Positions 1 through 64,000 of a stretch of DNA of 64,000 nt are shown one piece after another. Origin of the DNA: Polyangiaceae bacterium (lineage in GTDB: Bacteria > Myxococcota_A > Polyangia > Polyangiales > Polyangiaceae); NCBI GenBank assembly GCA_050287085.1, contig JBNKBE010000001.1, positions 128,001 to 192,000 of the forward strand, in the 5' to 3' direction. The notes below the pieces were generated by a model, which worked only from the letters and a program-made list of their open reading frames with translations, made no database searches and was not told the DNA's origin. A program made the position numbers and the translations under genes. Numbering within the stretch: the stretch's first letter is position 1; the number at the start of each line of letters is the position of its first letter.

Positions 1-1182
1 TCGCGCCGCAAGAGTACGGACGGTCACGCTGCCCTGAGTCACCATGCCGGCCAGCCACGCACAGCCCACCGGTGACGGGTGTTCCCACACACAACGGATC
101 GCCAGACGAAGCGTGGCCGCCTTGAACTGGGAGTCGATCCGCGAAACCGCGACCTCCGCGGCTCGCTCGCCCGCCAGGCGCAGCGCGTCCACCACAACGT
201 CCTTGTGGTGTCCCTCCTCAAGTGCCCTGAATAAGCCAAAGACTAGGTCTTCATCTTCGAGATGCGGCACGAGCGCCAGCGCACGCAGCTCGCCCGAAAA
301 TTGAGCCACCAATCGCAGTCCAGGACTCCCCGCGCGGGCGAATGCGCGCGCTGAGACGTCGACGTCGACCAGCGACCCCGCAAATAGGTCGAGCTTCAGT
401 CCCTCCTCGACAATGCCCCCCGAAATCGCAACCTCGGCGTCACAAGCAAAGAGCGCCGCAAGGATCTGCCCCCCTGGCGATAGCCATGCAGCCGCCTCGG
501 GGCTTTGGAGCAGCGCAAGGGTAGCGGCACTACGCTGCCGCAGGCAGGGGAGCGCTTGACTGCGAAAGTCCTCACCGCAGTAGCTGAACAGCGCACGAAC
601 CGCCAGCTCATCAGTGCCCATGTCCATGAGCGCCTGCACGCGTTGCCAGCGCAGGATGGGATAGCTCTGCGCGCGGAGCAACTCAGAGCACGCCAAGGCC
701 AATTCGTCTTCATCCACCAAGCCCGCGAAAGCAAATCCCCCTGGCAACGCCATTAGGTAGTTGCAAGCTAGCGCTCGGCGCGTCTCAGGCGGTACCGACT
801 CGCGTCTCCCAAGCAGGAGCGCCATTCTGAGTTCACCCGGAACATGAGCGTGCAATACACCGTGGGATTGGATCTCACCGTGCTGACGTACCACCGCGAC
901 AAGCCACCGGAGAACGGGCATCACGAGCCCGAGTGTTACGTCCGCGCAGGGAATTGCCGCACTTGCGTACCGCCGCGTCCACTCCTCGGCGCGCTTTTGG
1001 TCCGCACACAAGGGCCGATGACTGCTCACCTCGAAGGCAAGTCGAAAGCTATCCCCCGATGACTCGAGCGCTCGTTCGATTTGAGCTCGGTTGCCCGGCT
1101 CTGAACACCATGCCTGCAGAGCCTCGGGACTGCTCTCCAGCAAGGCCGAAGTCAGCAGACTAGCTGAAGCCACACACGTCAC
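1..1182 (-). CDS. Hypothetical protein, 3' end beyond the window edge (>390 aa, Ala/Leu-rich, probably all-helical)
   Basis: Hand translation gives an uninterrupted minus-strand frame from GTG 1182 (in-frame TGA upstream at 1198-1200) to base 1. It is absent from the ORF track, probably because it has no stop in the window. It lies directly downstream of fabF; the start is uncertain. Confidence 0.6.
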   Translation of the reverse strand, partial: MTCVASASLLTSALLESSPEALQAWCSEPGNRAQIERALESSGDSFRLAFEVSSHRPLCADQKRAEEWTRRYASAAIPCADVTLGLVMPVLRWLVAVVRQHGEIQSHGVLHAHVPGELRMALLLGRRESVPPETRRALACNYLMALPGGFAFAGLVDEDELALACSELLRAQSYPILRWQRVQALMDMGTDELAVRALFSYCGEDFRSQALPCLRQRSAATLALLQSPEAAAWLSPGGQILAALFACDAEVAISGGIVEEGLKLDLFAGSLVDVDVSARAFARAGSPGLRLVAQFSGELRALALVPHLEDEDLVFGLFRALEEGHHKDVVVDALRLAGERAAEVAVSRIDSQFKAATLRLAIRCVWEHPSPVGCAWLAGMVTQGSVTVRTLAAR

Positions 1183-1216
1183 CAAAGTCCCAGCGGCTCA
1201 AGGGCACGCCGCCACA

Positions 1217-2449
1217 TCAAACCGCCCGAAACAGCAGCGAACAATTGGTGCCCCCAAAACCAAACGAGTTGCTCATCACGGTACGCAACTTCTTCTCCCG
1301 CGCAGTCTGGGCTACGATGTCTAGACCCAACTGTGCAATCTCGGGATCGAGCTGCTCCAAGTTGATGGTGGGTGGCACCACCCCCGAGCCCAACGCCAAG
1401 CAAGAGATAACGGCCTCAAGTCCGCCCGCGGCCCCCAGCAGATGCCCCGTCATGCTCTTTGTGCTCGAAATACAGGCTCCAGCTCCGAGTAGTGCCGCTA
1501 TGGCGCGGCTCTCCTGCAGATCGCCTGCCCCGGTTGAAGTGCCGTGTGCATTGACGTAGTCCACGTCACCGGCGGACACCCCCGCTACCGCAAGCGCCTG
1601 CGCCATCGCCCGCCTGGCGCCCTCCCCCTCGGGGGCGGGCTGCGTCAAATGATAGGCGTCGGAACTCGCGCCCCAACCGCCGACTTCTGCCAGAATCTTC
1701 GCACCGCGCGCGCGGGCCGCCTCGAACTCCTCGAGCATCAGGACCCCCGCCCCCTCGCCGATGACAAACCCATCGCGCCCGACGTCGTAAGGACGACTGG
1801 CGGACGCCGGATCGTCATTGCGCGTGGACAATGCTTTCATCGCGCCAAAAGCGGCCACGATCGAGGGCGTCACCGCAGCTTCCGCCCCCCCCGCGATAGC
1901 CGCATCGATCTCTCCAAGCCGGATCTGGCGCGCTGCGTCCAGGATCGCGTGTGCACCTGACGCGCAGGCGCTGGTATGGGTGTAGCTCGGTCCCTTGAAG
2001 CCGTAGCGCATCGAGACCTGGCCGGGGGCGAGGTTGGACAACATGCCGGGCATCGCGAAGGGGTTCACTTTCGACGGCCCCCGTTCCAGCACGGTACTGT
2101 GCAAGCGCTCCACCGTCGCGACGCCAAATAGCCCCACCCCAATGAATGTTCCGACGCGCTCTTTCATCGCATCGTCGGGCTCAAACTCTGCCTGCCCGAC
2201 CGCTTGCTCAGCGGCCGCCAGCGCAAAATGAATGAAGCGATCCGTTTGCCTCGCGAGTCGCTTGTCCAAGATCTGCGTTGCGTCAAAGCCGGAGCACTGC
2301 CCTGCTATTCGGGAAGGAAACGCCGTCGCGTCAAACGCCTCGATAGCCCTGATACCGCTGGTACCATGGCACAGGCTAGACCACATGGATTCCCGATCCA
2401 AGCCCACCGGACTCACCGCGCCAAGGCCCGTCACCGCAACACGCCGCAT
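1217..2449 (-). CDS. fabF: Beta-ketoacyl-ACP synthase II
   Basis: MRRVAVTGLGAVSPVG N-terminus (ATG 2449), SACASG catalytic Cys, NAHGTST, KSMTGHLLGAAG, SNSFGFGGTN. Confidence 0.95.
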   Translation of the reverse strand: MRRVAVTGLGAVSPVGLDRESMWSSLCHGTSGIRAIEAFDATAFPSRIAGQCSGFDATQILDKRLARQTDRFIHFALAAAEQAVGQAEFEPDDAMKERVGTFIGVGLFGVATVERLHSTVLERGPSKVNPFAMPGMLSNLAPGQVSMRYGFKGPSYTHTSACASGAHAILDAARQIRLGEIDAAIAGGAEAAVTPSIVAAFGAMKALSTRNDDPASASRPYDVGRDGFVIGEGAGVLMLEEFEAARARGAKILAEVGGWGASSDAYHLTQPAPEGEGARRAMAQALAVAGVSAGDVDYVNAHGTSTGAGDLQESRAIAALLGAGACISSTKSMTGHLLGAAGGLEAVISCLALGSGVVPPTINLEQLDPEIAQLGLDIVAQTAREKKLRTVMSNSFGFGGTNCSLLFRAV

Positions 2450-2877
2450 TGCGGCGAAGAACCAAAACCCGTGGGCTTTGTCAATTCGAGTTGCAGAAGA
2501 CTGAGACCACCCCGTGAATCGGGCGGAAATAACGAAAAAAAGCAGAGGAAAAAAGCGGCAGAGCCGTTCGGCCACCAAGCAGGGCCCCACTCCCCGATCG
2601 CTCGTGATGCAGCTCGCAAACAGTGCCCAGAGGCAGTCCAGAGTCGCCGATTCGGCCCCGGATTTCTGCGACCGCGTCAGCGCTTGGCTGCAACAGAGGG
2701 CCCGAACCCCGAGCCCCAAAGCAATTGTCACCGCGGCCTTGACTCAACCCGGTGGCGTAGCTCCGGACCCATCAAGGCTGGCGACAGTCTCCGGACGCGG
2801 AGAGCCAGCCCTCGGACGACAGCCGTGTCCACTTTCTGTCCCCGCAGCGGGCGCGTCAACAAGCTACACTCCGCTCC

Positions 2878-3705
2878 ATGCATAGCAGCGAGTTCTTGAA
2901 TCTCATGGCAACCCTAGCCCCGCTCGAGCTGGCCGCCTCTTGGGACAACGTGGGGGTGATCGTAGACGCTGCCGAAGAGCGCGACGTGCGCCGCGTCCTG
3001 CTCACGATCGACATGACGGAACACGTTCTGGCCGAGGCGCTCGATTTCGGCGCTGAGGCAATCATTGCCTATCACCCCCCCATATTCAGCGGGCTCAAAC
3101 GCCTTGAACGAACCACTGCCGCAGGGCGCCTGCACCTCGCTCTCATTCGCTCTGGGATATTGGTCTACAGTCCCCACACCGCGCTTGATGCGTGCCGCGG
3201 AGGACTCAACGACTGGCTAGCGGGACTCCTGCCCAAGTCGCTCGCGCGACCGCTCGACCCCCTCCCGGCTCAACCCGAGCTTGGACAGGGCCGTTTCCTC
3301 GAGCTTCAAACGCCCCATTCTCTGGACGCATTGATCACTCTACTCAAGAGCCAGCTTCACCTTGACTACCTCCGTGTCGCTCGCGCGGCTCGCCACAGCT
3401 CCGCTAGCAGCACCCCCTCCAGGCCGGCAACGCCTAATGCCGCGAACGAGCTCATCGCCACGGTGGCGCTCTGTCCTGGCGCCGGCGGCAGTGTGCTTGC
3501 CAACACCAATGCCGACCTCCTGCTCACCGGAGAGATGCGCCATCACGATGTGCTCGCTCATCAGCGCGCCGGCCGGAGTGTGTTGCTGACCGAGCATACC
3601 GGCACGGAGCGGGGTTACCTTCCCGTCCTTGCGGCTCGCCTTGAGACGCTGGGGCTTCTATGCCGCGTCTCAAGGTCCGATCGCGAACCGCTAGAGCTCG
3701 CGTGA
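2878..3705 (+). CDS. Nif3-like dinuclear metal centre protein (YbgI family)
   Basis: LAPLELAASWDNVG, YHPPIF, YSPHTALD, TGEMRHH, EHTGTER motifs. Confidence 0.92.
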   Translation: MHSSEFLNLMATLAPLELAASWDNVGVIVDAAEERDVRRVLLTIDMTEHVLAEALDFGAEAIIAYHPPIFSGLKRLERTTAAGRLHLALIRSGILVYSPHTALDACRGGLNDWLAGLLPKSLARPLDPLPAQPELGQGRFLELQTPHSLDALITLLKSQLHLDYLRVARAARHSSASSTPSRPATPNAANELIATVALCPGAGGSVLANTNADLLLTGEMRHHDVLAHQRAGRSVLLTEHTGTERGYLPVLAARLETLGLLCRVSRSDREPLELA

Positions 3706-4803
3706 CGGCGCGCTGATATCGTGCACTGGCGGCGCTGCCCGCGCGATGTCTGCCACAGAGGTCAGAGCGCGTTCGCGCATTCTGCGAGCCAACGCGCGGT
3801 TGAGTCGCCAAGGAAGCAACGGCCCCCCATAAATGAATCCGGTATACAGCTGCACTAAAGCAGCTCCTGCCTCCAAGCGCTCCCACACGTCGTCGATATC
3901 TCTAATCCCACCGACGGAAATCAAGGGCACCGAGTCCCCCACGCGCGCTCGCAGCCTGCGCAGAACGTGAACGGAGCGCGCACTTAGCGGCCGTCCAGAA
4001 AGCCCCCCTGCTCCAACAGCGCTGATTTCCGCCGGTGACGATAGCAGACCGCGACGCTGCACGGTGGTGTTGGTCGCGATGACACCATGCAGCGGCAAGC
4101 GCAGTGCGACGTCAGCAATGGCGTCGATGTCCTCGTCGCTCAGGTCGGGTGCGATCTTCACCAACAACGGAAGGTCCGTAGACGCCGCCTCATCCATTGC
4201 CTGCCGCACCGTGCGCAGCAGCGGCTCCAGCTGTTCGACCGCCTGCAGATTACGAAGTCCCGGCGTGTTCGGAGAGCTCACATTGACGACCACATAGTCG
4301 GCGTGGGGAGCGACCCAGCGCGCGCTCTTATCGTAGTCCTCGGCGGCCTTCTCCTCAGGCACCCGTTTCGTCTTACCGATGTTGGCGCCCACAACCCCGC
4401 TGCGTCCGCGGCGCAGACGAGTCGCAAGCGACAAGGCCCCCTCATTGTTGAATCCCATGCGATTGACGATCGCCTGATCCTTAGGGAGGCGGAACAGACG
4501 GGGTCGCGGATTGCCAGGCTGTCCCTCGCCGGTGACGGTGCCCACCTCGACGAAGCCGAACCCGAGCGCCAGCAAGGCGTCGTAACCGCGCCCGTCCTTG
4601 TCGAAGCCCGCAGCCAAACCGATCGGACTCGGCAGCGCTCGACCCCAAACCGTTTGGGCGACGATGTTAGGCGGGCGAAGCGCCCGCCGCAGCAGGGCCA
4701 ACATCATCGGCAGTGCGCACAGCCCCCGAAGCGCCAGAAACGCAAGATTGTGCGCCGTTTCGGCCGGAAACCGAAACAGCAACCAGCGCAGGATCTCGTA
4801 CAC
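3691..4803 (-). CDS. pyrD: Quinone-dependent dihydroorotate dehydrogenase (class 2)
   Basis: PIGLAAGFDK, EVGTVT, QPGNPRPRLFRL, NRMGFNN, NVSSPNTPGLR, KIAPDL, GGLSG. Start set at GTG 4803 (the ORF track extends to 4851). Confidence 0.95.
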   Translation of the reverse strand: MYEILRWLLFRFPAETAHNLAFLALRGLCALPMMLALLRRALRPPNIVAQTVWGRALPSPIGLAAGFDKDGRGYDALLALGFGFVEVGTVTGEGQPGNPRPRLFRLPKDQAIVNRMGFNNEGALSLATRLRRGRSGVVGANIGKTKRVPEEKAAEDYDKSARWVAPHADYVVVNVSSPNTPGLRNLQAVEQLEPLLRTVRQAMDEAASTDLPLLVKIAPDLSDEDIDAIADVALRLPLHGVIATNTTVQRRGLLSSPAEISAVGAGGLSGRPLSARSVHVLRRLRARVGDSVPLISVGGIRDIDDVWERLEAGAALVQLYTGFIYGGPLLPWRLNRALARRMRERALTSVADIARAAPPVHDISAPSREL

Positions 4804-4917
4804 GGCCCTCGGCTTTATCGATCCACACCGCCGATGGCAAGCGGGACGCAATGAACAGCCGCGCCCAGAAGGCGCCCCAGTCCACGGCTCGGTCCTGCGC
4901 CCGGACGAGGCGCGGGC

Positions 4918-5418
4918 CTATCCGACGCCCTGCTCTCCGCCGCGCTGGGGCTCGACCTTGAGCGCAGTTCCATACGCCAGTACTTCGACGCCCGCAGTGC
5001 CCTTGTTGTTGCCAGCGCTGGATGCGAGGCGTGACGTTTCAAGCCGAACGCCGACGACCGTGTCGAAGCCCCCCATGACCGCTTCGTCCAACATGCGGAG
5101 CAAAGCCTCACGCCGAGCGCGTTCCATCAACGGCTCGTACGCACGCAGACGCCCGCCAAAGATCTGTTTGAAGCTCGTAACGAAACGCTTGTAGTAGTCG
5201 AGAGACACGACAACGCTTCCCCCTACCAACCGTGCGCTAGCCACCTTGAGCTCCGGCGCGGGCCCCAGGGTGCTAACAGGAAAGCGCAAAAACTCGAGCT
5301 CCCGTTCCCGCAGACTGGCGAAGTGCTGACGCTCGACATGGCGTCCGAGCAGCCACCCCAGGAGCGTCAACAGCAGTGTTAGCCCAATGCCCAGGCCCTG
5401 AGTTGCAAGCTCAGTCAT
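4918..5418 (-). CDS. YbjQ/UPF0145-family protein with N-terminal TM helix
   Basis: GG.L.AYE.L.E.AR.EA..RM and 'VLAYGTA' motifs; hydrophobic N-terminus. Confidence 0.85.
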   Translation of the reverse strand: MTELATQGLGIGLTLLLTLLGWLLGRHVERQHFASLRERELEFLRFPVSTLGPAPELKVASARLVGGSVVVSLDYYKRFVTSFKQIFGGRLRAYEPLMERARREALLRMLDEAVMGGFDTVVGVRLETSRLASSAGNNKGTAGVEVLAYGTALKVEPQRGGEQGVG

Positions 5419-5420
5419 CG

Positions 5421-5735
5421 CTACTCCACACGAACTGCGGTGCCATAGGCGTAGAGCTCTGCGGCCCCCTGGGCAACACTGCTCGTCGAGTACCGCACGT
5501 TGACGATGGCATTGGCCCCACGGAGTTCCGCTTGGCGCACCATGCGCTCTGTCGCCTCATCCCTCGCTTCTGACAGCAGCTCCGTATAGCCCTTGAGCTC
5601 ACCCCCAACGATATTCTTCAACCCGGCCATGAAGTCCCGTCCGATATGCTTCGCCCGTACGGTACTGCCCGAGACGATGCCGAAGAATTGCACGATGCGC
5701 CGCCCCGGAACGTCCTCTGTATTGGTCAAGATCAC
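5421..5735 (-). CDS. YbjQ/UPF0145-family protein
   Basis: ILTNTEDVPG, GRDFMAGLKNIVGGELKGYTELL, GANAIVNVR, ELYAYGTAV. GTG start at 5735. Confidence 0.92.
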   Translation of the reverse strand: MILTNTEDVPGRRIVQFFGIVSGSTVRAKHIGRDFMAGLKNIVGGELKGYTELLSEARDEATERMVRQAELRGANAIVNVRYSTSSVAQGAAELYAYGTAVRVE

Positions 5736-5904
5736 GGACCAATAGTAGCCTAACGCCGGAGACGGCCAAGGCGGAAGCCAACCACCACCGCTCAAAGCCT
5801 CATTTTCTTGTCTGGGGAACCAACAACAGGCAGGCTTTGGTACGCAGGCCGAGCAGGAGGCACACTGAGCAGCTCGGTTCTAAGCCACACCACGAAAGGG
5901 CTCG

Positions 5905-6453
5905 ATGCATTGGATCGCCACGGGTACCCCCTGGGACGCGCTGCTCCCCCTGGAGGCTGGAACAACTCGACTGGAGCTTGCCGCAACCGGGCGAGCTCGT
6001 TGCCGCGCCTGCAACGCGGCCGTACCCCGCGGCGCGCTCCGCTTCGGAGAACAGCTCCCTAACCCCTTCAACGACAAGCCGACTTGGTATTGGTACCATA
6101 TCGAATGTGCTGCGCTGCGCCGAAGCTCGAGCGCCCTGCCGGTATTCGAGACCCTGGGGCAGCGAACTACGGTCGAACCAGACCTGACTCTGGCCGTCAC
6201 GCGGGGAGCGGCCAACCCTCGCCTCGAACGATTGATGGCGCTGGAGCGGGCGCCGTCCGGGCGGGCAAAGTGCCGTGCTTGTGAACAGCTCATCGTCAAG
6301 GGTCACCTCCGCTTCCCGCTCCAGATCTTCGATTCTGGCCGTTTCACCCCCATCGGCTATATCCACGACATCTGCCAGCTGGCCTACTGCGGTGCCGAAC
6401 TAGACCCCATGCGCGCCGCCGCCCTGGGAGTCGGCACGCCGGAAGTCGAGTAG
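5905..6453 (+). CDS. Tandem PARP-type zinc-finger protein
   Basis: Two E.A.(T/S)GRA.CRAC...LRF...H..C units (CX2C...HX2C). Confidence 0.8.
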   Translation: MHWIATGTPWDALLPLEAGTTRLELAATGRARCRACNAAVPRGALRFGEQLPNPFNDKPTWYWYHIECAALRRSSSALPVFETLGQRTTVEPDLTLAVTRGAANPRLERLMALERAPSGRAKCRACEQLIVKGHLRFPLQIFDSGRFTPIGYIHDICQLAYCGAELDPMRAAALGVGTPEVE

Positions 6454-6567
6454 GGCGAGCGGCCAAGCCCGCCCCACGGCGGGCATTTCACTGCTCTGCT
6501 ACCTCAGGAAAGCGCATAGCATCCCCGCCGTGCTCCCCCGTCCCTTCCGCTGCAGGCCTAGTTCGCA

Positions 6568-7626
6568 ATGAGCCTCCTGGGCTCGAACCCACGCCGAAAC
6601 CTCGGGTTGCTCGTGGGCTCCCTGTTGATTGGGGGCGGCTTCTGGTGGCTCTTGAGAGCAGGTGCGCTTCCGCTCTTGCCCGAGCGCGAGGCATTCTCAA
6701 GCGTGTCGTGGTTGGGGGTAGTCGCCTTCTCGATCAGCTGGCTGCTGACCTTAGTCCTGAAGGGTCTTCGCTGGTCCACCCTGCTCGCCGCCATCGGCCG
6801 CGTCCCCCTTCGCGACGTGCTAGCCATCAATTTCGTGTCCCAAGCCGCCGTCTTGCTCATGCCGCTGCGAAGCGGCGAGTTCGTCCGCCCCGTGATGTTG
6901 TCGCGTCGAAGCTCCATCTCCTTCCTCGCTGGGATGAGCACTTCAGCAGCCGAACGCATCGGGGACAGTCTGTTCGCGAGCGTCATGTTGATCGTTGCGC
7001 TCGCGTCGAGCGAACAACGCACCCCACTTCCGGACCGGATCGGCGAACTCCCCGTGCCCGCGGCACTCGTGCCTGGGCTGGGCTACTCAGCGGCCACGGT
7101 AACGCTGCTCGCCTGCAGTGGCGTCCTCGCCTTCTACTACTTCCGTGCCGGCACGCGACACCTCTTAGGCGCGACCCTTGGGCGCCTCTGGCCGAAGGCT
7201 GCTGAGTGGACCACGACTAAGCTTCAACAGCTCTGCGACGGGCTGCAGTTCCTTGGCTCCGTGCGCTACTCGGCGGCCTTTCTCGGGACAAGCGCCTTGT
7301 ATTGGGCCAGCCACGTCGTCAGCACCTGGGTTCTCTTCCGCACCACCACATTTCCGGAGCTGACCTTCGGTCAGGCTGCAGCCTTGCTGGGAACGCTCGC
7401 ATTCGGGATGAGCATACCGAATGCGCCCGGATTCTTTGGAGTCTTCCAGGTCGCCACGTACGCCAGCTTGGCCGTCTTCTACGCCCCCGAGCGCATCCAG
7501 AAAGACGGCGCGCTGCCCGTGTTCTTGCTGTACGTACTGGAGGTAGCTTGGGTCCTGGCCATGGCCGTCCTTGGCGGCTGGTACAACCGCCGCAACTCCC
7601 CTGGCCAAGTGCCAGCCAACGGATGA
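6568..7626 (+). CDS. UPF0104 / lysylphosphatidylglycerol-synthase TM (flippase-like) membrane protein
   Basis: Multiple TM helices; LRW..LL, PLRSGEFVR, ERIGD, IPNAPGFFGVF motifs. Confidence 0.85.
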   Translation: MSLLGSNPRRNLGLLVGSLLIGGGFWWLLRAGALPLLPEREAFSSVSWLGVVAFSISWLLTLVLKGLRWSTLLAAIGRVPLRDVLAINFVSQAAVLLMPLRSGEFVRPVMLSRRSSISFLAGMSTSAAERIGDSLFASVMLIVALASSEQRTPLPDRIGELPVPAALVPGLGYSAATVTLLACSGVLAFYYFRAGTRHLLGATLGRLWPKAAEWTTTKLQQLCDGLQFLGSVRYSAAFLGTSALYWASHVVSTWVLFRTTTFPELTFGQAAALLGTLAFGMSIPNAPGFFGVFQVATYASLAVFYAPERIQKDGALPVFLLYVLEVAWVLAMAVLGGWYNRRNSPGQVPANG

Positions 7627-7705
7627 GCACCCCCCGCGAGCACAGAGTCAGGAGCGCCGGGAGGTGAAAGCTCAAGTTCGCGTCGATCCGGTCGTTTAGA
7701 ACCCT

Positions 7706-8725
7706 GTGCCCAGCCGGCAGATTCTCGCGAACCGTCCCGCGAACGACGTGCAAGACCAAGCGTCACTCAAGCGTCTGCTGTCGACGGAGAACGCGTCGCT
7801 CACGGGCTTGCGCCTGGCGGGGCTGGACCTGAAGGGGGCGCAGCTCAGTCACCGTGACCTGAGCTGCGTCGACCTCAGCCACGCCGACCTCCGCGGCGCC
7901 AACTTGGTCGGTTGCCGCATGCACAACGCGATACTCCACGGAGCCAACCTGGAAGGCGCGGAATTCATGGGGGCTGACCTCCATGGCGCCAACCTCAGCG
8001 AGGCTCAGGCAGCCCTTGGTGGCTTCGGTCGCGTCAACCTGACCGACGCAAACTGCTTTGGCATCAATCTGGAGGGAGCCACTCTGACCGAAGCAGTTCT
8101 CACCGGGGCAGACCTTCGCATCGCCAACCTGTGTCGAGCGCGCATGCGCGACGCGCGCTTGCAGCGAGCCAACTTCCTCAAGAGCAAACTGCTGGACGTC
8201 GACCTCGAAGGCGCCGACGTGCACGAAACCTGCTTTGTGGAAGCCGATCTCCGCAGAGCCCGTCTTCGCGGGCTCCGGCGCTTCGCGAACGCACATTTCT
8301 TCCACGCAGACGTGCGCGAGATCGACTTCAGTGGCGCTTACCTGCTGCGGCGGCAGATCCTCGACGAAAACTACCTGCTCGAGTTCCGCTCTCAGAGCCG
8401 CGCCGCCATGGTTGTCTACTGGATCTGGTGGGCGACGAGCGATTGCGGTCGCAGCATCCTGCGCTGGGCCACTTGGACCGTCGTCGTCTGGCTCGCGTTC
8501 GGCGCAGCCTATGAACTGTGCGCGCTCGACTACGGGGCGCACCGTACCTTGATCTCTCCATTCTATTTCAGTCTGGTGACACTCACGACGCTCGGCTACG
8601 GGGACGTTGTCCCCGCTTCTCCCGCCGCGCAGGTCGTCGTCATGGCGGAAGTCGTGCTGGGCTACGTCATGTTGGGTGGGCTGCTCACCATTATTTCCTC
8701 GAAGATGGGAAGGCGTTCAGACTGA
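7706..8725 (+). CDS. Pentapeptide-repeat protein fused to a K+ channel pore domain
   Basis: Long run of A(D/N)LXX repeats, then TM helices with YFSLVTLTTLGYGD (selectivity filter). Start uncertain. Confidence 0.88.
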   Translation: MPSRQILANRPANDVQDQASLKRLLSTENASLTGLRLAGLDLKGAQLSHRDLSCVDLSHADLRGANLVGCRMHNAILHGANLEGAEFMGADLHGANLSEAQAALGGFGRVNLTDANCFGINLEGATLTEAVLTGADLRIANLCRARMRDARLQRANFLKSKLLDVDLEGADVHETCFVEADLRRARLRGLRRFANAHFFHADVREIDFSGAYLLRRQILDENYLLEFRSQSRAAMVVYWIWWATSDCGRSILRWATWTVVVWLAFGAAYELCALDYGAHRTLISPFYFSLVTLTTLGYGDVVPASPAAQVVVMAEVVLGYVMLGGLLTIISSKMGRRSD

Positions 8726-9564
8726 TGCTAAGCTGGTTCAAGCTCAGGGAACACCCCGAAAAGCGCCTGAAGCGAGCGATTGGGAACCACACGCTGCCCG
8801 CCTTCTCGAGCACCGTGCTGAAGACCCTGCAGCTGCTCCGGGACGTCGACAGCAGCACCGATTCCATCGCAGACCAGATTTCTCTGGACCCAGGTCTTTC
8901 CGTGAAAGTGCTGGGCATGGCCAATTCCTCCACCTTTGCCTTGAAGAACCACGTAGCGACTATTCGTCACGCGGTCAGCCTACTGGGTCGCTCGTCCGTG
9001 GAGAGTGCAGTGCTGGGTCTGGGGGTCAATCAAACCCTTACCAAGCTCAACTTCGGTCCTGCCGGCGCGCTCGCCTACTGGACTATCAGCGCTGAGCGAG
9101 CCTTGCTCGCAGGCAGTATCGGTGCCCAACTCGACCCCGCAAACTCCGCTCATGTCTTCACGGCGGCCCTGCTGCAAGACCTCGCGGTGCCCCTGCTGTG
9201 CACCGAAAAGGGCGCTCCCTATGAGGCGTTGCTACAACGCTGGTATGAGGATGGTGGCGACTTAGCAGACCTAGAGCAGTCGACGTTCGGCTGGAATCAC
9301 GCGCACCTCGGCGGTTGGTTGTGTCGCACGTGGCAGCTGCCGAACACCTTGGCGGACGCCGTGGGCGCCCATCACCAGCCCGACGCTGAGATCCCATCCA
9401 GCCTGCTGCTCGTCGCCAACTGGGGCGGCGGCTCACGGGATAACAACATTTCCACATTAAACCAAAACCTCTGCACCCTTGGTCTAGGCGAGTCGCAAGC
9501 AGCGACGCTGGTCGAAGGTGCGCTCGGACGCGCCGCAGAGCTCGCCTCCCTACTCGCCCTATGA
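8725..9564 (+). CDS. HDOD domain protein
   Basis: LPAFS, ISLDPGLSVKVL..ANS, TI.HAVSLLG, LLQDL, E...FG.NHA.LG..L...W.LP...HH. The ATG overlaps the upstream TGA (TGATG). Confidence 0.88.
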   Translation: MLSWFKLREHPEKRLKRAIGNHTLPAFSSTVLKTLQLLRDVDSSTDSIADQISLDPGLSVKVLGMANSSTFALKNHVATIRHAVSLLGRSSVESAVLGLGVNQTLTKLNFGPAGALAYWTISAERALLAGSIGAQLDPANSAHVFTAALLQDLAVPLLCTEKGAPYEALLQRWYEDGGDLADLEQSTFGWNHAHLGGWLCRTWQLPNTLADAVGAHHQPDAEIPSSLLLVANWGGGSRDNNISTLNQNLCTLGLGESQAATLVEGALGRAAELASLLAL

Positions 9565-9571
9565 CGGATGC

Positions 9572-10921
9572 CTAGCGCGAGAGCGCATAGGCGGCGAGGA
9601 AGCCCAGCCCCAAGCCAAAAAGGAAATAGAGGAAGAGCTGCCATTGGGGCCGCGGATCCTCGATGAAAGGCGCCAGAATGCGAACCAATGCGGACTGCTC
9701 GCGATAGGCCTGCAGGCGCCCGGAATCGAGCGAATTCCGTTCTGGGGACGCTGGACCACGCACGCCGGTACGACTGCCCGCGCCCGGGAAAGAGCCTGTC
9801 TCGCGCAGCGGCGTAGTGGCTGCACCCAACACGGCCCCGCGCCCCTGCAGCGCCGTCGAGTCCGACGATACGCTCGAACGCCGTCCGGCCGCTGTAGCCT
9901 CCTCCGAGCCCCCTGCAGGCTGAAATCGCCCTCCCGCGGGTGGCGCCGGTCGCACCGTTTCGGCCAATGCATCCGCCGAAACCGGAAGCAGCGACACCGG
10001 CGCTTCGGCAGGCAGAGAGCCACTGCCTTCCCCAGGCAAACCCTGTCCATCGACCCGCGAAGCAGCGGACTCATCAGGTCTGGCCGCGAGATACTCGCCA
10101 CTTGATGAGGTCGGCGTCACCGCCGCGCGCAGCTCCGCGGCGCGATGGGCCGGAGGGGCGATCGAACGAGCCGCATCTAGCGCAGGCGCGATGCTCTTCT
10201 GGGGCGAGGCCTGCGCCCGGGTTGGCTTCGGAGGCATCAGGGGCCGCCCGGAAACGGCTGAACCAGCTCCCAGCCCCCGAGAAACCCCGGCGCGGCCGGC
10301 CACCGGCCGCCGCGCGAGAGCCGCCCCAAGCGCGGTCGGAGCCGGAGCCGGCTCCGCACTCCTGACAAGGGCGGCGGGTCGCTCATGAGCCTTGGTATCC
10401 CCAAGGAGGGGGTCACCCGCGGCAGGCCCCTCCTCCGGCACAGACCGAACGACCGCATCGGGCACGTCCGGTAGCGTCGCCGCTGCCACGCGGGGCGGCG
10501 CCGGTACCGTCGGAACGTCCGGTGCAGAGGGCGGAGGGGTGAGAGCGGCGTCGGCTGGCGCTTCCGAATGGCTGCGAAGGGGCTTCGGCGGTGGCGGCGT
10601 CCGCCCGGCCGCGTTTGGCGCGCGGCCACGACCTGCCCCAGCACGGCCCGCGGAGTCTCCTTCAGCCAACGCCTCGACCACGACCATGGGCTCCTCGTTG
10701 GGCGCTGGGCGCTGAGTGCTCTGCGGCTCTTCCGGTTCGGGCTCGGACGGTCGCTCCGGGACGGGGCGAATAGCACGCGAAGCACTCAGCACGGGAGTCC
10801 GCGATGCCGCCCCCTTCTCGGGCGCACCGGTCGCACTGCTCGCACTGGGGCCACCTCTAGGGGCTTGTCCGTCACCGGAGGACTCGGTCTCCAGTGGAGT
10901 GTCGTCGGATTCTGCTTCCAC
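9572..10921 (-). CDS. Low-complexity Pro/Ala/Ser-rich protein with C-terminal TM anchor
   Basis: 449-aa ORF, disordered composition, ends WQLFLYFLFGLGLGFLAAYALSR. Confidence 0.55.
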   Translation of the reverse strand: MEAESDDTPLETESSGDGQAPRGGPSASSATGAPEKGAASRTPVLSASRAIRPVPERPSEPEPEEPQSTQRPAPNEEPMVVVEALAEGDSAGRAGAGRGRAPNAAGRTPPPPKPLRSHSEAPADAALTPPPSAPDVPTVPAPPRVAAATLPDVPDAVVRSVPEEGPAAGDPLLGDTKAHERPAALVRSAEPAPAPTALGAALARRPVAGRAGVSRGLGAGSAVSGRPLMPPKPTRAQASPQKSIAPALDAARSIAPPAHRAAELRAAVTPTSSSGEYLAARPDESAASRVDGQGLPGEGSGSLPAEAPVSLLPVSADALAETVRPAPPAGGRFQPAGGSEEATAAGRRSSVSSDSTALQGRGAVLGAATTPLRETGSFPGAGSRTGVRGPASPERNSLDSGRLQAYREQSALVRILAPFIEDPRPQWQLFLYFLFGLGLGFLAAYALSR

Positions 10922-11239
10922 TAATGGGCTTCGGGGCTAAATAACCAGCGAGAGAAGAGCACTACCTGGAGTGATAGGCCGGCTTTGATGGAATCACTAT
11001 TCTGCACTAGTGTCTAGGCGAGGCTAAGAATTCAGGCCGTTCAAAGTGCGAAGACTCCCATGGGAGTGCACAGGATACCTGGACGGGCCGGCGTACATTG
11101 TCCCACCGTGGTGCAGCCGCACTCCGGAATCGATCCTATAGCAAGTTGAGAACGTCGCAGTGGTGCGGGTCGTGAAAGGTGCCCAGGTCCGCGCGCTCTA
11201 GGGCTTTCGGTGCACGTCTGTGGATGGTACGTCACGGAC

Positions 11240-11527
11240 ATGCAGCGGCACTACCTATTCGGCGTCTTGAAGGGGGTGGTCTTCTGTTATTGGGTCGCAG
11301 TACTGTGGTCGTTTGTCACAGTCGCCCCTGGGGCCTTCGCCAAGCTTCTCTCGATGACGGCTCCGGCTGTCGTTTCGCTGCACTTTCTCCAGGTGTTGAT
11401 CTTCGGGCGCGTGCTCCAAGCCCAAAAGAGCTATTGGCGCCACCTGCTGCTCACCCTGGCCTTTGGGGCATTTCATATCGGGCAGCTCCTGTTGATGCGC
11501 GCGCCCGCAAGCGCCAAACGCCCTTAG
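11240..11527 (+). CDS. Small membrane protein, DUF1145 (YhhL)-like
   Basis: 95 aa with 3 hydrophobic segments; K...W...H..Q...F...FG.F pattern. Confidence 0.6.
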   Translation: MQRHYLFGVLKGVVFCYWVAVLWSFVTVAPGAFAKLLSMTAPAVVSLHFLQVLIFGRVLQAQKSYWRHLLLTLAFGAFHIGQLLLMRAPASAKRP

Positions 11528-11657
11528 GGCCCCAAGGTGCGCGGACGCAACGGCTACGCTGCAGCCGGCAGTGACGTCGCATGCGCCAGACGCCAGCGGC
11601 CAGCCACCACGACGACGGTTGCGGAGTTGTTGCGCCACGTCTATAAGCGGCTTTTCG

Positions 11658-12662
11658 ATGTCGAATCAGAAGAAAGTTGCGCTTTCAGCTGTCCAGCCCA
11701 CCAACGCGATGACTCTGGGCAACTACGTCGGTGCCATGCGCCATTGGACACGACTCCAAGATCAATACGACAACATCTTCTTTGCCGTCGATCAGCACGC
11801 CATCACGCTGCGCCAGGACCCCAAGTCGCTCGGCGAGCAGAGCTACTTGATGATGGCCACCCTGCTCGCTGCGGGACTGGATCCGAAGGCAAGTCTGCTC
11901 TTTCTGCAGTCACACGTCCCGGAACACTCTCAGCTCGCGTGGGTTCTCGGCTGCAACGCCTACATGGGCGAACTGAGCCGGATGACCCAGTTCAAGGACA
12001 AAAGCGCCAAGGTGGGGGCCAACATTCCCGTTGGACTGTTTACCTATCCCATTCTGATGGCGGCCGACATCCTGCTCTACAGGGCCGATGTCATCCCGGT
12101 TGGACACGACCAGACCCAACACGTCGAATTGACGCGAGACATCGCCGTCCGGATGAACAACGCGTACGGAACGGATCTGTTCACCGTGCCTGAGCCGCTC
12201 ATTCCTAAGGTTGGAGCCCGCATCATGAGCCTCCAGAACCCAGACAAGAAGATGAGCAAGAGCGACCCGGACCCCAAGGCCACCATCTTCTTGACGGACT
12301 CGGACAAGACGATCGCTAAGAAAGTTAAGAGTGCCGTAACGGACTCGGGCAACGTAATCGAGTTCAGCGAAGAAAAACCGGGGATCAGAAATCTGATCAG
12401 CATCCAGAGCGCCCTCAGCGATCGGTCTCCCGAAGAAGTCGTTGCGGACTATCGGGGCAAACAATACGGCCATCTCAAGGTGGACACGGCTGAGCTGGTG
12501 GTCGGACACATCGCGCCGATCCGCAACGAGGCCGCACGCTTGCTAGCGGACCGACCCTACCTAGACAAGGTAATGAAAGAAGGTTCGGAGCGCGCCCGCC
12601 AACGCGCACAAGCGACGCTGAGACGCGTCTTCGATGCGGTCGGCTTCGTGTCCCCGACATGA
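11658..12662 (+). CDS. trpS: Tryptophan--tRNA ligase
   Basis: QPT..MTLGNY, VDQHAIT, QSHVPEH, YPILMAADIL, PVGHDQTQHVE, KMSKSD. Confidence 0.97.
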   Translation: MSNQKKVALSAVQPTNAMTLGNYVGAMRHWTRLQDQYDNIFFAVDQHAITLRQDPKSLGEQSYLMMATLLAAGLDPKASLLFLQSHVPEHSQLAWVLGCNAYMGELSRMTQFKDKSAKVGANIPVGLFTYPILMAADILLYRADVIPVGHDQTQHVELTRDIAVRMNNAYGTDLFTVPEPLIPKVGARIMSLQNPDKKMSKSDPDPKATIFLTDSDKTIAKKVKSAVTDSGNVIEFSEEKPGIRNLISIQSALSDRSPEEVVADYRGKQYGHLKVDTAELVVGHIAPIRNEAARLLADRPYLDKVMKEGSERARQRAQATLRRVFDAVGFVSPT

Positions 12663-14416
12663 AACTCGTGACCCCAGACGCATCGGAACTCGCGCTAGTC
12701 GCAACGCGTCCCGTGGGTCACGGCACCGAGAGCATGACACCAAGGCCGTCGCAACAGATCGATCTGCTCTTTGAAGAACCCGAGAACCGGATTGCACTGG
12801 CGACCGCGTTCGAATCCCTCTCCTTCGCGTTCGCTTCTGGCGACACTGACAACCTTTTCGAGCGGGTACTGGACTCGGCCCAAACGGCGCATGGAACCTT
12901 CGAAGCAGAGTCTTTCGCGCACGACTTATTCTTGCACTCGTTCATCGAGCGTTGCCTCCGCGTCTCGATTGGACGTGAGAGCTACAAGATTTCCACCGCC
13001 TACGTGCATACGATACTGAGCAGCCCCCCGGAGCTCTACGCGACGACGCAGTTTCGACAGCGCATCACAGAGGAGCTTCAGGACCCCCCAACGCTCGAAC
13101 AGTTCGAAGTTTGCTACCTTGCGATGCGTCGCGTGCGCGATCTGCTGAGCGCCGGCGGAGTGCAGCCACGTTACGAACGAACCCAGCGCCGCTTCGACAT
13201 CCTGACAGCGATTCGAGACCTGTTCCGCTGCCTCGAACGGTGCTTTGAGACGGCCGCAAGCGGCCTTGCGCAACTGCGCGAGTATGGACGACAGGTCTGC
13301 AGCAGCAATGCCTTTGCCCGGCTGGAACAGCTACTCGAGTACGAAGAGCGACTCGCCACGCTCGACATCCGCGTGCAGGTGGGACGCGACGGCCAGATCC
13401 GGAGCTTCGTTCTCCGACAGGTGAACGAAAACGTCGGCAACATCTACTATCAAGGCGCCTGGGCGCGGCTGACCACTCGCCTGCAACTGCTGTTTCGCGG
13501 CTTTCGTTTGGGACGAGAAGAACTTCTTGTTCGCCTCACCGATCACATCTTCGATAGCCTGCGCAGCCATCTCGTATCGGTGTTTCAGCTTATCGGCGAC
13601 ATGGAGTTCTACCTGGCAGGGGTGGGGCTTGCGAAACTCGCACGCCAACAGGGCTTGGCCGTATGTCTGCCGGAGTTTGGAAGACCGACGGTCCCAGGTT
13701 CGCACTACAAGGCGCTTTTCAACCCGTTCCTCGTGGCAGCCGGCAACGTGGTCACGTGTGCCGATATCTCCAGCTCAGCCGAACGCCCGCTCGTGGTGGT
13801 GACAGGCCCCAATTCCGGAGGTAAGACACGCCTGATGCAGGCGCTGGGTCTTAGCCAGCTCCTGGGACAAGGTGGCCTGTGGGTGCCCGCTCAAGAAGCT
13901 CACTTGCCGTGGTGCAGCGGCATGTTCGTTTCGCTGCTCAGCGAGCACAGCGCCGAACAGGCGGAAGGGCGACTGGGCATGGAACTGCTTCGGATCAGAA
14001 AGCTCTTCGAGCGCATCGCAACGGGAGATCTGGTGATCGTCGATGAACTCTGTTCCGGGACCAATCCTTCAGAAGGCGAAGAGATCTTCTGCTTGGTCGT
14101 CGAATTGCTCGCCAAGCTTCAGCCAAATCTTTGGCTAACAACCCACTTCTTGGCCCTGGCGGGCCGGCTGCAGACCTCTGCCTCCCCAGCTGAACTCGAT
14201 TTCCTACAGGTTGAACTCGATCCCCAGGGTCAGCCCACCTATCGCTTCGTAGCCGGAGTCGCCAAGACCTCCCTGGCGTCCCACACCGCGCAGCGCCTGG
14301 GAGTCACGGCAACGGAACTTAACCGCTTGGTCGCGGAAGCCAAAGCGCGAGGCGATCGACGACAGCCCATTGCGGCGCGCGCCCGGCGCCCGCTGGGAGC
14401 GCTGCACGACGCATGA
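12659..14416 (+). CDS. MutS-related ATPase (domain V, no mismatch-binding domain I)
   Basis: Walker A GPNSGGKT, Walker B IVDELCSGTN..EG, TTHF. Overlaps the trpS stop (ATGA); alternative start at 12734. Confidence 0.8.
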   Translation: MKLVTPDASELALVATRPVGHGTESMTPRPSQQIDLLFEEPENRIALATAFESLSFAFASGDTDNLFERVLDSAQTAHGTFEAESFAHDLFLHSFIERCLRVSIGRESYKISTAYVHTILSSPPELYATTQFRQRITEELQDPPTLEQFEVCYLAMRRVRDLLSAGGVQPRYERTQRRFDILTAIRDLFRCLERCFETAASGLAQLREYGRQVCSSNAFARLEQLLEYEERLATLDIRVQVGRDGQIRSFVLRQVNENVGNIYYQGAWARLTTRLQLLFRGFRLGREELLVRLTDHIFDSLRSHLVSVFQLIGDMEFYLAGVGLAKLARQQGLAVCLPEFGRPTVPGSHYKALFNPFLVAAGNVVTCADISSSAERPLVVVTGPNSGGKTRLMQALGLSQLLGQGGLWVPAQEAHLPWCSGMFVSLLSEHSAEQAEGRLGMELLRIRKLFERIATGDLVIVDELCSGTNPSEGEEIFCLVVELLAKLQPNLWLTTHFLALAGRLQTSASPAELDFLQVELDPQGQPTYRFVAGVAKTSLASHTAQRLGVTATELNRLVAEAKARGDRRQPIAARARRPLGALHDA

Positions 14417-14494
14417 TTGCAAGCAAGCTGTGCAAATATGCAAACCAGGCACTCCAACTCTATCGCAAGTAGCGATAATCACTTACGTGATCTC

Positions 14495-14510
14495 TGGCCC
14501 GGAGCTTGCA
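14495..14510 (+). promoter_or_regulatory. Putative sigma-54 (-24/-12) promoter
   Basis: TGGCCCG-GAGC-TTGCA matches TGGCACG-N4-TTGCW with one mismatch and exact GG-N10-GC spacing. AT-rich upstream DNA includes the inverted repeat TATCGC-aagta-GCGATA (14461-14477). Confidence 0.7.
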
Positions 14511-14520
14511 TATACCGCCC

Positions 14521-14624
14521 CCAACGGCAAGCCGCGTCGGCGGCCATCTCTCCCGTGCCAACTCAGCGCGGGTGGCGCATACCTCCCTCCCTCCCCCTTT
14601 TGCGTCGCCCGCGCTCCTAATTTG
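14521..14624 (+). ncRNA. Candidate sigma-54-dependent small RNA with C/U-rich loop
   Basis: Hairpin GCCGC-gtcg-GCGGC (14531-14544). A 15-bp stem (14565-14579/14601-14615) with two G.U pairs encloses UACCUCCCUCCCUCCCCCUUU. No credible plus-strand CDS follows the promoter. Ends are approximate. Confidence 0.5.
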
Positions 14625-14643
14625 TCCCCGGAAGCCACACCGT

Positions 14644-14708
14644 TGGTTCCGCCTGGTGGTTGAACCTGGTGGCTGAACCTAGTGGTTGAACCTAGTGGTT
14701 CCGCCTAG
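14644..14708. repeat. Five tandem 13-bp repeats
   Basis: tggttccgcctgg / tggttgaacctgg / tggctgaacctag / tggttgaacctag / tggttccgcctag. Confidence 0.9.
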
Positions 14709-14760
14709 AATTACGGGCTGCGGATGGGAACGACAGTCGTAAGCCGGTCGAGGCCGCCGC

Positions 14761-14850
14761 AAGTGGACGAGTGAGGAGCGAGCGCCGCAGGGCTACCGGA
14801 GTAGCTCGAGAAGCACAGCGACGAGCCCGCCACAGCAAGCGGAGCGGCTG
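14761..14850. repeat. Dispersed REP-like intergenic repeat, copy 1 (block A then block B)
   Basis: Block A (14761-14810) matches 19975-20024 at 44/50 positions. Block B (14811-14850) resembles 19925-19970. Internal GCTAC-cgga-GTAGC hairpin. Confidence 0.8.
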
Positions 14851-14906
14851 GCGTGGTGTGGCTCTCCCATCCCGCGGGCCCTGACCAACGCCGCCAACAT
14901 TGGCCG

Positions 14907-15224
14907 TCAGAAGGCCTCGAGGAGGGTGCGGCACTTCCAACATAGCTCAAAGTTGGACGGGTTGAGCTCATCGCACACAGGGCACCTGATCGAGTCAGCC
15001 AGCACCGCACGGGATGCTTGTTTGAACTCCTCAAGAACAGAGATCGCGTGCTTCCAGCGGATGGGTTCGGTGATGCAGACGATCGGACGTACCGTCAGGG
15101 GTAGTTCCCCAAGACACCCCTGAAGACTCGAGTTCTGCACGTAGGTGCGGATCCCTCGCTCCGCGAGCCTGTCGACGAGTAGCTGAGCCTCCTGTAAGCT
15201 CTCCGCTTCGTACAACGCGCGCAT
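14907..15224 (-). CDS. DUF2007 (putative signal transducing) protein with C-terminal zinc ribbon
   Basis: LYEAESLQEAQLLVDRLAERGI N-terminus; CPVCDELNPSNFELCWKC. Confidence 0.82.
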   Translation of the reverse strand: MRALYEAESLQEAQLLVDRLAERGIRTYVQNSSLQGCLGELPLTVRPIVCITEPIRWKHAISVLEEFKQASRAVLADSIRCPVCDELNPSNFELCWKCRTLLEAF

Positions 15225-15300
15225 GGCGCCACCATGCGCCATGCGCCATGAAAGTGCCAAGCCACGTGCCACCGGTCACAGCCGGATGAGCGGCCAAAAG

Positions 15301-15309
15301 TTATCCACA
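15301..15309 (+). promoter_or_regulatory. Perfect DnaA box
   Basis: TTATCCACA in an AT-rich intergenic patch. Two co-oriented 7/9 matches at 15412-15420 and 15428-15436. Confidence 0.5.
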
Positions 15310-15486
15310 GCTTGGTAACACTTCTACAATCGCTGACGGACCTCGGTAACTACTGTAAATAACAACAGTTTTCGTCAGTTCCCTCGACTTAGGGGACCGC
15401 CTGTCCTGGGTTACTCCACAGCCGCGCTAAGCCACAGGTACGGCGTTCACGTCACACGCAGCGCCGCCCGCGATCTGCCTTTGCGG

Positions 15487-16050
15487 TTACTCGCGACCAG
15501 GTTGTAACTCGGTCGCCACAGCATCAGACGGCTCTCCAGCGTTCCGATGCTGTGCGGCGAGCAGCACGTAGCGAGTTATCGCTTCACCAGCCCAGCGCTG
15601 CTCTTCCTCGCTGACCGCGCGCACGACTCGTGCTGGCGTCCCCCGAACGAGCTGCCCGGGGCCGATCCTTGCCCCGGCGGGCACGACGCTCCCCGCGGCA
15701 ATCCAAGCTCCGTCTCCAATCTGAGCGTTGTCCATCACCACTGCCCCCATCCCAACGAGCACGCGGTCTCCGAGTCGGGCGCCGTGAACGACGCTGTTGT
15801 GCGCAATGATACACTCCGCTCCGATCTCCGCGTTCGAACGCTGGTAGGTCATGTGGATGGTAGCATTGTCCTGAATATTGCTACGCGCCCCGATGCGAAT
15901 GCTCCCGACATCGCCGCGCAGAACGGCTCCGTACCATACGGACGTAGCGTCCCCCAGCACCACGTCGCCAACGACTACAGCCGTTTCGGCAAGAAAGGCA
16001 CCAGCCCCAAGACGCGGAACCTTGTCCCCAAACGCACGCACGATCGACAT
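15487..16050 (-). CDS. Gamma carbonic anhydrase family (YrdA-like) hexapeptide protein
   Basis: VVVGDVVLG..TSVWYGAVLRGD, IGARSNIQDNATIH, IAHNSVVHG. Confidence 0.92.
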   Translation of the reverse strand: MSIVRAFGDKVPRLGAGAFLAETAVVVGDVVLGDATSVWYGAVLRGDVGSIRIGARSNIQDNATIHMTYQRSNAEIGAECIIAHNSVVHGARLGDRVLVGMGAVVMDNAQIGDGAWIAAGSVVPAGARIGPGQLVRGTPARVVRAVSEEEQRWAGEAITRYVLLAAQHRNAGEPSDAVATELQPGRE

Positions 16051-16196
16051 CCGACGACTATAGCTGAACGAGCCCGTTTCCGAGTCACTTTTTGCTCGCT
16101 ATAGCGCCGCAGCCAAAGCTGCAAAGCGCGAAACGGCTCCGGCAACGCTTCTCCGCTGCGCAGTCGTGCACCGCGAGCACACATGAGAACACGACA

Positions 16197-16955
16197 TCAC
16201 GAGCCGGCAACAGTGAGCACCTCCGCTCCATCTGCAGTGACCAGCACGGTATGCTCGAACTGCGCCGATAGGCCCCCATCTGCGGTTACAACCGTCCAGC
16301 CATCGGCGCTGAGCCGCACGTCAGCACTCCCCTGATTGAGCATGGGTTCGATCGTAAAGGCCATGCCTTCGCGCAAGCGTGGACCGGTGCCCCCCCGCCC
16401 CACGTGGGAGACGTGAGGAGCCTCATGCATGTGTCGACCAATACCGTGCCCGCCGTACTCCCGAACCACCGAGAAGCCGTTGGCCACCGCCGACTCGACA
16501 ATGGCAGCACCGATGTCTCCAAGTCGCCTCCCCGGCGCCACACCCGCGATCGCTCGCCGCAGCGAGCTCTCGCAGGTGTCTACCAATCGCCTGGCGACAT
16601 CACTGCAACTGCCGAGCACGAAAGTACGCGAAGTGTCGCCATGAAAACCGTCGTACTCCGCCGTAACGTCGATGTTGACGATATCGCCTTCCGAAAGCAC
16701 GACGTCTGCGCTGGGCAAACCATGGCAGACGACGTGATTCGGACTGACGCACACAACCCCGGGAAAGCCGTGGTATCCAAGCTGACTGGGGCGCGCGCCG
16801 CGACGTTCAGTTTCCAGTGCAACCCATCGATTGATGTCGGCGCCGGAAACCCCGGGCACCAAGCGCTCACCCACGGCCGCCAGAATCTCGGCCGCAATGC
16901 GTCCAGCAGTCCGAAGGCGCTGTTGGTCCCGACCTCGGTAGATGACAATTGCCAT
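16197..16955 (-). CDS. map: Type I methionine aminopeptidase
   Basis: GFP..VCVSPN..VCHG, DIVNIDVT, GFHGDTSRT, GHGIG..MHE, FTIEPM, SAQFEHT. Confidence 0.96.
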   Translation of the reverse strand: MAIVIYRGRDQQRLRTAGRIAAEILAAVGERLVPGVSGADINRWVALETERRGARPSQLGYHGFPGVVCVSPNHVVCHGLPSADVVLSEGDIVNIDVTAEYDGFHGDTSRTFVLGSCSDVARRLVDTCESSLRRAIAGVAPGRRLGDIGAAIVESAVANGFSVVREYGGHGIGRHMHEAPHVSHVGRGGTGPRLREGMAFTIEPMLNQGSADVRLSADGWTVVTADGGLSAQFEHTVLVTADGAEVLTVAGS

Positions 16956-17107
16956 GCAGAAGCTTTGGCATCCACGCAGGGACCTTGGCTAATACCGTTT
17001 GGGTATCGCCCCCGGGGGGTCGCTCGAGGCACCAACGCAGCCGGGCCCGCCTGGCGAAGTCGGCCGTGGGCGAAGCAAAGACGCCGCAGAGATGCTAGCC
17101 TGGGAGC

Positions 17108-17464
17108 ATGAGCTTCGATCAGCTTCGCTACTTTGTTGCCGTGGCCGAGAGCGGGACCACGCGGGCCGCCGCTCAAAGCCTGCACGTGTCTCAGCCCCCT
17201 TTGAGTCGGCAAATCCGCGCACTCGAGAGCGAACTGGAGGTCTCCCTATTTGAGCGCACAGCCCGCGGGATGACACTCTTGCCCGCGGGGCAACTCCTGC
17301 TGAAGCAGGCTACTCATATTCTGGCCGCCGTCGAAGAAACCAAGCGCTTGCTGGGGGCTACCGGACCCCGCCTCGCCACAAGCAGCGCCCTCAGTCTGAG
17401 AGACGGACCCGAGTGCAGCGCTCCGGCGAGACCTGTCCGACAAAAGCCGTCGCACCTCGCCTAG
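17108..17464 (+). CDS. LysR-type HTH protein lacking the effector-binding domain
   Basis: QLRYFVAVAE.G..RAAA..LHVSQPPLSRQI..LE.EL..LFER..RG..L..AG; stops at 118 aa; divergent from map. Confidence 0.85.
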   Translation: MSFDQLRYFVAVAESGTTRAAAQSLHVSQPPLSRQIRALESELEVSLFERTARGMTLLPAGQLLLKQATHILAAVEETKRLLGATGPRLATSSALSLRDGPECSAPARPVRQKPSHLA

Positions 17465-18284
17465 CCTGGGCCACCTCGTCCCGATCGGCGGGCGCTCCCG
17501 GAACGAGCCTCGTGCCCCGGGTTCCCGAGCGCATCAGCAGGCCGTCACAGGCGACGCCGCAGTTCTGGTGTTGTAGGCCCAAGGCGTGCCCGAGTTCGTG
17601 GGCCGCCGTCCGCGCCGCGGCAATATTGGCCGCCGGCTCCGCCCAGCGCAGATCTGGCTCGTCCAGGCTGTAGATGGCGTGATCGCCAACATACACGCCG
17701 TTAGCATCCACTTCCGCCAGGAGCGGGCGCTCAGCTTTGAACCAGAGGTCGAGTCCCTGAGATGACGGTTCATCCCCAAACGTCACTTCGATGGAGAAGC
17801 AGATCCCGGCTTGGCGCCCCCACAATTCCCCAATCTCTTGAAAGGTGTCGCAGAGCGTCGCCGGGTCGAGGGCGCTATGGCCGACGTGGACCCGCAGCGG
17901 GACCGCGAGCAGACTATGTTCATCCGAGCCCGTCAACGCGAGTTCACAGAACAAGGATTGAGTCGTCTGCACAGCTCCAGCTCCCTGCGTGGCTTCGTCC
18001 CCCGAGTCCGCGAGCTTCGAACCGGCGGTCGACGCGTCGCTTTCGGCGCGGCTGGCTCGCATGGCGCTCGGCGCCGTGAACCTTGGCTCCTGCCCGCAAC
18101 CGCTCAGCACTGCGCCGAGCCCCACTGCGCCGAGCCCCACTGCGCCGAGCCCCACTGCGCACCACGGACGCCCCGCGGCGCGGCCGAAGGCAAACGCCCC
18201 GCCTCGGCGCACACCGGGTTGCGGCCGCGCCGCCCCGTTCGGCACATCGGAGCTGCAGAGAGTGTGAGCACGGCGTGTGGCCAT
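17391..18284 (-). CDS. Metzincin (matrixin-like) zinc metalloprotease lipoprotein
   Basis: HELGHALGLQH plus downstream Met-turn (LLM); lipobox LSGC. Start uncertain. Confidence 0.75.
   Translation of the reverse strand: MATRRAHTLCSSDVPNGAARPQPGVRRGGAFAFGRAAGRPWCAVGLGAVGLGAVGLGAVLSGCGQEPRFTAPSAMRASRAESDASTAGSKLADSGDEATQGAGAVQTTQSLFCELALTGSDEHSLLAVPLRVHVGHSALDPATLCDTFQEIGELWGRQAGICFSIEVTFGDEPSSQGLDLWFKAERPLLAEVDANGVYVGDHAIYSLDEPDLRWAEPAANIAAARTAAHELGHALGLQHQNCGVACDGLLMRSGTRGTRLVPGAPADRDEVAQARRGATAFVGQVSPERCTRVRLSD
18108..18160. repeat. 15-bp tandem repeat (3.5 copies) encoding (AVGLG)n in a signal peptide
   Basis: cactgcgccgagccc x3 perfect copies plus a partial copy. Confidence 0.92.
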
Positions 18285-18453
18285 GGCGGAAGCGTAGCGT
18301 CGAACGCGGGGGATCGCGACCTCTGTACCGCTGGCCGATTGTCAGAGAGTTGTAGCGAAGTGTGTGCAGCTGTCTGGACTCCATGGTGCCAGGCGACACG
18401 AGAAATGAGACAGGTATGACAACTTGTAGAAAGGGTCGTGATAGCAACGGCCC

Positions 18454-19926
18454 ATGATTGCGCTGCTGATAGCTTACGGACTGGTCCTACTGGTGCTCTG
18501 TGCATTCGGTCTGCACCGTGCCCATCTCGTGTGGATGTGGATTCGCCATCGTGCGCAGCTACAGGCCGCCCAAGCGAACTACAGCCTGCCCTCCGAAACG
18601 TCACTGCCGTCGGTCACGTTGCAGCTGCCCCTCTACAACGAGGCGACGGTGGTCGAGAGGCTGCTATCGGCTGCGGCCGCAATCGACTACCCGCACGACC
18701 GCTTGGAGATTCAGGTTCTCGACGACTCAACGGACGAAACCCGAACGCTGGCGCAACGCAAGACCGAACAGCTCGCGGCACAAGGCATCAACATTCGCTA
18801 CGTACGACGCCCCTCGCGCGAAGGATATAAGGCCGGAGCCTTGGAATACGGCCTGGCGTCCGCAAGCGGAGAATTGGTGGCCGTCTTCGACGCCGACTTC
18901 ATCCCGCAGCCCGACTTTCTGAAGGCCATCGTGGGTCACTTCCAGGATCCACAAGTCGGCATGGTCCAGACGCGCTGGGAGCACCTCAACCGCAGTCAGT
19001 CGTTGTTGACCGAAGTTCAGGCACTCCTTTTGGATGGCCACCACCTGGTCGAGAATCAGGCGCGCTTCAGCAGCGGCTGTTTCTTCAACTTCTCCGGGAC
19101 AGGCGGGATCTGGCGCAAGGCGACTATCGCCGACGCCGGCGGCTGGGAACACGACACGCTAACTGAAGACCTCGATCTATCCTACCGAGCACAGATGAAG
19201 GGTTGGCGTTTCATCTACCGAGGAGATGTTGTAACGCCCTCCGAGCTCCCCGAGGAAGTCAACGCGTTCCGTGCGCAACAATACCGCTGGGCCAAGGGCA
19301 CGGCTCAGTGTGCACGCAAGCTCCTAGGCCGCGTGCTCCGCTCGCCCATGACCCTAGAGCAACGCGTCGAGGCGCTCTTTCATCTGACACCACACGCCGC
19401 CTACCCTGCGATGCTGCTCCTGAGCATCTTGATCCTCCCGGCTGTGCTGATCATTCCGGCCGGCGATATCGGAACCATGTTGGCGGTTGATCTACCGCTG
19501 TGTTTTGGCGCCACCGGGTCAATCGCCACGTACTTCGTGATGGCTGAACGTTTGCAGGGACGTTCCGGCTGGGGTGCCATCGCACGACTGCCCACCGTCA
19601 TCGCCCTAGGCGCAGGTATGAGCCCGCTACTGGCCAAAGCTTTCATCCAGGGCCTGCGCGAACGTCACGGCGAGTTCGTGCGAACCCCGAAAAAAGGAGA
19701 CCGCGCTGGGCGCTACCGCCAACGGGCCCGGCTACCTTGGACCGAAATGCTCTTGGCCCTCGTGTCGCTCAGCGGATTCGTGGCGGCGCTGCAGACAGGC
19801 CACTACTTCGCGGCCCCCTTCACCGGGTTGTTCACGCTGGGCTACGCCTACGTCGGGTATTTCGTGATCTCTGAGCAACTGGCGAGCGAAGACCGCGCAA
19901 CGCTAGTAACCTCGCCCCAAAACTAA
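18454..19926 (+). CDS. GT2 cellulose-synthase-like processive glycosyltransferase
   Basis: QLPLYNE, VLDDS, KAGAL, FDADF, TLTEDLDLS, QQYRW (QXXRW); N- and C-terminal TM helices. Confidence 0.92.
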   Translation: MIALLIAYGLVLLVLCAFGLHRAHLVWMWIRHRAQLQAAQANYSLPSETSLPSVTLQLPLYNEATVVERLLSAAAAIDYPHDRLEIQVLDDSTDETRTLAQRKTEQLAAQGINIRYVRRPSREGYKAGALEYGLASASGELVAVFDADFIPQPDFLKAIVGHFQDPQVGMVQTRWEHLNRSQSLLTEVQALLLDGHHLVENQARFSSGCFFNFSGTGGIWRKATIADAGGWEHDTLTEDLDLSYRAQMKGWRFIYRGDVVTPSELPEEVNAFRAQQYRWAKGTAQCARKLLGRVLRSPMTLEQRVEALFHLTPHAAYPAMLLLSILILPAVLIIPAGDIGTMLAVDLPLCFGATGSIATYFVMAERLQGRSGWGAIARLPTVIALGAGMSPLLAKAFIQGLRERHGEFVRTPKKGDRAGRYRQRARLPWTEMLLALVSLSGFVAALQTGHYFAAPFTGLFTLGYAYVGYFVISEQLASEDRATLVTSPQN

Positions 19927-20024
19927 GCACCGCGACGAGCCCGCCCGGCCACAGCAAGAGGAGTGGCCGGCTCGAAGTGGGCGCGTGAGGAGCGAGCACC
20001 GCAGGGCCACTGAAGTAGCTCGAG
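19925..20024. repeat. Dispersed REP-like intergenic repeat, copy 2 (block B then block A)
   Basis: Matches 14761-14850 with the blocks in swapped order; fills the gap between convergent genes. Confidence 0.8.
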
Positions 20025-20028
20025 CCGC

Positions 20029-21198
20029 TCAAAGGCGAAGCGCCCGAGCGTGGAATAGCAATATGTCGAAGACGCCCGGACCACGGTTGAATTCGTAGCT
20101 GTGGTCGCCGGAGACGACGTCCAATGTATGGGATATCCCCTGGCGTCCAAGTGCTTCGGAAAGGTCGCGGTTGACGTCCAGAAAGTAGTCCTGATGACTT
20201 GTCATCAGACGAAGCCGCAAGGCCGGATTTCGGTCGCGAGCGGCTTTGGTGAGCGCGACCAACTCGGAAAGCTCGTTCTGATCCAGCGCAGCTTGGCTCG
20301 CAGCCACGGTTCCGAATGCGGAGGACTGCAGCAGGCCAGCAACCAGCGCGACGCGGCCCCCTAAGCTGATGCCATCGATGCCGGTCCGCTCTGCTGCGCA
20401 GGCCAAGCCGAGCTCGCTACGCAGACGGGCCCGTATCGGCCCCGTCAACAACTGGGCATAGTCGCGTGCTCGTGCCCAGAGCGCACCCTGCCCGAAACGG
20501 TTGGGGACGTAGGGAAAAACGAGAACCATGTCGCGATAGGGAAGCGCCCGGAGGCCCCTATTGTACACCGCTAAGCGTTGACGCGTGACATGCCCACCGA
20601 AGTCAGCAGCTCGCAGCGGTGGAGATTTGAGTCGTGTTATTGCGGTGAGCACCCCGTAGTCGTCGAGCCAGCCGCGAGCTCCTCGCTCCGGACCTTTGAG
20701 GCTCTCGCCCCTGCCGTGCAGCAAGAACAGCACCGGCGTGTCCCTCCGAACTTTGGTTGGAAGCAGCACCACCACGTCGACGCGACCAAGCTCTGGAGCA
20801 TCAAAAGACCACGTGCGTTCCTGTGCCCGGTTCGGCGCGAACCCTTTCTGCGCTGGTGAGGGCGCCCGAGGGGGCGCTGCAGTGGATGTGAGCTCCTCCT
20901 CGGCAGCGGTGCTCACCGCTCGGGTCAAACGCGCCACTGCGGACGGTGCTGGTCTTGATTCGTAGGCTCCGCCCGAATGCGGCTGACACGCCCCCAGAAC
21001 CACCGCCAACGATACGAAAGAGAAGCTGCACGCCCCCCACCCGCGGCTCTTGCCGCGCCGGCTCGACCCTTCGATTTCAGCCGAGCGCCCCAACCCATCC
21101 ACTCGCAGAGGGCCCTGGGCGCTTCGATGCCGTCTGTTTGCGCCGGAAATCACCACTCTGGACCTTAACACGGGTGCCATTTGGAACTCTGCACTCAA
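20029..21198 (-). CDS. Alpha/beta-hydrolase (esterase-like), probable lipoprotein
   Basis: LFLLHGRGE, GISLGG nucleophile elbow, GDH near the C-terminus, VLGAC lipobox. True start probably downstream of 21198. Confidence 0.75.
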   Translation of the reverse strand: MSAEFQMAPVLRSRVVISGANRRHRSAQGPLRVDGLGRSAEIEGSSRRGKSRGWGACSFSFVSLAVVLGACQPHSGGAYESRPAPSAVARLTRAVSTAAEEELTSTAAPPRAPSPAQKGFAPNRAQERTWSFDAPELGRVDVVVLLPTKVRRDTPVLFLLHGRGESLKGPERGARGWLDDYGVLTAITRLKSPPLRAADFGGHVTRQRLAVYNRGLRALPYRDMVLVFPYVPNRFGQGALWARARDYAQLLTGPIRARLRSELGLACAAERTGIDGISLGGRVALVAGLLQSSAFGTVAASQAALDQNELSELVALTKAARDRNPALRLRLMTSHQDYFLDVNRDLSEALGRQGISHTLDVVSGDHSYEFNRGPGVFDILLFHARALRL

Positions 21199-21264
21199 AA
21201 CCAGGGCAGGAGTCCGCTCTCGAGTTGCGCCCGCGGGAGCTCTTTGATACCTCCCTCCTTCCCC

Positions 21265-22284
21265 ATGTGCGCCCTTTCATCGACGGCCTTGACAGCTCAC
21301 GCTGCCGACCCATCTCTGGACGCTGCTCTGGAGGAAGCTCCCCGCGACGCTCATCCAGACGTGACCCCCGACGCAACTCGTCAGGTGCTGGCGCTGGCGC
21401 TGGCCTTGGCCCAGCAGCGCGGATTGTCCGCGCCCGCCGCGCCCGCCGCGCCGATCCAACTCACCGACGCCCAGGTACGCGCGCTGCCCGTATCTGAGCT
21501 CCGAGAACGCCTCGATGAAATCCTGCTTTCCCCACGGGCCGATCTGGGCTTGGAGGTCCTGGAGCGCTGTGGCTTGCTCGGCGTGGTGCTGCCCGAAGTC
21601 ACCCACCTTGTCGGCTTCGGCGAAGGTCACAATCGCCACAAGGACGTCTGGCGTCATACCCTCCGCGTTGTAATCCAGAGCTTGCCGCGCCTTGCGGTCC
21701 GGTGGGCAGCGCTCTTTCACGACATAGGCAAGCCGCAGACGCGAAGCATTGATGCAAGTGGGGTTGTTCACTTTCTGCATCATGCTGAATTGGGCGCGCG
21801 CATGTTCAAACGCCTGGCGCGGCGTGAACGCCTATTCGACGACGATTCCGAGCTGAAGGACAGCATCCGCTTTCTGATCTTTCATCACCAACGTGCTCAC
21901 CAATACGACACGTGTTGGACGGATAGCGCTACTCGCCGCTTCGCCCTAGAAGTGGGTGAACACCTCAATGACCTCATGGCCCTGTCGCGAGCCGACATGA
22001 CTACGAAGCGCAAAGAGAAGAAGCGCCGCTACCTTCTGCAGCTCAAAGAGCTACAGAACCGAATCGAAAAGTTGCTGGCGGAAGACAACAAACCGAAGGC
22101 ATTGCCCAAGGGACTTGGACAGGCCCTCATTGACACCTTCAAGCTTCCCCCCAGCAAGCTGGTCGGTGATATTCGCAACGCACTGGAGCTGGCAGTCGAG
22201 GCGGGTGAACTGCCTTTGCAAGCGGACTTCGACGTCTACCTGCGTTTCGTCGACGAAAATCGGACCCGCTTCGGCCTGCTCTGA
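21265..22284 (+). CDS. HD-domain protein resembling the body/HD part of CCA-adding enzymes, without the nucleotidyltransferase head
   Basis: GLL.VVLPE, HKDVWRHTL, AALFHDIGKP, HF.HHAE.GA, RAD, PS..VG. Start uncertain. Confidence 0.8.
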   Translation: MCALSSTALTAHAADPSLDAALEEAPRDAHPDVTPDATRQVLALALALAQQRGLSAPAAPAAPIQLTDAQVRALPVSELRERLDEILLSPRADLGLEVLERCGLLGVVLPEVTHLVGFGEGHNRHKDVWRHTLRVVIQSLPRLAVRWAALFHDIGKPQTRSIDASGVVHFLHHAELGARMFKRLARRERLFDDDSELKDSIRFLIFHHQRAHQYDTCWTDSATRRFALEVGEHLNDLMALSRADMTTKRKEKKRRYLLQLKELQNRIEKLLAEDNKPKALPKGLGQALIDTFKLPPSKLVGDIRNALELAVEAGELPLQADFDVYLRFVDENRTRFGLL

Positions 22285-22388
22285 ACGGCTCGAGCGCGCC
22301 CCTTGTCACAGGCCTGAAGGCGGGCTTCTCCTCATTCGGAAGCAAGCATATGGCTCGGCACCCCTCCCTGCTGGGGCGCCAGCGTAGG

Positions 22389-22435
22389 AGCGCAAGAGAG
22401 CGGAGCACGCAAGACGTGCCCCGCTCTCTTGCGCT
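22389..22435 (-). terminator. Long hairpin between convergent genes (terminator/stabiliser of the porin transcript)
   Basis: agcgcaagagagcgg...ccgctctcttgcgct 15-bp perfect stem plus a 5-bp inner stem, just after the porin stop. No clear U-tract. Confidence 0.65.
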
Positions 22436-22443
22436 GCCTGCGA

Positions 22444-23958
22444 CTACTTGAAGTCGTAGCCGAACTGTACCTCGAGGTAGTGGATCGGCTGGTCGAGTTT
22501 GTCGGCGTCGCCGCCAGCCCACGCGAAGTCCTCGTTGGGCAAGAACGCGCCGTACATCGCGCGGACCAAGGCCCCTTTGCCAATCGGATGAACGATGTGG
22601 GCATCGATTTCCGCCCCCTGGTAGGCGTCGCTATCGCCGGCGGGTTCCATGGCGGCAAAGATGTGACCTTGAGCCTTGAGGACCCAGGCTGGGGTGACGG
22701 CATAGCTGAGATTCAGGTTTCCGCTTCCCTTGTTGGTGCGCGCGCCAGCGACGTCCGCAAGGCCCAAGAACTTATGGGCCGTCGGATAGAGCTGATCCCA
22801 AGCCTTGGTCTTTCCGTCCGCGGCGTCATCATCACCTGATGCCACCAACCCTCCGAGGCCGATGCGAAACCCCTGAGCGGGAGTCAGTCCCAGCTCAGCG
22901 TCAGCCTGATAGGCGAAGCGATCCGATCCGAACTGGATGCCGGCCTCCGCGCGGTAATCGAAAGTGTCAATGCTGTCCTTGGCGCGGGCACCCAGGGTGA
23001 AGAACGTATCGCCGTCTACATCCGGAATGGGATCCCCATTTTCGTCATCGCCGAGGTCCTTCGCCGAAACAAATGAGCGACCGAGCAGGTAGAAATCGAG
23101 CGCCATGGATTCGTTCACCAAAGCGCCAAGCCCGGCATAGGCTCCATAGAAATAGGTGTCGCCAGCGAAAGGCTTGTGCGTGGCCGTGAATCCCTCGTTG
23201 AGTAGCGTGACGAAGGCGTCCACGAAGACAGCATTCTCCATCGGCGTCAGATGCAGGCGGGCGCCCTGAAAGGCACGCGCCGCCTCGTTCCAACCGAGGT
23301 TGCCGATGATCATCGCATCGCCGTAGTCCATGGCGAAGCGTCCCATGTCAAATTGGTACTTCTTCGTTCCCACGCGCGCAAACGCCTCGTATACGGCTAC
23401 CGGCGGGGCATCGCCGATGGTGACGGTCGGAGGTGGAGCCAAGGTCCCGGTATTCTGCATGGTGTAGGCCGCCTGAGGGACAAACGTCGCCGAAACCATG
23501 GTCCCGTCGCCCACGTCGACGGGATTGGTGGCGAGCGAAAGGCGCGCGCGCGTCACGATGTAGTCGCCATCGCGGTGCAAGCGCGGATGCCTTAGGCCGT
23601 GTTCGGCGTAGTTGCGACGCAACTCGTAGCGGGACCAAAACGAGCCGCCGACCTTGAGCGGTAAGAATTCTGGACCCGGAGCAGGCTCCGCTTGAGGCTC
23701 AGCTGGAGCAACGCCATAGGCGTCCGGAGCAGCAGGAGCCATGGGAGCGGCGGGCGCAGACTCGACGACAGCAGGCGCGGCAGCATCCGCCACGGCTGGG
23801 GCCACCGGCTCCGCGGGGGGCATGTCGGGTGCGGGCGCTGAAACCGCAACGCTGACGGACGCCGACGCAGGCTCGGCAGGAGCGGCCTCTTGGGCCCAAA
23901 GGGTCGCGCCAGGGAGTGCGGCGGACGTGGAGAGCAAGGCGATAAGTCGTTTCTTCAT
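22444..23958 (-). CDS. Alginate-export (AlgE-like) outer-membrane beta-barrel
   Basis: Signal peptide, RYELR, GR..MDYGD..IIG...WN..AR.F.G, ASGD, QLYPTAHKFLG.AD, terminal YLEVQFGYDF strand. Confidence 0.8.
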   Translation of the reverse strand: MKKRLIALLSTSAALPGATLWAQEAAPAEPASASVSVAVSAPAPDMPPAEPVAPAVADAAAPAVVESAPAAPMAPAAPDAYGVAPAEPQAEPAPGPEFLPLKVGGSFWSRYELRRNYAEHGLRHPRLHRDGDYIVTRARLSLATNPVDVGDGTMVSATFVPQAAYTMQNTGTLAPPPTVTIGDAPPVAVYEAFARVGTKKYQFDMGRFAMDYGDAMIIGNLGWNEAARAFQGARLHLTPMENAVFVDAFVTLLNEGFTATHKPFAGDTYFYGAYAGLGALVNESMALDFYLLGRSFVSAKDLGDDENGDPIPDVDGDTFFTLGARAKDSIDTFDYRAEAGIQFGSDRFAYQADAELGLTPAQGFRIGLGGLVASGDDDAADGKTKAWDQLYPTAHKFLGLADVAGARTNKGSGNLNLSYAVTPAWVLKAQGHIFAAMEPAGDSDAYQGAEIDAHIVHPIGKGALVRAMYGAFLPNEDFAWAGGDADKLDQPIHYLEVQFGYDFK

Positions 23959-24354
23959 GACTGTCCTCTAAGGGCGAGCAGGGGCTCGCGGGGTTTGAGA
24001 CGCCTGGTGTCTCGGACCTTGGGTGCCCGGGACGCTAGGATTCGCGCTACCGCGAACCGCTAACAGGTACCCTGACAATGTTTCGTGTTTTTCCTGAGTA
24101 CTGTTCCGGGAAAGACTACTTCCGGAGACAGGACTGGATCGCCTCGAATTGGAAACTGGTAGGAAACTCGCGTCCAGCGGGCCAACGACAATGCGAAACA
24201 CTTCCGGCCGATCGCCTGGCACTGTGAAGCGCGCAACACCGACGACGCGACGCAACGCGGAGCTTCTTCGCCCATTTTAGAGGCGCTCCGCTCGCGTCGA
24301 TCTGAGGTATAGGGAGGTGACCTTAGAACGCTGCTGCTAGGAGAAGAAGACGAC

Positions 24355-25476
24355 GTGTCGGTGTTGATTGTGGGTGGCGGAATTGCCGGACATGCCCTGG
24401 CTTGGACGCTCGCCCGTCGCGGCCAACGACCTGTGACACTACTGGAACGCGAGCCACTTGCCTTCGCTCACTCCTCGTCACGCAACGCCGCGATCTATCG
24501 ACCGCTGGAAGACAGCGTTTGGATCACGCGTTTGGCCAAGGAGACGCTTGCGCTGCTACCCCAGCTCGGAACCGACCTGCTGCGCAAGGTGGGCTTGCTC
24601 TTGACGAGCCAACGGGCGGACGCGCTCACGGGACACTTAAGAACGGCTCAAGAAGAAGACGTCGAGTGCGCGGCCCTCGATCGACACGCTCTCGTCCGAC
24701 AGGCCCCTGTGCTGGCTGGGGGCTCAGCGCATGCCGGGCTTTGGCTTCCGAGCGGCGGCGTACTTGACATCCACAGCCTAACACAAGCGCTCAGCGCCCG
24801 AGCCCGAACGCTAGACGTACAGGTGTTAACCAACGCCCACGCGACCCGCTGGACCCGAAAAGGTCGGCTATTTGAGGTGCACCTGGTCGGGGGTGAGGTA
24901 TTGACCGCCTCTCGTCTTGTGCTCGCCGCGGGTGCCTGGACCGAACGGCTTGCGGCCTCGGGTCAATGTGATCTCTCCCTGGTCCCGCATCGACGTCACC
25001 TCGTACACCTCGTTCCTTCAGCTCCCGTTTCGGCAACTCACCCGATCTGCTGGGACATCGACCACGATGTCTACTTCCGCCCCGAATCAGGAGGGATCTT
25101 GGCATCTCCCGGCGACCATCAGCCGACGGTTCCAGGCCTCCCCAGTGTAGAGCCGGAAATGCTGGTTGTTCTGGCCAAGAAGCTCGCACAACTGGCCCCG
25201 GCCCTCGCGGGCTGCGAGGTCCGCAGACCGTGGGCCTGCCTGCGGACCATGACCACCGACCGCCACATGGCACTGGGCCCTGATCCGCGCATGGCCGACC
25301 TGTGGTGGTTCGCCGGGCTCGCCGGCCACGGCATGACGTGTGGGTTGGCCGCAGCTGAGCGCCTTGCAGACGCCATGCTGGGGACGCGGTCGCTACCGCA
25401 AGCCTTAGACGTCCGACGTCTGCTCCCGGGCGCCTTTGCACCAACAGATAGCCCAAACCCCATGCACAGCGACTAG
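24355..25476 (+). CDS. FAD-dependent oxidoreductase, DadA/DAO family
   Basis: VLIVGGGIAG, SSSRNAA, VLAAGAW, YFRPE.GG, GLAGHGM. Confidence 0.9.
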   Translation: MSVLIVGGGIAGHALAWTLARRGQRPVTLLEREPLAFAHSSSRNAAIYRPLEDSVWITRLAKETLALLPQLGTDLLRKVGLLLTSQRADALTGHLRTAQEEDVECAALDRHALVRQAPVLAGGSAHAGLWLPSGGVLDIHSLTQALSARARTLDVQVLTNAHATRWTRKGRLFEVHLVGGEVLTASRLVLAAGAWTERLAASGQCDLSLVPHRRHLVHLVPSAPVSATHPICWDIDHDVYFRPESGGILASPGDHQPTVPGLPSVEPEMLVVLAKKLAQLAPALAGCEVRRPWACLRTMTTDRHMALGPDPRMADLWWFAGLAGHGMTCGLAAAERLADAMLGTRSLPQALDVRRLLPGAFAPTDSPNPMHSD

Positions 25477-25544
25477 GACGCGGAGCCGCTCCGCGGAATA
25501 AGCACTCGACGTGGCAAGCCCTGGGCGATAGCTTTTCCTGGCCC

Positions 25545-26042
25545 ATGACGGAACCGAGTTCAGCTGAAACCTCAGCAGTATCCCCCGAAGACGGCGCAAG
25601 CACAGGCGAAGCCGACGCGAAGAACAAACCCACGTCCGGAAAGGACGAGTCGGAAACAAGCGGACGCTTCTGGTTATGGATCGCGGGCTTCTTCGTTGTG
25701 ATGAGCGTCGAGCTCTACGTCTACGGCCACGCCGGCGAAATTCAAATCTGCGTCGGTCAGGAGGGTGTCACCGACTTCGCTCTGGTGGGGGCCCCGCGGA
25801 CCTTGGAGGGCTTTGCCAAGATCCCGATCTGCAGCAACGCTGAGAACCTGGGGATGTGGAGCCGGCGCACCGAAGCGGAAACATTCGCTCTCAAAGACGC
25901 CTGCCGGAAAGCTGCGCCAGCAAGACCCGCGGTCGCTGAGGAATGCCGTCGTCACGACGGCCGCTGGCGGCGACAGGTTTCTGTGAAACAAGTTCCGCCC
26001 TGGGATCGGCGACTCTATCGACGTATCCTATTGCTCGACTAG
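25545..26042 (+). CDS. Hypothetical single-TM protein
   Basis: 165-aa ORF, acidic N-terminus, one TM helix, four Cys. Confidence 0.6.
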   Translation: MTEPSSAETSAVSPEDGASTGEADAKNKPTSGKDESETSGRFWLWIAGFFVVMSVELYVYGHAGEIQICVGQEGVTDFALVGAPRTLEGFAKIPICSNAENLGMWSRRTEAETFALKDACRKAAPARPAVAEECRRHDGRWRRQVSVKQVPPWDRRLYRRILLLD

Positions 26043-26093
26043 AGCAATAGGATTCCTGATTCTGCGGCTCGGTAGAGCAGCCCGAAGCAGGGG

Positions 26094-26127
26094 GTCCCCC
26101 CCTGTTCTTGCGAAAACAAGGGGGGAC
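26094..26127. terminator. Hairpin between convergent genes
   Basis: gtccccccctgtt...aacaaggggggac (one mismatch, which is a G.U pair on the minus strand). Confidence 0.55.
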
Positions 26128-26140
26128 GGCAGGGCGCCGC

Positions 26141-26716
26141 TCACGGCAGGGCGCCGCCCTCGATCCATGCCCGGACGGCCTCTTGCTGCTCGGGCGGAGC
26201 GGCGGCACCGAGGGGCATGGGAAGCCCCGTCGTCTGAAGTCCGGACATCTTGGTGAGGAGATAACTGCTCTCAGCCGTAGCGCCGACAAAAGCCATGCCG
26301 GGTACCTGGGTTGATGTCCCCGTGGTTAGAGCGGTGTGGCCGACCCCCATCGAAAGGTCGAGTTGCGATTGGTCGCTGCTCCCGTTAGGGCCACCAAACC
26401 CACCGGGAGAATGGCAACCGTTGACGCACGACGCGACGATGTAGGGCTCTACCGTCGCGGCGTAAGACGGACCGTCAACACCAGCGCCTGCCGCACCGGC
26501 GACCGAGTCCATGCCGGCGGCACCAGCACTTGGCTGCCCAGCAACGCCACCGTTCGGCATGGCACCACCCGCGGTCATGCCGCCGCCAGCCGTGCCCCCC
26601 GCGGCGCCTCCGGCGCCCCCCGCCGGGTCAATCGTCATATCAGCTGGCACTTCGTCGCCACAAGCAGATGCAAGAGTGAGCAGCACGAGAGATGTCATTA
26701 TGGAGCGAACAAGCAT
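26141..26716 (-). CDS. Lipoprotein with Gly/Ala linker and C-terminal cytochrome c-like domain (CX3CH)
   Basis: LASAC lipobox; VEPYIVASCVNGCH...MPLG...WIEGGA. Confidence 0.72.
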   Translation of the reverse strand: MLVRSIMTSLVLLTLASACGDEVPADMTIDPAGGAGGAAGGTAGGGMTAGGAMPNGGVAGQPSAGAAGMDSVAGAAGAGVDGPSYAATVEPYIVASCVNGCHSPGGFGGPNGSSDQSQLDLSMGVGHTALTTGTSTQVPGMAFVGATAESSYLLTKMSGLQTTGLPMPLGAAAPPEQQEAVRAWIEGGALP

Positions 26717-26945
26717 GAGTGAAGCAGGGTCCTTTCGTTGGGTAAGAGGACACTATCGTGCCATCTACCTCTGTCCGGAAGACCAAATCGTCCTCATCCA
26801 GGCAGTGGGCAAAAACTTCTAGCCTTGTCCAAACCGTGCAATCAAATGTGACACAGCGAAAACACGGCCGACGCCACTTTGTTGCCTTCAGACGCCCGAA
26901 GACGGCCCAAGACACAGCTGGGTGCACGAAGTGATCTGGATATTC

Positions 26946-28475
26946 CTAGTGAGATCCGCGTTTGAACGGATCCTTCAGCTGCCGACCCGAAATCGGCCGA
27001 ATCGCTCGACTCCGCACGGGCCGGGGGGATGGAGCGGCCTGCGGGCTTGAGCCTTCCGGCACAACGGACTCCGCGGCATCTGACGACAGCGGAGCTACCG
27101 GCTCGGTGCCTTCCGTTTGGGCCAGACCCGATCGGCGCACGAGGGTGACCGGAGGAAGCCGTTCATCGGTCGTGGGAGGCGGCGGCTCCAACACCAGCTC
27201 CGGCTCGCGGGGTCCTAGTGTGAACCACAATAGCGCCACCGCGGAGGCGGCAAGGGCTCCCCAGAAGAGCCTCGCCCCCACCCCGACCGTCATTGGCAAC
27301 CCCAATACTCGAGCCCCGGCGCCCCTCTTTCGTCGCAGCGTCGGCGCATTGGCCGCAGGATGCACCGATGCCGCCCAGGAGCCCGGCGCCGTACTCACGA
27401 ACGCGTCATTGGCCGAGAGGATGCGCAACCACTGAGCGCTCAGCGACGCCCCTGTCACATCTTCATGGACGCCCCGCGCGATGAGCCACTGGGAAAGAGC
27501 CATTCCGAGCTCGCGCACGCCGGACCAGCGCTTGTCCGGATCCTTCTCGAGCCCCCGCTTGAGCAGCAGCCACAACTCTTCATCGCCCCCGCCGAACGCG
27601 GTGATCGGAGGTGGGTCGTCGGCGATGATGGAGTACAGCAGAGCGTTGTAGTTCTTGCCTTCGAACGGAGGGCGCCCGGTCACCATTTCGAAGAGCACGA
27701 CGCAGACGGCCCAAACATCCGCCAGATGATCCACGTCGTCGCCGCGGGCTTGCTCTGGAGACATGTAGATCGGACTGCCCAACATGGCTCCCGTTTGCGT
27801 CAACCGGTGCGTAGCTTTGCCCCGATCCATCTTGGCAATGCCGAAGTCGACCAATTTCGGTTGCGTCCGTCCGTCTTCGGCACGCGAGAGGAAGATATTC
27901 TCGGGCTTGATGTCTCGATGAACGATGCCTTTTTGGTGCGCAGCAGCGAGCGCGTGCAGAATCGGAAGCACGAGAGCCACCGCCCTGGTCGCCACGATCC
28001 GCCCGCGGCGGCCTAGGGCCTGCGCCAGATCCTCCCCCTGCAGGAGCTCCATGACGATGAACGGATCGCCGCGGTCGCTGGTACCGAAGTCGAAGACTCG
28101 CGTGATCGCCGGATGTCCAAGCTGCGCCGCGGCTCGCGCCTCCTGCAGCAGGCGGTGTCCCAACTCGTGGCCATCCGGCGCGGCGGCTTCCTCCGCACGG
28201 ATGAGCTTCACCGCTACGTCGATCTCGAGCGTGCTGTTGTGAGCACGCCAGACGGCACCCATGCCGCCTTCGCCAAGCAGCTCCTGCAGTTGATACTTGT
28301 CCGCGATGGTTTCGCCTGGCCGATACGGCCGCTTCAAGGCCAGTCGCGGCGTCACCACCGTCGCCTTCAAACGAAGAGGCAGATCGCTCGGTGGAGCCTC
28401 GGACTTGGGATTTGGAGTTTCCACAGCCAACCCTTGTCCATGACGGTTGTGGGCACGCGTTGCAAAGTCGTTCAC
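26946..28475 (-). CDS. Hanks-type Ser/Thr protein kinase with one TM helix
   Basis: LGEGGMGAV, VAVK, HRDIKPEN, DFG, YMSPEQ. Confidence 0.95.
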   Translation of the reverse strand: MNDFATRAHNRHGQGLAVETPNPKSEAPPSDLPLRLKATVVTPRLALKRPYRPGETIADKYQLQELLGEGGMGAVWRAHNSTLEIDVAVKLIRAEEAAAPDGHELGHRLLQEARAAAQLGHPAITRVFDFGTSDRGDPFIVMELLQGEDLAQALGRRGRIVATRAVALVLPILHALAAAHQKGIVHRDIKPENIFLSRAEDGRTQPKLVDFGIAKMDRGKATHRLTQTGAMLGSPIYMSPEQARGDDVDHLADVWAVCVVLFEMVTGRPPFEGKNYNALLYSIIADDPPPITAFGGGDEELWLLLKRGLEKDPDKRWSGVRELGMALSQWLIARGVHEDVTGASLSAQWLRILSANDAFVSTAPGSWAASVHPAANAPTLRRKRGAGARVLGLPMTVGVGARLFWGALAASAVALLWFTLGPREPELVLEPPPPTTDERLPPVTLVRRSGLAQTEGTEPVAPLSSDAAESVVPEGSSPQAAPSPRPVRSRAIRPISGRQLKDPFKRGSH

Positions 28476-28607
28476 CCGACAATTGGAAGTGCTTTCCCGA
28501 CACCGGGACTCTGGGCCAGCGCCGGGACCCGAAAATCGAGCAGCAGGGACAGAATGCTCTTCTCAAGCCGCAGCTGAACACTCAACACAGTACCAAAACT
28601 GGTCACG

Positions 28608-30719
28608 TCACTCCGGCAATAGAACAGCAGGGTAGGAGCTAGGCATACCAAAGGCCTGACCAAAAGACGCCATCACGGTGAACTCTGCGCTGTCGCGCTC
28701 ACGAAGCGGAAAGCCCAACGGGGTCGCTACATCTATCCGGAACACGTCGCGATCGATCTGAGGTGCCAAGAACCGCAACCCTGCGCCGCCACCATGGCGC
28801 CAGGTAAGTTTGTCGCTGCCCGAGTAGATGGAAGCCGCCAAGTCATGAAATACCGAAACGCCGAACAACACCGACCAAAGGCGCAGCGGACGGCTGCGCA
28901 GCTCATTGTTGATGGTGAGCACTCCGTCAGACCAGAACGAAGACGGCAGGAAGCCCCGCAGCCGTCCGACCCCGCCGCCAATGTAGTTGTTGTCAGACCC
29001 AACACTGTCGCCTCCAAGGGGAAGGGTCCGCTGCAGATAGCGTTGCGGCCGATGGGTGAGCTCGACATTGGAGACCCAGCGCCCAAGGAACCAATCAGGC
29101 GTCGCGCCGTGCAGCGCCATGCGCACTTCGACGTCGCTTTGCCCCGGAGTCGCCGCTTCCGTCTTCGCGGCCGCGAGGGCACGCACGACTCCTCCGCTCA
29201 ATAGCTTGGTGTAGCTGGCGCTTGCAAACACCCCCAGCATGTTGCGAGACGAAAGCGGACGGAAGGCTGGGTATACGCGGAGGAATACGTCGTGTCCCAC
29301 CTGTATGTCCTCTTGCAGCCCCAGCGTGTTGTAGTTGATAACGCGGTGGTAGGTCGTACTGAAGGCTCGCAGCTGCAGATAGGGGCTGATGCGCCTGTCC
29401 GTGGGGTAGGGCGCAGTCTGGTAGGCGGCATAGGCAAGACGAAACTGCGACTCTGTCACAGGCGGGAAGCGTAATGGTGGGACCGTGGGTGCCAGTTGGA
29501 GGCCGTCGAGCGCCCCCATCGAGACCCACCCCGTACCAGTACCTCTGCTGGCATAGTGCCGCGCCCGTGCTGGATCGAACTCCACCTCCGGACGTCCACT
29601 CGTTGCAAAGTCCAGCTCAGCACCGAGAGATAGATTCAGCTTCTGCACGGTTCCGTACGAACGAGTGACGTTGACCTGGCCCCGCAGCGACTCGGCGCGT
29701 AGTAGGTCCGGAAAAAGATAGGCTGTCTGCTGTCTGAACACCCCCGCAACGTTGCTCGGCGGCGCGCCACGCAGGCCACCATCGTAGATCTCGCTGCCCG
29801 GCACTAGCCAAGGCCGCTGTGACGTGGCCCCCCCTGAGCACACCCGACTGCTCCCGGGTGCCCGCTGGAGGATGCTGTACCAAGATGCCGCCGTCTGCCA
29901 CGACCACTTGGCAAGGGTGGAATACAGGGGCTGACCGTAGCGAAAGTAGCCGCTTCCCCCTTCGAGGGCACCCGAGCGGCAGTTGAAGATGCCGTTGGCC
30001 GACAGGAACGCCGCCACCCGACTACCCCCGACCCGAGGAACATAGTAGCGTCCCCCCAAACTGTAGGTGTTCTGTCCCAATGCGAGCACGGCAGCCACAG
30101 ACTGAGTAGTGCCCAGTAGGTTTCCCTCGGATGGCGCCAGCGTCAACGCCGTAAGGTGTCCATTTCGAAACTGAGGTTCCCAGCTGACGCGCAAGCTCCA
30201 CACGTCTTTGGTCACCACAAGCAAGTTCACTTCGCCCGGCCTATCGGAGCGCATCGGCACCACGAGGACGACGCTGAGCTGGGCGAATGCTCGCAGGTTG
30301 CGTTCGGTCTCCGCGGCCAGGCGCGAGGAATAGGGCTCCCCCGCACCCAGAAGTACCTCGCGCCGCACCACGTAGTCCTTCGTCGTGGTATGAAACCAAT
30401 TAAGGAAGGTGGGAGCTGGATCTCGTGGTTCAAAAACCTCGAGCCGAACGACTTGAATGCGGCCGATGATCTTACCCTCTGGCTCGGACTCGAGTTGCCC
30501 CCCCACCTGGCGAAGCGCGAGGGCCACCGATTCCGCCTCGTAAGGCGACCAACGCCGCACCGATGGCTGTCCCTGGGAGGAGGAACCCGCGTCCGCGTGC
30601 ACGGGTCCAGTACTCGCTAGTAGCGCCACACAGAGTGTGATGCCCGCTCGCCACCGCCCCTTTTGGGCTTCGAGCCTAGCGCGGAATGACCGCGTCCGTC
30701 TCACCGAAGACTCAAGCAT
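28608..30719 (-). CDS. Omp85 (BamA/TamA-family) outer-membrane protein with single POTRA-like region
   Basis: TKDYVVRREVL...ETERNLR POTRA pattern, GGG..RLRGF, NELR, G.GLRF..P, terminal FGQAF strand. Confidence 0.78.
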   Translation of the reverse strand: MLESSVRRTRSFRARLEAQKGRWRAGITLCVALLASTGPVHADAGSSSQGQPSVRRWSPYEAESVALALRQVGGQLESEPEGKIIGRIQVVRLEVFEPRDPAPTFLNWFHTTTKDYVVRREVLLGAGEPYSSRLAAETERNLRAFAQLSVVLVVPMRSDRPGEVNLLVVTKDVWSLRVSWEPQFRNGHLTALTLAPSEGNLLGTTQSVAAVLALGQNTYSLGGRYYVPRVGGSRVAAFLSANGIFNCRSGALEGGSGYFRYGQPLYSTLAKWSWQTAASWYSILQRAPGSSRVCSGGATSQRPWLVPGSEIYDGGLRGAPPSNVAGVFRQQTAYLFPDLLRAESLRGQVNVTRSYGTVQKLNLSLGAELDFATSGRPEVEFDPARARHYASRGTGTGWVSMGALDGLQLAPTVPPLRFPPVTESQFRLAYAAYQTAPYPTDRRISPYLQLRAFSTTYHRVINYNTLGLQEDIQVGHDVFLRVYPAFRPLSSRNMLGVFASASYTKLLSGGVVRALAAAKTEAATPGQSDVEVRMALHGATPDWFLGRWVSNVELTHRPQRYLQRTLPLGGDSVGSDNNYIGGGVGRLRGFLPSSFWSDGVLTINNELRSRPLRLWSVLFGVSVFHDLAASIYSGSDKLTWRHGGGAGLRFLAPQIDRDVFRIDVATPLGFPLRERDSAEFTVMASFGQAFGMPSSYPAVLLPE

Positions 30720-32332
30720 CAGCGTTCATAGGTCTCGTAGACATAGTGCCGCGCGCGCCACCCGAAGATGAACGCGGCCCCTGCCATGAGCGCCGCAAAG
30801 ACCCAGAAAAACGACTCCCAGGAAAGCGACCGAAACCCGGCTAGAAACGCAACGAGCGTATTGCCCAAAGCGGCTGTGAAGAGCCACAATCCCATGATCA
30901 GCGACTTCATTCGTGGCGGTGCTTGGGTGTAGGCAAATTCGAGTCCCGTGACCGACACCATGACTTCGGCAAGTGTCAAAACTAGGAATGCGCCGAGTTG
31001 CCAAACGACGTGAACGTGTTCCCCTGAGTCGAGCCAGCGCTGAAGCATTGCAACGAAGACAAACGACAGAGCCGCCACGAACATGCCGAGCGTCATGCGC
31101 GTAAGTGGCGTCATGGACCGCCCCGTGGCTTTTTCCAGAGCGGGATAACCCACAAGCGTCATTGCCGGAATGAGAAGCATGACGAGGATTGGATTGACGG
31201 CTGATATCTGCTCGGGCAGCACCACAAAGTCGAAACCCAACACTACGAAGTGTCGATCCATACGCTTTGCCTGCTCGACCCAACTACTGGCGTATTGATC
31301 AAAGAGTGCCCAGAACACGCTGACCATCACGAACACAGAGCTGATCCGCAAGACGGCTCGCGCGTCGCGTACGGGGGACGCGCCTAGGCTGTCGACCGCC
31401 GTCTCCCAGAAGCCGCGTCCTGCTTGGCGTCCACCTCGCACCCGCGCCCACGTGGCGAAGAGCAGCACGGTGAGAAAGCCGTCGTCTAATGCGATTTTTT
31501 GCCTCACGGCGAACACCCATAGACCGAGTCCTACCAATCCCGAGCTGAGCACAATGCGCAGAGGCCAACCATAGCCTGAGTAGCCGGGCACCAGGTCCGC
31601 GCCGAACATGGGCAGTGCGACCGCAAGGAAGAAGAACGTACCGCATGCGACGTCCAACACCCCGAGCAACCCCCCCGGCTTTGGCGGAACGTGGACAAAC
31701 ACCCGACGTCCAAGCCAGAAGAATAGGGTCGCGATCCCCATCAAGACCCCCGGGACGGCAAACGCGATGCTCCAGCCGTAGGCCTCTTTGAGCCACGGCA
31801 CGAGCAGGCTGGAGAAGGTCGAGCCCAAGTTGATGATGAAGTAGAAGGCGCCGTAAACACTCGAGAGCCGATGCCAATTGCCCCGTCCAAATTGATCGCC
31901 CACGTGAGCGGAAACACACGGCTTGATCCCCCCCGCACCCAGCGCAATCAGAAACAATCCGGTCGCGAAGCCCTGGAAGTTTCCGTCAAACACGGCCAGA
32001 CAAGCGTGGCCAGCGCAGTAGACCAGCGATAACAGGATGATCGTTGGATACTTGCCGAGCAGACGATCGGCGAGCATCGCCCCGACGAGAGGTAGCGCAT
32101 ACACGCCGGCAAAAAACGTGTGTGCTACGGCGGTGGCATGCCGATCTGCATCCACCACACCGCTCTGGCTAAGCAGATACGTGAGATAGACGTACAGGAT
32201 GGCTTTCATGCCGTAGTAGCTGAAGCGCTCACAGCCTTCGTTGCCTATGATATAGGCAATCCCCGGCGGAAATCCGCTGATGCTGTGATCCGGCTCTTGC
32301 CGATAACCCCGTTGCTCCGGGCTCTGACTCAT
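30719..32332 (-). CDS. POT/PTR2 family di-/tripeptide:H+ symporter
   Basis: EGCERFSYYGM, GGIKPCVSA..GDQF, FYFIINLGS, EFAYTQAP..MKS. Confidence 0.95.
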   Translation of the reverse strand: MSQSPEQRGYRQEPDHSISGFPPGIAYIIGNEGCERFSYYGMKAILYVYLTYLLSQSGVVDADRHATAVAHTFFAGVYALPLVGAMLADRLLGKYPTIILLSLVYCAGHACLAVFDGNFQGFATGLFLIALGAGGIKPCVSAHVGDQFGRGNWHRLSSVYGAFYFIINLGSTFSSLLVPWLKEAYGWSIAFAVPGVLMGIATLFFWLGRRVFVHVPPKPGGLLGVLDVACGTFFFLAVALPMFGADLVPGYSGYGWPLRIVLSSGLVGLGLWVFAVRQKIALDDGFLTVLLFATWARVRGGRQAGRGFWETAVDSLGASPVRDARAVLRISSVFVMVSVFWALFDQYASSWVEQAKRMDRHFVVLGFDFVVLPEQISAVNPILVMLLIPAMTLVGYPALEKATGRSMTPLTRMTLGMFVAALSFVFVAMLQRWLDSGEHVHVVWQLGAFLVLTLAEVMVSVTGLEFAYTQAPPRMKSLIMGLWLFTAALGNTLVAFLAGFRSLSWESFFWVFAALMAGAAFIFGWRARHYVYETYER

Positions 32333-32523
32333 CGTTCACACGGTAGTCAAAGCCGGCCCGACAATCCAACTCCGCGAAACCCTTTCTCCGCAAGGCCGCG
32401 TCGGAGAGGTCTGTGGGCGGATAGCTGTTCCGCTCAGGGCTCGGAACGGGCCCTGCTCGCCTCGCCCCCGGGCGCCCAAGGGTGAGAAGCGGTTGAGGTC
32501 CGCCAGCCTCGTGGACTAGCCTA

Positions 32524-34362
32524 ATGGCCCCGGCGTCGCCGCACACCAACTGGTCGGAGCCGATGCCCCCGCGAGCGGTGCCGGTTCGCTTCCCCCAACT
32601 GCCCCGCCCCCCTTTGACCAACCCGCCCCCCCACGCCCCCGCCTCGTCCTTCGCAGCTGATCCCCTGATAGGGCAGCTCATCGGAGAGCGTTATCGCGTG
32701 CTCGGCGTGTTGGGAGATGGCGGCATGGGCATCGTATACCGTGCCGAGCACGTGCTGATGGAAAAGCAGGTTGCGCTGAAGGTGCTGCATCCATCCCTCG
32801 CGGTCGTCAGCAGCGTCATGGACCGCTTCCAGAAGGAGGCCATTGCGCTCGCCCGCATCGAGCATCCCAACGTGGTGTCCGCCACAGATTTTGGGAAGCT
32901 GCCCAACGGCTCTTATTACCTGGCCCTAGAGCTGGTAGCCGGCTGCAACCTGGGCGAGGTACTGGCCCGGGAAGGAGCGCTCACCCCTGAGTGCTCCGCA
33001 CGGATCGCACTGCAGATCGCCCAGGCATTGGCGGCCGCACACGCTCACAACATCGTCCACCGCGACCTGAAGCCCCACAACATCATGGTCGTGGGTGGCT
33101 CGGCTGCCGTACGCGACGGTTCGGTCCCCTTGATCAAGGTTCTGGACTTCGGCCTCGCGAAGCTGCGCTGGAAGCTGGGCGAAGGAAGTCAACAACCCAC
33201 CCCCGGGCGAGTGTTCGGAACCCCCCATTATATGGCGCCCGAACAGGTGCAGGGAGGCGCGGTCGATGGTCGTACGGACCTCTATTCACTGGGCGTTCTG
33301 CTCTTTGAGATGCTCAGCGGACGGAGGCCTTTCGAGGCGGTGCGGCTCGGCGACGTCTTGACCATGCAGCTGCAGAATGCTCCCCCTCCGCTGCCCCCCG
33401 CTGCCCCCGCTCCCCTGCGCACGCTCACCGAACAACTGCTTGCAAAAAACATGGCGGAGCGACCGGACAGCGCGAGCGACGTGGTGGCCGCGCTCACCCG
33501 CTACCTGGCACCCGCCCCCAGCGCTCCTCCTCCGGCATGGTGGCAACGCCGGCGCTCGATCGCGGGTCTGGCCGTCCCGACCTGGGGTCTTCTGCTTCCG
33601 GTAGTCACATTTCTCATCCCCTTTCTTGTGGTCGTGCTGCGCCGTCCCGCCGCAACCCGGATCGTCGAGGTCGAGATACCAGTGCCCTCCATGGCGCAAG
33701 CGCCGCCCCTGCCGCCGCTCGACGACCTGCCGGCCCTGCTCGCTCGCGCCGAGTTCGGCGATGAGGCGGCCCTGGAGCGCCTGCTAGAAGTCCCCGCGGC
33801 GAGCCGTTCCGTCGACATGTGGCGGGCGCTGGCAAGTGGGCGCCTCAAGCAAAACCGACCGCTACAAGCCCTGATCGTAATGCGCGAAGCGCTACATCGA
33901 AAACCGGAACTTGGAGAAGACGCCCTGATCGCTCGGCAACTACGCGTTCTTGCTTCGGAGCAAGAAACAGCAGCCCAAGCGGTGGCCGTCGCCGCGGATG
34001 CGCTCGGCTCTCGGGGCGTCGATCTACTGTTCAACGTCTGGGCGGAGACCAAGAAACGAACCGAAGCGACGGCCGCTGCCGAGGGCTACCTCGAGAAGCC
34101 GGAAATTCGACAACGCGGCTCTGCGGCCGTCCGCCTTGCGCTGGCGCTACGCGACAACCACCAGTGCCCGGAATCCTTGCAGCTGGTACGACGAGCGATC
34201 GACAGTGGCGACAGTCGCTCCCTTCGCCCCTTGTGGAAGCTGCGCAAGACCGTCGGCTGTGGTGAAAACAAGGCGGGCGATTGCTATCCATGCTTGCGCG
34301 CAGATGACTCGCTGAAGGACGCCATCGAGTCGGCGAGCAAACGCGAGGGGCCGCGTTTCTGA
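32524..34362 (+). CDS. Hanks-type Ser/Thr protein kinase with TM helix and helical/Cys C-terminal domain
   Basis: LGDGGMGIV, VALK, HRDLKPHN, DFG, YMAPEQ. Confidence 0.95.
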   Translation: MAPASPHTNWSEPMPPRAVPVRFPQLPRPPLTNPPPHAPASSFAADPLIGQLIGERYRVLGVLGDGGMGIVYRAEHVLMEKQVALKVLHPSLAVVSSVMDRFQKEAIALARIEHPNVVSATDFGKLPNGSYYLALELVAGCNLGEVLAREGALTPECSARIALQIAQALAAAHAHNIVHRDLKPHNIMVVGGSAAVRDGSVPLIKVLDFGLAKLRWKLGEGSQQPTPGRVFGTPHYMAPEQVQGGAVDGRTDLYSLGVLLFEMLSGRRPFEAVRLGDVLTMQLQNAPPPLPPAAPAPLRTLTEQLLAKNMAERPDSASDVVAALTRYLAPAPSAPPPAWWQRRRSIAGLAVPTWGLLLPVVTFLIPFLVVVLRRPAATRIVEVEIPVPSMAQAPPLPPLDDLPALLARAEFGDEAALERLLEVPAASRSVDMWRALASGRLKQNRPLQALIVMREALHRKPELGEDALIARQLRVLASEQETAAQAVAVAADALGSRGVDLLFNVWAETKKRTEATAAAEGYLEKPEIRQRGSAAVRLALALRDNHQCPESLQLVRRAIDSGDSRSLRPLWKLRKTVGCGENKAGDCYPCLRADDSLKDAIESASKREGPRF

Positions 34363-34511
34363 GCTGAACCCCCGGGCGCCCACGAGCTCGACAAGTGAAC
34401 GGAACGTGCCGCCGTCGATTTCGGTCTCGCAGCCCAATCTCACCCTTTCGGCTTCGCTCAATACAGACGCTAAGCGACGTCCGGATGCCGCGAGTGTGTT
34501 AGGTTTCGTGC

Positions 34512-35195
34512 ATGGTCCTCCGCTCCTGGACTTATGAGCGCTGGCTCGGCCGAAGTTTCACGCTCGCGACGCCCCTTCTTCTTCCCGCGCTGGCAATGCT
34601 CAGCTGCGACCGTTTCGTGTCGGAGTCCGAGCTCGGCATTGGCGGCGCTGACGTGAGCGGCGCTGGCAGCGGTGGAACTGAGGTCGGCGGTGCCAACGAG
34701 GGCTCTGCCGGCAACGGCGGCAGCGCGTCTTCCGGTGGCTCAGAAGGCGGAACCGGTCCCGTGACCAACGGCGGGGAAGGGGGCATGCCGCATCTCGGCC
34801 CCGACGATTGCGGCAGCGAGCGCCGCTATTTCGACCCGGTTCGAGAGCGATGCCTGGACTGCAAGCAGGACGACGAATGCGCGACCGGTATCTGCATCAA
34901 CTTTCTGTGCAGTAACAGCCGAATATGCACCAGTCTCGAACAGTGTGGCGACGACGAAGGCCTATTCTGCGACCAATCGCAGGGCGTCTGTGTCGCATGC
35001 TCGGTTGACCTGCACTGCAGCTGGCTAGGCGCGGACTACCGATGCCGAGCGAACACCTGTATCGCCGAATGCTCCCCGGAACTCGGCTGCGAAGTGGGCC
35101 TCTGTGCATCAGGACAGTGCGCCGACTGCGTCGAAGACACCGATTGCCCAACGGGCGCGGCATGCACCCAGCAGCGTTGCCTGATGGCGCTGTAG
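34512..35195 (+). CDS. Cys-rich lipoprotein with Gly/Ser linker
   Basis: MLSC lipobox, Gly-rich tether, repeated C..C..D.(D/E)C...C....C units. Confidence 0.75.
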   Translation: MVLRSWTYERWLGRSFTLATPLLLPALAMLSCDRFVSESELGIGGADVSGAGSGGTEVGGANEGSAGNGGSASSGGSEGGTGPVTNGGEGGMPHLGPDDCGSERRYFDPVRERCLDCKQDDECATGICINFLCSNSRICTSLEQCGDDEGLFCDQSQGVCVACSVDLHCSWLGADYRCRANTCIAECSPELGCEVGLCASGQCADCVEDTDCPTGAACTQQRCLMAL

Positions 35196-35392
35196 TCCCA
35201 ATCCGGTGAGGACTGTAGCCCCGATGTCGAACGCTGCGTAGTCAACAGCTGTTTTTCACCACTTCTCAAAACCGAGACCGTATGGAGGCTCTTGTTCGCG
35301 CCCCCGAGCATTGGTAGCGTCGGCTTAGCGGGAGTCCTGCCTGAACGTACGCGACCCTTCGCGTACCAGGACAGAAGCCACCGCGATGGACG

Positions 35393-36550
35393 ATGACCCG
35401 GCCCTCTTATTCTTCACTTGTTCGCCCTCTACCGGCCCGTCCAATAGGGCTTTCGTCGCGTCGGAATCCCAGACGCAATAGCGCGTGCTTTGTTTCGGCC
35501 CAGGTGAGCCGGGCGATCCCCCACGGCGGGCTTGCCTGTCGCTGGCTCGGAGTGCTCTTGGCGGTGCTGCTAACCAACGCCAATACGGCGGCGGCCCAAA
35601 CCCCGGCTGAGCGCACGATGGCGCGAAACCTCGCCCATGAAGGGCAACAAGCCTTGATCGACGGAGACTTCGAGACTTCCGCCGAACGCTTCCTGCGCGC
35701 GTCCAAGCTGGTCGATGCCCCCACGCTCAGACTGGGACTCGCCCGCGCTCGCGTCGGGCAAGGGCGCTTGGTCGAAGCCTATGAACTGTACCAGGCCATC
35801 AGCCGCGAAGCGCTTGGACCCAAAGCCCCCAAGGCCTTCGTCCGCGCCGTTGAATCGGCGCGCGCGGAGGGTTCCGAGCTGGAGGCTCGCCTGGCGTGGA
35901 TCACGCTGCAGGTTACGGGTTATGCCAGCGGGGAACAACCCACGGTCAAAGTCAACGACGTGCTCGTTTCAAACGCTTCGCTCGGTATCCGACGCCCGGT
36001 GGACCCGGGCACGGTAACGGTGACCGCCACCCTCGACGGCTATCAGGACGCACGCGCGACCCTCGATGTAGCGGAGGGCGAACCCAATGTCGTGCTCTCG
36101 GTCAGGCTGAAACAGAAAGCCGAAGTGACGCCAGAGCCAGCGCTCACTGTCCCGCCGCCCATTGCATCCGAGCCCGAAACGGATGCGAACCCGAATCCTT
36201 TTCCCCTGCGATGGGTGAGCTACGGTCTCTTGGGAGTGGGCGGCGCAACGCTGGTCACGGGCGGGGTCTTCGGGGCCCTGTCCGCCGGCAATTATTTGAG
36301 CCTCCGGAGCGACTGCAGGAAATCCGGCGCCAACACCCGCGCCTGTCCCGATAGCTCCAATTACCTACAACGCGACGCACGGTGGCACGATCAGGCCATC
36401 GCCGCTGCCATCTTCGCCAGCGCTGGCGCCGTGCTCGCGGGGGGCGGGCTGGTGCTCTACTACCTGTACCCCGAAGGCGAAGACAGCGAGCACAGCTGGG
36501 TGCATCCTGTCGTCGGCCCGGGTTTTGTTGGTGCTCAGGGGAGGTTCTAG
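35393..36550 (+). CDS. TPR + PEGA-like exported protein with C-terminal beta-signal
   Basis: Signal peptide ending AAAQ, TPR (PTLRLGLARA..GQGRLVEA.E.Y), PEGA-like VDPG.V.VTA..GY, two hydrophobic segments, ends GFVGAQGRF. Start probably downstream of 35393. Confidence 0.8.
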   Translation: MTRPSYSSLVRPLPARPIGLSSRRNPRRNSACFVSAQVSRAIPHGGLACRWLGVLLAVLLTNANTAAAQTPAERTMARNLAHEGQQALIDGDFETSAERFLRASKLVDAPTLRLGLARARVGQGRLVEAYELYQAISREALGPKAPKAFVRAVESARAEGSELEARLAWITLQVTGYASGEQPTVKVNDVLVSNASLGIRRPVDPGTVTVTATLDGYQDARATLDVAEGEPNVVLSVRLKQKAEVTPEPALTVPPPIASEPETDANPNPFPLRWVSYGLLGVGGATLVTGGVFGALSAGNYLSLRSDCRKSGANTRACPDSSNYLQRDARWHDQAIAAAIFASAGAVLAGGGLVLYYLYPEGEDSEHSWVHPVVGPGFVGAQGRF

Positions 36551-39500
36551 ATGCTCGGTCCCGTGCGAAGGCTTGTTGTGCTCACCCTTCGAGGTGTACT
36601 CCCACTCATCGCGCTTGCGCCCGCCGGTTGTGACCACTTCGTCGCTGGCGGCCCCGACGCGTCGCTCATGGACGGCGGCTCAATCGACAATTCATCCGGG
36701 GGCGGCCCGCCGATGTCGATGGAAGGCGGCGCCGGCGGCGTCTCGCCCGATGCCGCTCAGTGCGAGCCCGGCACGCCACGCTGCACCGAAAGCGTGTTGC
36801 AGGTATGCAGCGAGGACGCCGTTTTCAAAGCCAGAGAGCTGTGCGCGAGCGCCGAACTATGTGAAGAAGAAGGCTGCGCCCCGCCGATCTGTGATAGCAA
36901 GGAGCTCGCCTGCGATCAGGGTACGCTCAGCCAATGCCACGAGTCGCTCACCGACTGGGAGCCCTTGCTGCAGTGCCCCAGCGCGGACCAGTGTGACCCG
37001 TCGCGCGGGACTTGTGAAGCCTGCGTCCCTGGGACTTTCACCTGCAACCGCCGCGAACTGCTGACGTGCACGGAGGAAAGCAGCTGGCAGATCGTAGAGG
37101 TCTGCGATAGCCACGCGCTCTGCAACTATGAAGCGGGGCGGTGCGATGAGACCGCTTGCGCAGAGGGAGCCACCCGCTGCGACGGCACACGTTTCCAGCA
37201 ATGCGCTGATTCGCTCGATCGCTGGGAAACGATCGAAAGCTGCGTCAGCGCCGGCTTGTGCGTGCCTCGGCTCGGATGCCTGCCCGTGGTTTGCGAAATT
37301 GGAGAGCACATCTGCGACGGCAATCGACTGCTCGCGTGCCGCGCCGATCAAGGGGGATACGAACCGCTCGATACCTGTCAAGGCCCCGCCTACTGCAATG
37401 CCTCCGCGGGAGTGTGCACCGAAACCCCCTGCGAGCCGGGAGAGCAGCAGTGCAGCGGGAAGAGCCTGCAGCAATGCAACGATACTCGCGACGCCTGGAC
37501 CGAACTTGAGCTCTGCGCCACATCGTCCCTATGTGTCAGCGGTGGCTCCGGCGAATTCCATTGCACGGCGCCCCTTTGCGACCGTGACGAATACAGCTGC
37601 GATGGCGCCCAATTGCGTCGTTGTGCCCAAGGGCGCAATGCCTGGCTCGACGTCGAAGAATGCGAGACGGAAGCATTGTGTAGCGCCAGCGCGGACCAAG
37701 GACTCGGCGGGTGCAAACCGCCGGTCTGCGCCAAAGGACAGCACCGGTGTTCTCCTGACGGCAGCGTCCTCGAGAGCTGCAAGGACGGACGAACCGGCTA
37801 TCAGATCGAAGCCCAATGCGAGATCGGACAATGCGACGCGGCTCGCGGCGTCTGCGCTCCGTGTATCGTAGGGGAATACGCGTGCAACGGTTCTCGCCTG
37901 CAGCGCTGTGACGAGGGCGACGGTTGGGTGTTCGTCAGGCAGTGCCTGGCCGACGCGCTATGTGACGCGGAGGGGGCAGGCTGTCGTGAAGCAGAATGTG
38001 AGGTTGGGACCTTCCAATGTGACGAGCAGACACTGTCGCGCTGCAATCCGACCACGTTGCTATGGGAAACGGTCCGGACATGCGACGACGGCACCGTCTG
38101 TGACAAGCTATCGGGGCAATGTGACCTCTGCGAGCCGGGAACAAGCTTCTGCGAGGGCGACGTCCGTCAGGTGTGTAATGCTGAGGGACGGGGCTACATT
38201 GCCCAGCAGTGCGCGGCGGGCCGCTGTACGACCGACGGCTGCCTGGTCTGTGAACCCGGTAGCTTCAGTTGTTCGGGTTCGCTTCAACTGGAGCAGTGCT
38301 CCGCCGATGGCAAGGGTGTAGAACAACGCGCTGATTGCTCGGGAGTGGGAACGTGCCAGGCCTCGCAGGCGCGGTGCTGCGGCCCCAACACGCCCTTGGG
38401 CTGCAACTACGACAATCGTGGCGTGCGGTTTTGCGGGGGCGACGGCGTTAGTGCGATCGTGCAGGCCTGTAACGGCGAGCAAGGCGATACGTGCGTGAAC
38501 GGGTCCTGCGCGAGCTGCGACCCAGGCACGGGCGTAACCCAATGCAATAGTGCCGGAACCAACGTGCAGGAGTGCGTGAACGGGCAATTCCGCGATGCGC
38601 AGCGCTGCGACTTTGGCTGCATCAGTCGCCCAGCAGAGGGCCGGGGCTTCTGCGCTCCAGACTGCCGCCCCTGGAATGCCACGCGCTGCGTTGCCAACAA
38701 TGAATCGGTGCAGGTATGTGGCGATAACGGCACCTGGGCGTTCTCGGCGCCCTGCGAATTTGGCTGCCTTCCCGCCCTTGGCAACTGTGCCCCCACCTGT
38801 CGACCCGGCACCAAACGCTGCGCGCAGGGACAACCCCAAAGCTGCGACGCTACCGGACGTTGGGTAAACGCCGGACCGGCCTGTGCGGCCGAGTGCTTCG
38901 GCGGAGACTGCGTAGAATGTCTGACGGGAAGCGATTGCAGCTCGCCGTCCAAAGCGGCGTGCAGCGCAGCCCACGCCTGCGTCGCTTGCACAAAGGACGC
39001 CGACTGCGGCAATCTTCCGGGGCTCCCACGCTGCGCCGATGGCCTGTGCGTGGCCTGCACAACCGACAACGACTGCGGCCAAGGCGTATGCGACACGCAG
39101 ACCCGTGCCTGCGTAGAGTGTCTTGCGAACTCGGATTGCGCATCGCCGTCAAAACCCGTTTGCGGGGGCGACGGCCAGTGCCAGCCATGCGGCGGGGGCG
39201 GTGACTGCGACGCCCCCCGGGTCTGCGACACGCGCATCGGCAGCGGTACCCGGGGGCAATGCTTGGGTTGTCTCTCGGACGACGATTGTATCAACAGCGC
39301 GCAGCCGCGATGTGGCTCCAACGGCTCGTGCTTCGAGTGCCTTTCAAAAGCGGACTGCGGTCCCGGTGAGCTGTGCAGCGGAAGCGGTCGTTGCGTGCAA
39401 TGTGTTGCAGACGCCGACTGCAAGACAGCAACGGCGTCCGTATGCACCAACAACAACTGCGAACCTTGTACCAATAATGCGGACTGCGCTCACTTGGACG

Positions 39501-40528
39501 GTCTGGCCGTCTGTGCGCAGGGCACTTGCGTTGGCTGCTTGACCGCCGCCGACTGCAACGACGGAGACGCCTGCAACGGGATCGAAGTCTGTTCATCCGG
39601 GAATTGCATGCCGGGGACGCCACTCGAGTGCGCCGACTCGCCTTGCACCCGCGCCAGCTGCTCGGGCGGGGAGTGCCTATATGTGCCCATCACGGGGCCG
39701 TCCTGCGACGACGATACGAACATGTGCAACGGCGGCGGGACGTGTGAAAGCGGCGAGTGTACCCCCACTGCAGCACTGGATTGCCAGAGCACCGACGCCT
39801 GCCAAATCGGTAGCTGTGATCCGAGCGCCGGATGTCTGGTGGAAGACGCGCCGGACGGTACAGCCTGCGACGACGGCAATCCGTGTAACGGCAGCGACGT
39901 ATGCGCAATGGGTGTCTGCATTTCAGGCGCGGCGACGTGCAACGACGGCAATCCTTGCACCGCGGACTCCTGTGGCGCAGCCGGTTGCCTGCATACCGCC
40001 GTCGCCAACGGAACGAGCTGCGACGATGGCAACGCTTGCACCACCGGCACTCAGTGTACGGCGGGAGTCTGCTCCGGCGGCACCTCGAATTGCGATGACG
40101 GAAACCCCTGCACCACCGACGCCTGCGGCGCCATGGGCGGATGCACACACAACCCCGTCACCAACGGAACGAGCTGCGATGATGGCAACGCTTGTACCAC
40201 CGGCACTCAGTGTACAGCGGGAGTCTGCTCCGGCGGCACCCCTGCGTGTGACGATGGCAATCCTTGCACCACAGACGCTTGCGCGGCCGGCACCGGAGCT
40301 TGCACCAACACTCCGGCGGCCGATCGCTGCAATCTCGACGTAGTTCAGGAATGCACTACGGCTGGTTGGGCCACCAAAACCGATTGCGGAGCAACCGGAG
40401 AAGTCTGTTACAGCGCCGCTTGTTGCGCACCGAGCGGCCCTAACGACTGCGCGCCTGAGGACTGTGACCTAAGCGGGCTGGACGACGGTTGCGGCGGCAC
40501 CTACGACTGCCCCGCCTGCCTCAACTAG
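36551..40528 (+). CDS. Giant Cys-rich repeat lipoprotein (1325 aa)
   Basis: PAGC lipobox. Three repeat zones: C..G...C.G..L..C......W.....C units; C..C..D.DC units; CDDGN(P/A)CT units. Confidence 0.88.
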   Translation: MLGPVRRLVVLTLRGVLPLIALAPAGCDHFVAGGPDASLMDGGSIDNSSGGGPPMSMEGGAGGVSPDAAQCEPGTPRCTESVLQVCSEDAVFKARELCASAELCEEEGCAPPICDSKELACDQGTLSQCHESLTDWEPLLQCPSADQCDPSRGTCEACVPGTFTCNRRELLTCTEESSWQIVEVCDSHALCNYEAGRCDETACAEGATRCDGTRFQQCADSLDRWETIESCVSAGLCVPRLGCLPVVCEIGEHICDGNRLLACRADQGGYEPLDTCQGPAYCNASAGVCTETPCEPGEQQCSGKSLQQCNDTRDAWTELELCATSSLCVSGGSGEFHCTAPLCDRDEYSCDGAQLRRCAQGRNAWLDVEECETEALCSASADQGLGGCKPPVCAKGQHRCSPDGSVLESCKDGRTGYQIEAQCEIGQCDAARGVCAPCIVGEYACNGSRLQRCDEGDGWVFVRQCLADALCDAEGAGCREAECEVGTFQCDEQTLSRCNPTTLLWETVRTCDDGTVCDKLSGQCDLCEPGTSFCEGDVRQVCNAEGRGYIAQQCAAGRCTTDGCLVCEPGSFSCSGSLQLEQCSADGKGVEQRADCSGVGTCQASQARCCGPNTPLGCNYDNRGVRFCGGDGVSAIVQACNGEQGDTCVNGSCASCDPGTGVTQCNSAGTNVQECVNGQFRDAQRCDFGCISRPAEGRGFCAPDCRPWNATRCVANNESVQVCGDNGTWAFSAPCEFGCLPALGNCAPTCRPGTKRCAQGQPQSCDATGRWVNAGPACAAECFGGDCVECLTGSDCSSPSKAACSAAHACVACTKDADCGNLPGLPRCADGLCVACTTDNDCGQGVCDTQTRACVECLANSDCASPSKPVCGGDGQCQPCGGGGDCDAPRVCDTRIGSGTRGQCLGCLSDDDCINSAQPRCGSNGSCFECLSKADCGPGELCSGSGRCVQCVADADCKTATASVCTNNNCEPCTNNADCAHLDGLAVCAQGTCVGCLTAADCNDGDACNGIEVCSSGNCMPGTPLECADSPCTRASCSGGECLYVPITGPSCDDDTNMCNGGGTCESGECTPTAALDCQSTDACQIGSCDPSAGCLVEDAPDGTACDDGNPCNGSDVCAMGVCISGAATCNDGNPCTADSCGAAGCLHTAVANGTSCDDGNACTTGTQCTAGVCSGGTSNCDDGNPCTTDACGAMGGCTHNPVTNGTSCDDGNACTTGTQCTAGVCSGGTPACDDGNPCTTDACAAGTGACTNTPAADRCNLDVVQECTTAGWATKTDCGATGEVCYSAACCAPSGPNDCAPEDCDLSGLDDGCGGTYDCPACLN
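40005..40240. repeat. Intragenic direct repeat (80 bp, 156-bp period)
   Basis: 40005-40084 vs 40161-40240 are 77/80 identical; all three differences are synonymous. Confidence 0.9.
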
Positions 40529-40561
40529 GCGGTCAGCGCCTTCACCATCGGACTCACCGTC

Positions 40562-40981
40562 ATGAAGTATCTCCACACCATGGTTCGCGTAAGCGACCTC
40601 GAAGCTTCTCTGGCATTTTACTGCGACGCCCTCGGACTGAAGGAACGCAAGCGCACGGAACACGAACAGGGTCGTTTCACGCTGGTGTTTCTGTACGCGC
40701 CCGACAGTCCTGAAGCCGAACTGGAGCTAACCTACAATTGGGATCCGGAAGCGCTCGCGGGCGGGCGCAACTTCGGACACCTAGCGTTCCAGGTCGAAGA
40801 TATCTACCGCCTGTGCGCTTCGCTCCAGACCAAAGGGATCTCCATCCTGCGTCCCCCCCGGGATGGTCACATGGCGTTCGTCCGTTCGCCGGACGGAATC
40901 AGCATCGAACTGCTGCAGCGGGGTGCTGCGCTCCCGCCGCAGGAACCCTGGCTCAGTATGCCGAACCAGGGCTCTTGGTAA
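40562..40981 (+). CDS. gloA: Lactoylglutathione lyase (glyoxalase I)
   Basis: [50 protein letters not shown]. Confidence 0.92.
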
Positions 40982-41035
40982 GCCCGATACCTGGGCGGTA
41001 GCGCCCGGCTGACGCCAGTCACCACGCGCCAGGCT

Positions 41036-41749
41036 TCAAAGCGCGGAGGCCCATTCTATGACGGTCTGCTTGTCCTCCTGCGAGGTCCACGCTTGCATCT
41101 TTGGCATGCGACCGGCTTCGATAGACGCAAGCAAAGAGGGCGCGGAGTTCTCGATGAATGGGCGGGTCAATTGCAAACTGAACCCGCCATGATCTTGATC
41201 GTGGCAAGCCGCGCCGCCACAGTTGGAGACGAGCAGCGGATAAACTTCGTCCCAGACGTCTGGACCTCCGCCCCCAGCGCCCGCCTCGCCTCCCAGACCA
41301 GCGCCCCCTGCCGCAGCACCGCCGACGCCCTCTCCCGCGGTCCCCGAGTCGCCACCGACGGGAGCGCCCCCCTCCCCGGCCATGGATGCGACATCGCCCC
41401 CCATCCCGCCTAACGCGTTCGGTACGCCCCCAGTCGCTCCGCCGCCTTGACCACCGGCTCCAAAACCCGCAACGGCCTCCCCGCCCGTGCCCTGTCCCGC
41501 CGAGGACTGCCCGCCGCCTCCGATTGCCTGCGCACCGGCGCCCCCCCCAAGACTGGATTGACCCCCCCCGGAAACGCCACCGCCGCCGTAGTTCATCGGA
41601 TCCGGGTCGTACTCGCTCCCAGCCTCAGCGGAGCAGCCGACCGCGGCCATGCTCAAGACCAGCCCGCCCCCGGCACTGCTACGAAACGCGCGACGAGAAC
41701 GCCGCAGCACAGTCCGGACAAGCTCAGATCGAAATGACAGGAAAAGCAT
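41036..41749 (-). CDS. Lipoprotein with Gly-rich linker and C-terminal cytochrome c-like domain (CX4CH)
   Basis: AVGC lipobox; VWDEVYPLLVSNCGGAACH...GRMPK...VIEWA. Start uncertain. Confidence 0.68.
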   Translation of the reverse strand: MLFLSFRSELVRTVLRRSRRAFRSSAGGGLVLSMAAVGCSAEAGSEYDPDPMNYGGGGVSGGGQSSLGGGAGAQAIGGGGQSSAGQGTGGEAVAGFGAGGQGGGATGGVPNALGGMGGDVASMAGEGGAPVGGDSGTAGEGVGGAAAGGAGLGGEAGAGGGGPDVWDEVYPLLVSNCGGAACHDQDHGGFSLQLTRPFIENSAPSLLASIEAGRMPKMQAWTSQEDKQTVIEWASAL

Positions 41750-42224
41750 TGTGCCATGATAGCCGGTAGATGATTCAGCGGTAGACCAGCTCGCGCCCAG
41801 CGTCTTGCACTGGTTCACAACACGCGAAAATTGCAGCCGCTTTCTACTGCGCAAGCTTCGCGACCAGGGAACGACGACCGCAACGCGATCGCTCGCGCCG
41901 CGCATTGCACCCACAGCGTGCAGGCTCCATAGCCGACTGTTCCGTCCCGAAGCACTTCGCCAGCGCCTCCCCCATCGGTCTCCGGCTCCACCGACATCAC
42001 GGCACGCCGCTCACGGCTGCGCCGAACGCCATCTGGCTTTCGCGTCGGCTTCCGTTCGATCAGGAATTGCGCCCCTGCGCAGACACGAACCTCGCCGCAG
42101 GGGGCTCGCTAGAGAACAGCTGATCTCAGCGAGGAATGGACACCATCACCAACTCGAAGAAGCCTATCTGGCGTTGATTGCCCGTGCCCAAGCCGCCGAA
42201 GCCGCTACCAGTGTCGACAGCGCT

Positions 42225-43058
42225 CTAGGGATGAAACGAAGGTGGCGGGAGCTCCGGAGTCTTTCGAACGTATTCGGCTATTACGTCGCCCAGACGTTGA
42301 TCCAGCTCCTGACAGCGGCGGGTGACCTCTCCCATCGTCACGCCCCTGCACTCCTTACGGCGGGCCCGATAGGTGGCAACTACCTTCGGATCCTTTCTCA
42401 ACGCTTGCTGCATTTCGTCGCTAAGAAAGCGCCAATTCACCGCCGAGTGCCGCGGACTACGGGGTGCGCGGCGACTGACTTCGTTGACGTCCAACGTCAC
42501 ACAGGCTCCATTCCAACGCAACACGTCGTAGGTTCCGCCGGAACCCTCAACCTGAAATGACGCCTGATTGAGCCGATGATTGATCACAATCACTTCCTCA
42601 GCCAGGACCAAGTCCTCATGAACGGTCGGGCCCCAGCCGTTTACGGCGTTCAAGCCGGTCCGCATGTAGTAGCGCGACCAGGGCGTCCCCCGTCGAAACA
42701 TGTAGAGCGCTACGTCCGGGTATACGTCCTGACACAATCTTTCCGCCCACTCGAGGGGCGGCAGACACGGCGCCTCCTCTTTCGTGCATTGTTCCGGGAC
42801 GCCGAGCGTCGCAGCATCGCGAGCACGCCTGGCTCGTGTAGCTGCGTCGTCAGCGGACTCCGCCCGCTGAGCGCCAGCGCCACAGGCGCTGAGCAAGAGC
42901 ACAAGAGCCACGCTCCGCGAGGCGGCGGTGCTTCGCCGGGGCCTGTCGCGCCCCTCGCGCCCCTCGCTAGCCGAGGCCTGGCGGCTCAATGTCGCCACAC
43001 ATGTTTTTCGTCGAACCACGCATCCCAAGCGCCGCGCCCACAAACTGCGAAACAGCAT
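42225..43058 (-). CDS. Hypothetical lipoprotein
   Basis: LLLSAC lipobox, several paired Cys. Start uncertain. Confidence 0.65.
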   Translation of the reverse strand: MLFRSLWARRLGCVVRRKTCVATLSRQASASEGREGRDRPRRSTAASRSVALVLLLSACGAGAQRAESADDAATRARRARDAATLGVPEQCTKEEAPCLPPLEWAERLCQDVYPDVALYMFRRGTPWSRYYMRTGLNAVNGWGPTVHEDLVLAEEVIVINHRLNQASFQVEGSGGTYDVLRWNGACVTLDVNEVSRRAPRSPRHSAVNWRFLSDEMQQALRKDPKVVATYRARRKECRGVTMGEVTRRCQELDQRLGDVIAEYVRKTPELPPPSFHP

Positions 43059-43134
43059 CGACGCCAGGATCCATCATTGCCAAGCCGTGTCAAGTGGCCC
43101 CAGCGCGCGTAGCGGGAGCCGGACCGGTGGTTCC

Positions 43135-44472
43135 TCAATCGGAATGTTCAAATTGAATAGGCTCGAAACTGTCCTGACGCTCGGTATTCCCTGAAGCTAA
43201 CTGACCCGATTCGTTAGCCCCTGAACACGCAACGTCGTTTCCTTCAAAAATCACGCAAGTGAAGAATCGACCGGCTGCCACTGCCACCACGCTCGCCGCA
43301 ACGCGTGCCGGCTCGGTACGCGCGTTGACATCGTTCAGCCCGAGTTGACCTTCAATATTGCGTCCCCAACACCAGAGCACCTGTTCGGTATTGATCGCAC
43401 ACGAGTGAAAGGTATTCGAGCTCAGCTCGCGCCAGCTTCCCTCAATGGTTGCGATCGGTTCGATGGCACCTGCCACAGCCGTTCCAAAAGGACCTTCAGG
43501 CGAGCCGACATTGAGTCCCCAACACCAGAAACTTCCGTCCACGGTCAATCCGCACGAGTGGTTTTGGCCGGCCGCCACTCGCTCCCAGCGCTGCAACTCG
43601 CCATTGCGCGTCGGCGCACGACGCTGCTGCTCGTCACTCGTGGAGGTCTCGTGATCCGTATTGCGACCAAAACAGTACAGCGCCCCAGCCGTTGCGACAC
43701 CACAAGTATGACCATTGCCCCCCGAAAGCCAGCGCATGGGCTCGACGTCGACGGCTCTAGGTGACAGGGCGTCGCGGGCTTTCTGATCGCTCGAATAGCG
43801 ATCCCCCAACCCGAGCTGTCCTTCGAAGTTGGCTCCCCAACACCACACGCTCCCGCCCTCATCGATCGCACAGCTGTGGCTTGACCCGGCCGTGATAAAT
43901 ACCATCGGGGCTGGCAGCGAAACCGGCTCCATGGACCCATCGTCCTGACGAGTTCCACGACCTAGCTGGCCGTGCTCCCCCCGTCCGGCACAATACACTT
44001 TGCCCTCGACGGACAGGGCACAAGTGTGGTCGTCCCCAGCGGCGACCGCGCGCCACGGAACGTCCGCGCGCACCTCCGTCGCCACTTGAACGAGCTCAGC
44101 ATGCCCCAATCCAAGCTGCCCATAGGCGTTGTTCCCCCAGCAGTACAAGCGCTCCTGGAGAACGGCGCAAGCATGAGCCACCCCCGCCGTCACCCGGGGG
44201 TTCGAACCGGCCGTCGCGGGATCCGCCCAAGCCCCGGATGCGTCCGCCCCAGGAGCGCTCCGCCGCCCCGCATCGAGCGCATCCTCCGAAGCTCCCTTCT
44301 GGGGTGCACGCCGGATCGGTGTGGAGGCGCCAGGGCTTCGCTCACGGGTCAGGACCTCCACGCTGCGGCTGCACGCCGGCAATCCAGCCCCTTGGGACAG
44401 GATAGCGATGCACAGGGCAAGGACACGACCCACCGCGCGGCTCCCGAATACAGTCAACCGTTCAGCGTTCAT
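43135..44472 (-). CDS. RCC1/BLIP-II repeat beta-propeller, probable lipoprotein
   Basis: About 7 repeats of AG..H(S/T)CA....G.V.CWG.N..GQLG. The ATG overlaps the upstream stop (ATGA). Confidence 0.92.
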   Translation of the reverse strand: MNAERLTVFGSRAVGRVLALCIAILSQGAGLPACSRSVEVLTRERSPGASTPIRRAPQKGASEDALDAGRRSAPGADASGAWADPATAGSNPRVTAGVAHACAVLQERLYCWGNNAYGQLGLGHAELVQVATEVRADVPWRAVAAGDDHTCALSVEGKVYCAGRGEHGQLGRGTRQDDGSMEPVSLPAPMVFITAGSSHSCAIDEGGSVWCWGANFEGQLGLGDRYSSDQKARDALSPRAVDVEPMRWLSGGNGHTCGVATAGALYCFGRNTDHETSTSDEQQRRAPTRNGELQRWERVAAGQNHSCGLTVDGSFWCWGLNVGSPEGPFGTAVAGAIEPIATIEGSWRELSSNTFHSCAINTEQVLWCWGRNIEGQLGLNDVNARTEPARVAASVVAVAAGRFFTCVIFEGNDVACSGANESGQLASGNTERQDSFEPIQFEHSD

Positions 44473-45470
44473 GGCGTCAGACTCGCCCCCAAGTATAACA
44501 GTACTCCTGCCCGCGTCAGGCCCGCGCGGACCGTCCCGTTGTCCGTGACAGCCAATTCTCGGATCGGCAGCGAGATGCCGGCGCCCGCGATGCCATGAAG
44601 ACGCTCGCTCAAGTCCCACTCAGCAGCCAAGCGAGCGTCCAGAGCGACAGTGCTGCCACCTGCGCTTTGCCCAATGACGCCTGGCTCCGCCTTGCCCCGG
44701 AAGCGCCAGTAGCCGCCTTCGATTCCTAATTGTGGGTGTAGGTCAATACCGCGCACGGCCCAGCGGAACCCGAGCGCCACCCGCGCGTGAAGTCCCTGGC
44801 CGGAGATCAGGCCATGGGAGAATTGGCGCGGTAGCGCAGCGCTTCCCCCGAGCGCCAAGACCCAGTTCAACCTTTGGCTCAGCGGATAGCGTGCGGCAAG
44901 CTCTCCCCCCAGAAGTGCACTGGCGCGCCAGTAGTACCGACCGGATAGCAGCGCCTGCAGAGCTCCAGCAGGCTGCTCCAAGGACGACGTACTGGTCGCG
45001 GGTGACCTCACGGGCGCCGAGGGAGGCTCCGCAGCGGGGGCGGCGCGCACCACGCGCGGCAGTGCGGCAAGCATCTCGTCCGCGGCGAGGGCCAGTGCCA
45101 GCGCCTGCCCATCGGGTGGCAGCAAACGAAGGTCAACACCCCGTCGGGCACGTTCATGCCCCACGGAAACCAGGACAAGCGCATGCTCGTCACCGGCAAA
45201 GGTGATTCGCACAACGCCGTGAACCCCTTCACCGTCCCCGGCGCATAGGATCAGCTCCCGCGCTGCCAACTCGCTATACAGGTCTTGGACTAGAGCTGAG
45301 CGCAACGCATTCGACGCGCCGCCGGACACTTCTAGAGCTACCCCGTCGTCGGTCGTGTCAGCACACGCCGGGAGCTCGGCCAGCCCTGATGGGACCGCCA
45401 ACGCGGAGCGTACGCTGAACACCAGGGCGAATGCGCTCGCCACGCCAGTCCTACGCCCTACGCAACCCAT
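44469..45470 (-). CDS. Putative outer-membrane protein (periplasmic N-domain + small beta-barrel)
   Basis: Signal-like MGCVGRR...SALA, Pro linker, C-terminal alternating hydrophobic/Gly strands ending LYLGASLTP. Start uncertain (45470-45566). Confidence 0.6.
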   Translation of the reverse strand: MGCVGRRTGVASAFALVFSVRSALAVPSGLAELPACADTTDDGVALEVSGGASNALRSALVQDLYSELAARELILCAGDGEGVHGVVRITFAGDEHALVLVSVGHERARRGVDLRLLPPDGQALALALAADEMLAALPRVVRAAPAAEPPSAPVRSPATSTSSLEQPAGALQALLSGRYYWRASALLGGELAARYPLSQRLNWVLALGGSAALPRQFSHGLISGQGLHARVALGFRWAVRGIDLHPQLGIEGGYWRFRGKAEPGVIGQSAGGSTVALDARLAAEWDLSERLHGIAGAGISLPIRELAVTDNGTVRAGLTRAGVLLYLGASLTP

Positions 45471-45565
45471 CACCGTGCCATGCTGTATCGGAGCGCGCGC
45501 CCACCGCAAGGATACAGGCCGCCGCCCGTCGGTCGGGCCCATCGCAACACACACCCTCAATCGCA

Positions 45566-46801
45566 CTATCGGGGCGACGAGCCGAGGCAGCCACGCGCCA
45601 CCGAGTCGGCATGCAGTCCCCGTGGGTAACGCTGCAGGTAATCCTCTCGCGCCTTTCGGCACGCATCGAGCTGCCCCAGCGCGTCGTAGACGCGAACCAG
45701 ACGGGCTCGGGCATCACCGGCGAAGCTAGCCCCACCGGCCGACCTCACTGCATGCTTCAGCGCCCGCAGGGCGCCCGGCATGTCTCCGAGACGATCCATC
45801 CGCAGTCGCCCCAACTCAAAGGCTGCCAGTCCCCCTCGCTCGTCGGCCGGATAGCGCCTCAACAGCTCAGCGTACGCGGCTGCAGCGTCCGCGCTCCGAC
45901 CAGAACGCCGCGCCTCCGTGGCGCGATCCCACAATGACTTGGCACTTCCTTCGCCGATAAGCTCGGCGGTCGATGGCTTCTTGGGCTCCTGGCTCGACGG
46001 CGCCGGCAGGGAGCGTCTAGGGATATTGGCGTCCGTTTCTGAAGGCCTCGCCGGCCCCGACGTAGCGCTAGCCCCCGAGGCGACGGACTGCCCACGTTCG
46101 ACAGTCACGGTATTGCCAGCCCCCAGCGAACGACTACGACCGGACGGGTCGCGAAGGACCACCGCACCTCGCAGAACCGCCACGATCACGCGACCTGCAA
46201 CCCCAACTTCGACCACGAAGCGGCCCTCTGTGCCCTCTACAAGCAGCTCTCCGGCGCGGACGCGCAGGGGGGCCGGCGAACCGTCCAAGGTCACGCTCAG
46301 GGTGCCCCGGCGGAGCTCGACCTGCGTCGTCGCCGCTGTTGCCTGAGAAACGGTCGCAGCGGAATGCTGCCCGAGTTCAAGTGACGCTCCGCAGTCGACA
46401 TCCAAGCTCAACGGTACATCCTCGGCCACGTAGACAACCGGCGCGGAGTCGTTCGGCGTTCCGGGACTCGCCAGCTTGCCCCCCGACGCCTGCGCCCGTG
46501 GTGATTCAGCAAGCGGAGGACGATCGGACTGCAGACCGTTTGACGAAGCGCCCACCCGCTCAGACGCTCCCGCTGCCGAGCCTCCACGGGCGAGCAATGC
46601 TTCTTCACGCGGCCCGATTCGGGTCAGAAACCCCACCAGAAGCGCTGATGACGCTAGCGCGCCCGCGGAAACCAGCAGCCACGGAGCCATCGGCCCCCGC
46701 CTTCTTCCCTCGAGTCGTTGCGCAATCGCCTCATAGCTGCGCTCCAGTCGAGCTCGCTTGAGCTCAACGGGCACGTACTCCGACAGCCGCGGCTCGGTCA
46801 T
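45566..46801 (-). CDS. FecR-domain anti-sigma factor with C-terminal TPR
   Basis: N-terminal TM, VELRRG.L.V...LRVRAG..VE...RF.V FecR-like strands, LWDRA.EARR.G...AA..Y..LL.RYP TPR. Confidence 0.8.
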   Translation of the reverse strand: MTEPRLSEYVPVELKRARLERSYEAIAQRLEGRRRGPMAPWLLVSAGALASSALLVGFLTRIGPREEALLARGGSAAGASERVGASSNGLQSDRPPLAESPRAQASGGKLASPGTPNDSAPVVYVAEDVPLSLDVDCGASLELGQHSAATVSQATAATTQVELRRGTLSVTLDGSPAPLRVRAGELLVEGTEGRFVVEVGVAGRVIVAVLRGAVVLRDPSGRSRSLGAGNTVTVERGQSVASGASATSGPARPSETDANIPRRSLPAPSSQEPKKPSTAELIGEGSAKSLWDRATEARRSGRSADAAAAYAELLRRYPADERGGLAAFELGRLRMDRLGDMPGALRALKHAVRSAGGASFAGDARARLVRVYDALGQLDACRKAREDYLQRYPRGLHADSVARGCLGSSPR

Positions 46802-46847
46802 GGCTTCTCCTTGGAGGCCGAAGCCGATGGAACCAAAAGACGTATCA

Positions 46848-47432
46848 TCATCGCTTGCGCGCTCGCTGGATCCGCGCGTCCGCCGCAGCTAGGCGGCGCT
46901 TGACGGTCGCTAGGGACAACCCCATTTGTTCCGCTATATCGGTTAGTTCCAGCCCCTCGATGCGTCGCAGAACAAGCGCCACGCGCTCCTCGGCGGGCAA
47001 CGCCTCGACCATGGAATAGACAGCGCGCAGCTCCGCCCGAACGTCCGGGGGGGCGTCGTCCGAGATCAGCTGGGCCCAATCGAGAGGCTCGGGCTGAAGC
47101 ATCCCCAGGCGCACCAGCAAACGTCGCCGACGCAGACGCTTGCTCGCGGTCCGCACTACAATCGACGCAAGCCAAGAGGCAAACGCCTGCGGGTTGTTCA
47201 GCGTTTCGAGCTTTGAGAACGCGAAAACAAAGGCATCCTGGACCAGATCGTCCACCTCGCCCCGCCCTGCCAGCACCCGGTGAGCCAGCCCGAAGGCGAG
47301 CCCGGCGTGGCGACGGTAGAGGGCTTCTTGGGCGGCGGCGTCGCCTTGCCGCGCCGAGACCACCAATTCCGCATCGCGGACCTCCGACAACGCCCCCGAT
47401 CGGGGTACCCTGGGAACAACCCGAGAACGCAT
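46848..47432 (-). CDS. ECF sigma-70 factor
   Basis: DAELV..AR.GD..A.E.LYRRH, DDLVQDAF, FASWL..I, LP.EER..L.LR.IEGL...IA..MG.S.ATVKRRL. Start uncertain. Confidence 0.93.
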   Translation of the reverse strand: MRSRVVPRVPRSGALSEVRDAELVVSARQGDAAAQEALYRRHAGLAFGLAHRVLAGRGEVDDLVQDAFVFAFSKLETLNNPQAFASWLASIVVRTASKRLRRRRLLVRLGMLQPEPLDWAQLISDDAPPDVRAELRAVYSMVEALPAEERVALVLRRIEGLELTDIAEQMGLSLATVKRRLAAADARIQRARKR

Positions 47433-47823
47433 TTCCGTCGCCTCGGACTGCTCCGAGCAACTTCGCGCCGAAGGCGGAGCCAGCTCCAGCGCCTCTATTG
47501 GACCACTCTTCGGAGCCGTCGCCAGCGCGGCGCCCCCGGCGCTGGGAGCCTGACTGGTACGCGAAGCCCGGGCAGAATCGTCCAAGACCCCAGATGCAAG
47601 CGCATGCGAAGTCGGACCTGAGCCTGAAGCAGAGCGAACCACGAGACATCCTAGCCTACCGCCTTTGAGCCGCGCGCCAATCAGAAAGCCGCGATTTGGT
47701 CGAGCGCCTGCTACAAATGTCCCAGCATTGCTCACCTGCGGCTCAGATTTCTTCGAGGTCGATATGGCCCACGCAACTTGTTGGCCCTAGGCGACCCGAG
47801 CTATATCGTCTCCAAGGTGCGCA

Positions 47824-50214
47824 TTGAAGGCCGAGCATAGCGACGAAACCAACAGCGCCGCTGCGTCCGAGCGGAACGGATCTCCTCCTAGTACTCTCCC
47901 TCCAGCGGATTCGGACGTCCTGATCGGCACGACGCTGCACGAGACCTACGCCGTGCAGCGCGTGATTGGCGAAGGCGGCATGGGACGTGTCTACGAGGCT
48001 CGGCACACCCGGATCAAGAACAAGCGCTTTGCGCTCAAAGTGTTGCACGCAGAGTACGCCGCCAACACCGAACTCCAATTGCGCTTTCAGCGCGAAGCCG
48101 AAGCCGCCGCGGCGATTGAACACCCAGCGGTAGTGGGCACCTATGACATAGGACGAACGCCACAAGGCTCTCCCTATCTGGTGTCTGAGTTCTTGCAGGG
48201 GCGCGACCTAAACTCCTATATCGTTGAGGTCGGAGCACTGCCCGAGAGGGTTGTGCTCCGAGTCGGAATCCAGCTGTGTCGGGCCCTCGCGGCGGCCCAT
48301 GCAGAGAACGTGATTCACAGGGACATGAAGCCCCACAACGTCTTCGTCCTCGGCAGCGGAGAACTGGAAGCCGAAAGCCCCGTCGACGTGAAAGTCCTCG
48401 ACTTCGGCCTTTCGCGCTTCGTTGACCACGACAGTCAACTCACCAAGACGGGCGTCGTCCTGGGAACCCCGGGCTATATGTCGCCCGAGCAAGCACAAGG
48501 CCAGGAAACAACAAAGCGGACAGACATCTACGGTATCGGGGCGATTCTCTATGCTGCCGCAACGGGGCGCCCACCGTTCAAAGAGAAAACGCCACAACTG
48601 ACTGTGCTGGCGGTGATGCACCGAGAGCCCCAGCGTCCACGCGACGTCGAGCCTCGGGTTTCTGCAGAGCTCGAATGGGTCATTCAGCGGGCGATGGCTC
48701 GCGAGCCGCAGCAGCGTTTTGCAACGCCCGAAGAGATGGAACAGGAGCTGCTGCAGTTGCTCGGCGAGCCGACGCAAGCCCGCCGCTCGCTCCCCGAAGA
48801 CGCCGGTCCGACCGCGGCCCGCACGCGCCTGCTAATGTGGCTGCTGGCCGCCTTCGGGCTGCTGGCGGCTTGGGCGCTGACGGCTTTCAGCGCGGCCTTG
48901 CACCTGGTTCGGGCGGAGTCGCCAACAGGTCGCATTGGGGCCTCTTTCGTCGCCGCCGGCGCTTGCCTGCTGGCTCCCGTGTTCATCTGGAGACGACTGC
49001 GCGCGACGGTTTGGAACAACACCGCACACGTCGTTGACGCCCTGAAGCAGGCTCGCCCGCCAGTGGCGACAGGGCTGGCGGCGTACGGTGCCAGCGCGCT
49101 CCTCGTACGGGTTCTGGAAACCGGCATTCCATCCCTCTCGCAGCCGCTGCACGAGTGGCGGGGTTGGGGCCTCTCGCTCGCGCTCGTGGGGGCCATCTAC
49201 GCGTCGTTTGCCGCCGTCGTTGCCAGTCCCAAGCGGAGCCGCTTGCTGCCTCCGCGGCTCTTGTTTGCGCTCGCCTTCGTTCTGGGTCTCTTGGTCCTCG
49301 CTTCGAGCGTATCGAGCGCGCTGCGCGGTGTTGAATCAGCGGACGCGCTCGAAGTCCCACCGAGTGCGCCGAACGTCCCCCCGAAAGCCCCCGCGCCCAC
49401 GCGAAGTGGCGGCCACGAGCGCATCGCTGACGGCCTTATCACGGCGCGCGACGGAGGACGCGCAGATGCGGGCCCGACCGCTCTGTCCCAAGGCGTCGCA
49501 GACTCACCCATCATCGTGGACCTCGATCCGACGGACGATAGCAGCCTTGGCGGCGCCCCCAACGAACAACATGCCGATGTCGCGGAACTCAGCAGCGCTG
49601 TCGCAGAAGGGGCCGCCGCGTTGGAGTCACTGACCCGGAGTTACCCGCGGGACCCCGAAGTTCATAAAGCGCTGGTTCTGGCTTATGCGGCGCGGGCCTC
49701 GACCCTCGCAAGTTCCGTGGACGCCATCCGCCGGCTGCTTCGCATCGACATAGACTACGCCGACGATTCCGAAGTGCGTATCATTCTCACCAAGGCACTG
49801 ACGACGGATGGCGCGCCGCAGAAGGCGGCATTCTCGGTGTTGGAGAATGAGTTCGATGTGCGAGCTGGGGCACTGGTCTTTGACTTGCTGGTACGCGCGG
49901 GACGCGATCGAACCACTCTAAATCGGCTATTCCTGCGCCTCCGACGAAAAGCGAAAACCAGCAGCCCCGTCAACATTGCGTACGACTTGCGCTTCGCCCC
50001 CTCGTGCTCTGCACGAGTGAAGTACCTTCCCCAAGCGCGCGCCGTGGGAGACATTCGAGCGATCGCAGCACTGCTCCCTTTGGTCACCCCGCCTCGCGGA
50101 TGCCAAGGAAGACAATGCCGCGTCCAGTGCGAAAGCGAAGCGGAGGCGTTCGAGTCCGTGCTCGCCGCTATCCGGGCCCGCTTGGGCGGCGACAGTGGCA
50201 TGACCGAGCCTTGA
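47824..50214 (+). CDS. Hanks-type Ser/Thr kinase with multi-TM region and helical/Cys C-terminal domain
   Basis: IGEGGMGRV, FALK, HRDMKPHN, DFG, YMSPEQ; about 5 TM helices. Confidence 0.95.
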   Translation: MKAEHSDETNSAAASERNGSPPSTLPPADSDVLIGTTLHETYAVQRVIGEGGMGRVYEARHTRIKNKRFALKVLHAEYAANTELQLRFQREAEAAAAIEHPAVVGTYDIGRTPQGSPYLVSEFLQGRDLNSYIVEVGALPERVVLRVGIQLCRALAAAHAENVIHRDMKPHNVFVLGSGELEAESPVDVKVLDFGLSRFVDHDSQLTKTGVVLGTPGYMSPEQAQGQETTKRTDIYGIGAILYAAATGRPPFKEKTPQLTVLAVMHREPQRPRDVEPRVSAELEWVIQRAMAREPQQRFATPEEMEQELLQLLGEPTQARRSLPEDAGPTAARTRLLMWLLAAFGLLAAWALTAFSAALHLVRAESPTGRIGASFVAAGACLLAPVFIWRRLRATVWNNTAHVVDALKQARPPVATGLAAYGASALLVRVLETGIPSLSQPLHEWRGWGLSLALVGAIYASFAAVVASPKRSRLLPPRLLFALAFVLGLLVLASSVSSALRGVESADALEVPPSAPNVPPKAPAPTRSGGHERIADGLITARDGGRADAGPTALSQGVADSPIIVDLDPTDDSSLGGAPNEQHADVAELSSAVAEGAAALESLTRSYPRDPEVHKALVLAYAARASTLASSVDAIRRLLRIDIDYADDSEVRIILTKALTTDGAPQKAAFSVLENEFDVRAGALVFDLLVRAGRDRTTLNRLFLRLRRKAKTSSPVNIAYDLRFAPSCSARVKYLPQARAVGDIRAIAALLPLVTPPRGCQGRQCRVQCESEAEAFESVLAAIRARLGGDSGMTEP

Positions 50215-50236
50215 ATGGGTCCTGGCCCCCGCGGCC

Positions 50237-50629
50237 TCAGGCCTCTATCAGCGCGGCTGGACCGCCCGCTGCAATGAAGCGCGCATAGTCCCAAGGCTCG
50301 TCGCTCAGACGCGAGAGAAACTCATCGCGCAACACATACACCCAGACCGCAAAGCGGCGCTCGGGAACAACCATGATCGGTACCCGAATGCGGCGGTACT
50401 CGGTCCCTTCATAGCCGTCGAGACGCAACAACTCACGCCCTCCTATCCCCGTCACCACACGCCCCCAAACGTGCGTCCCGAACTCCGGGCGCAGTCCCGG
50501 ATAGCTTTGCCCACGTACCGTGTAACAACCAAAGTGCGACAAGCAGGCAATTCGGCTGGCATGCCGCCTGCCAACGATGTGCCGCCACACGAGGGGTGAC
50601 AACAAACTCCCATACACGAATAGGTCCAC
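50237..50629 (-). CDS. Gamma-glutamylcyclotransferase (AIG2-like) family protein
   Basis: LFVYGSL, YPGL, V.G.V, LD.YEG.EY.R. Confidence 0.9.
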   Translation of the reverse strand: MDLFVYGSLLSPLVWRHIVGRRHASRIACLSHFGCYTVRGQSYPGLRPEFGTHVWGRVVTGIGGRELLRLDGYEGTEYRRIRVPIMVVPERRFAVWVYVLRDEFLSRLSDEPWDYARFIAAGGPAALIEA

Positions 50630-50799
50630 CGAAAGCCTGTATCATGGTCCAAGGCCCCAGGCCCCCCACCTAGAATTCGGCGGCTGCCCCCGCTCCGGGA
50701 ACTTGCGCCCCAAACGGCGCCTGCAAACCATCTCGGTCGCGCGCCCAGCGCGGCGCATTTGACCTGCCGGGCCGACGACAGGCAACATGGCACATCGTT

Positions 50800-52410
50800 A
50801 TGACTGATCGCGCCACCGCTTCCCGCCGGGTTTCCGTTCGCTCATGCCGGACTCGGCGGCCAGGCCGTCGCTCGGCAGCGCTGAACCTTCTGCTCGCCGC
50901 CGCCGCCACGGGCTCACTGTTGACGAGCGGTTGTGCGCAGGTGCGAGAACCCGGCGCCAGCAAGTCGGAACTGCTGGCAGAGCGCAAGGCCAAGGCCTGC
51001 GAGCCACACCAATTCCGCTGCGATGACGGAACGTGCATCACCCGCCAATGGCGTTGTGATGGTGACAACGATTGCCCGGATCGCTCGGATGAAAAGAGCT
51101 GCAGCTGTAGTCGGGACCAATTCGCCTGTGACGAAGGAGCTTGTATCTCCGCTGAAGCCGAGTGTGACGGAACCGAAGATTGCGCGCACGGGGAAGATGA
51201 AGCTGAGTGTGACTGCAAAGATGACGAGTTTTCCTGCGGCAACCACCAATGCATTCATGAGTCGGATGTCTGCGACGGCACCGAAGACTGCGCTGAGGGC
51301 GAAGACGAGAAAGGCTGCGCTTGCGCCGACGACGAGTTCGCGTGCGACGACACGTGCCTTCCCCGTAGCGTGGTATGCGACGGCGACACCAATTGCGTCG
51401 ATGGTAGCGACGAAGCGGAGTGCGATTGTGATGGCTTCCGCTGCGAGGACGCCACAAGCTGCTTACCCGCAGACAAGCGCTGCAACGGTGACGCGGACTG
51501 CGAGGATGGCTCCGACGAAGCTGGTTGTTGTGAAGACAACCAGGTTACTTGCGCCGACGGCACGTGCCTCGAATCCTGGACGCGCTGCAATGGCATGAAC
51601 GAATGTGGCAGCGGCGAGGACGAAGCCGACTGCGCCTGCGAAGCAGGCCTCTATTCCTGTGATGACGACACGTGTATCGATCCGCGACAAGCGTGCAATC
51701 ACGTGACGGTGGCGGGTTGTCCCCAGGGCGAAGACGAACTGCGCTGCCCCGCCTGCAACGACTGGCAATTCATGTGCAACAACGGCCAGTGCGTACCGCG
51801 TGCGTGGCGCTGCAATGGCAGGGTTGATTGTATCGACAGCAGCGACGAGAAAGACTGCCCAGAATGTGACGGCAAGCTGGACTGCAGCGCAGAGAGCTGC
51901 GTCTGTGTGAAAGACTGCGCCACCCGCCCCGAGATGTGCCCTGTAGGCACCTGTGAAAGTCAGGGCGAAACCAAAGATTTCATTCGCTGCAACGACCTAC
52001 TCGATTGCGACGACGGGAGCGACGAAGCCGACTGCCCCTGCGCGCCGGACGACTTCGTGTGTCCGGAAGGCGGCACCACCCCTGCTTACTGCGTGCCGGC
52101 AGCCTGGGCCTGTGACGGCTTGCGAGACTGCCCGGGGGGTACCGACGAAGCAAACTGCGAGTGCAGGGAGGGTGACTTCATGTGCCCGGCGGGAAACGGC
52201 GTAGTGGGACACTGCATCTCCGGACTCTGGGCATGCGACGCCTACCCAGACTGCGCGGACGCCAGCGACGAGGCCGATTGTCCCTGCGAGAGCGGCGCAT
52301 ACCTATGCCCAGCCACCAGCGTGACGCGAGCCTACTGCGTCCCGGGAGAGTTCGAGTGTGACAGCCTCGTCGACTGCCCCGATGGTGCCGATGAAGCGAA
52401 CTGCAAATAG
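50800..52410 (+). CDS. Lipoprotein composed of about 12 LDL-receptor class A repeats
   Basis: LTSGC lipobox; repeats such as [35 protein letters not shown] and [35 protein letters not shown]. Confidence 0.92.
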
Positions 52411-52416
52411 CTTGCA

Positions 52417-53673
52417 CTACGCAAGGGCGGCGCGTCCAATCGCCCTCGTCGGAACGATGGCTCCGAGGCGAGCGAGCACCGCATATAGCCCAAACAACGC
52501 GCGGTGCAGCAGCAATACCTCGCGCGGCAACGGCACCAAACTGCCGTCCCGCGTCTTCAACGCCCCGCGCAGCAGCCGCATCACAGACGTCGCCTCACGG
52601 ATAAAGGAACGCTCGAAACGAAACCGCTCTTCAAACATCGGTCGAAATAGACACCGCATGAAACGTTGCATGCCGGCTTCGTAGTCCCCCCCACGAAGAG
52701 CAAAGTAGTCGCGCACGGCAGCTTCGAAGGCCGGCAGATTGGCTTCCAACGCCGCGGCCAACAATCTCCGAAGTCGCACTGCACGGGCCGGAGCCAGCTG
52801 CTGAACGCAGCCGAAATCGAGGAATACAACCTTGCTGTCCCGACAGAACAGATAGTTGCCGGGATGAGGATCAGCGTTGAACGCACCCGCCCGCAGGACG
52901 CTCGTCACGAAGAAACGAAATAACGTCTCTGCGTAGAACTGACGATGCCGTTCGCTGTGCGTCAAAGCGTCGCGAAAGCTTTCCCCGCTACTGAAGTGTG
53001 TCGTTAGCACGCGGCGGCGTGACAGCTCCGGCACCAAACGCGGCACATAGATAAACTCGTCTTCCGCGAAAGCCTCTTCGAAGGCCGTCAGATTGCGAGC
53101 TTCGCTTTCGTAGTCGAGTTCCCTCAGCAACTGCCGTGCGAGTTCCTCACTCAATTCGCGCGCGTTCAAACTGGCCGGAGCCAAGCGCGCGACCAAGAAC
53201 TCAAGCCAACGAGCGTTCGCCAAATCCGCGCGCATGGCGGCTTCTATTCCGGGGTGTTGTACTTTGACGGCCACACTGCGCCCATCGCGCAGCCGAGCGC
53301 GATGCACCTGTCCGACGCTTCCGCTCTTCACGGGCACAGAGTTCCAGCGCTCGAAAAGAGCCTCTGGAAGTGCCCCCAACTCCTCGCGTATGATCTGAGC
53401 AATAGGCTCAACGGGCGACGCCATGGCCTCGTCTTGGAGGCGCCAGAATGCGTTCTCGAATCCCGTGGCCTGTCCCCCAGGCGCAAAGCCCTCTACATAC
53501 CCCAGCCACTGCCCGGCCTTCGCGGCAGGGCCCCGCAACGCGGACAAGGCGCGGGCCGCATCTTCCAGCCGCTTGCTGCCCCCGATGCCAACGGCGGCAG
53601 CTCCAACACACGATGCAGCTTTGGCTCCTTGGGCCAAGCGACTGACGCGCGTCGTGGGGAGCGGTGCGACCAT
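52417..53673 (-). CDS. ABC1/UbiB (AarF) atypical kinase
   Basis: K.GQ, SVGQVHRA, VAVKVQHPG, ELDY..EA.N, NADPHPGN, DFG. Confidence 0.92.
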   Translation of the reverse strand: MVAPLPTTRVSRLAQGAKAASCVGAAAVGIGGSKRLEDAARALSALRGPAAKAGQWLGYVEGFAPGGQATGFENAFWRLQDEAMASPVEPIAQIIREELGALPEALFERWNSVPVKSGSVGQVHRARLRDGRSVAVKVQHPGIEAAMRADLANARWLEFLVARLAPASLNARELSEELARQLLRELDYESEARNLTAFEEAFAEDEFIYVPRLVPELSRRRVLTTHFSSGESFRDALTHSERHRQFYAETLFRFFVTSVLRAGAFNADPHPGNYLFCRDSKVVFLDFGCVQQLAPARAVRLRRLLAAALEANLPAFEAAVRDYFALRGGDYEAGMQRFMRCLFRPMFEERFRFERSFIREATSVMRLLRGALKTRDGSLVPLPREVLLLHRALFGLYAVLARLGAIVPTRAIGRAALA

Positions 53674-53897
53674 AGCCCTAGTCCTAGGCCGGCGCGGGGC
53701 CGGTTGACAATACCGTCAGCGTGCGGACGCACGGATCCGGCTGGATTGGCGTCGCTCGCCACAAGGAGTCGTTCGCTCTTGGAACTGGCCGCGTGCTGCC
53801 GGCCGGGTTTTTAGGCAACTCTTCGGCCCAACACGTCCGGCGCGGCGAAGCCGCCACAGCAGACAGGTGGGACCGCTGCCACTTCGACCTCGAGCTG

Positions 53898-53918
53898 AAA
53901 AGGGCCTTTGCAGGCCCT
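53898..53918 (-). terminator. Intrinsic terminator after the radical SAM gene
   Basis: Minus strand AGGGCCT-GCAA-AGGCCCT followed by a short T run. Confidence 0.6.
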
Positions 53919-53948
53919 CCGAGAGCTCCGGGCGAGGGAAAACGAATG

Positions 53949-54815
53949 TCAAGGCGTGATCCGCACAGCCCAACCGACGGCGCGAATACGAGCCGCAAGA
54001 TCCTGGAACCAGTCGTCGGACAGCGCGCTCAGGCGTGGCGCCTCAGCTTGAAGCGATGGGCGCGAAAGGCCGTAGAGCAGGACCCCGCGAAGCGGAATCC
54101 CCTCGCTTTTCAGCCGCTGCAGCAACGCAAGATACGCTTGCTGCTCGGAAGCTTCGGGGGCGCTCCCGTCGATGGCAAACAGACAGGTCTGCAACCAGGT
54201 TGGATGACGAGCGGCTATTCGAGCCAGGCGAGCCTCACGTGCCGCCAAGCTCGCGCTCGACGAGTTGATCCGCTCTGTGCCCGCCCGGGTTGCGGCATCC
54301 AGCTTAAACCACACTTCGATAGGCCACCGCGCCAAGACGTCCAGGCCGCGCTCGACGGAGGGCGCATCAGTGCGCGTCCCGTTGGTGATGAGCACGATTT
54401 TGAAGTCCGCGGGAAGCGTAAACCGCGATAGAATAAGAGCTACCTCGGCCGCGACCTGTTCAAAGTTGGGACACGTCGTGGGTTCCCCATTGCCCGAAAA
54501 AGCGAGATCGTTGAGCCGTCGCATCCCCTCGGGAACGCGGCGCGTCATGAAGTCGCCGCAAATCAAGTCGTCTAGAAGCTCTGTCAGCTCCAGCCGCAAG
54601 CGATCGATATCAACCGCTGGTGCCTTCCCCCACTTGAGGTTTGGAACCTGGCAGTAGATGCAGCGAAAATTGCAGGCATTGTTCGGATTGAGGTTGACGC
54701 CGAGCGACACACCTCCGGCGCGGCGCGACAGTACCGGGTAAACATAGGTCATACCGGTCGCATCCCGATCATGGTCTGCGATGCTGAGAAGCCGGCGCGC
54801 TGTGAGTCGCGTCAT
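53949..54815 (-). CDS. Radical SAM protein (uncharacterised, COG0731-like)
   Basis: YPVLSRR.GGVSLGVNL, CNFRCIYC (CX3CX2C), FSGNGEPT, LITNG, KLDA. Confidence 0.9.
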   Translation of the reverse strand: MTRLTARRLLSIADHDRDATGMTYVYPVLSRRAGGVSLGVNLNPNNACNFRCIYCQVPNLKWGKAPAVDIDRLRLELTELLDDLICGDFMTRRVPEGMRRLNDLAFSGNGEPTTCPNFEQVAAEVALILSRFTLPADFKIVLITNGTRTDAPSVERGLDVLARWPIEVWFKLDAATRAGTERINSSSASLAAREARLARIAARHPTWLQTCLFAIDGSAPEASEQQAYLALLQRLKSEGIPLRGVLLYGLSRPSLQAEAPRLSALSDDWFQDLAARIRAVGWAVRITP

Positions 54816-54870
54816 GGGTAGCGTAATGTCCTATGCATCGGGAATGCGACCAACAGGAGAGCCGAACGAG

Positions 54871-54894
54871 CCCGCGGTCTAAAACGACCGCGGG
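54871..54894 (-). terminator. Hairpin downstream of the cytochrome lipoprotein gene
   Basis: cccgcggtc-taaaac-gaccgcggg 9-bp perfect stem; no clear U-tract. Confidence 0.5.
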
Positions 54895-54922
54895 TCAAAG
54901 GACTGCAAGCCTCCGCGGCGGT

Positions 54923-55570
54923 CTACTTGATGGCTTGCAGCAGCTTGCGCAGATCGGCGACCGCGTTGCTCTTGTTGGTGTAGGTCTTCTGGTTATCGTG
55001 GCAGCTTGAGCACTTGAAGCTTTGTCCCTTTGACTTGCCCTGCTTGACCCAATACTTCATCACCGCCTTGGCCTTGGGAACGCCCCCTTTTTCGCAGGAA
55101 GCTCTGACCTGAGAGAACTTAAAGGAGGTCGCACGACAGGGACTGGGACCGTCGTATTTCTCCGCTTTGGGCGGCGCCTTGGGCGGCGTCTTGGGTGTCG
55201 CCGTCGCCACCGGCTTGGGGGCGCTCGGTGCAGCCGGCGGCTTGACTGCCGCCTTACCAGACGCTGTTGGCGACTTGACCAGGTGTGCACTCTTAGCGCT
55301 GGCGCTAGTCGTGGGCGGCGCTGCTTTGCCGGCGTCCTGAGCGGCGACGCCTGCGTCAGCCCGTTGCTTCGTCCCTTCGAGAGTCTTCCCCCGAGCTCCG
55401 CTCGCCGCGGAGTTATCAGCCGCAGGGGTGTCGGCAATCGTCCCCTTGCTATCGGCGGCAGCAGCCGGAGCCGACTCAGTCGCCTCCTTCTTTGAGCACC
55501 CTGCGGCAGTCACAGCACCCAGCGCACAGGCGCCCGTCAACAGAAGACTGAATCGTGTTGTTCTATTCAT
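54923..55570 (-). CDS. Lipoprotein with Ala/Pro/Lys linker and C-terminal CXXCH (c-type cytochrome candidate)
   Basis: AAGC lipobox; FKCSSCH; very Lys-rich C-terminal domain. Confidence 0.72.
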   Translation of the reverse strand: MNRTTRFSLLLTGACALGAVTAAGCSKKEATESAPAAAADSKGTIADTPAADNSAASGARGKTLEGTKQRADAGVAAQDAGKAAPPTTSASAKSAHLVKSPTASGKAAVKPPAAPSAPKPVATATPKTPPKAPPKAEKYDGPSPCRATSFKFSQVRASCEKGGVPKAKAVMKYWVKQGKSKGQSFKCSSCHDNQKTYTNKSNAVADLRKLLQAIK

Positions 55571-55903
55571 GGCTATTCGATCTCTTCATCGTCGCACTGC
55601 AGGCCTCTTCGCGAAAACAAACGCGGTCCGCCGGGCGTCCGCGGCGCGCCCGCTCGTTTGCGGGTGAGCCCGGGGGGTTGGACATGTAGCTTCGTTTGCT
55701 CCGAGTGCCTCGGGAGAGGACATCAACTCAATGTCCAGGGTCCCGTCCACGTAGGGCTAGCAAATGCAGCCCAGCAAAACCAAGCACGAAAAGAAAGCCG
55801 ACCCGAAGCGGCCCCATAGCGGCGTTCAAACAAACACGTTCCGATCTGACAGCAACGACTCAGAAACGCTCAAAAGGCCCCTCTTCCGGCCGCTCACGAA
55901 GTT

Positions 55904-56248
55904 GTGGATGTGTTGGTGATCTCGGTTTTCGCGTCACTTTCGGTCCTATTTGGCGCTGCCTACTGGGTCGAACGCCAAGTGCGCGCCAGCATTGATCGCT
56001 CGGAAGCCGCCAGGAAGGAGCCGGTGCACATCTCCGCTCCCCCTCCCGCGGCTGTGCCCCCCAAGACGCGAGAGCGCATCGAGGAAGTCACCCACAAGCT
56101 CGATGAACTCCATCACCGCCGCTCAGCCTTCCAACGGGCGATGAGCTCGGGCCTGGCTCAGGTCTCTAGGCCTCGCGCCGCGCCCGGCGGCGGGACAAGC
56201 CCCGCAGCTCCAAAGCCAACGAAGGGATCCCCTGATCCCCCCCTATAA
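55904..56248 (+). CDS. Small hypothetical membrane-anchored protein
   Basis: N-terminal TM helix, short coiled-coil-like segment, Pro-rich tail. Confidence 0.5.
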   Translation: MDVLVISVFASLSVLFGAAYWVERQVRASIDRSEAARKEPVHISAPPPAAVPPKTRERIEEVTHKLDELHHRRSAFQRAMSSGLAQVSRPRAAPGGGTSPAAPKPTKGSPDPPL

Positions 56249-56374
56249 CGGCCGGAGCGTCCGATACTTTAGGGCCCTGCGCTGGAAAGTCGGCCCCGTC
56301 CGCCAATTTGTCTAGTGGGCCGTTTCGGTTCCGCCTTCGAGCACACCTGCCGACCCGGCGACGTCCTTCGCGCC

Positions 56375-57559
56375 TCAGCGCAGGGCGGCTAGCGCGTCAT
56401 CCAAGACCGTCAAGACGTGGGTGACCTCGTCCGCCGCGTTGGCCAGGTGGGGAGCAAAGCGCAGGAACCCGTCCGGTGTTCCGACCGTCACCCCATTGCT
56501 CCGCAATCGGCCCGCGAGCTCCGACAGATCGATGCCCTCGGGGGGCACTACCGACAGTATCCCCGAGCGGTGGGAGGGCTCGGCAGCCCGCGCGGAGCCG
56601 AAACCGCGCTCGATGAGCGCTGGCTCCAGCGCGTCGTGGTACGCCTGAATCCCCGCATAGACACGCTCGATCCCGACGCCGAGGAGCAGCGGAATGCTCG
56701 CGCCGAGAGCCGCGTGCCCCAGGGTATTGCCAGTCCCTTCCTCAAAGACCTGGGTCTCCTGACGGAAAGGCCGATCGTAGCTCAGATGTCCGCGCCCCCG
56801 GAATAGAAAGTCCAGCGCGTGCTCGTGACTCAACCAACCTGCGGTGAGCGGTCGAAGTTGCTTCACACAGGCCTTTCGGGCGTACAACACCCCGGCTCCT
56901 TCAACCCCAAGCAACCATTTGTGCCCCCCCGAACTCAAGTAGTCGACCCCCATCGCGCGCACGTCCAGGGGGACTGCGCCCAGGCCCTGTATTGCGTCAA
57001 CGAATAGCTCGGCTCCGAAGCGATGACATAAGCGGCTCATGGCTGCCAACGGAACACAGAACCCCGTTTGAAACTGCACAAAGCTCACAGCGACCAGGCG
57101 GACGCCGTCTTTGAGAACCCGCTCCAGGGCTGCGAGACCTCCGTCGGCATGATGGGAAGGGGGAGGCAGCCACACAAGTTCGAGCTCGAACTGACGGGCC
57201 GCAATTTGCCATGGCGTAACGTTCGCCGGAAACTCCCCTTGAAACAGCACGACCCGTTCACCGCGCCGCCAGGGAATGCCCAGAGCAATGTCCGTCACCC
57301 CCCGCGTGGTGTTGGTCCCCAGAGCGATCTCTTCGGACTCCGCCCCGAGCAAGCGAGCGAAATCAGCTCGCAACGTCTCGCGACGAGCAGCCCAGTCGCC
57401 AAACGCCCCTGCGCCCCGTGTTGCGTAATCCTGGAGGCAGGTGGCCACAGCCGTCTGAACCGGAGCACACGGCGGGGAAATCGCTGCGTGATTGAGATAC
57501 GCGACGCCCCGGAGGTTGGGAAACAGTTCAGCTCTGGTGAACGCAAGCTCCGCCTTCAT
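56375..57559 (-). CDS. Class V PLP-dependent aminotransferase / cysteine desulfurase-like
   Basis: YLNHAA, NTT.G, EFPANV.PW, VDAIQGLG, GHKWLLG, EEGT.N. Confidence 0.92.
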   Translation of the reverse strand: MKAELAFTRAELFPNLRGVAYLNHAAISPPCAPVQTAVATCLQDYATRGAGAFGDWAARRETLRADFARLLGAESEEIALGTNTTRGVTDIALGIPWRRGERVVLFQGEFPANVTPWQIAARQFELELVWLPPPSHHADGGLAALERVLKDGVRLVAVSFVQFQTGFCVPLAAMSRLCHRFGAELFVDAIQGLGAVPLDVRAMGVDYLSSGGHKWLLGVEGAGVLYARKACVKQLRPLTAGWLSHEHALDFLFRGRGHLSYDRPFRQETQVFEEGTGNTLGHAALGASIPLLLGVGIERVYAGIQAYHDALEPALIERGFGSARAAEPSHRSGILSVVPPEGIDLSELAGRLRSNGVTVGTPDGFLRFAPHLANAADEVTHVLTVLDDALAALR

Positions 57560-57760
57560 GCATGCACGCTAGCACATCTTTTCGCATTGCAATTGGCTCA
57601 GCGATTGGCTTGACTGATCGACGGCCTGTGCGGCTCGCGACTGCGGCAGCGGGTCCCGCTCCGTCGCCTGCGGAACACGCGACCCTTTGGAAAGCGCGAC
57701 CCAACCGGCTCATGATGTTTGTGATGACTGTCGCCGCGTGACAGCTCCGCCTCCCCGATC

Positions 57761-58774
57761 ATGCGACTGCTCATCGAAACCCACCACCCGGCGCATATTC
57801 ACTTCTTCAAACACGCCGTGCGTCATTTTAGAGCGCAGGGAGCTGAGGTGCTGCTCCTAGGCCGGGATCGCGATGTGATGCAACGTCTACTTGCCAGCTA
57901 CGATGACCTCCCGAGTCGCATCATCACACAAGCGGGCAAGAACAACACGTTTCCTTTGCAGGAGATGGTGCAACGACAATGGCAGGTGGCTCGGACGATT
58001 CGTGAATTCGAACCGGACGCCGTGCTCAGTCTGATGGGCAGCTACTCGCAGAGCGCACGCATGCTCGGAGTGCCCAACATCGTCTTCACGGACAGCGAGT
58101 TCCAGCACTTCAATCACCGCATCGCGCATCCTTTTGCGACCCGCATCTACACTCCGGAGTGTTTCTACAAGCCGCTGGGCCCAAAACAGCGGACCTATCG
58201 TGGGTATCATGAGCTCGCGTTTCTCCATCCAAAGCGCTTTCGGCCAGACCGGGGTGTGCTCGACCTGCTGGGCGTCGAAGCGGGCCGGTATGTCATCGTC
58301 CGCGTCTCAGCTTGGGACACGCTGCACGACGTAGGAGAGTCCGGCTTCGGCGCCCAATTGGACGAGACCCTCGAAGCGCTGTCCCAGCGCTTCCGGGTGT
58401 TCATTGTGCCGGAACAGGGAAAACTCGCCGCCCGCTGGCGCCCTATGCAGCTAGAACTCCCCCCACATCGCTTCCACGACGCGTTGGCCTTTGCCGCTTT
58501 CGTCGTATCCGAAGGGGCATCGACCGCAGCCGAAGCCGCTTGCCTGGGCGTCCACGCACTCTACCTCAACAGCACCACACGCGGCTACCTCAACGACATG
58601 GCACGCCGCTACGGTCTCGTATCAATCCACCAGCACTCGGACGACGCGCAGCGTCAACTGCGCCGCTGGCTCACTTGCCCCCCAACGGACGGGCAGAAGC
58701 GTGCGCAAGAACTGATCGCAGACCATATCGACGTCACGGATTTCGTAATTCACGAGATCGAGAACCTGGTATGA
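57761..58774 (+). CDS. DUF354 GT-B-fold glycosyltransferase-like protein
   Basis: HHPAHIHFFK, GVPNIVFTDSE, YRGYHELAFLHPKRF.PD, EGAS.AAEAA.LG. Confidence 0.85.
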   Translation: MRLLIETHHPAHIHFFKHAVRHFRAQGAEVLLLGRDRDVMQRLLASYDDLPSRIITQAGKNNTFPLQEMVQRQWQVARTIREFEPDAVLSLMGSYSQSARMLGVPNIVFTDSEFQHFNHRIAHPFATRIYTPECFYKPLGPKQRTYRGYHELAFLHPKRFRPDRGVLDLLGVEAGRYVIVRVSAWDTLHDVGESGFGAQLDETLEALSQRFRVFIVPEQGKLAARWRPMQLELPPHRFHDALAFAAFVVSEGASTAAEAACLGVHALYLNSTTRGYLNDMARRYGLVSIHQHSDDAQRQLRRWLTCPPTDGQKRAQELIADHIDVTDFVIHEIENLV

Positions 58775-58805
58775 GGGCTCACTGACGAGCCTCGAAGGAA
58801 GACCT

Positions 58806-61190
58806 ATGCGATTTGGACGCTTCGACGATGAAGCCAGAGAATACGTAATCGAACGCCCCGACACACCCCGCTCCTGGACCAATTACCTTGGCTCCACGGA
58901 ATACGGCGCGATCATCACCAACAACGCTGGTGGCTTTAGCTTTTACAAGTCATCGGCCCAGGGTCGCTTCACCCGCCTGGTGCTCAACAATGTGCCGATG
59001 GACCAACCAGGTCGCTATCTCTATCTGCGCGACGCCGAAAGCGGGGACTACTGGTCCGCGAGCTGGCAGCCGGTGGGCAAAGCGCTCGAGGAATACGAAA
59101 GTGAGTGTCGACACGGCACCGCGTATACGGTGATCACCAGCCGCTACTCCGAGGTAAGAACTCAAACTACCTATTTCGTGCCGCTGGGTGAGAACTTCGA
59201 GCTCTGGCATCTCACCGTCAAGAACGAAAGCCAACGTCCGCGGAAACTGCGACTCTTCTCGTACGTGGAGTTTTCCGGCGAGTGGAATATCCAGCAAGAC
59301 CTGCTCAACCTGCAGTTCACCCAGTACACGGTAAAAGCAGCCAACGTCGACGGGATTCTGCAGATCGGCGTACTCGATAACGTTCCGCCCGATCCGAACA
59401 ACTTCCAGAATAGGGACCAAGGGCGCCACTCCTTCATGGCGCTCGTGGGAGCTGAAGTCACAGGCTTCGACACCGCGCGCGACACTTTTATCGGCCCGTA
59501 TCGAGGCTATGGCAACCCGACCGTCGTAGAGCGGGGAGAGTGCACTGGCAGCCTGGCACATGGTGACAACGCCTGTGGGTGTGTACAAGCGGATCTATCG
59601 CTATCGCCCGGCGAGGAACGCTCGCTCTGGGTGGTCATGGGGGTTGGCACAGCGGCGAACGAGGGTCGCCGCGCAGTAGCCACGTTCCAAAGCGAAGAGG
59701 CCGTACAGGCCGCTCTAGAATCGCTGAAGGAGCATTGGCATTCCAGACTCGGTCGACTGACGGTGGATACACCTGACGCCGAGTTCAACAGCATGGTCAA
59801 CGTCTGGAACGCCTACAACTGCCTCATCACGTATGCGTGGAGCCGCGCAGCAAGCCTGGTATATGCTGGCGCCCGCGATGGCCTCGGCTACCGGGACACC
59901 GTTCAAGATATCCTCGGGGTGCTTCCGGCCATGGCGGAAGAGGCGGGTACGCGTCTTGAGCTTATGATCACTGGCCAATGCGAGAGCGGAGGTGCATTGC
60001 CGGTCGTCAAACCCTTTGCGCACACGCCGGGTCGCGAAATTGCTCCTGATTCATACCGCTCGGACGACTGCTTGTGGTTGTTCAACACCGTGCCGGCATA
60101 TGTCAAAGAGACAGGTGACATTGCCTTCTACAACAAGGTCCTGCCTTACGCCGATCGTGGCGAGGCAACCGTATTGGGTCACTTGCGGCGTGCACTCGAA
60201 TTCAACCTAGCGCGCTGCGGCCGTCACGGATTGCCTTGTGGCCTGGACGCCGACTGGAACGATTGTTTCCACCTCGGAGAGCTCGGCGAGAGCGTATTTG
60301 TAACCTTCCAGGTCCGCTATGGCCTGAAGGTCTACCAGGAAATCGCAAGCTACCTCGACCGTCCGGAAGAAGTTAGCTGGGCCGGCGAGCGTCTCCGACA
60401 TATTGACCAGCTCATCGAAGAGCACACTTGGGACGGACAATGGTTCGTGCGAGCCTACAAAGACGACGGCGCGGTCTACGGCTCGAGCAAGAACGCCGAG
60501 GGACGCATCTTCCTCAACACGCAGAGTTGGGCGGTGCTGGCAGATGTCGGCTCAAAGACGCAGCGCGAGCTTGCCATGTCCTCAGTAGATGAACACCTAG
60601 CCACCCCCTATGGCGCAGCGATCCTCGACCCCCCCTACCGTACAGAGGATTGCCGCGTGATTCGAGCCATGGTGCTCAACGAAGGCCAGAAGGAAAACGC
60701 CGGCATCTTCTGTCATCCTCAGGGATGGGCGGTGATCGCCAATACTCTACTTGGGCACAACGATCGCGCCTATCGCTACTACCGAGCCTACATGCCCGCG
60801 GCGTACAACGAGCACGCCGAAGTTCGACAAATCGAGCCGTATGTCCACTGCCAGTCGACCCACTCAAAGTACAGCGGTCAATTCGGTGCCAGCCGCCTTC
60901 CCTGGCTCAGCGGCACCGCGTCCTGGAGCTACTTCGCCGCAACGCAGTACATTCTGGGAATTCAGCCCGACTACGACGGCTTGCGCCTAGACCCCTGCCT
61001 GCCCAGCGACTGGAAGACCGTCACTTGTCACCGCCATTTCCGCGGCAAGAACTTCGACATTGCGATCAAGAACGGCAAACAAGGCAAGGGCGTCCGTCGC
61101 TTAGTCGTCAACGGGGAGCTCACTGCGGGCGCGCTCATTCCGGCGACTGCGTTCCGGACGCACAACGTGGTCGAAGTCGAACTCTATTGA
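58806..61190 (+). CDS. GH94 glycoside phosphorylase (chitobiose/cellodextrin phosphorylase-like)
   Basis: FG.FDD..REYVI.RPDTP.SWTNYLG, DYWSASWQPV, GLGYRDTVQD, RSDD.LWL, ADWND, KENAGIFCH, WLSGTASW. Confidence 0.95.
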   Translation: MRFGRFDDEAREYVIERPDTPRSWTNYLGSTEYGAIITNNAGGFSFYKSSAQGRFTRLVLNNVPMDQPGRYLYLRDAESGDYWSASWQPVGKALEEYESECRHGTAYTVITSRYSEVRTQTTYFVPLGENFELWHLTVKNESQRPRKLRLFSYVEFSGEWNIQQDLLNLQFTQYTVKAANVDGILQIGVLDNVPPDPNNFQNRDQGRHSFMALVGAEVTGFDTARDTFIGPYRGYGNPTVVERGECTGSLAHGDNACGCVQADLSLSPGEERSLWVVMGVGTAANEGRRAVATFQSEEAVQAALESLKEHWHSRLGRLTVDTPDAEFNSMVNVWNAYNCLITYAWSRAASLVYAGARDGLGYRDTVQDILGVLPAMAEEAGTRLELMITGQCESGGALPVVKPFAHTPGREIAPDSYRSDDCLWLFNTVPAYVKETGDIAFYNKVLPYADRGEATVLGHLRRALEFNLARCGRHGLPCGLDADWNDCFHLGELGESVFVTFQVRYGLKVYQEIASYLDRPEEVSWAGERLRHIDQLIEEHTWDGQWFVRAYKDDGAVYGSSKNAEGRIFLNTQSWAVLADVGSKTQRELAMSSVDEHLATPYGAAILDPPYRTEDCRVIRAMVLNEGQKENAGIFCHPQGWAVIANTLLGHNDRAYRYYRAYMPAAYNEHAEVRQIEPYVHCQSTHSKYSGQFGASRLPWLSGTASWSYFAATQYILGIQPDYDGLRLDPCLPSDWKTVTCHRHFRGKNFDIAIKNGKQGKGVRRLVVNGELTAGALIPATAFRTHNVVEVELY

Positions 61191-61240
61191 GCTCGGCCCG
61201 CGGAGGCGCTGCGCTCAGCGTCTCCGCGGGAACTTAACGC

Positions 61241-62797
61241 TCATTCGCTAGCTCCTCGGGTCCAGCGCAGCTCCGGCTTGCGCGCAGCCCGGGCCTCGTC
61301 CAGACGGCGTACTCGTGTCTTATGCGGAGCGCTCTTGACGAGCTCGGGCTGGGCATAGGCCTCCGCTTTGATCGCGGCAAGCGCATCCACGAACGAATCC
61401 AGGGTCGCTTTCGTCTCGGTTTCGGTCGGTTCGATCATCAAAGCGCCCCGCACAACCAGGGGGAAATACACCGTGGGAGGATGGTATCCGTAGTCGATGA
61501 GTCGCTTGGCGATGTCCAACGTGCGAACGCCCGTGTCTCGCTCCAAGCTGCGGTCGGTGAACACGGCTTCGTGGAGGTGAGGCACATCGAAACCAAGATC
61601 CAGATGTTCTTTCAAACGTGCCGCGAGGTAGTTGGCATTCAAGACCGCCAGATCGGCGACCCGGCGCAGGCCGTCCGCCCCTAGTTCCCGGATGTAGGTG
61701 TAGGCGCGGACCATCATCCCGAAATTCCCAAAAAATGAATGAACGCGGCCAACGCTCTCGGGTCTATCCGCGTCCAGATAGTACCCACCTTCACCTCGGG
61801 CAATCACGGGACCTGGCTGAAAGGGGGCTAGGGCAGCCTTGAACGCCACGGGTCCAGAACCGGGGCCACCCCCGCCGTGAGGTGTCGTGAAGGTCTTATG
61901 CAGGTTGTACTGCATAACATCCACGCCAACGTCGCCCGGTCGAGCTCGCCCCAAGATGGCGTTCATGTTGGCGCCGTCACCATAGACTAGGCCCCCGCGC
62001 TCATGCACCATCGCCGCAATCTGGGGCATTGCCGTCTCGTACAGACCGAGAGTATTGGGGTTGGTTAGCATTAACCCCGCAACGTCGTCACCCGCGGCCT
62101 CCAGCACGCGCGCCAGCACCTCAGGGTCCACCTTTCCCCCATGGGTTTCAAAGGCCACGGTGGTAAACCCATTCACTGCACAGCTAGCCGGGTTTGTGCC
62201 GTGAGCGCTATCCGGAATGAAGACCTTCTTCGGTGTGCGACCTCTTGCCTGATGATACGCCCTGATCATCATCAGGCCAGTGAGCTCACCCTGTGCACCC
62301 GCTGCCGGCTGAAGAGACACCGCGTCCATACCCGCAACCTCAGCCAGCAGCTCTTGCAGCTCGAACATGAGCTGCAGTGCCCCTTGTACGGTGGCGCTGG
62401 GCGAATACGGATGAAGCTCGGCAAAGCCCGGGAGCGCGGCCGCCCATTCGTTGACCTTGGGGTTGTACTTCATCGTACAAGAACCAAGCGGGAAGAACTG
62501 CGTATCGATCGAGAAGTTCCACTGGCTCAAACGTACGAAGTGGCGCACCACCTCGGGTTCGCTGACCTCCGGAAGGTCCGGTGAAGTGCTCCGAGCCAGT
62601 GCCCCGAGCTGCTTGGCCACGTCGACCGCAGGCACGTCGAGCTCGGGCAACGAAGCCCCGCTACGGCCCGCCACACTGCGCTCGAAGAGAATGGGTTCGA
62701 CGAACTGAAATCCGCTTCTTCCCTGATCGCAAGCAGCAAACACTACGGAATCTGATCCGGACACGTCGCTCATGGGGGCGGTATACACGATCGTCAT
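61241..62797 (-). CDS. gcvPB: Glycine dehydrogenase (decarboxylating) subunit 2
   Basis: PLGSCTMKYNPK, QPAAGAQGE, SAHGTNPAS, LTNPNTLG, NLHKTF.TPHGGGGPG, MIEPTETE. Confidence 0.95.
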   Translation of the reverse strand: MTIVYTAPMSDVSGSDSVVFAACDQGRSGFQFVEPILFERSVAGRSGASLPELDVPAVDVAKQLGALARSTSPDLPEVSEPEVVRHFVRLSQWNFSIDTQFFPLGSCTMKYNPKVNEWAAALPGFAELHPYSPSATVQGALQLMFELQELLAEVAGMDAVSLQPAAGAQGELTGLMMIRAYHQARGRTPKKVFIPDSAHGTNPASCAVNGFTTVAFETHGGKVDPEVLARVLEAAGDDVAGLMLTNPNTLGLYETAMPQIAAMVHERGGLVYGDGANMNAILGRARPGDVGVDVMQYNLHKTFTTPHGGGGPGSGPVAFKAALAPFQPGPVIARGEGGYYLDADRPESVGRVHSFFGNFGMMVRAYTYIRELGADGLRRVADLAVLNANYLAARLKEHLDLGFDVPHLHEAVFTDRSLERDTGVRTLDIAKRLIDYGYHPPTVYFPLVVRGALMIEPTETETKATLDSFVDALAAIKAEAYAQPELVKSAPHKTRVRRLDEARAARKPELRWTRGASE

Positions 62798-62900
62798 GCA
62801 AATCGCCCGCCGAGCGAATTGAACCGGACGCGCGATTCAACGGCGAGGCGGACGCATCAGACACCTCCCCCACGGGGGCCACACGGGCCCGTCCCCGACG

Positions 62901-63593
62901 CTACTCGTCCGAGCTCTGGGCGCCGTCACCGTCGCCCGCGGCATTCTCATCGGCGGCTTCGCCGCTACTCGGCTTGGCACCAGCGGCTGCGTCGCTCGGC
63001 CCCGAGTCCCAGTCCCCACCCTTGACGCTGGTCTGCGTCTCGTCCGGCATTACAGCGTTGAAATCGGGGTCCACATTGCGCTGCTTGACGCAATTCCACG
63101 GGTTGCCGCCCTCATCGTCTCCGAGGCCCCACTCCCCGTGCAGCTCGTGGTCTTGACCATTGCCAGGATCTACGTAGCGAAAGAAGCCCTGCCCTTCGGT
63201 CGTCGCGTTCGGCCCGAACATCCCGATCTTGTGCTCTTTCCACTGAAAACGCAGCACATCTCCATCGGCTTTGCCGTGCAGTTCACCCCACTTGTCGCCC
63301 GCACTGGTTCGCCACTTGCCCGTGACGTTCTCGCCGGTGGCCAGAATGTGGAGGAAGCCGTAGGTCTGATCGTAATAGACCCCCCGCCAACTGCCGTCGG
63401 CTGGCATCGGACCGGGCTTGAGGTCCGCTTTGACAACAGCCGGCGCCTGGGGGCCGCAAGCTGTCGCTGCCACTCCGCTCAGGGAGAGGCCCAGGCCCAA
63501 AAATAGCACTTGCAGGAGCCGCCTCGGTGCGCGGTCAACCGTCCGCATATTGGTGTCCAACTTCATGGCGCCGCAGAGTACCACTTGTCCCAC
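62901..63593 (-). CDS. Hypothetical lipoprotein (beta-strand-rich domain, acidic tail)
   Basis: ATAC lipobox; W.GVYY...G.L, V.G.W, G.L.G...G..L.F.W. True start probably slightly downstream of 63593. Confidence 0.7.
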   Translation of the reverse strand: MGQVVLCGAMKLDTNMRTVDRAPRRLLQVLFLGLGLSLSGVAATACGPQAPAVVKADLKPGPMPADGSWRGVYYDQTYGFLHILATGENVTGKWRTSAGDKWGELHGKADGDVLRFQWKEHKIGMFGPNATTEGQGFFRYVDPGNGQDHELHGEWGLGDDEGGNPWNCVKQRNVDPDFNAVMPDETQTSVKGGDWDSGPSDAAAGAKPSSGEAADENAAGDGDGAQSSDE

Positions 63594-63655
63594 ATCAAAG
63601 AACCTTCATCGCGTGCGGGCCGGACGGCTGGAGAGCCTCCCCGACCGCCCAGAGC

Positions 63656-64000
63656 TCACGCACCCTTCAATCGCCGTCCCAACATGCGACCGCATTCGAA
63701 AGCTTCATCTACGTTGGAGGGCCACCCGATGCGCATTTCCTCGTAGCGCAGTCGTGATCCGTCGGGTTCCGCTAGCATCCCTCGCAACCACAGCTCGTCG
63801 CCGTCTCGTAGCGCATAGGCCCCGACGGGAACCTGGCAGCTGCCGTCGACCGCCAGCATCACCCCCCGCTCTGCGCTCACGACTGTCTCCGTTTCTCGAT
63901 CTTGGACCAGAGCCAAAGACTGACGAATGGTCGCGTCATCCGCCCGCACCTCGATGGCCAACGCGCCCTGCCCCACAGCGGGCAGACACTCTTCGGCGCT
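63656..64000 (-). CDS. hemC: Hydroxymethylbilane synthase, C-terminal part (5' end outside the window)
   Basis: CLPAVGQGALAIEVR, AER, DGSCQVPVGA, PDGS. Confidence 0.92.
   Translation of the reverse strand, partial: SAEECLPAVGQGALAIEVRADDATIRQSLALVQDRETETVVSAERGVMLAVDGSCQVPVGAYALRDGDELWLRGMLAEPDGSRLRYEEMRIGWPSNVDEAFECGRMLGRRLKGA

Follow-up and report, generated by a model that had tools for sequence, protein, structure and literature searches.

The DNA analysed here, referred to as the window, is a 64,000-nucleotide stretch of a Polyangiaceae genome. A 490-bp intergenic gap in it (14417-14906) is flanked by convergent genes, the upstream one of which sits 3′ of trpS. From the sequence of this gap, an earlier note had proposed an orphan sigma-54 promoter driving an unannotated small RNA with an anti-Shine-Dalgarno (SD) loop. 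The features of the locus are listed below in window coordinates.

12659-14416, + strand: gene of a MutS_V-domain protein (Pfam PF00488), the upstream neighbour, with no functional tie to the RNA
14409-14422, + strand: distal enhancer site, a weaker palindrome match (7.2 bits) that overlaps the mutS-like stop codon
14430-14443, + strand: proximal enhancer site (15.4 bits), 65 nt ahead of the -24 element, where a PxrR orthologue is predicted to bind
14466-14480, + strand: AT-rich element with AAGT at -28, which departs from the family beyond AAGT and which we take to be possibly an IHF-type bending site
14495-14510, + strand: sigma-54 -24/-12 promoter TGGCCCG-N4-TTGCA, read from the sequence; the motif is conserved upstream of family loci
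14521-14625, + strand: predicted small RNA of about 105 nt, both ends being estimates; based on the fold (z-score -5.35 for 14520-14624) and on family lengths
14526-14559, + strand: variable 5′ stem-loop domain from folding prediction, with an inner 5-bp hairpin (14531-14544) and an outer 4-bp stem
14565-14615, + strand: C-loop module, a 15-bp stem with a 21-nt pyrimidine loop (predicted seed), from fold and covariation
14616-14625, + strand: weak U-rich tail, poorer in U than the terminator tail of the family that it resembles; similar tails occur at other members
14907-15272, - strand: gene of a DUF2007/DUF7577 protein (domain annotation), the convergent downstream neighbour

The near-perfect -24/-12 element claimed for the gap is present at 14495-14510, and a relaxed form of the motif, TGGC[AC]CG-N4-TTGC[AT], occurs just 9 times in the whole 6.2-Mb genome. 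Position 5 of the promoter is C rather than A, a minority state in the family (9/106). The genome contains one rpoN gene, 30 sigma-54 activator domains (E below 1e-20) and one CsrA, and no match to Hfq was found in it (96.8% completeness). An inverted repeat does exist in the AT-rich DNA upstream of the promoter (14461-14491), as had been noted, but it lies off the conserved position and was rejected as the enhancer; the conserved sites are 14409-14422 and 14430-14443.

The reported lack of a credible plus-strand coding sequence held up under a hexamer model trained on the genome, which gave negative scores to the three long open reading frames lying mostly inside the gap. A fourth long frame, largely antisense to the mutS-like gene, scored +7.5, and the flanking genes scored +24 to +216. 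A small protein was also considered and rejected, as there was no coding signal and a minus-strand 5-codon frame with an SD sequence needs bases that are missing from other copies.

Folding reproduced a 5-bp hairpin followed by a 15-bp stem, in which 14565-14579 pairs with 14601-14615. The enclosed 21-nt loop (14580-14600) has the sequence quoted previously, and all of its bases are predicted to be unpaired. The structure is strand-specific: the folding z-score for 14560-14620 was -7.08 on the + strand versus -1.69 on the - strand, where both G.U pairs of the stem turn into mismatches. CCUCC, complementary to GGAGG, is present three times in the loop. A terminator scan called none at the tail of the window RNA. 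The promoter at 14495-14510 and the 15-bp stem with its C-rich loop are thus confirmed as real and strand-specific. Searching the window against Rfam yielded nothing at gathering level and chance matches only, up to E 10.

Several other elements were seen near these genes. In the window, trpS overlaps the gene of a 585-aa protein that has only the MutS_V domain (11571-14416), and this pairing recurs at at least eight loci of relatives. A second mutS-like paralogue (G000:C15:104940-106562, G000 being this genome) is present in this and most genomes of the genus. REP-like repeated long palindromic units, unrelated to the RNA family, lie 3′ of a mutS-like paralogue at L034 (~3400-3560). Directly downstream of the RNA is a 13-bp tandem repeat (14652-14700, 3.8 copies, 91% matches).

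A family of predicted RNA genes in Polyangiaceae

The element is not an orphan, because the genome holds three further loci, making four copies in total. A weak BLAST match led to the first of them, and a structural scan returned 18 matches, six of which have stems of at least 12 bp and pyrimidine loops. The paralogues are as follows.

G000:C1:486042-486491: paralogue 1, a sigma-54 motif followed by four C-loop hairpins
C7:183602-183761: paralogue 2, a sigma-54 motif with two hairpins and U runs
G000:C8:236168-236225, - strand: paralogue 3, one hairpin without a sigma-54 motif

The stems of the window copy and the paralogues have diverged, and their differences preserve pairing. Upstream of the C7 copy there is another, different short tandem repeat. 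Paralogue 3 is not the only hairpin that lacks the sigma-54 motif (L061, L080, L122, L125 and L142 do as well), and some of the motif-less copies have sigma-70-like hexamers upstream, which suggests rewiring to another promoter type.

A covariance model built from eight hairpins of this genome (R1) was run on the other 17 genus genomes. At E up to 0.5 it matched 16 of them, and 13 still matched at E below 1e-4; several loci per genome and tandem copies were frequent. At E up to 0.001, R1 matched 19 of 149 genomes of the family. A broader model (R2) matched 43 of 51 near-complete Polyangiaceae genomes and, in three sister families, 5/18, 1/1 and 3/6 genomes, with weak matches farther out. In one genus, copies of the RNA were present in all 14 large genomes, almost every one of them a single contig.

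The promoter accompanies the hairpins. Among 69 family loci (four of them from this genome), 65 had enough upstream DNA, and a sigma-54 motif (at least 10/12 positions) occurred within 260 nt upstream in 48 of these 65 versus none of 65 on the reverse strand; the motif was also found at 13 of 19 loci from other genera. For the top 29 loci of R2, the promoter was present in 23 versus 4/29 controls. When all species genomes were scanned with a hairpin-only pattern, of which the promoter was not part and to which some of the scanned genomes had contributed, 20 of the 43 matches had a sigma-54 promoter, and all 20 were labelled Polyangiaceae, Myxococcales or unplaced delta/proteobacteria. None of the 20 hairpin matches in unrelated taxa had the promoter, nor did three more Polyangiales matches, one of which was truncated upstream. 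The pattern also matched once in viral contigs (L276).

The stems covary, which bears on the covariation proposed earlier as a check. When 84 distinct hairpins were aligned to the model, 95.1% of cells could pair, versus 75.0% after shuffling and 29-50% after sliding, and compensatory changes were seen at 13 of 13 modelled pairs. Because this alignment is biased toward the model, model-free alignments were added. Fifteen genus members gave three hairpins with 35 pairs, 21 of them compensatory, and showed a weakly conserved 5′ hairpin ahead of the C-loop hairpins. In a mixed alignment of 10 sequences with the window copy among them, loops of unequal length misaligned, so that just the outer 8 pairs came out, 4 of them compensatory.

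Module number varies among the members. Of 84 curated loci, 82 could be parsed, with one module in 26, two in 42 and three to seven in 14. A U run follows the last module at 69/84 loci, and transcript lengths cluster near 55, 105 and 150 nt. At one locus (L145/L165, G042:C149), one sigma-54 promoter is followed by at least five C-loop hairpins with U runs between them. Adjacent genes are unrelated between family loci, and all four gene orientations are present.

The neighbourhood of the window copy itself is not conserved. BLAST of 14420-14710 against 40 relatives produced short matches only (E 0.005-0.09), mostly to the promoter or the 5′ part, and the element is missing from eight orthologous trpS-mutS-like loci. 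Looking downstream of these genes in relatives, as suggested earlier, turned up no syntenic element; two apparent matches there (L011, L034) proved to be false positives. Promoter and stem are conserved elsewhere in the relatives' genomes. The earlier note had named, as the reading that would undo its proposal, a hairpin that is only a terminator of the mutS-like mRNA. Such a terminator, or a repeated extragenic palindrome of the trpS-mutS-like operon beside a chance promoter match, would suit the position between convergent genes and the terminator-like last hairpin of the family with its U run at 69 loci. However, the spacing at which promoter and enhancer recur is fixed, and in an uncurated set of 77 promoter-plus-hairpin entries the upstream gene is oriented away from the element 43 times. 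The genome has four loci only, with diverged and compensated stems. Since the eight orthologous operons lack the element, it is not the terminator of that operon, and we consider this explanation extremely improbable.

Taken together, these loci make up an uncatalogued family of predicted small RNA genes that is conserved in Sorangium-type myxobacteria. That the window contains a real, conserved regulatory RNA gene is, in our judgement, highly probable. There is strong support for reading it as a non-coding RNA gene under sigma-54 and enhancer control: many genera, and loci with unrelated neighbouring genes, share the promoter, the enhancer, the covarying stem and the U-run end.

Twin enhancer and the PxrR orthologue

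The enhancer is a twin palindrome, TTKCA-N4-TGMAA. In 104 promoter-aligned upstream sequences, an uncurated set with some false positives and duplicates, T[TG]CA-N4-TG[AC]A occurred in 54 versus 1.2 in shuffled sequences, clustering at -67..-63 with a second cluster near -84. In a curated set of 79 loci, the proximal site (-67..-61) was present in 43 and the distal site (-88..-82) in 23, versus 0-2 in seven control windows; both this set and the scoring matrix exclude the genome's own loci. The AT-rich element also recurs: AAGT[CA]...GA was found in 17 of the 104 promoters, mostly at -28/-29, versus 1.6 in shuffled sequences. The enhancer-plus-promoter pattern was present in two of five further genomes.

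When the genome's 319 promoter-like sites were ranked, the proximal site of the window came first. The other two copies with sigma-54 promoters ranked 2 and 4, and the site at rank 3 apparently lies in coding DNA. The enhancer in this genome marks almost only these RNA genes. As a negative control, we took an unrelated sigma-factor gene whose sigma-54 promoter is conserved and found the enhancer at 0 of 20 of these promoters (best score 3.4 bits). The copy of this gene at C31:16621 was accordingly rejected as co-regulated: 20 of 24 loci of relatives keep the promoter, but it comes without the enhancer. The gene (G000:C31:16582-17442; L278-L301) belongs to the sigma-70 family and is FliA-like by our reading. 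Several of its promoters have another palindrome, GGTCA-N4-TGACC-like, near -70.

The high score of the enhancer also bears on whether the window copy is functional. A family member that is weakly expressed, decaying as a duplicate or read through into the convergent gene would explain why it is not syntenic in the eight orthologous loci and has no BLAST-level relative in 40 genomes, and it would fit the weak U tail and the minority C at promoter position 5. Against such decay stand the top enhancer score in the genome, the perfect 15-bp stem, paralogue differences that keep pairing, and an intact loop. We regard a decaying or poorly expressed copy as very unlikely.

Among myxobacterial regulatory RNAs the best known is Pxr, which acts as a gate on fruiting-body development in Myxococcus; it is processed to long and short forms and blocks development. 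The earlier note had compared the window RNA with Pxr, and the comparison proved stronger than had been recognised there, as the two share the enhancer and the genome has an orthologue of the activator PxrR. Six metagenome loci were fetched with the Pxr loop motif, five of which pass the Pxr model with 111-127 bits. The Polyangiales enhancer is matched two or three times at each of the six, with the best sites, in the main cluster, at 15.8-23.4 bits; in the background of the matrix, 16 bits occurs at 2.5e-6 per base. A stretch similar to the AAGT element precedes the pxr promoters as well. The sixth RNA (L237:1859-1983, - strand), which lies next to pxrR and has the SL1 loop motif and the twin enhancer with a sub-threshold Pxr score, is a divergent Pxr and a possible intermediate.

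With PxrR from a metagenome locus as the query, the orthologue G000:C8:99035-100435 was the one clear best match in the genome, at 54% identity and 411 bits; the runner-up scored 322. A quickly built tree with 33 activators, from which 4 of the 30 genome activators were left out, placed this orthologue with five PxrR sequences (SH-aLRT 100), and its recognition helix is near-identical to that of PxrR. At E below 1e-11, orthologues of the helix-turn-helix were present in 48 of 51 Polyangiaceae and throughout two sister families (18/18 and 6/6 genomes); beyond the order, a single genome had one. The activator is commoner than the RNA, since in family f9 the orthologue occurs in 18/18 genomes and R2 in 5/18. 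None of 30 orthologue loci had the RNA beside the gene, and no clear PxrK was found. Upstream of the pxrR orthologue there is a direct repeat of a G-rich 15-mer (G000:C8:98920-98950) that is not conserved in other orthologue leaders. Feedback of the RNA on this leader was considered and dropped, as G-rich stretches occur in some leaders inconsistently. In the literature searched, we found no PxrR binding motif and no report of PxrR binding to TTKCA-N4-TGMAA.

Loop, targets and proposed action

As originally proposed, the loop has an anti-SD character. CCUCC is present in the window loop and in 113 of 163 modules with closing bases counted, but the most constant feature is the C run, with C5 in 132/163. 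In the predicted loops alone (n=172), C6 occurred in 131 and CCUCC in 54, and family loops are mostly U-C6-8-UC. Both commonplace SD sequences and leaders with G runs could thus be partners of the loop. Around the starts of 4795 crudely called genes, GGAGG peaks at -12 (65 versus a background of about 5), and G5 runs near start sites are weakly enriched (13-16 versus about 8). The target prediction that had been recommended was run as a genome-wide duplex scan of this single genome and returned no specific target set. Because its result was unspecific, base-pairing repression is only something we infer. Of the earlier description as an enhancer-controlled translational regulator, the sigma-54, enhancer and non-coding parts are supported, and translational repression has this lesser standing.

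In the mechanism that we propose, a phosphorylated PxrR-type activator (G000:C8:99035-100435) would bind the sites at 14409 and 14430 and open the sigma-54 promoter. Transcription would start near 14521-14522 and end in the U-rich tail near 14625, giving an RNA of ~105 nt. The rigid stem would present the loop, whose strong G-C pairs to GGAGG or G-run leaders would need no Hfq. The copies may be additive or redundant, as are the Vibrio Qrr RNAs under LuxO, and by analogy to Pxr the output could be a switch between growth and development. We give a probability of roughly two-thirds to this whole chain, namely a PxrR- and sigma-54-driven, Hfq-independent base-pairing repressor whose loop pairs with ribosome-binding sites.

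The same gene and promoter could instead produce a protein sponge whose C-rich loops titrate a poly-C-binding protein, much as CsrB and CrcZ titrate their proteins. Module number per transcript ranges from 1 to 7, loop length varies widely, the C run is steadier than CCUCC, and the target search gave no specific target, all of which a sponge would explain. However, many members have a single loop on an RNA of roughly 55 nt, which would make a poor sponge. CsrA is present in the genome and its motif is GGA, but GGA would be on the opposite strand; a CsrA sponge was rejected because the GGA repeats are on the strand opposite to the promoter. Pxr, moreover, is reported to contact mRNAs near the SD sequence: a preprint figure legend places it near the SD of several mRNAs in M. 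xanthus, which lacks Hfq (10.1101/2025.09.11.675593). We find a sponge unlikely.

Relationship to Pxr and to other regulatory RNAs

The RNA is neither Rfam Pxr nor cuckoo, yet it is wired like Pxr. With Pxr (RF01812, gathering threshold 80 bits), no match was obtained in the window, in its own genome or in 123 genomes, a phylum sample that seemingly holds no Pxr-bearing genome. In the reverse direction, R2 scored only 16-20 bits on pxr loci, mostly from the terminator hairpin. Like the Pxr/PxrK/PxrR (Nla19) system of Myxococcus xanthus, the family has a sigma-54 promoter, a twin palindromic enhancer and an orthologous NtrC-like activator, and like Pxr the RNA has a long stem with a U-C6-8 loop, a U-run end and a length of about 105 nt and occurs in a genome with no Hfq match. 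The SL1 loop of Pxr is U-C7-A in the Rfam consensus, and a C-to-A change at its fifth base is reported to abolish function (PMC5684412). Each of the Cystobacter pxr paralogues is reported to have its own sigma-54 promoter (PMC5568312).

The two RNAs also differ. Of the three stem-loops of Pxr, SL1 carries the C-rich loop. In the window copy, which is built from two domains, the C loop comes last, and in common relatives it is the second and third of three hairpins that have C loops; across the family the C loop lies in terminal or repeated hairpins, with 1-7 modules. Pxr sits immediately 3′ of pxrK-pxrR, whereas the Polyangiaceae copies are dispersed over the genome with no linkage to the activator gene. 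Their enhancer sites, at -65 and -86, are closer to the promoter than those of Pxr (-81 to -152). Finally, the family occurs in Polyangiales, where Pxr is reported absent.

Other known RNAs share parts of this design. The sub-threshold Rfam matches at relatives' loci were to ar7 (up to 30 bits versus a threshold of 60) and CcsR1 (23 versus 65). Like the cuckoo RNAs (CcsR1/RSs0680, ar14/NfeR1) and ar7, the family has modular hairpins, variable compensated stems and C-rich anti-SD-like loops. The cuckoo trait of 2-4 adjacent variable-stem hairpins is found in many relatives, and the window copy has a single module. Unlike cuckoo RNAs, the window loop lacks the exact CCUCCUCCC motif and has CCUCCC repeats instead, and unlike the alphaproteobacterial cuckoo and ar7 RNAs the family has longer stems, lies in a different phylum and uses a sigma-54 promoter with a PxrR-type enhancer. 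Both the Rfam scores and the alphaproteobacterial range thus place it outside cuckoo and ar7. The C-rich loops in a high-GC organism recall the 6C RNA of Actinobacteria, from which the family differs in lineage, in promoter type and in having no Rfam match; 6C loops are reported to contact mRNAs without RNA chaperones (PMC6486639).

As with Qrr1-4 under LuxO in Vibrio cholerae, scattered sigma-54 small RNA genes appear to be served by one nearly dedicated activator. Qrr RNAs need Hfq and are not known to have poly-C loops. The spacer in the Polyangiaceae enhancer is 4 nt versus 3 in the LuxO site TTGCA-N3-TGCAA, and LuxO ChIP peaks numbered only 5, 4 of them at qrr genes, according to PMC10328515.

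The window RNA is probably a distant relative of Pxr. For its origin, two histories were weighed. It is about as likely as not that a module of PxrR, enhancer, sigma-54 and poly-C loop is ancestral to both big myxobacterial lineages, with Pxr as one branch of an old family. As part of the same history, and held no more firmly, the family would have expanded in Polyangiales into a Qrr-like scattered modular set under one dedicated activator, with TTKCA-N4-TGMAA as the PxrR site. Alternatively, and concerning origin only, the Polyangiales RNAs would have arisen independently of Pxr at promoters under an ancestral PxrR-type activator, and the C-rich loop would be convergent. The RNAs have no alignable homology to Pxr, pxrK-pxrR synteny is lacking, the weak Rfam matches are to ar7 and CcsR1 rather than Pxr, and C-rich loops are reported to have arisen repeatedly (PMC4615179). 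Independent origin has to be set against the same twin enhancer, AAGT element and sigma factor, an orthologous activator, a U-C6-8 loop on the same stem type, and an enhancer that in this genome marks almost only these RNA genes. We give it somewhat less than even odds.

In the literature searched, including the available portions of PMC11928866 and PMC10217877, we found no description of the RNA family, and Chen et al. 2019, on how Pxr-pathway genes are distributed, may already report pxrR orthologues in the lineage. Pxr has been described as restricted to Cystobacterineae, with a de novo origin there (PMC5568312, PMC5684412, PMC8538405). This view is challenged by finding, in the second major lineage, a family that shares the enhancer and the loop type and has an orthologous activator, and if the ancestral history is true, Pxr is no recent de novo invention of Cystobacterineae. 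The analysis also supplies a testable PxrR binding motif, indicates the C run as the conserved seed, and may open a likely global regulator to genetics in antibiotic-producing myxobacteria.

Follow-up and report, generated by a model that had tools for sequence, protein, structure and literature searches.

Why should a myxobacterium encode a protein made almost entirely of LDL-receptor class A (LDLa) modules, is such a gene its own, and what might the protein do for the cell? These questions are raised by an open reading frame on the forward strand (50800-52410, +) of a 64,000-nucleotide stretch of DNA from a Polyangiaceae bacterium, the whole of which is called the window below.

Architecture of the encoded protein

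The reading frame encodes 536 amino acids plus stop, and the only Pfam family found in it was Ldl_recept_a (PF00057; E 1.5e-89, 294 bits against a cut-off of 24.1, in 10 stretches), as the scan at E 0.01 returned nothing else. Modules were delimited by motif parsing on their conserved C-terminal half, which gave 12 C-terminal half-modules, 11 of them with the full six cysteines and one (R9) degenerate. Profile and parsing confirm the array of about 12 LDLa repeats given in an earlier note on this DNA. In a profile search of the genome, 10 of the 12 modules (R1-R6, R8 and R10-R12) passed the curated Pfam cut-off singly, and R7 and R9 stayed under it. The modules occupy residues 67-535, and the chain stops one residue past the last module's cysteine. 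The layout is as follows:

50800..50934, + strand: predicted lipoprotein signal, with an Arg-rich N-region, a hydrophobic stretch and the lipobox LLTSG-Cys45
50935..50997, + strand: short tether (residues 46-66), in which a helix is predicted at model residues 11-20
50998..51102, + strand: R1, the top-scoring module (E 5.4e-14), with Trp, four acidic cage positions and a full D-x-D-x-D crown
51106..51747, + strand: R2-R7, inferred stalk of six modules with linkers of 0-1 residue, the aromatic residue being absent from all
51754..51858, + strand: R8, with Trp present and Asn at cage position I
51859..52035, + strand: Cys-rich insert and degenerate R9 (residues 354-412), a possible hinge with 10 Cys and low model confidence
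52039..52404, + strand: R10-R12, inferred binding head, with a 123-bp period, a 9-residue C2-C3 loop, and the aromatic residue together with four acidic cage positions

The median cysteine spacing of the modules is 6-4-6-5-8, the same as in 761 animal modules and in 272 modules of the myxobacterial set (loci L013-L030, L031-L154 and L155-L183, which include some titled Deltaproteobacteria or unplaced). An insert loop noticed earlier in the last three repeats was confirmed, as the C2-C3 loop of R10-R12 has 9 residues instead of 4, owing to a five-residue hairpin insert. Since these modules also form one clade in the module tree (local support 0.83) and repeat with the 123-bp period, they likely arose by internal triplication. 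R7 is degenerate in that its C4-C5 loop is two residues longer and non-acidic. Linkers measure 0-2 residues in 10 of 10 junctions, compared with 17% of the 796 junctions in animals and 27% of the 184 in the myxobacterial set. The mature part is strongly acidic (122 Asp and Glu against 33 Lys and Arg, for a net charge near -89), and after the lipobox cysteine it holds an even number of cysteines (76), from which about 38 disulfides are predicted. The disulfide connectivity of LDLa modules is C1-C3, C2-C5 and C4-C6.

Structure prediction with AlphaFold2, using a 41-sequence alignment rich in animal LDLa sequences, gave a model with a mean pLDDT of 80.3 and a pTM of 0.37, which describes folded beads whose packing is undefined; pLDDT was mostly under 50 at model residues 313-346, in the region of the Cys-rich insert and R9. 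Single LDLR and ApoER2 modules overlay the model with rmsd 0.9-1.3 and Z 5.6-6.4. Thus, R12 overlays LDLR CR2 (5oyl; Z 6.4, rmsd 1.3, 39 aa), R8 overlays LDLR LA5 (1ajj; Z 6.3, rmsd 1.3, 37 aa), and the pair R1-R2 superposes on LA3-4 as seen in the RAP complex (2fcw; Z 8.2, rmsd 3.2, 73 aa). With these LDLR modules (PF00057) the query shares the 6-4-6-5-8 spacing, the F-x-C and C-D-G-x-x-D-C-x-x-x-x-D-E motifs and a predicted fold at about 1.3 A, which agrees with the earlier assignment, although the likeness is partly expected because the alignment behind the model is rich in animal LDLa. Moreover, LDLa proteins account for all 26 PDB sequence matches with an E value of 1e-10 or below. For a relative of the four-cysteine kind, the single-sequence model was poor (pLDDT 35) and was left out.

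A native gene that stands alone

The GC3s of the gene is 0.695 against a genome median of 0.705 (39th percentile of 2619 ORFs), and its codon score lies at the 68th percentile of 2596 ORFs, in line with the native look that had been judged by eye. Chimeric assembly had been named as a concern, and a single 30.3-kb Logan contig, made by an independent assembler, covers positions 47500-55500 with no joints or differences, although the run may be the source sample and so is not independent. The repeats within the gene have a DNA identity of mostly 60-75% across the module cores, and so are not the product of an assembly duplication. In addition, the intron-free ORF, with its bacterial lipobox, sits on a 491-kb contig amid myxobacterial genes. 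Of the top homologues of the window's GcvPB, the nine with an organism name belong to Polyangiaceae (7) or Myxococcales (2), which marks the host as a Polyangiaceae-type myxobacterium, and the gene is native to it.

The opposite explanation, that a fragment of an animal LRP was mis-assembled into the genome or lately transferred to it, draws on the fact that the best-scoring full-length homologues are animal proteins, that such contamination exists in public bins (L047/L048), and that R1, R3 and R8 fall on the animal side of a profile classifier. However, identity to those animal homologues is only 26-43%, and the family occurs in 16 of the 62 families sampled in the phylum. Together with the codon use, the spanning contig and the genomic setting, this largely refutes an artefact or recent import, which we find hardly credible.

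Both flanking genes, a gamma-glutamylcyclotransferase-like gene upstream and an ABC1 kinase downstream, lie on the opposite strand, and the gene therefore stands alone; strong matches to the kinase were seen in only 2 of the 17 genomes of the genus. No match to a sigma-70 promoter was found for the gene, and no RNA holder is listed for the locus. Among the 71 neighbour ORFs scanned with Pfam, out of 153 around loci L032-L077, neither a conserved transporter nor a recurring partner was seen apart from two protein kinases and some genes of mobile elements, and a conserved operon was rejected on these grounds.

The genome holds 36 ORFs of at least 300 aa with more than 7% Cys, the LDLa gene among them, as well as nine DsbA-like domains in five ORFs, which could serve as folding factors for the LDLa protein. 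Two ORFs (G000:C9:93760-95823 and G000:C33:34684-37320) each carry three tandem DsbA-like Thioredoxin_4 domains and are candidate folders of Cys-rich exported proteins. Elsewhere in the window, a lipoprotein-like ORF of 1325 aa with 14% cysteine (36551-40528, +) contains Dictyostelium CTDC repeats (PF00526, E 2.5e-15), another eukaryote-type repeat in the same window as the LDLa gene. At 43135-47735 (-), an ECF sigma factor, an anti-sigma-like protein with TPRs, a protein without annotation and a lipoprotein-like protein with RCC1 repeats are encoded in a cluster that resembles a unit for signalling at the cell surface, and at 57761-61190 (+) a DUF354 gene is followed by a GH94 phosphorylase.

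LDLa proteins in Myxococcota and other bacteria

PF00057 matches were obtained in 13 of 17 other genomes of the same genus and in 48 of 300 genomes of the phylum (about one in six), compared with none of 14 control genomes; the 300-genome sample consists mostly of metagenome bins with 24 candidates scored per genome, and a few hits may be contamination. The view that LDLa modules are uncommon in bacteria thus stands for the controls, but not for this phylum. Presence and copy number differ freely between genomes of the genus. When species genomes were scanned for the exact motif, at least 124 loci were returned and, among the matches listed (124 loci), 78 are titled Myxococcota, 16 Deltaproteobacteria, 8 unplaced proteobacteria and 22 other bacteria, the latter including Nocardia, Streptomyces, Marinimicrobia, Endozoicomonadaceae and others. 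Cultured carriers among the matches listed include Minicystis rosea, Nannocystis exedens and Enhygromyxa salina. The exact motif had no match in viral contigs.

Proteins annotated in Myxococcota as 'LDL receptor domain-containing proteins' share with the query a lipobox, the lack of a catalytic domain, a C-terminal LDLa array and a stand-alone gene; 67 of 80 complete non-redundant LDLa ORFs of the myxobacterial set end no more than 15 residues past the last module. The protein belongs both to the LDLa module family and to this unstudied Myxococcota lipoprotein family. Unlike the query, in which all complete modules have six cysteines, the myxobacterial set has lost C1 and C3 together in 310 of 549 modules (four-cysteine LDLa); C3 is thus absent from 310 of 549, against 14 of 835 animal modules. 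Where one upstream cysteine is left it is nearly always C2, which lies 11-12 residues before C4 in 205 of 226 cases. Joint loss of C1 and C3 is what would be expected if the C1-C3 disulfide were dispensable. Two features common to many relatives, a long acidic linker and a helical Cys-rich domain, are also missing from the query. Many four-cysteine modules sit behind such a helical Cys-rich domain, which is unannotated and has no Pfam match.

No close orthologue was found in the 17 genus genomes, where matches cover generic modules only, or in JGI metagenomes (45 pattern matches, 0 confirmed), and no NCBIfam family was found. The earlier note had asked whether homologues with a characterised function are already widespread in bacteria: homologues are indeed widespread in Myxococcota, and some are automatically named 'LDL receptor domain-containing protein' at NCBI, but no characterised function was found for any of them, and a literature search, run mostly without subscription papers, found no description of bacterial LDLa proteins.

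LDLa modules also occur in other protein contexts. The second LDLa gene of this genome (G000:C9:49422-51545, -; locus L011:421-2544) combines a trypsin domain, four reduced-form LDLa modules and DUF7151 repeats, and its product has a hydrophobic-basic C-terminal tail. L076 shares this layout and L104 combines trypsin with LDLa, which recalls the LDLa serine proteases of animals. In Marinimicrobia, LDLa is joined to a GH18 chitinase and a dockerin, or stands in a protein with a Por_Secre_tail, and in one Myxococcota genome it is joined to cadherin-like/Big_9 repeats (L090, L060, L176). A lipoprotein-like ORF of a bin titled Deltaproteobacteria (L043:2120-3232, -) bears Notch LNR repeats (PF00066, E 4.7e-17) next to LDLa, two animal-type modules within one bacterial protein. 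Small proteins with one C-terminal LDLa were seen in three Nocardia genomes and one Streptomyces genome (L041, L045, L069, L034, L087). In Minicystis rosea, the immediate upstream neighbour of a GH31 glycosidase gene, on the same strand, encodes an LDLa lipoprotein (L072:1-2418 (-) and 2486-3625 (-)), a single case that may be due to chance; eukaryotic glucosidase II is composed of a GH31 subunit and an LDLa subunit. Finally, L047/L048 (a Verrucomicrobiales bin, with an LRP-like ORF carrying EGF repeats) and L051 are likely eukaryotic contamination, consisting of an LRP-like ORF and an exon-like LDLa stretch on short contigs.

Lipid anchor and cell location

The lipoprotein architecture proposed earlier also holds as a prediction. 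The lipobox LLTSG-C45 fits a PROSITE-type pattern, with an atypical Thr at -3 and an atypically long leader of 44 residues, and export and lipidation at Cys45 are predicted from it. Of 80 complete relatives, 65 show a lipobox-like motif ahead of their first module, compared with 13.9 +/- 3.3 in shuffles. According to the available part of a report on Myxococcus xanthus, lipoprotein sorting there turns on Lys at +2 and Ala at +7 (PMC3222651). As the query has Ala at +2 and Pro at +7, and thus neither Lys nor Ala at the respective positions, the outer membrane seems the probable destination rather than the inner membrane or matrix, by analogy with this distant myxobacterium.

No membrane span or cytoplasmic tail was found in the 536-aa protein, which therefore cannot signal or internalise by itself. 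LDLR, VLDLR, LRP1 and LRP2/megalin, its top sequence and fold matches, also present a long tandem class A cluster on a membrane. Unlike them, however, the query has no EGF/YWTD domains, membrane span or cytoplasmic internalisation tail, its anchor is a predicted N-terminal lipid, and there is no endocytosis to couple to. The protein is not a member of the LDL-receptor family, and the proposal of a receptor, in the animal sense, is not supported, in view of these features and of the lack of conserved transporter genes among the neighbours scanned.

Calcium cage and candidate binding modules

An LDLa module is defined by six cysteines and four acidic Ca2+ ligands, and ligand lysines dock on acidic positions I and II beneath an aromatic residue (PMC5847621, in the part available). 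In the query, all four acidic cage positions are present in six of the 12 modules (R1-R3 and R10-R12), for which Ca2+ binding is predicted; R2-R3 thus have a complete cage, in R4-R7 one of the cage positions is taken by Asn, and Asn or other changes are found elsewhere. Cage and aromatic residue occur together only in R1 and R10-R12, the other eight modules being without the pair, which is kept in 245 of 549 myxobacterial-set modules. The full D-x-D-x-D acidic crown is found in R1 alone (1/12), compared with 334 of 835 animal modules. In R10-R12 the middle position of the crown is hydrophobic (Leu, Tyr and Leu, respectively). Of the cage-plus-aromatic modules, 102 of 245 bacterial ones have Tyr, Ile, Phe, Val or Trp at this position and 340 of 459 animal ones have Asp or Glu, so that the hydrophobic residue of R10-R12, judged by sequence, follows the bacterial pattern. 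Altogether, the query differs from an animal LDLa array in keeping cages and aromatic residues in only some modules, in its very short linkers, and in the hairpin insert and hydrophobic crown residue of R10-R12. Capture of basic proteins, as first proposed, is hence plausible for R1 and R10-R12 but not for the other eight modules, and only R1 has the full crown.

Several relatives have decayed anchor-side modules and intact far-side ones. Nevertheless, this trend is modest: in 29 relatives, some of them near-duplicates, the far half was richer in cage-plus-aromatic modules in 12, the near half in five, and 12 were tied, while 52 far against 39 near modules were intact out of 116, near-duplicate proteins included.

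Proposed function and its alternatives

Taken together, the protein has close to an even chance of being a non-catalytic outer-membrane tether, stiffened by calcium and disulfides, that grips partner proteins. The lipid anchor at Cys45 would hold the array at the outer membrane, R2-R9 would act as a stiff spacer, and R1 and the far-end R10-R12 would do the gripping. By analogy with animal modules, a lysine of the ligand would dock on the acidic cage beneath Trp or Phe, and the three adjacent modules R10-R12 would supply avidity. The ligand would most likely be one of the cell's own secreted or envelope proteins, and it may be unlike apolipoproteins because of the hydrophobic crown residue and insert loop of R10-R12. 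The fusion of LDLa to exported trypsin, GH18 and cadherin-like domains elsewhere is as expected of an add-on binding module. What speaks against a tether is that eight of 12 modules lack the cage-plus-aromatic pair, that a single module has the full acidic crown, and that relatives show just a weak enrichment at the far end, drawn from proteins that are not independent.

These same eight modules suit a purely structural role, in which a rigid, very acidic, calcium-loaded stalk or envelope/matrix scaffold would have no specific ligand site and the query would be one of many interchangeable cysteine-rich lipoproteins. The short linkers in all junctions, unlike most animal and myxobacterial-set junctions, and the free variation in presence and copy number within the genus point the same way, as do the 36 long Cys-rich ORFs, because of which LDLa may be one of several interchangeable disulfide modules. 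However, exposed Trp or Phe and full cages are kept together in three far-end modules, nearly half of the myxobacterial-set modules keep the pair, and a pure stalk normally bears a functional tip, which here is LDLa itself. We consider a structural role rather unlikely, albeit the next in line after the tether.

The strong negative charge of the mature chain could instead make the array a decoy or sink that soaks up foreign cationic proteins, such as lysozymes, antimicrobial peptides and proteins of phages or competitors, ahead of their contact with the membrane. The ligands of LDLa modules in animals comprise many unrelated proteins with lysines, viral ones included (PMC5847621, in the part available), a patchy and fast-changing distribution without conserved neighbours would suit a defensive accessory, and LDLa proteins are also found in host-associated Endozoicomonadaceae. 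Nevertheless, the window shows no defence-island context, the neighbours being the gamma-glutamylcyclotransferase-like gene, the ABC1 kinase and a Ser/Thr kinase; the genome has one gene of this type, and surface exposure is only putative. A decoy is accordingly improbable.

The capture of lipoproteins had been suggested as well, and an LDL-receptor analogue might take up lipoprotein particles or sterol carriers. The carriers Minicystis rosea, Nannocystis exedens and Enhygromyxa salina are sterol producers. For the last of these, sterol production is described in the available part of PMC10202945. LDLa was found in 9 of 32 genomes with a strong match of the oxidosqualene-cyclase type and in 39 of the 268 others (odds ratio 2.3, p 0.07, with kin not independent); genomes above 340 bits were counted as positive, and 10 weaker, probably hopene-cyclase-type genomes were left out. 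However, 39 of the 48 LDLa-positive genomes lack the cyclase, no match to it was found in this genome, and the protein has no membrane span or tail, nor a conserved transporter among the 71 neighbours scanned. Given the weak association in the 300-genome sample and the missing cyclase match, the sterol link was rejected; lipoprotein capture is not supported, and an uptake analogue of this kind is very unlikely. A part in predation, also suggested in the earlier note, gains no support from these results, nor do they speak against it.

Relation to eukaryotic LDLa proteins

We compared the animal and myxobacterial sets over 35-column modules. Nearest neighbours of the query modules are split between the two sets, and the profile classifier placed 8 of 11 modules on the bacterial side, although it partly reads composition, its bacterial class held some four-cysteine modules, and the animal set had been picked by likeness to the query. 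The module tree has 23 label changes, against a shuffled mean of 43.6 and the single change that two clean clades would need, with support of at least 0.9 at 9% of nodes. Nearest-neighbour, profile and tree tests therefore did not cleanly separate bacterial from animal lineages. The breadth of the family in the phylum and the phylum-typical four-cysteine form nonetheless point to long residence in Myxococcota, and the relevance to domain sharing between myxobacteria and eukaryotes seen in the earlier note is supported.

Outside the animal receptors, a profile from the myxobacterial alignment matched glucosidase II beta (PRKCSH; E 2.2e-5), and R12 overlays 7k9n_B of this protein with Z 5.2 and rmsd 2.0 over 37 aa. 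Unlike the query, glucosidase II beta is an ER-resident subunit of a eukaryotic enzyme with a short LDLa region, and the PRKCSH-type Pfam family had no match on the 18 bacterial proteins scanned. Its KEGG orthologue is presumably K08288. K08288 is listed among functions detected in the eukaryotes' last common ancestor (LECA; PMC13468126, supplementary file 3), and the available part of PMC4680877 annotates glucosidase II beta with an LDL class A domain. The LECA study assigned a Myxococcota affiliation to 3.92% of the LECA proteome (PMC13468126); PF00057 has no entry in the four supplementary files searched, and LDL is not mentioned in the part of the paper available.

One scenario is that LDLa was an old envelope domain of myxobacteria, which branched within Myxococcota into forms with six and with four cysteines and was one of the genes handed on by the phylum to early eukaryotes. 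Glucosidase II beta would have been its first setting there, and its copies would have increased later on in the LDL receptors, complement and LDLa proteases of animals. We regard this as a long shot, and repeated uptake from eukaryotes is at least as likely as a myxobacterial source of eukaryotic LDLa.

Conclusions

The family is already auto-annotated in databases, and the query is one of its members. LDLa is usually treated as a hallmark of animal cell-surface receptors, and here it is a native module of the envelope that is shuffled freely throughout a bacterial phylum, one that has been named as a gene donor to LECA (PMC13468126, in the part available). A bacterium that folds dozens of disulfides in LDLa arrays without an ER chaperone is of practical interest. 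As cultured carriers exist (the three species named above), function and ligand are testable. If a myxobacterial source of eukaryotic LDLa were true, the protein would represent the ancestral ligand-capturing array of LDLa modules as a living model in bacteria, and the trypsin-plus-LDLa layout of the same genome would be part of that model.
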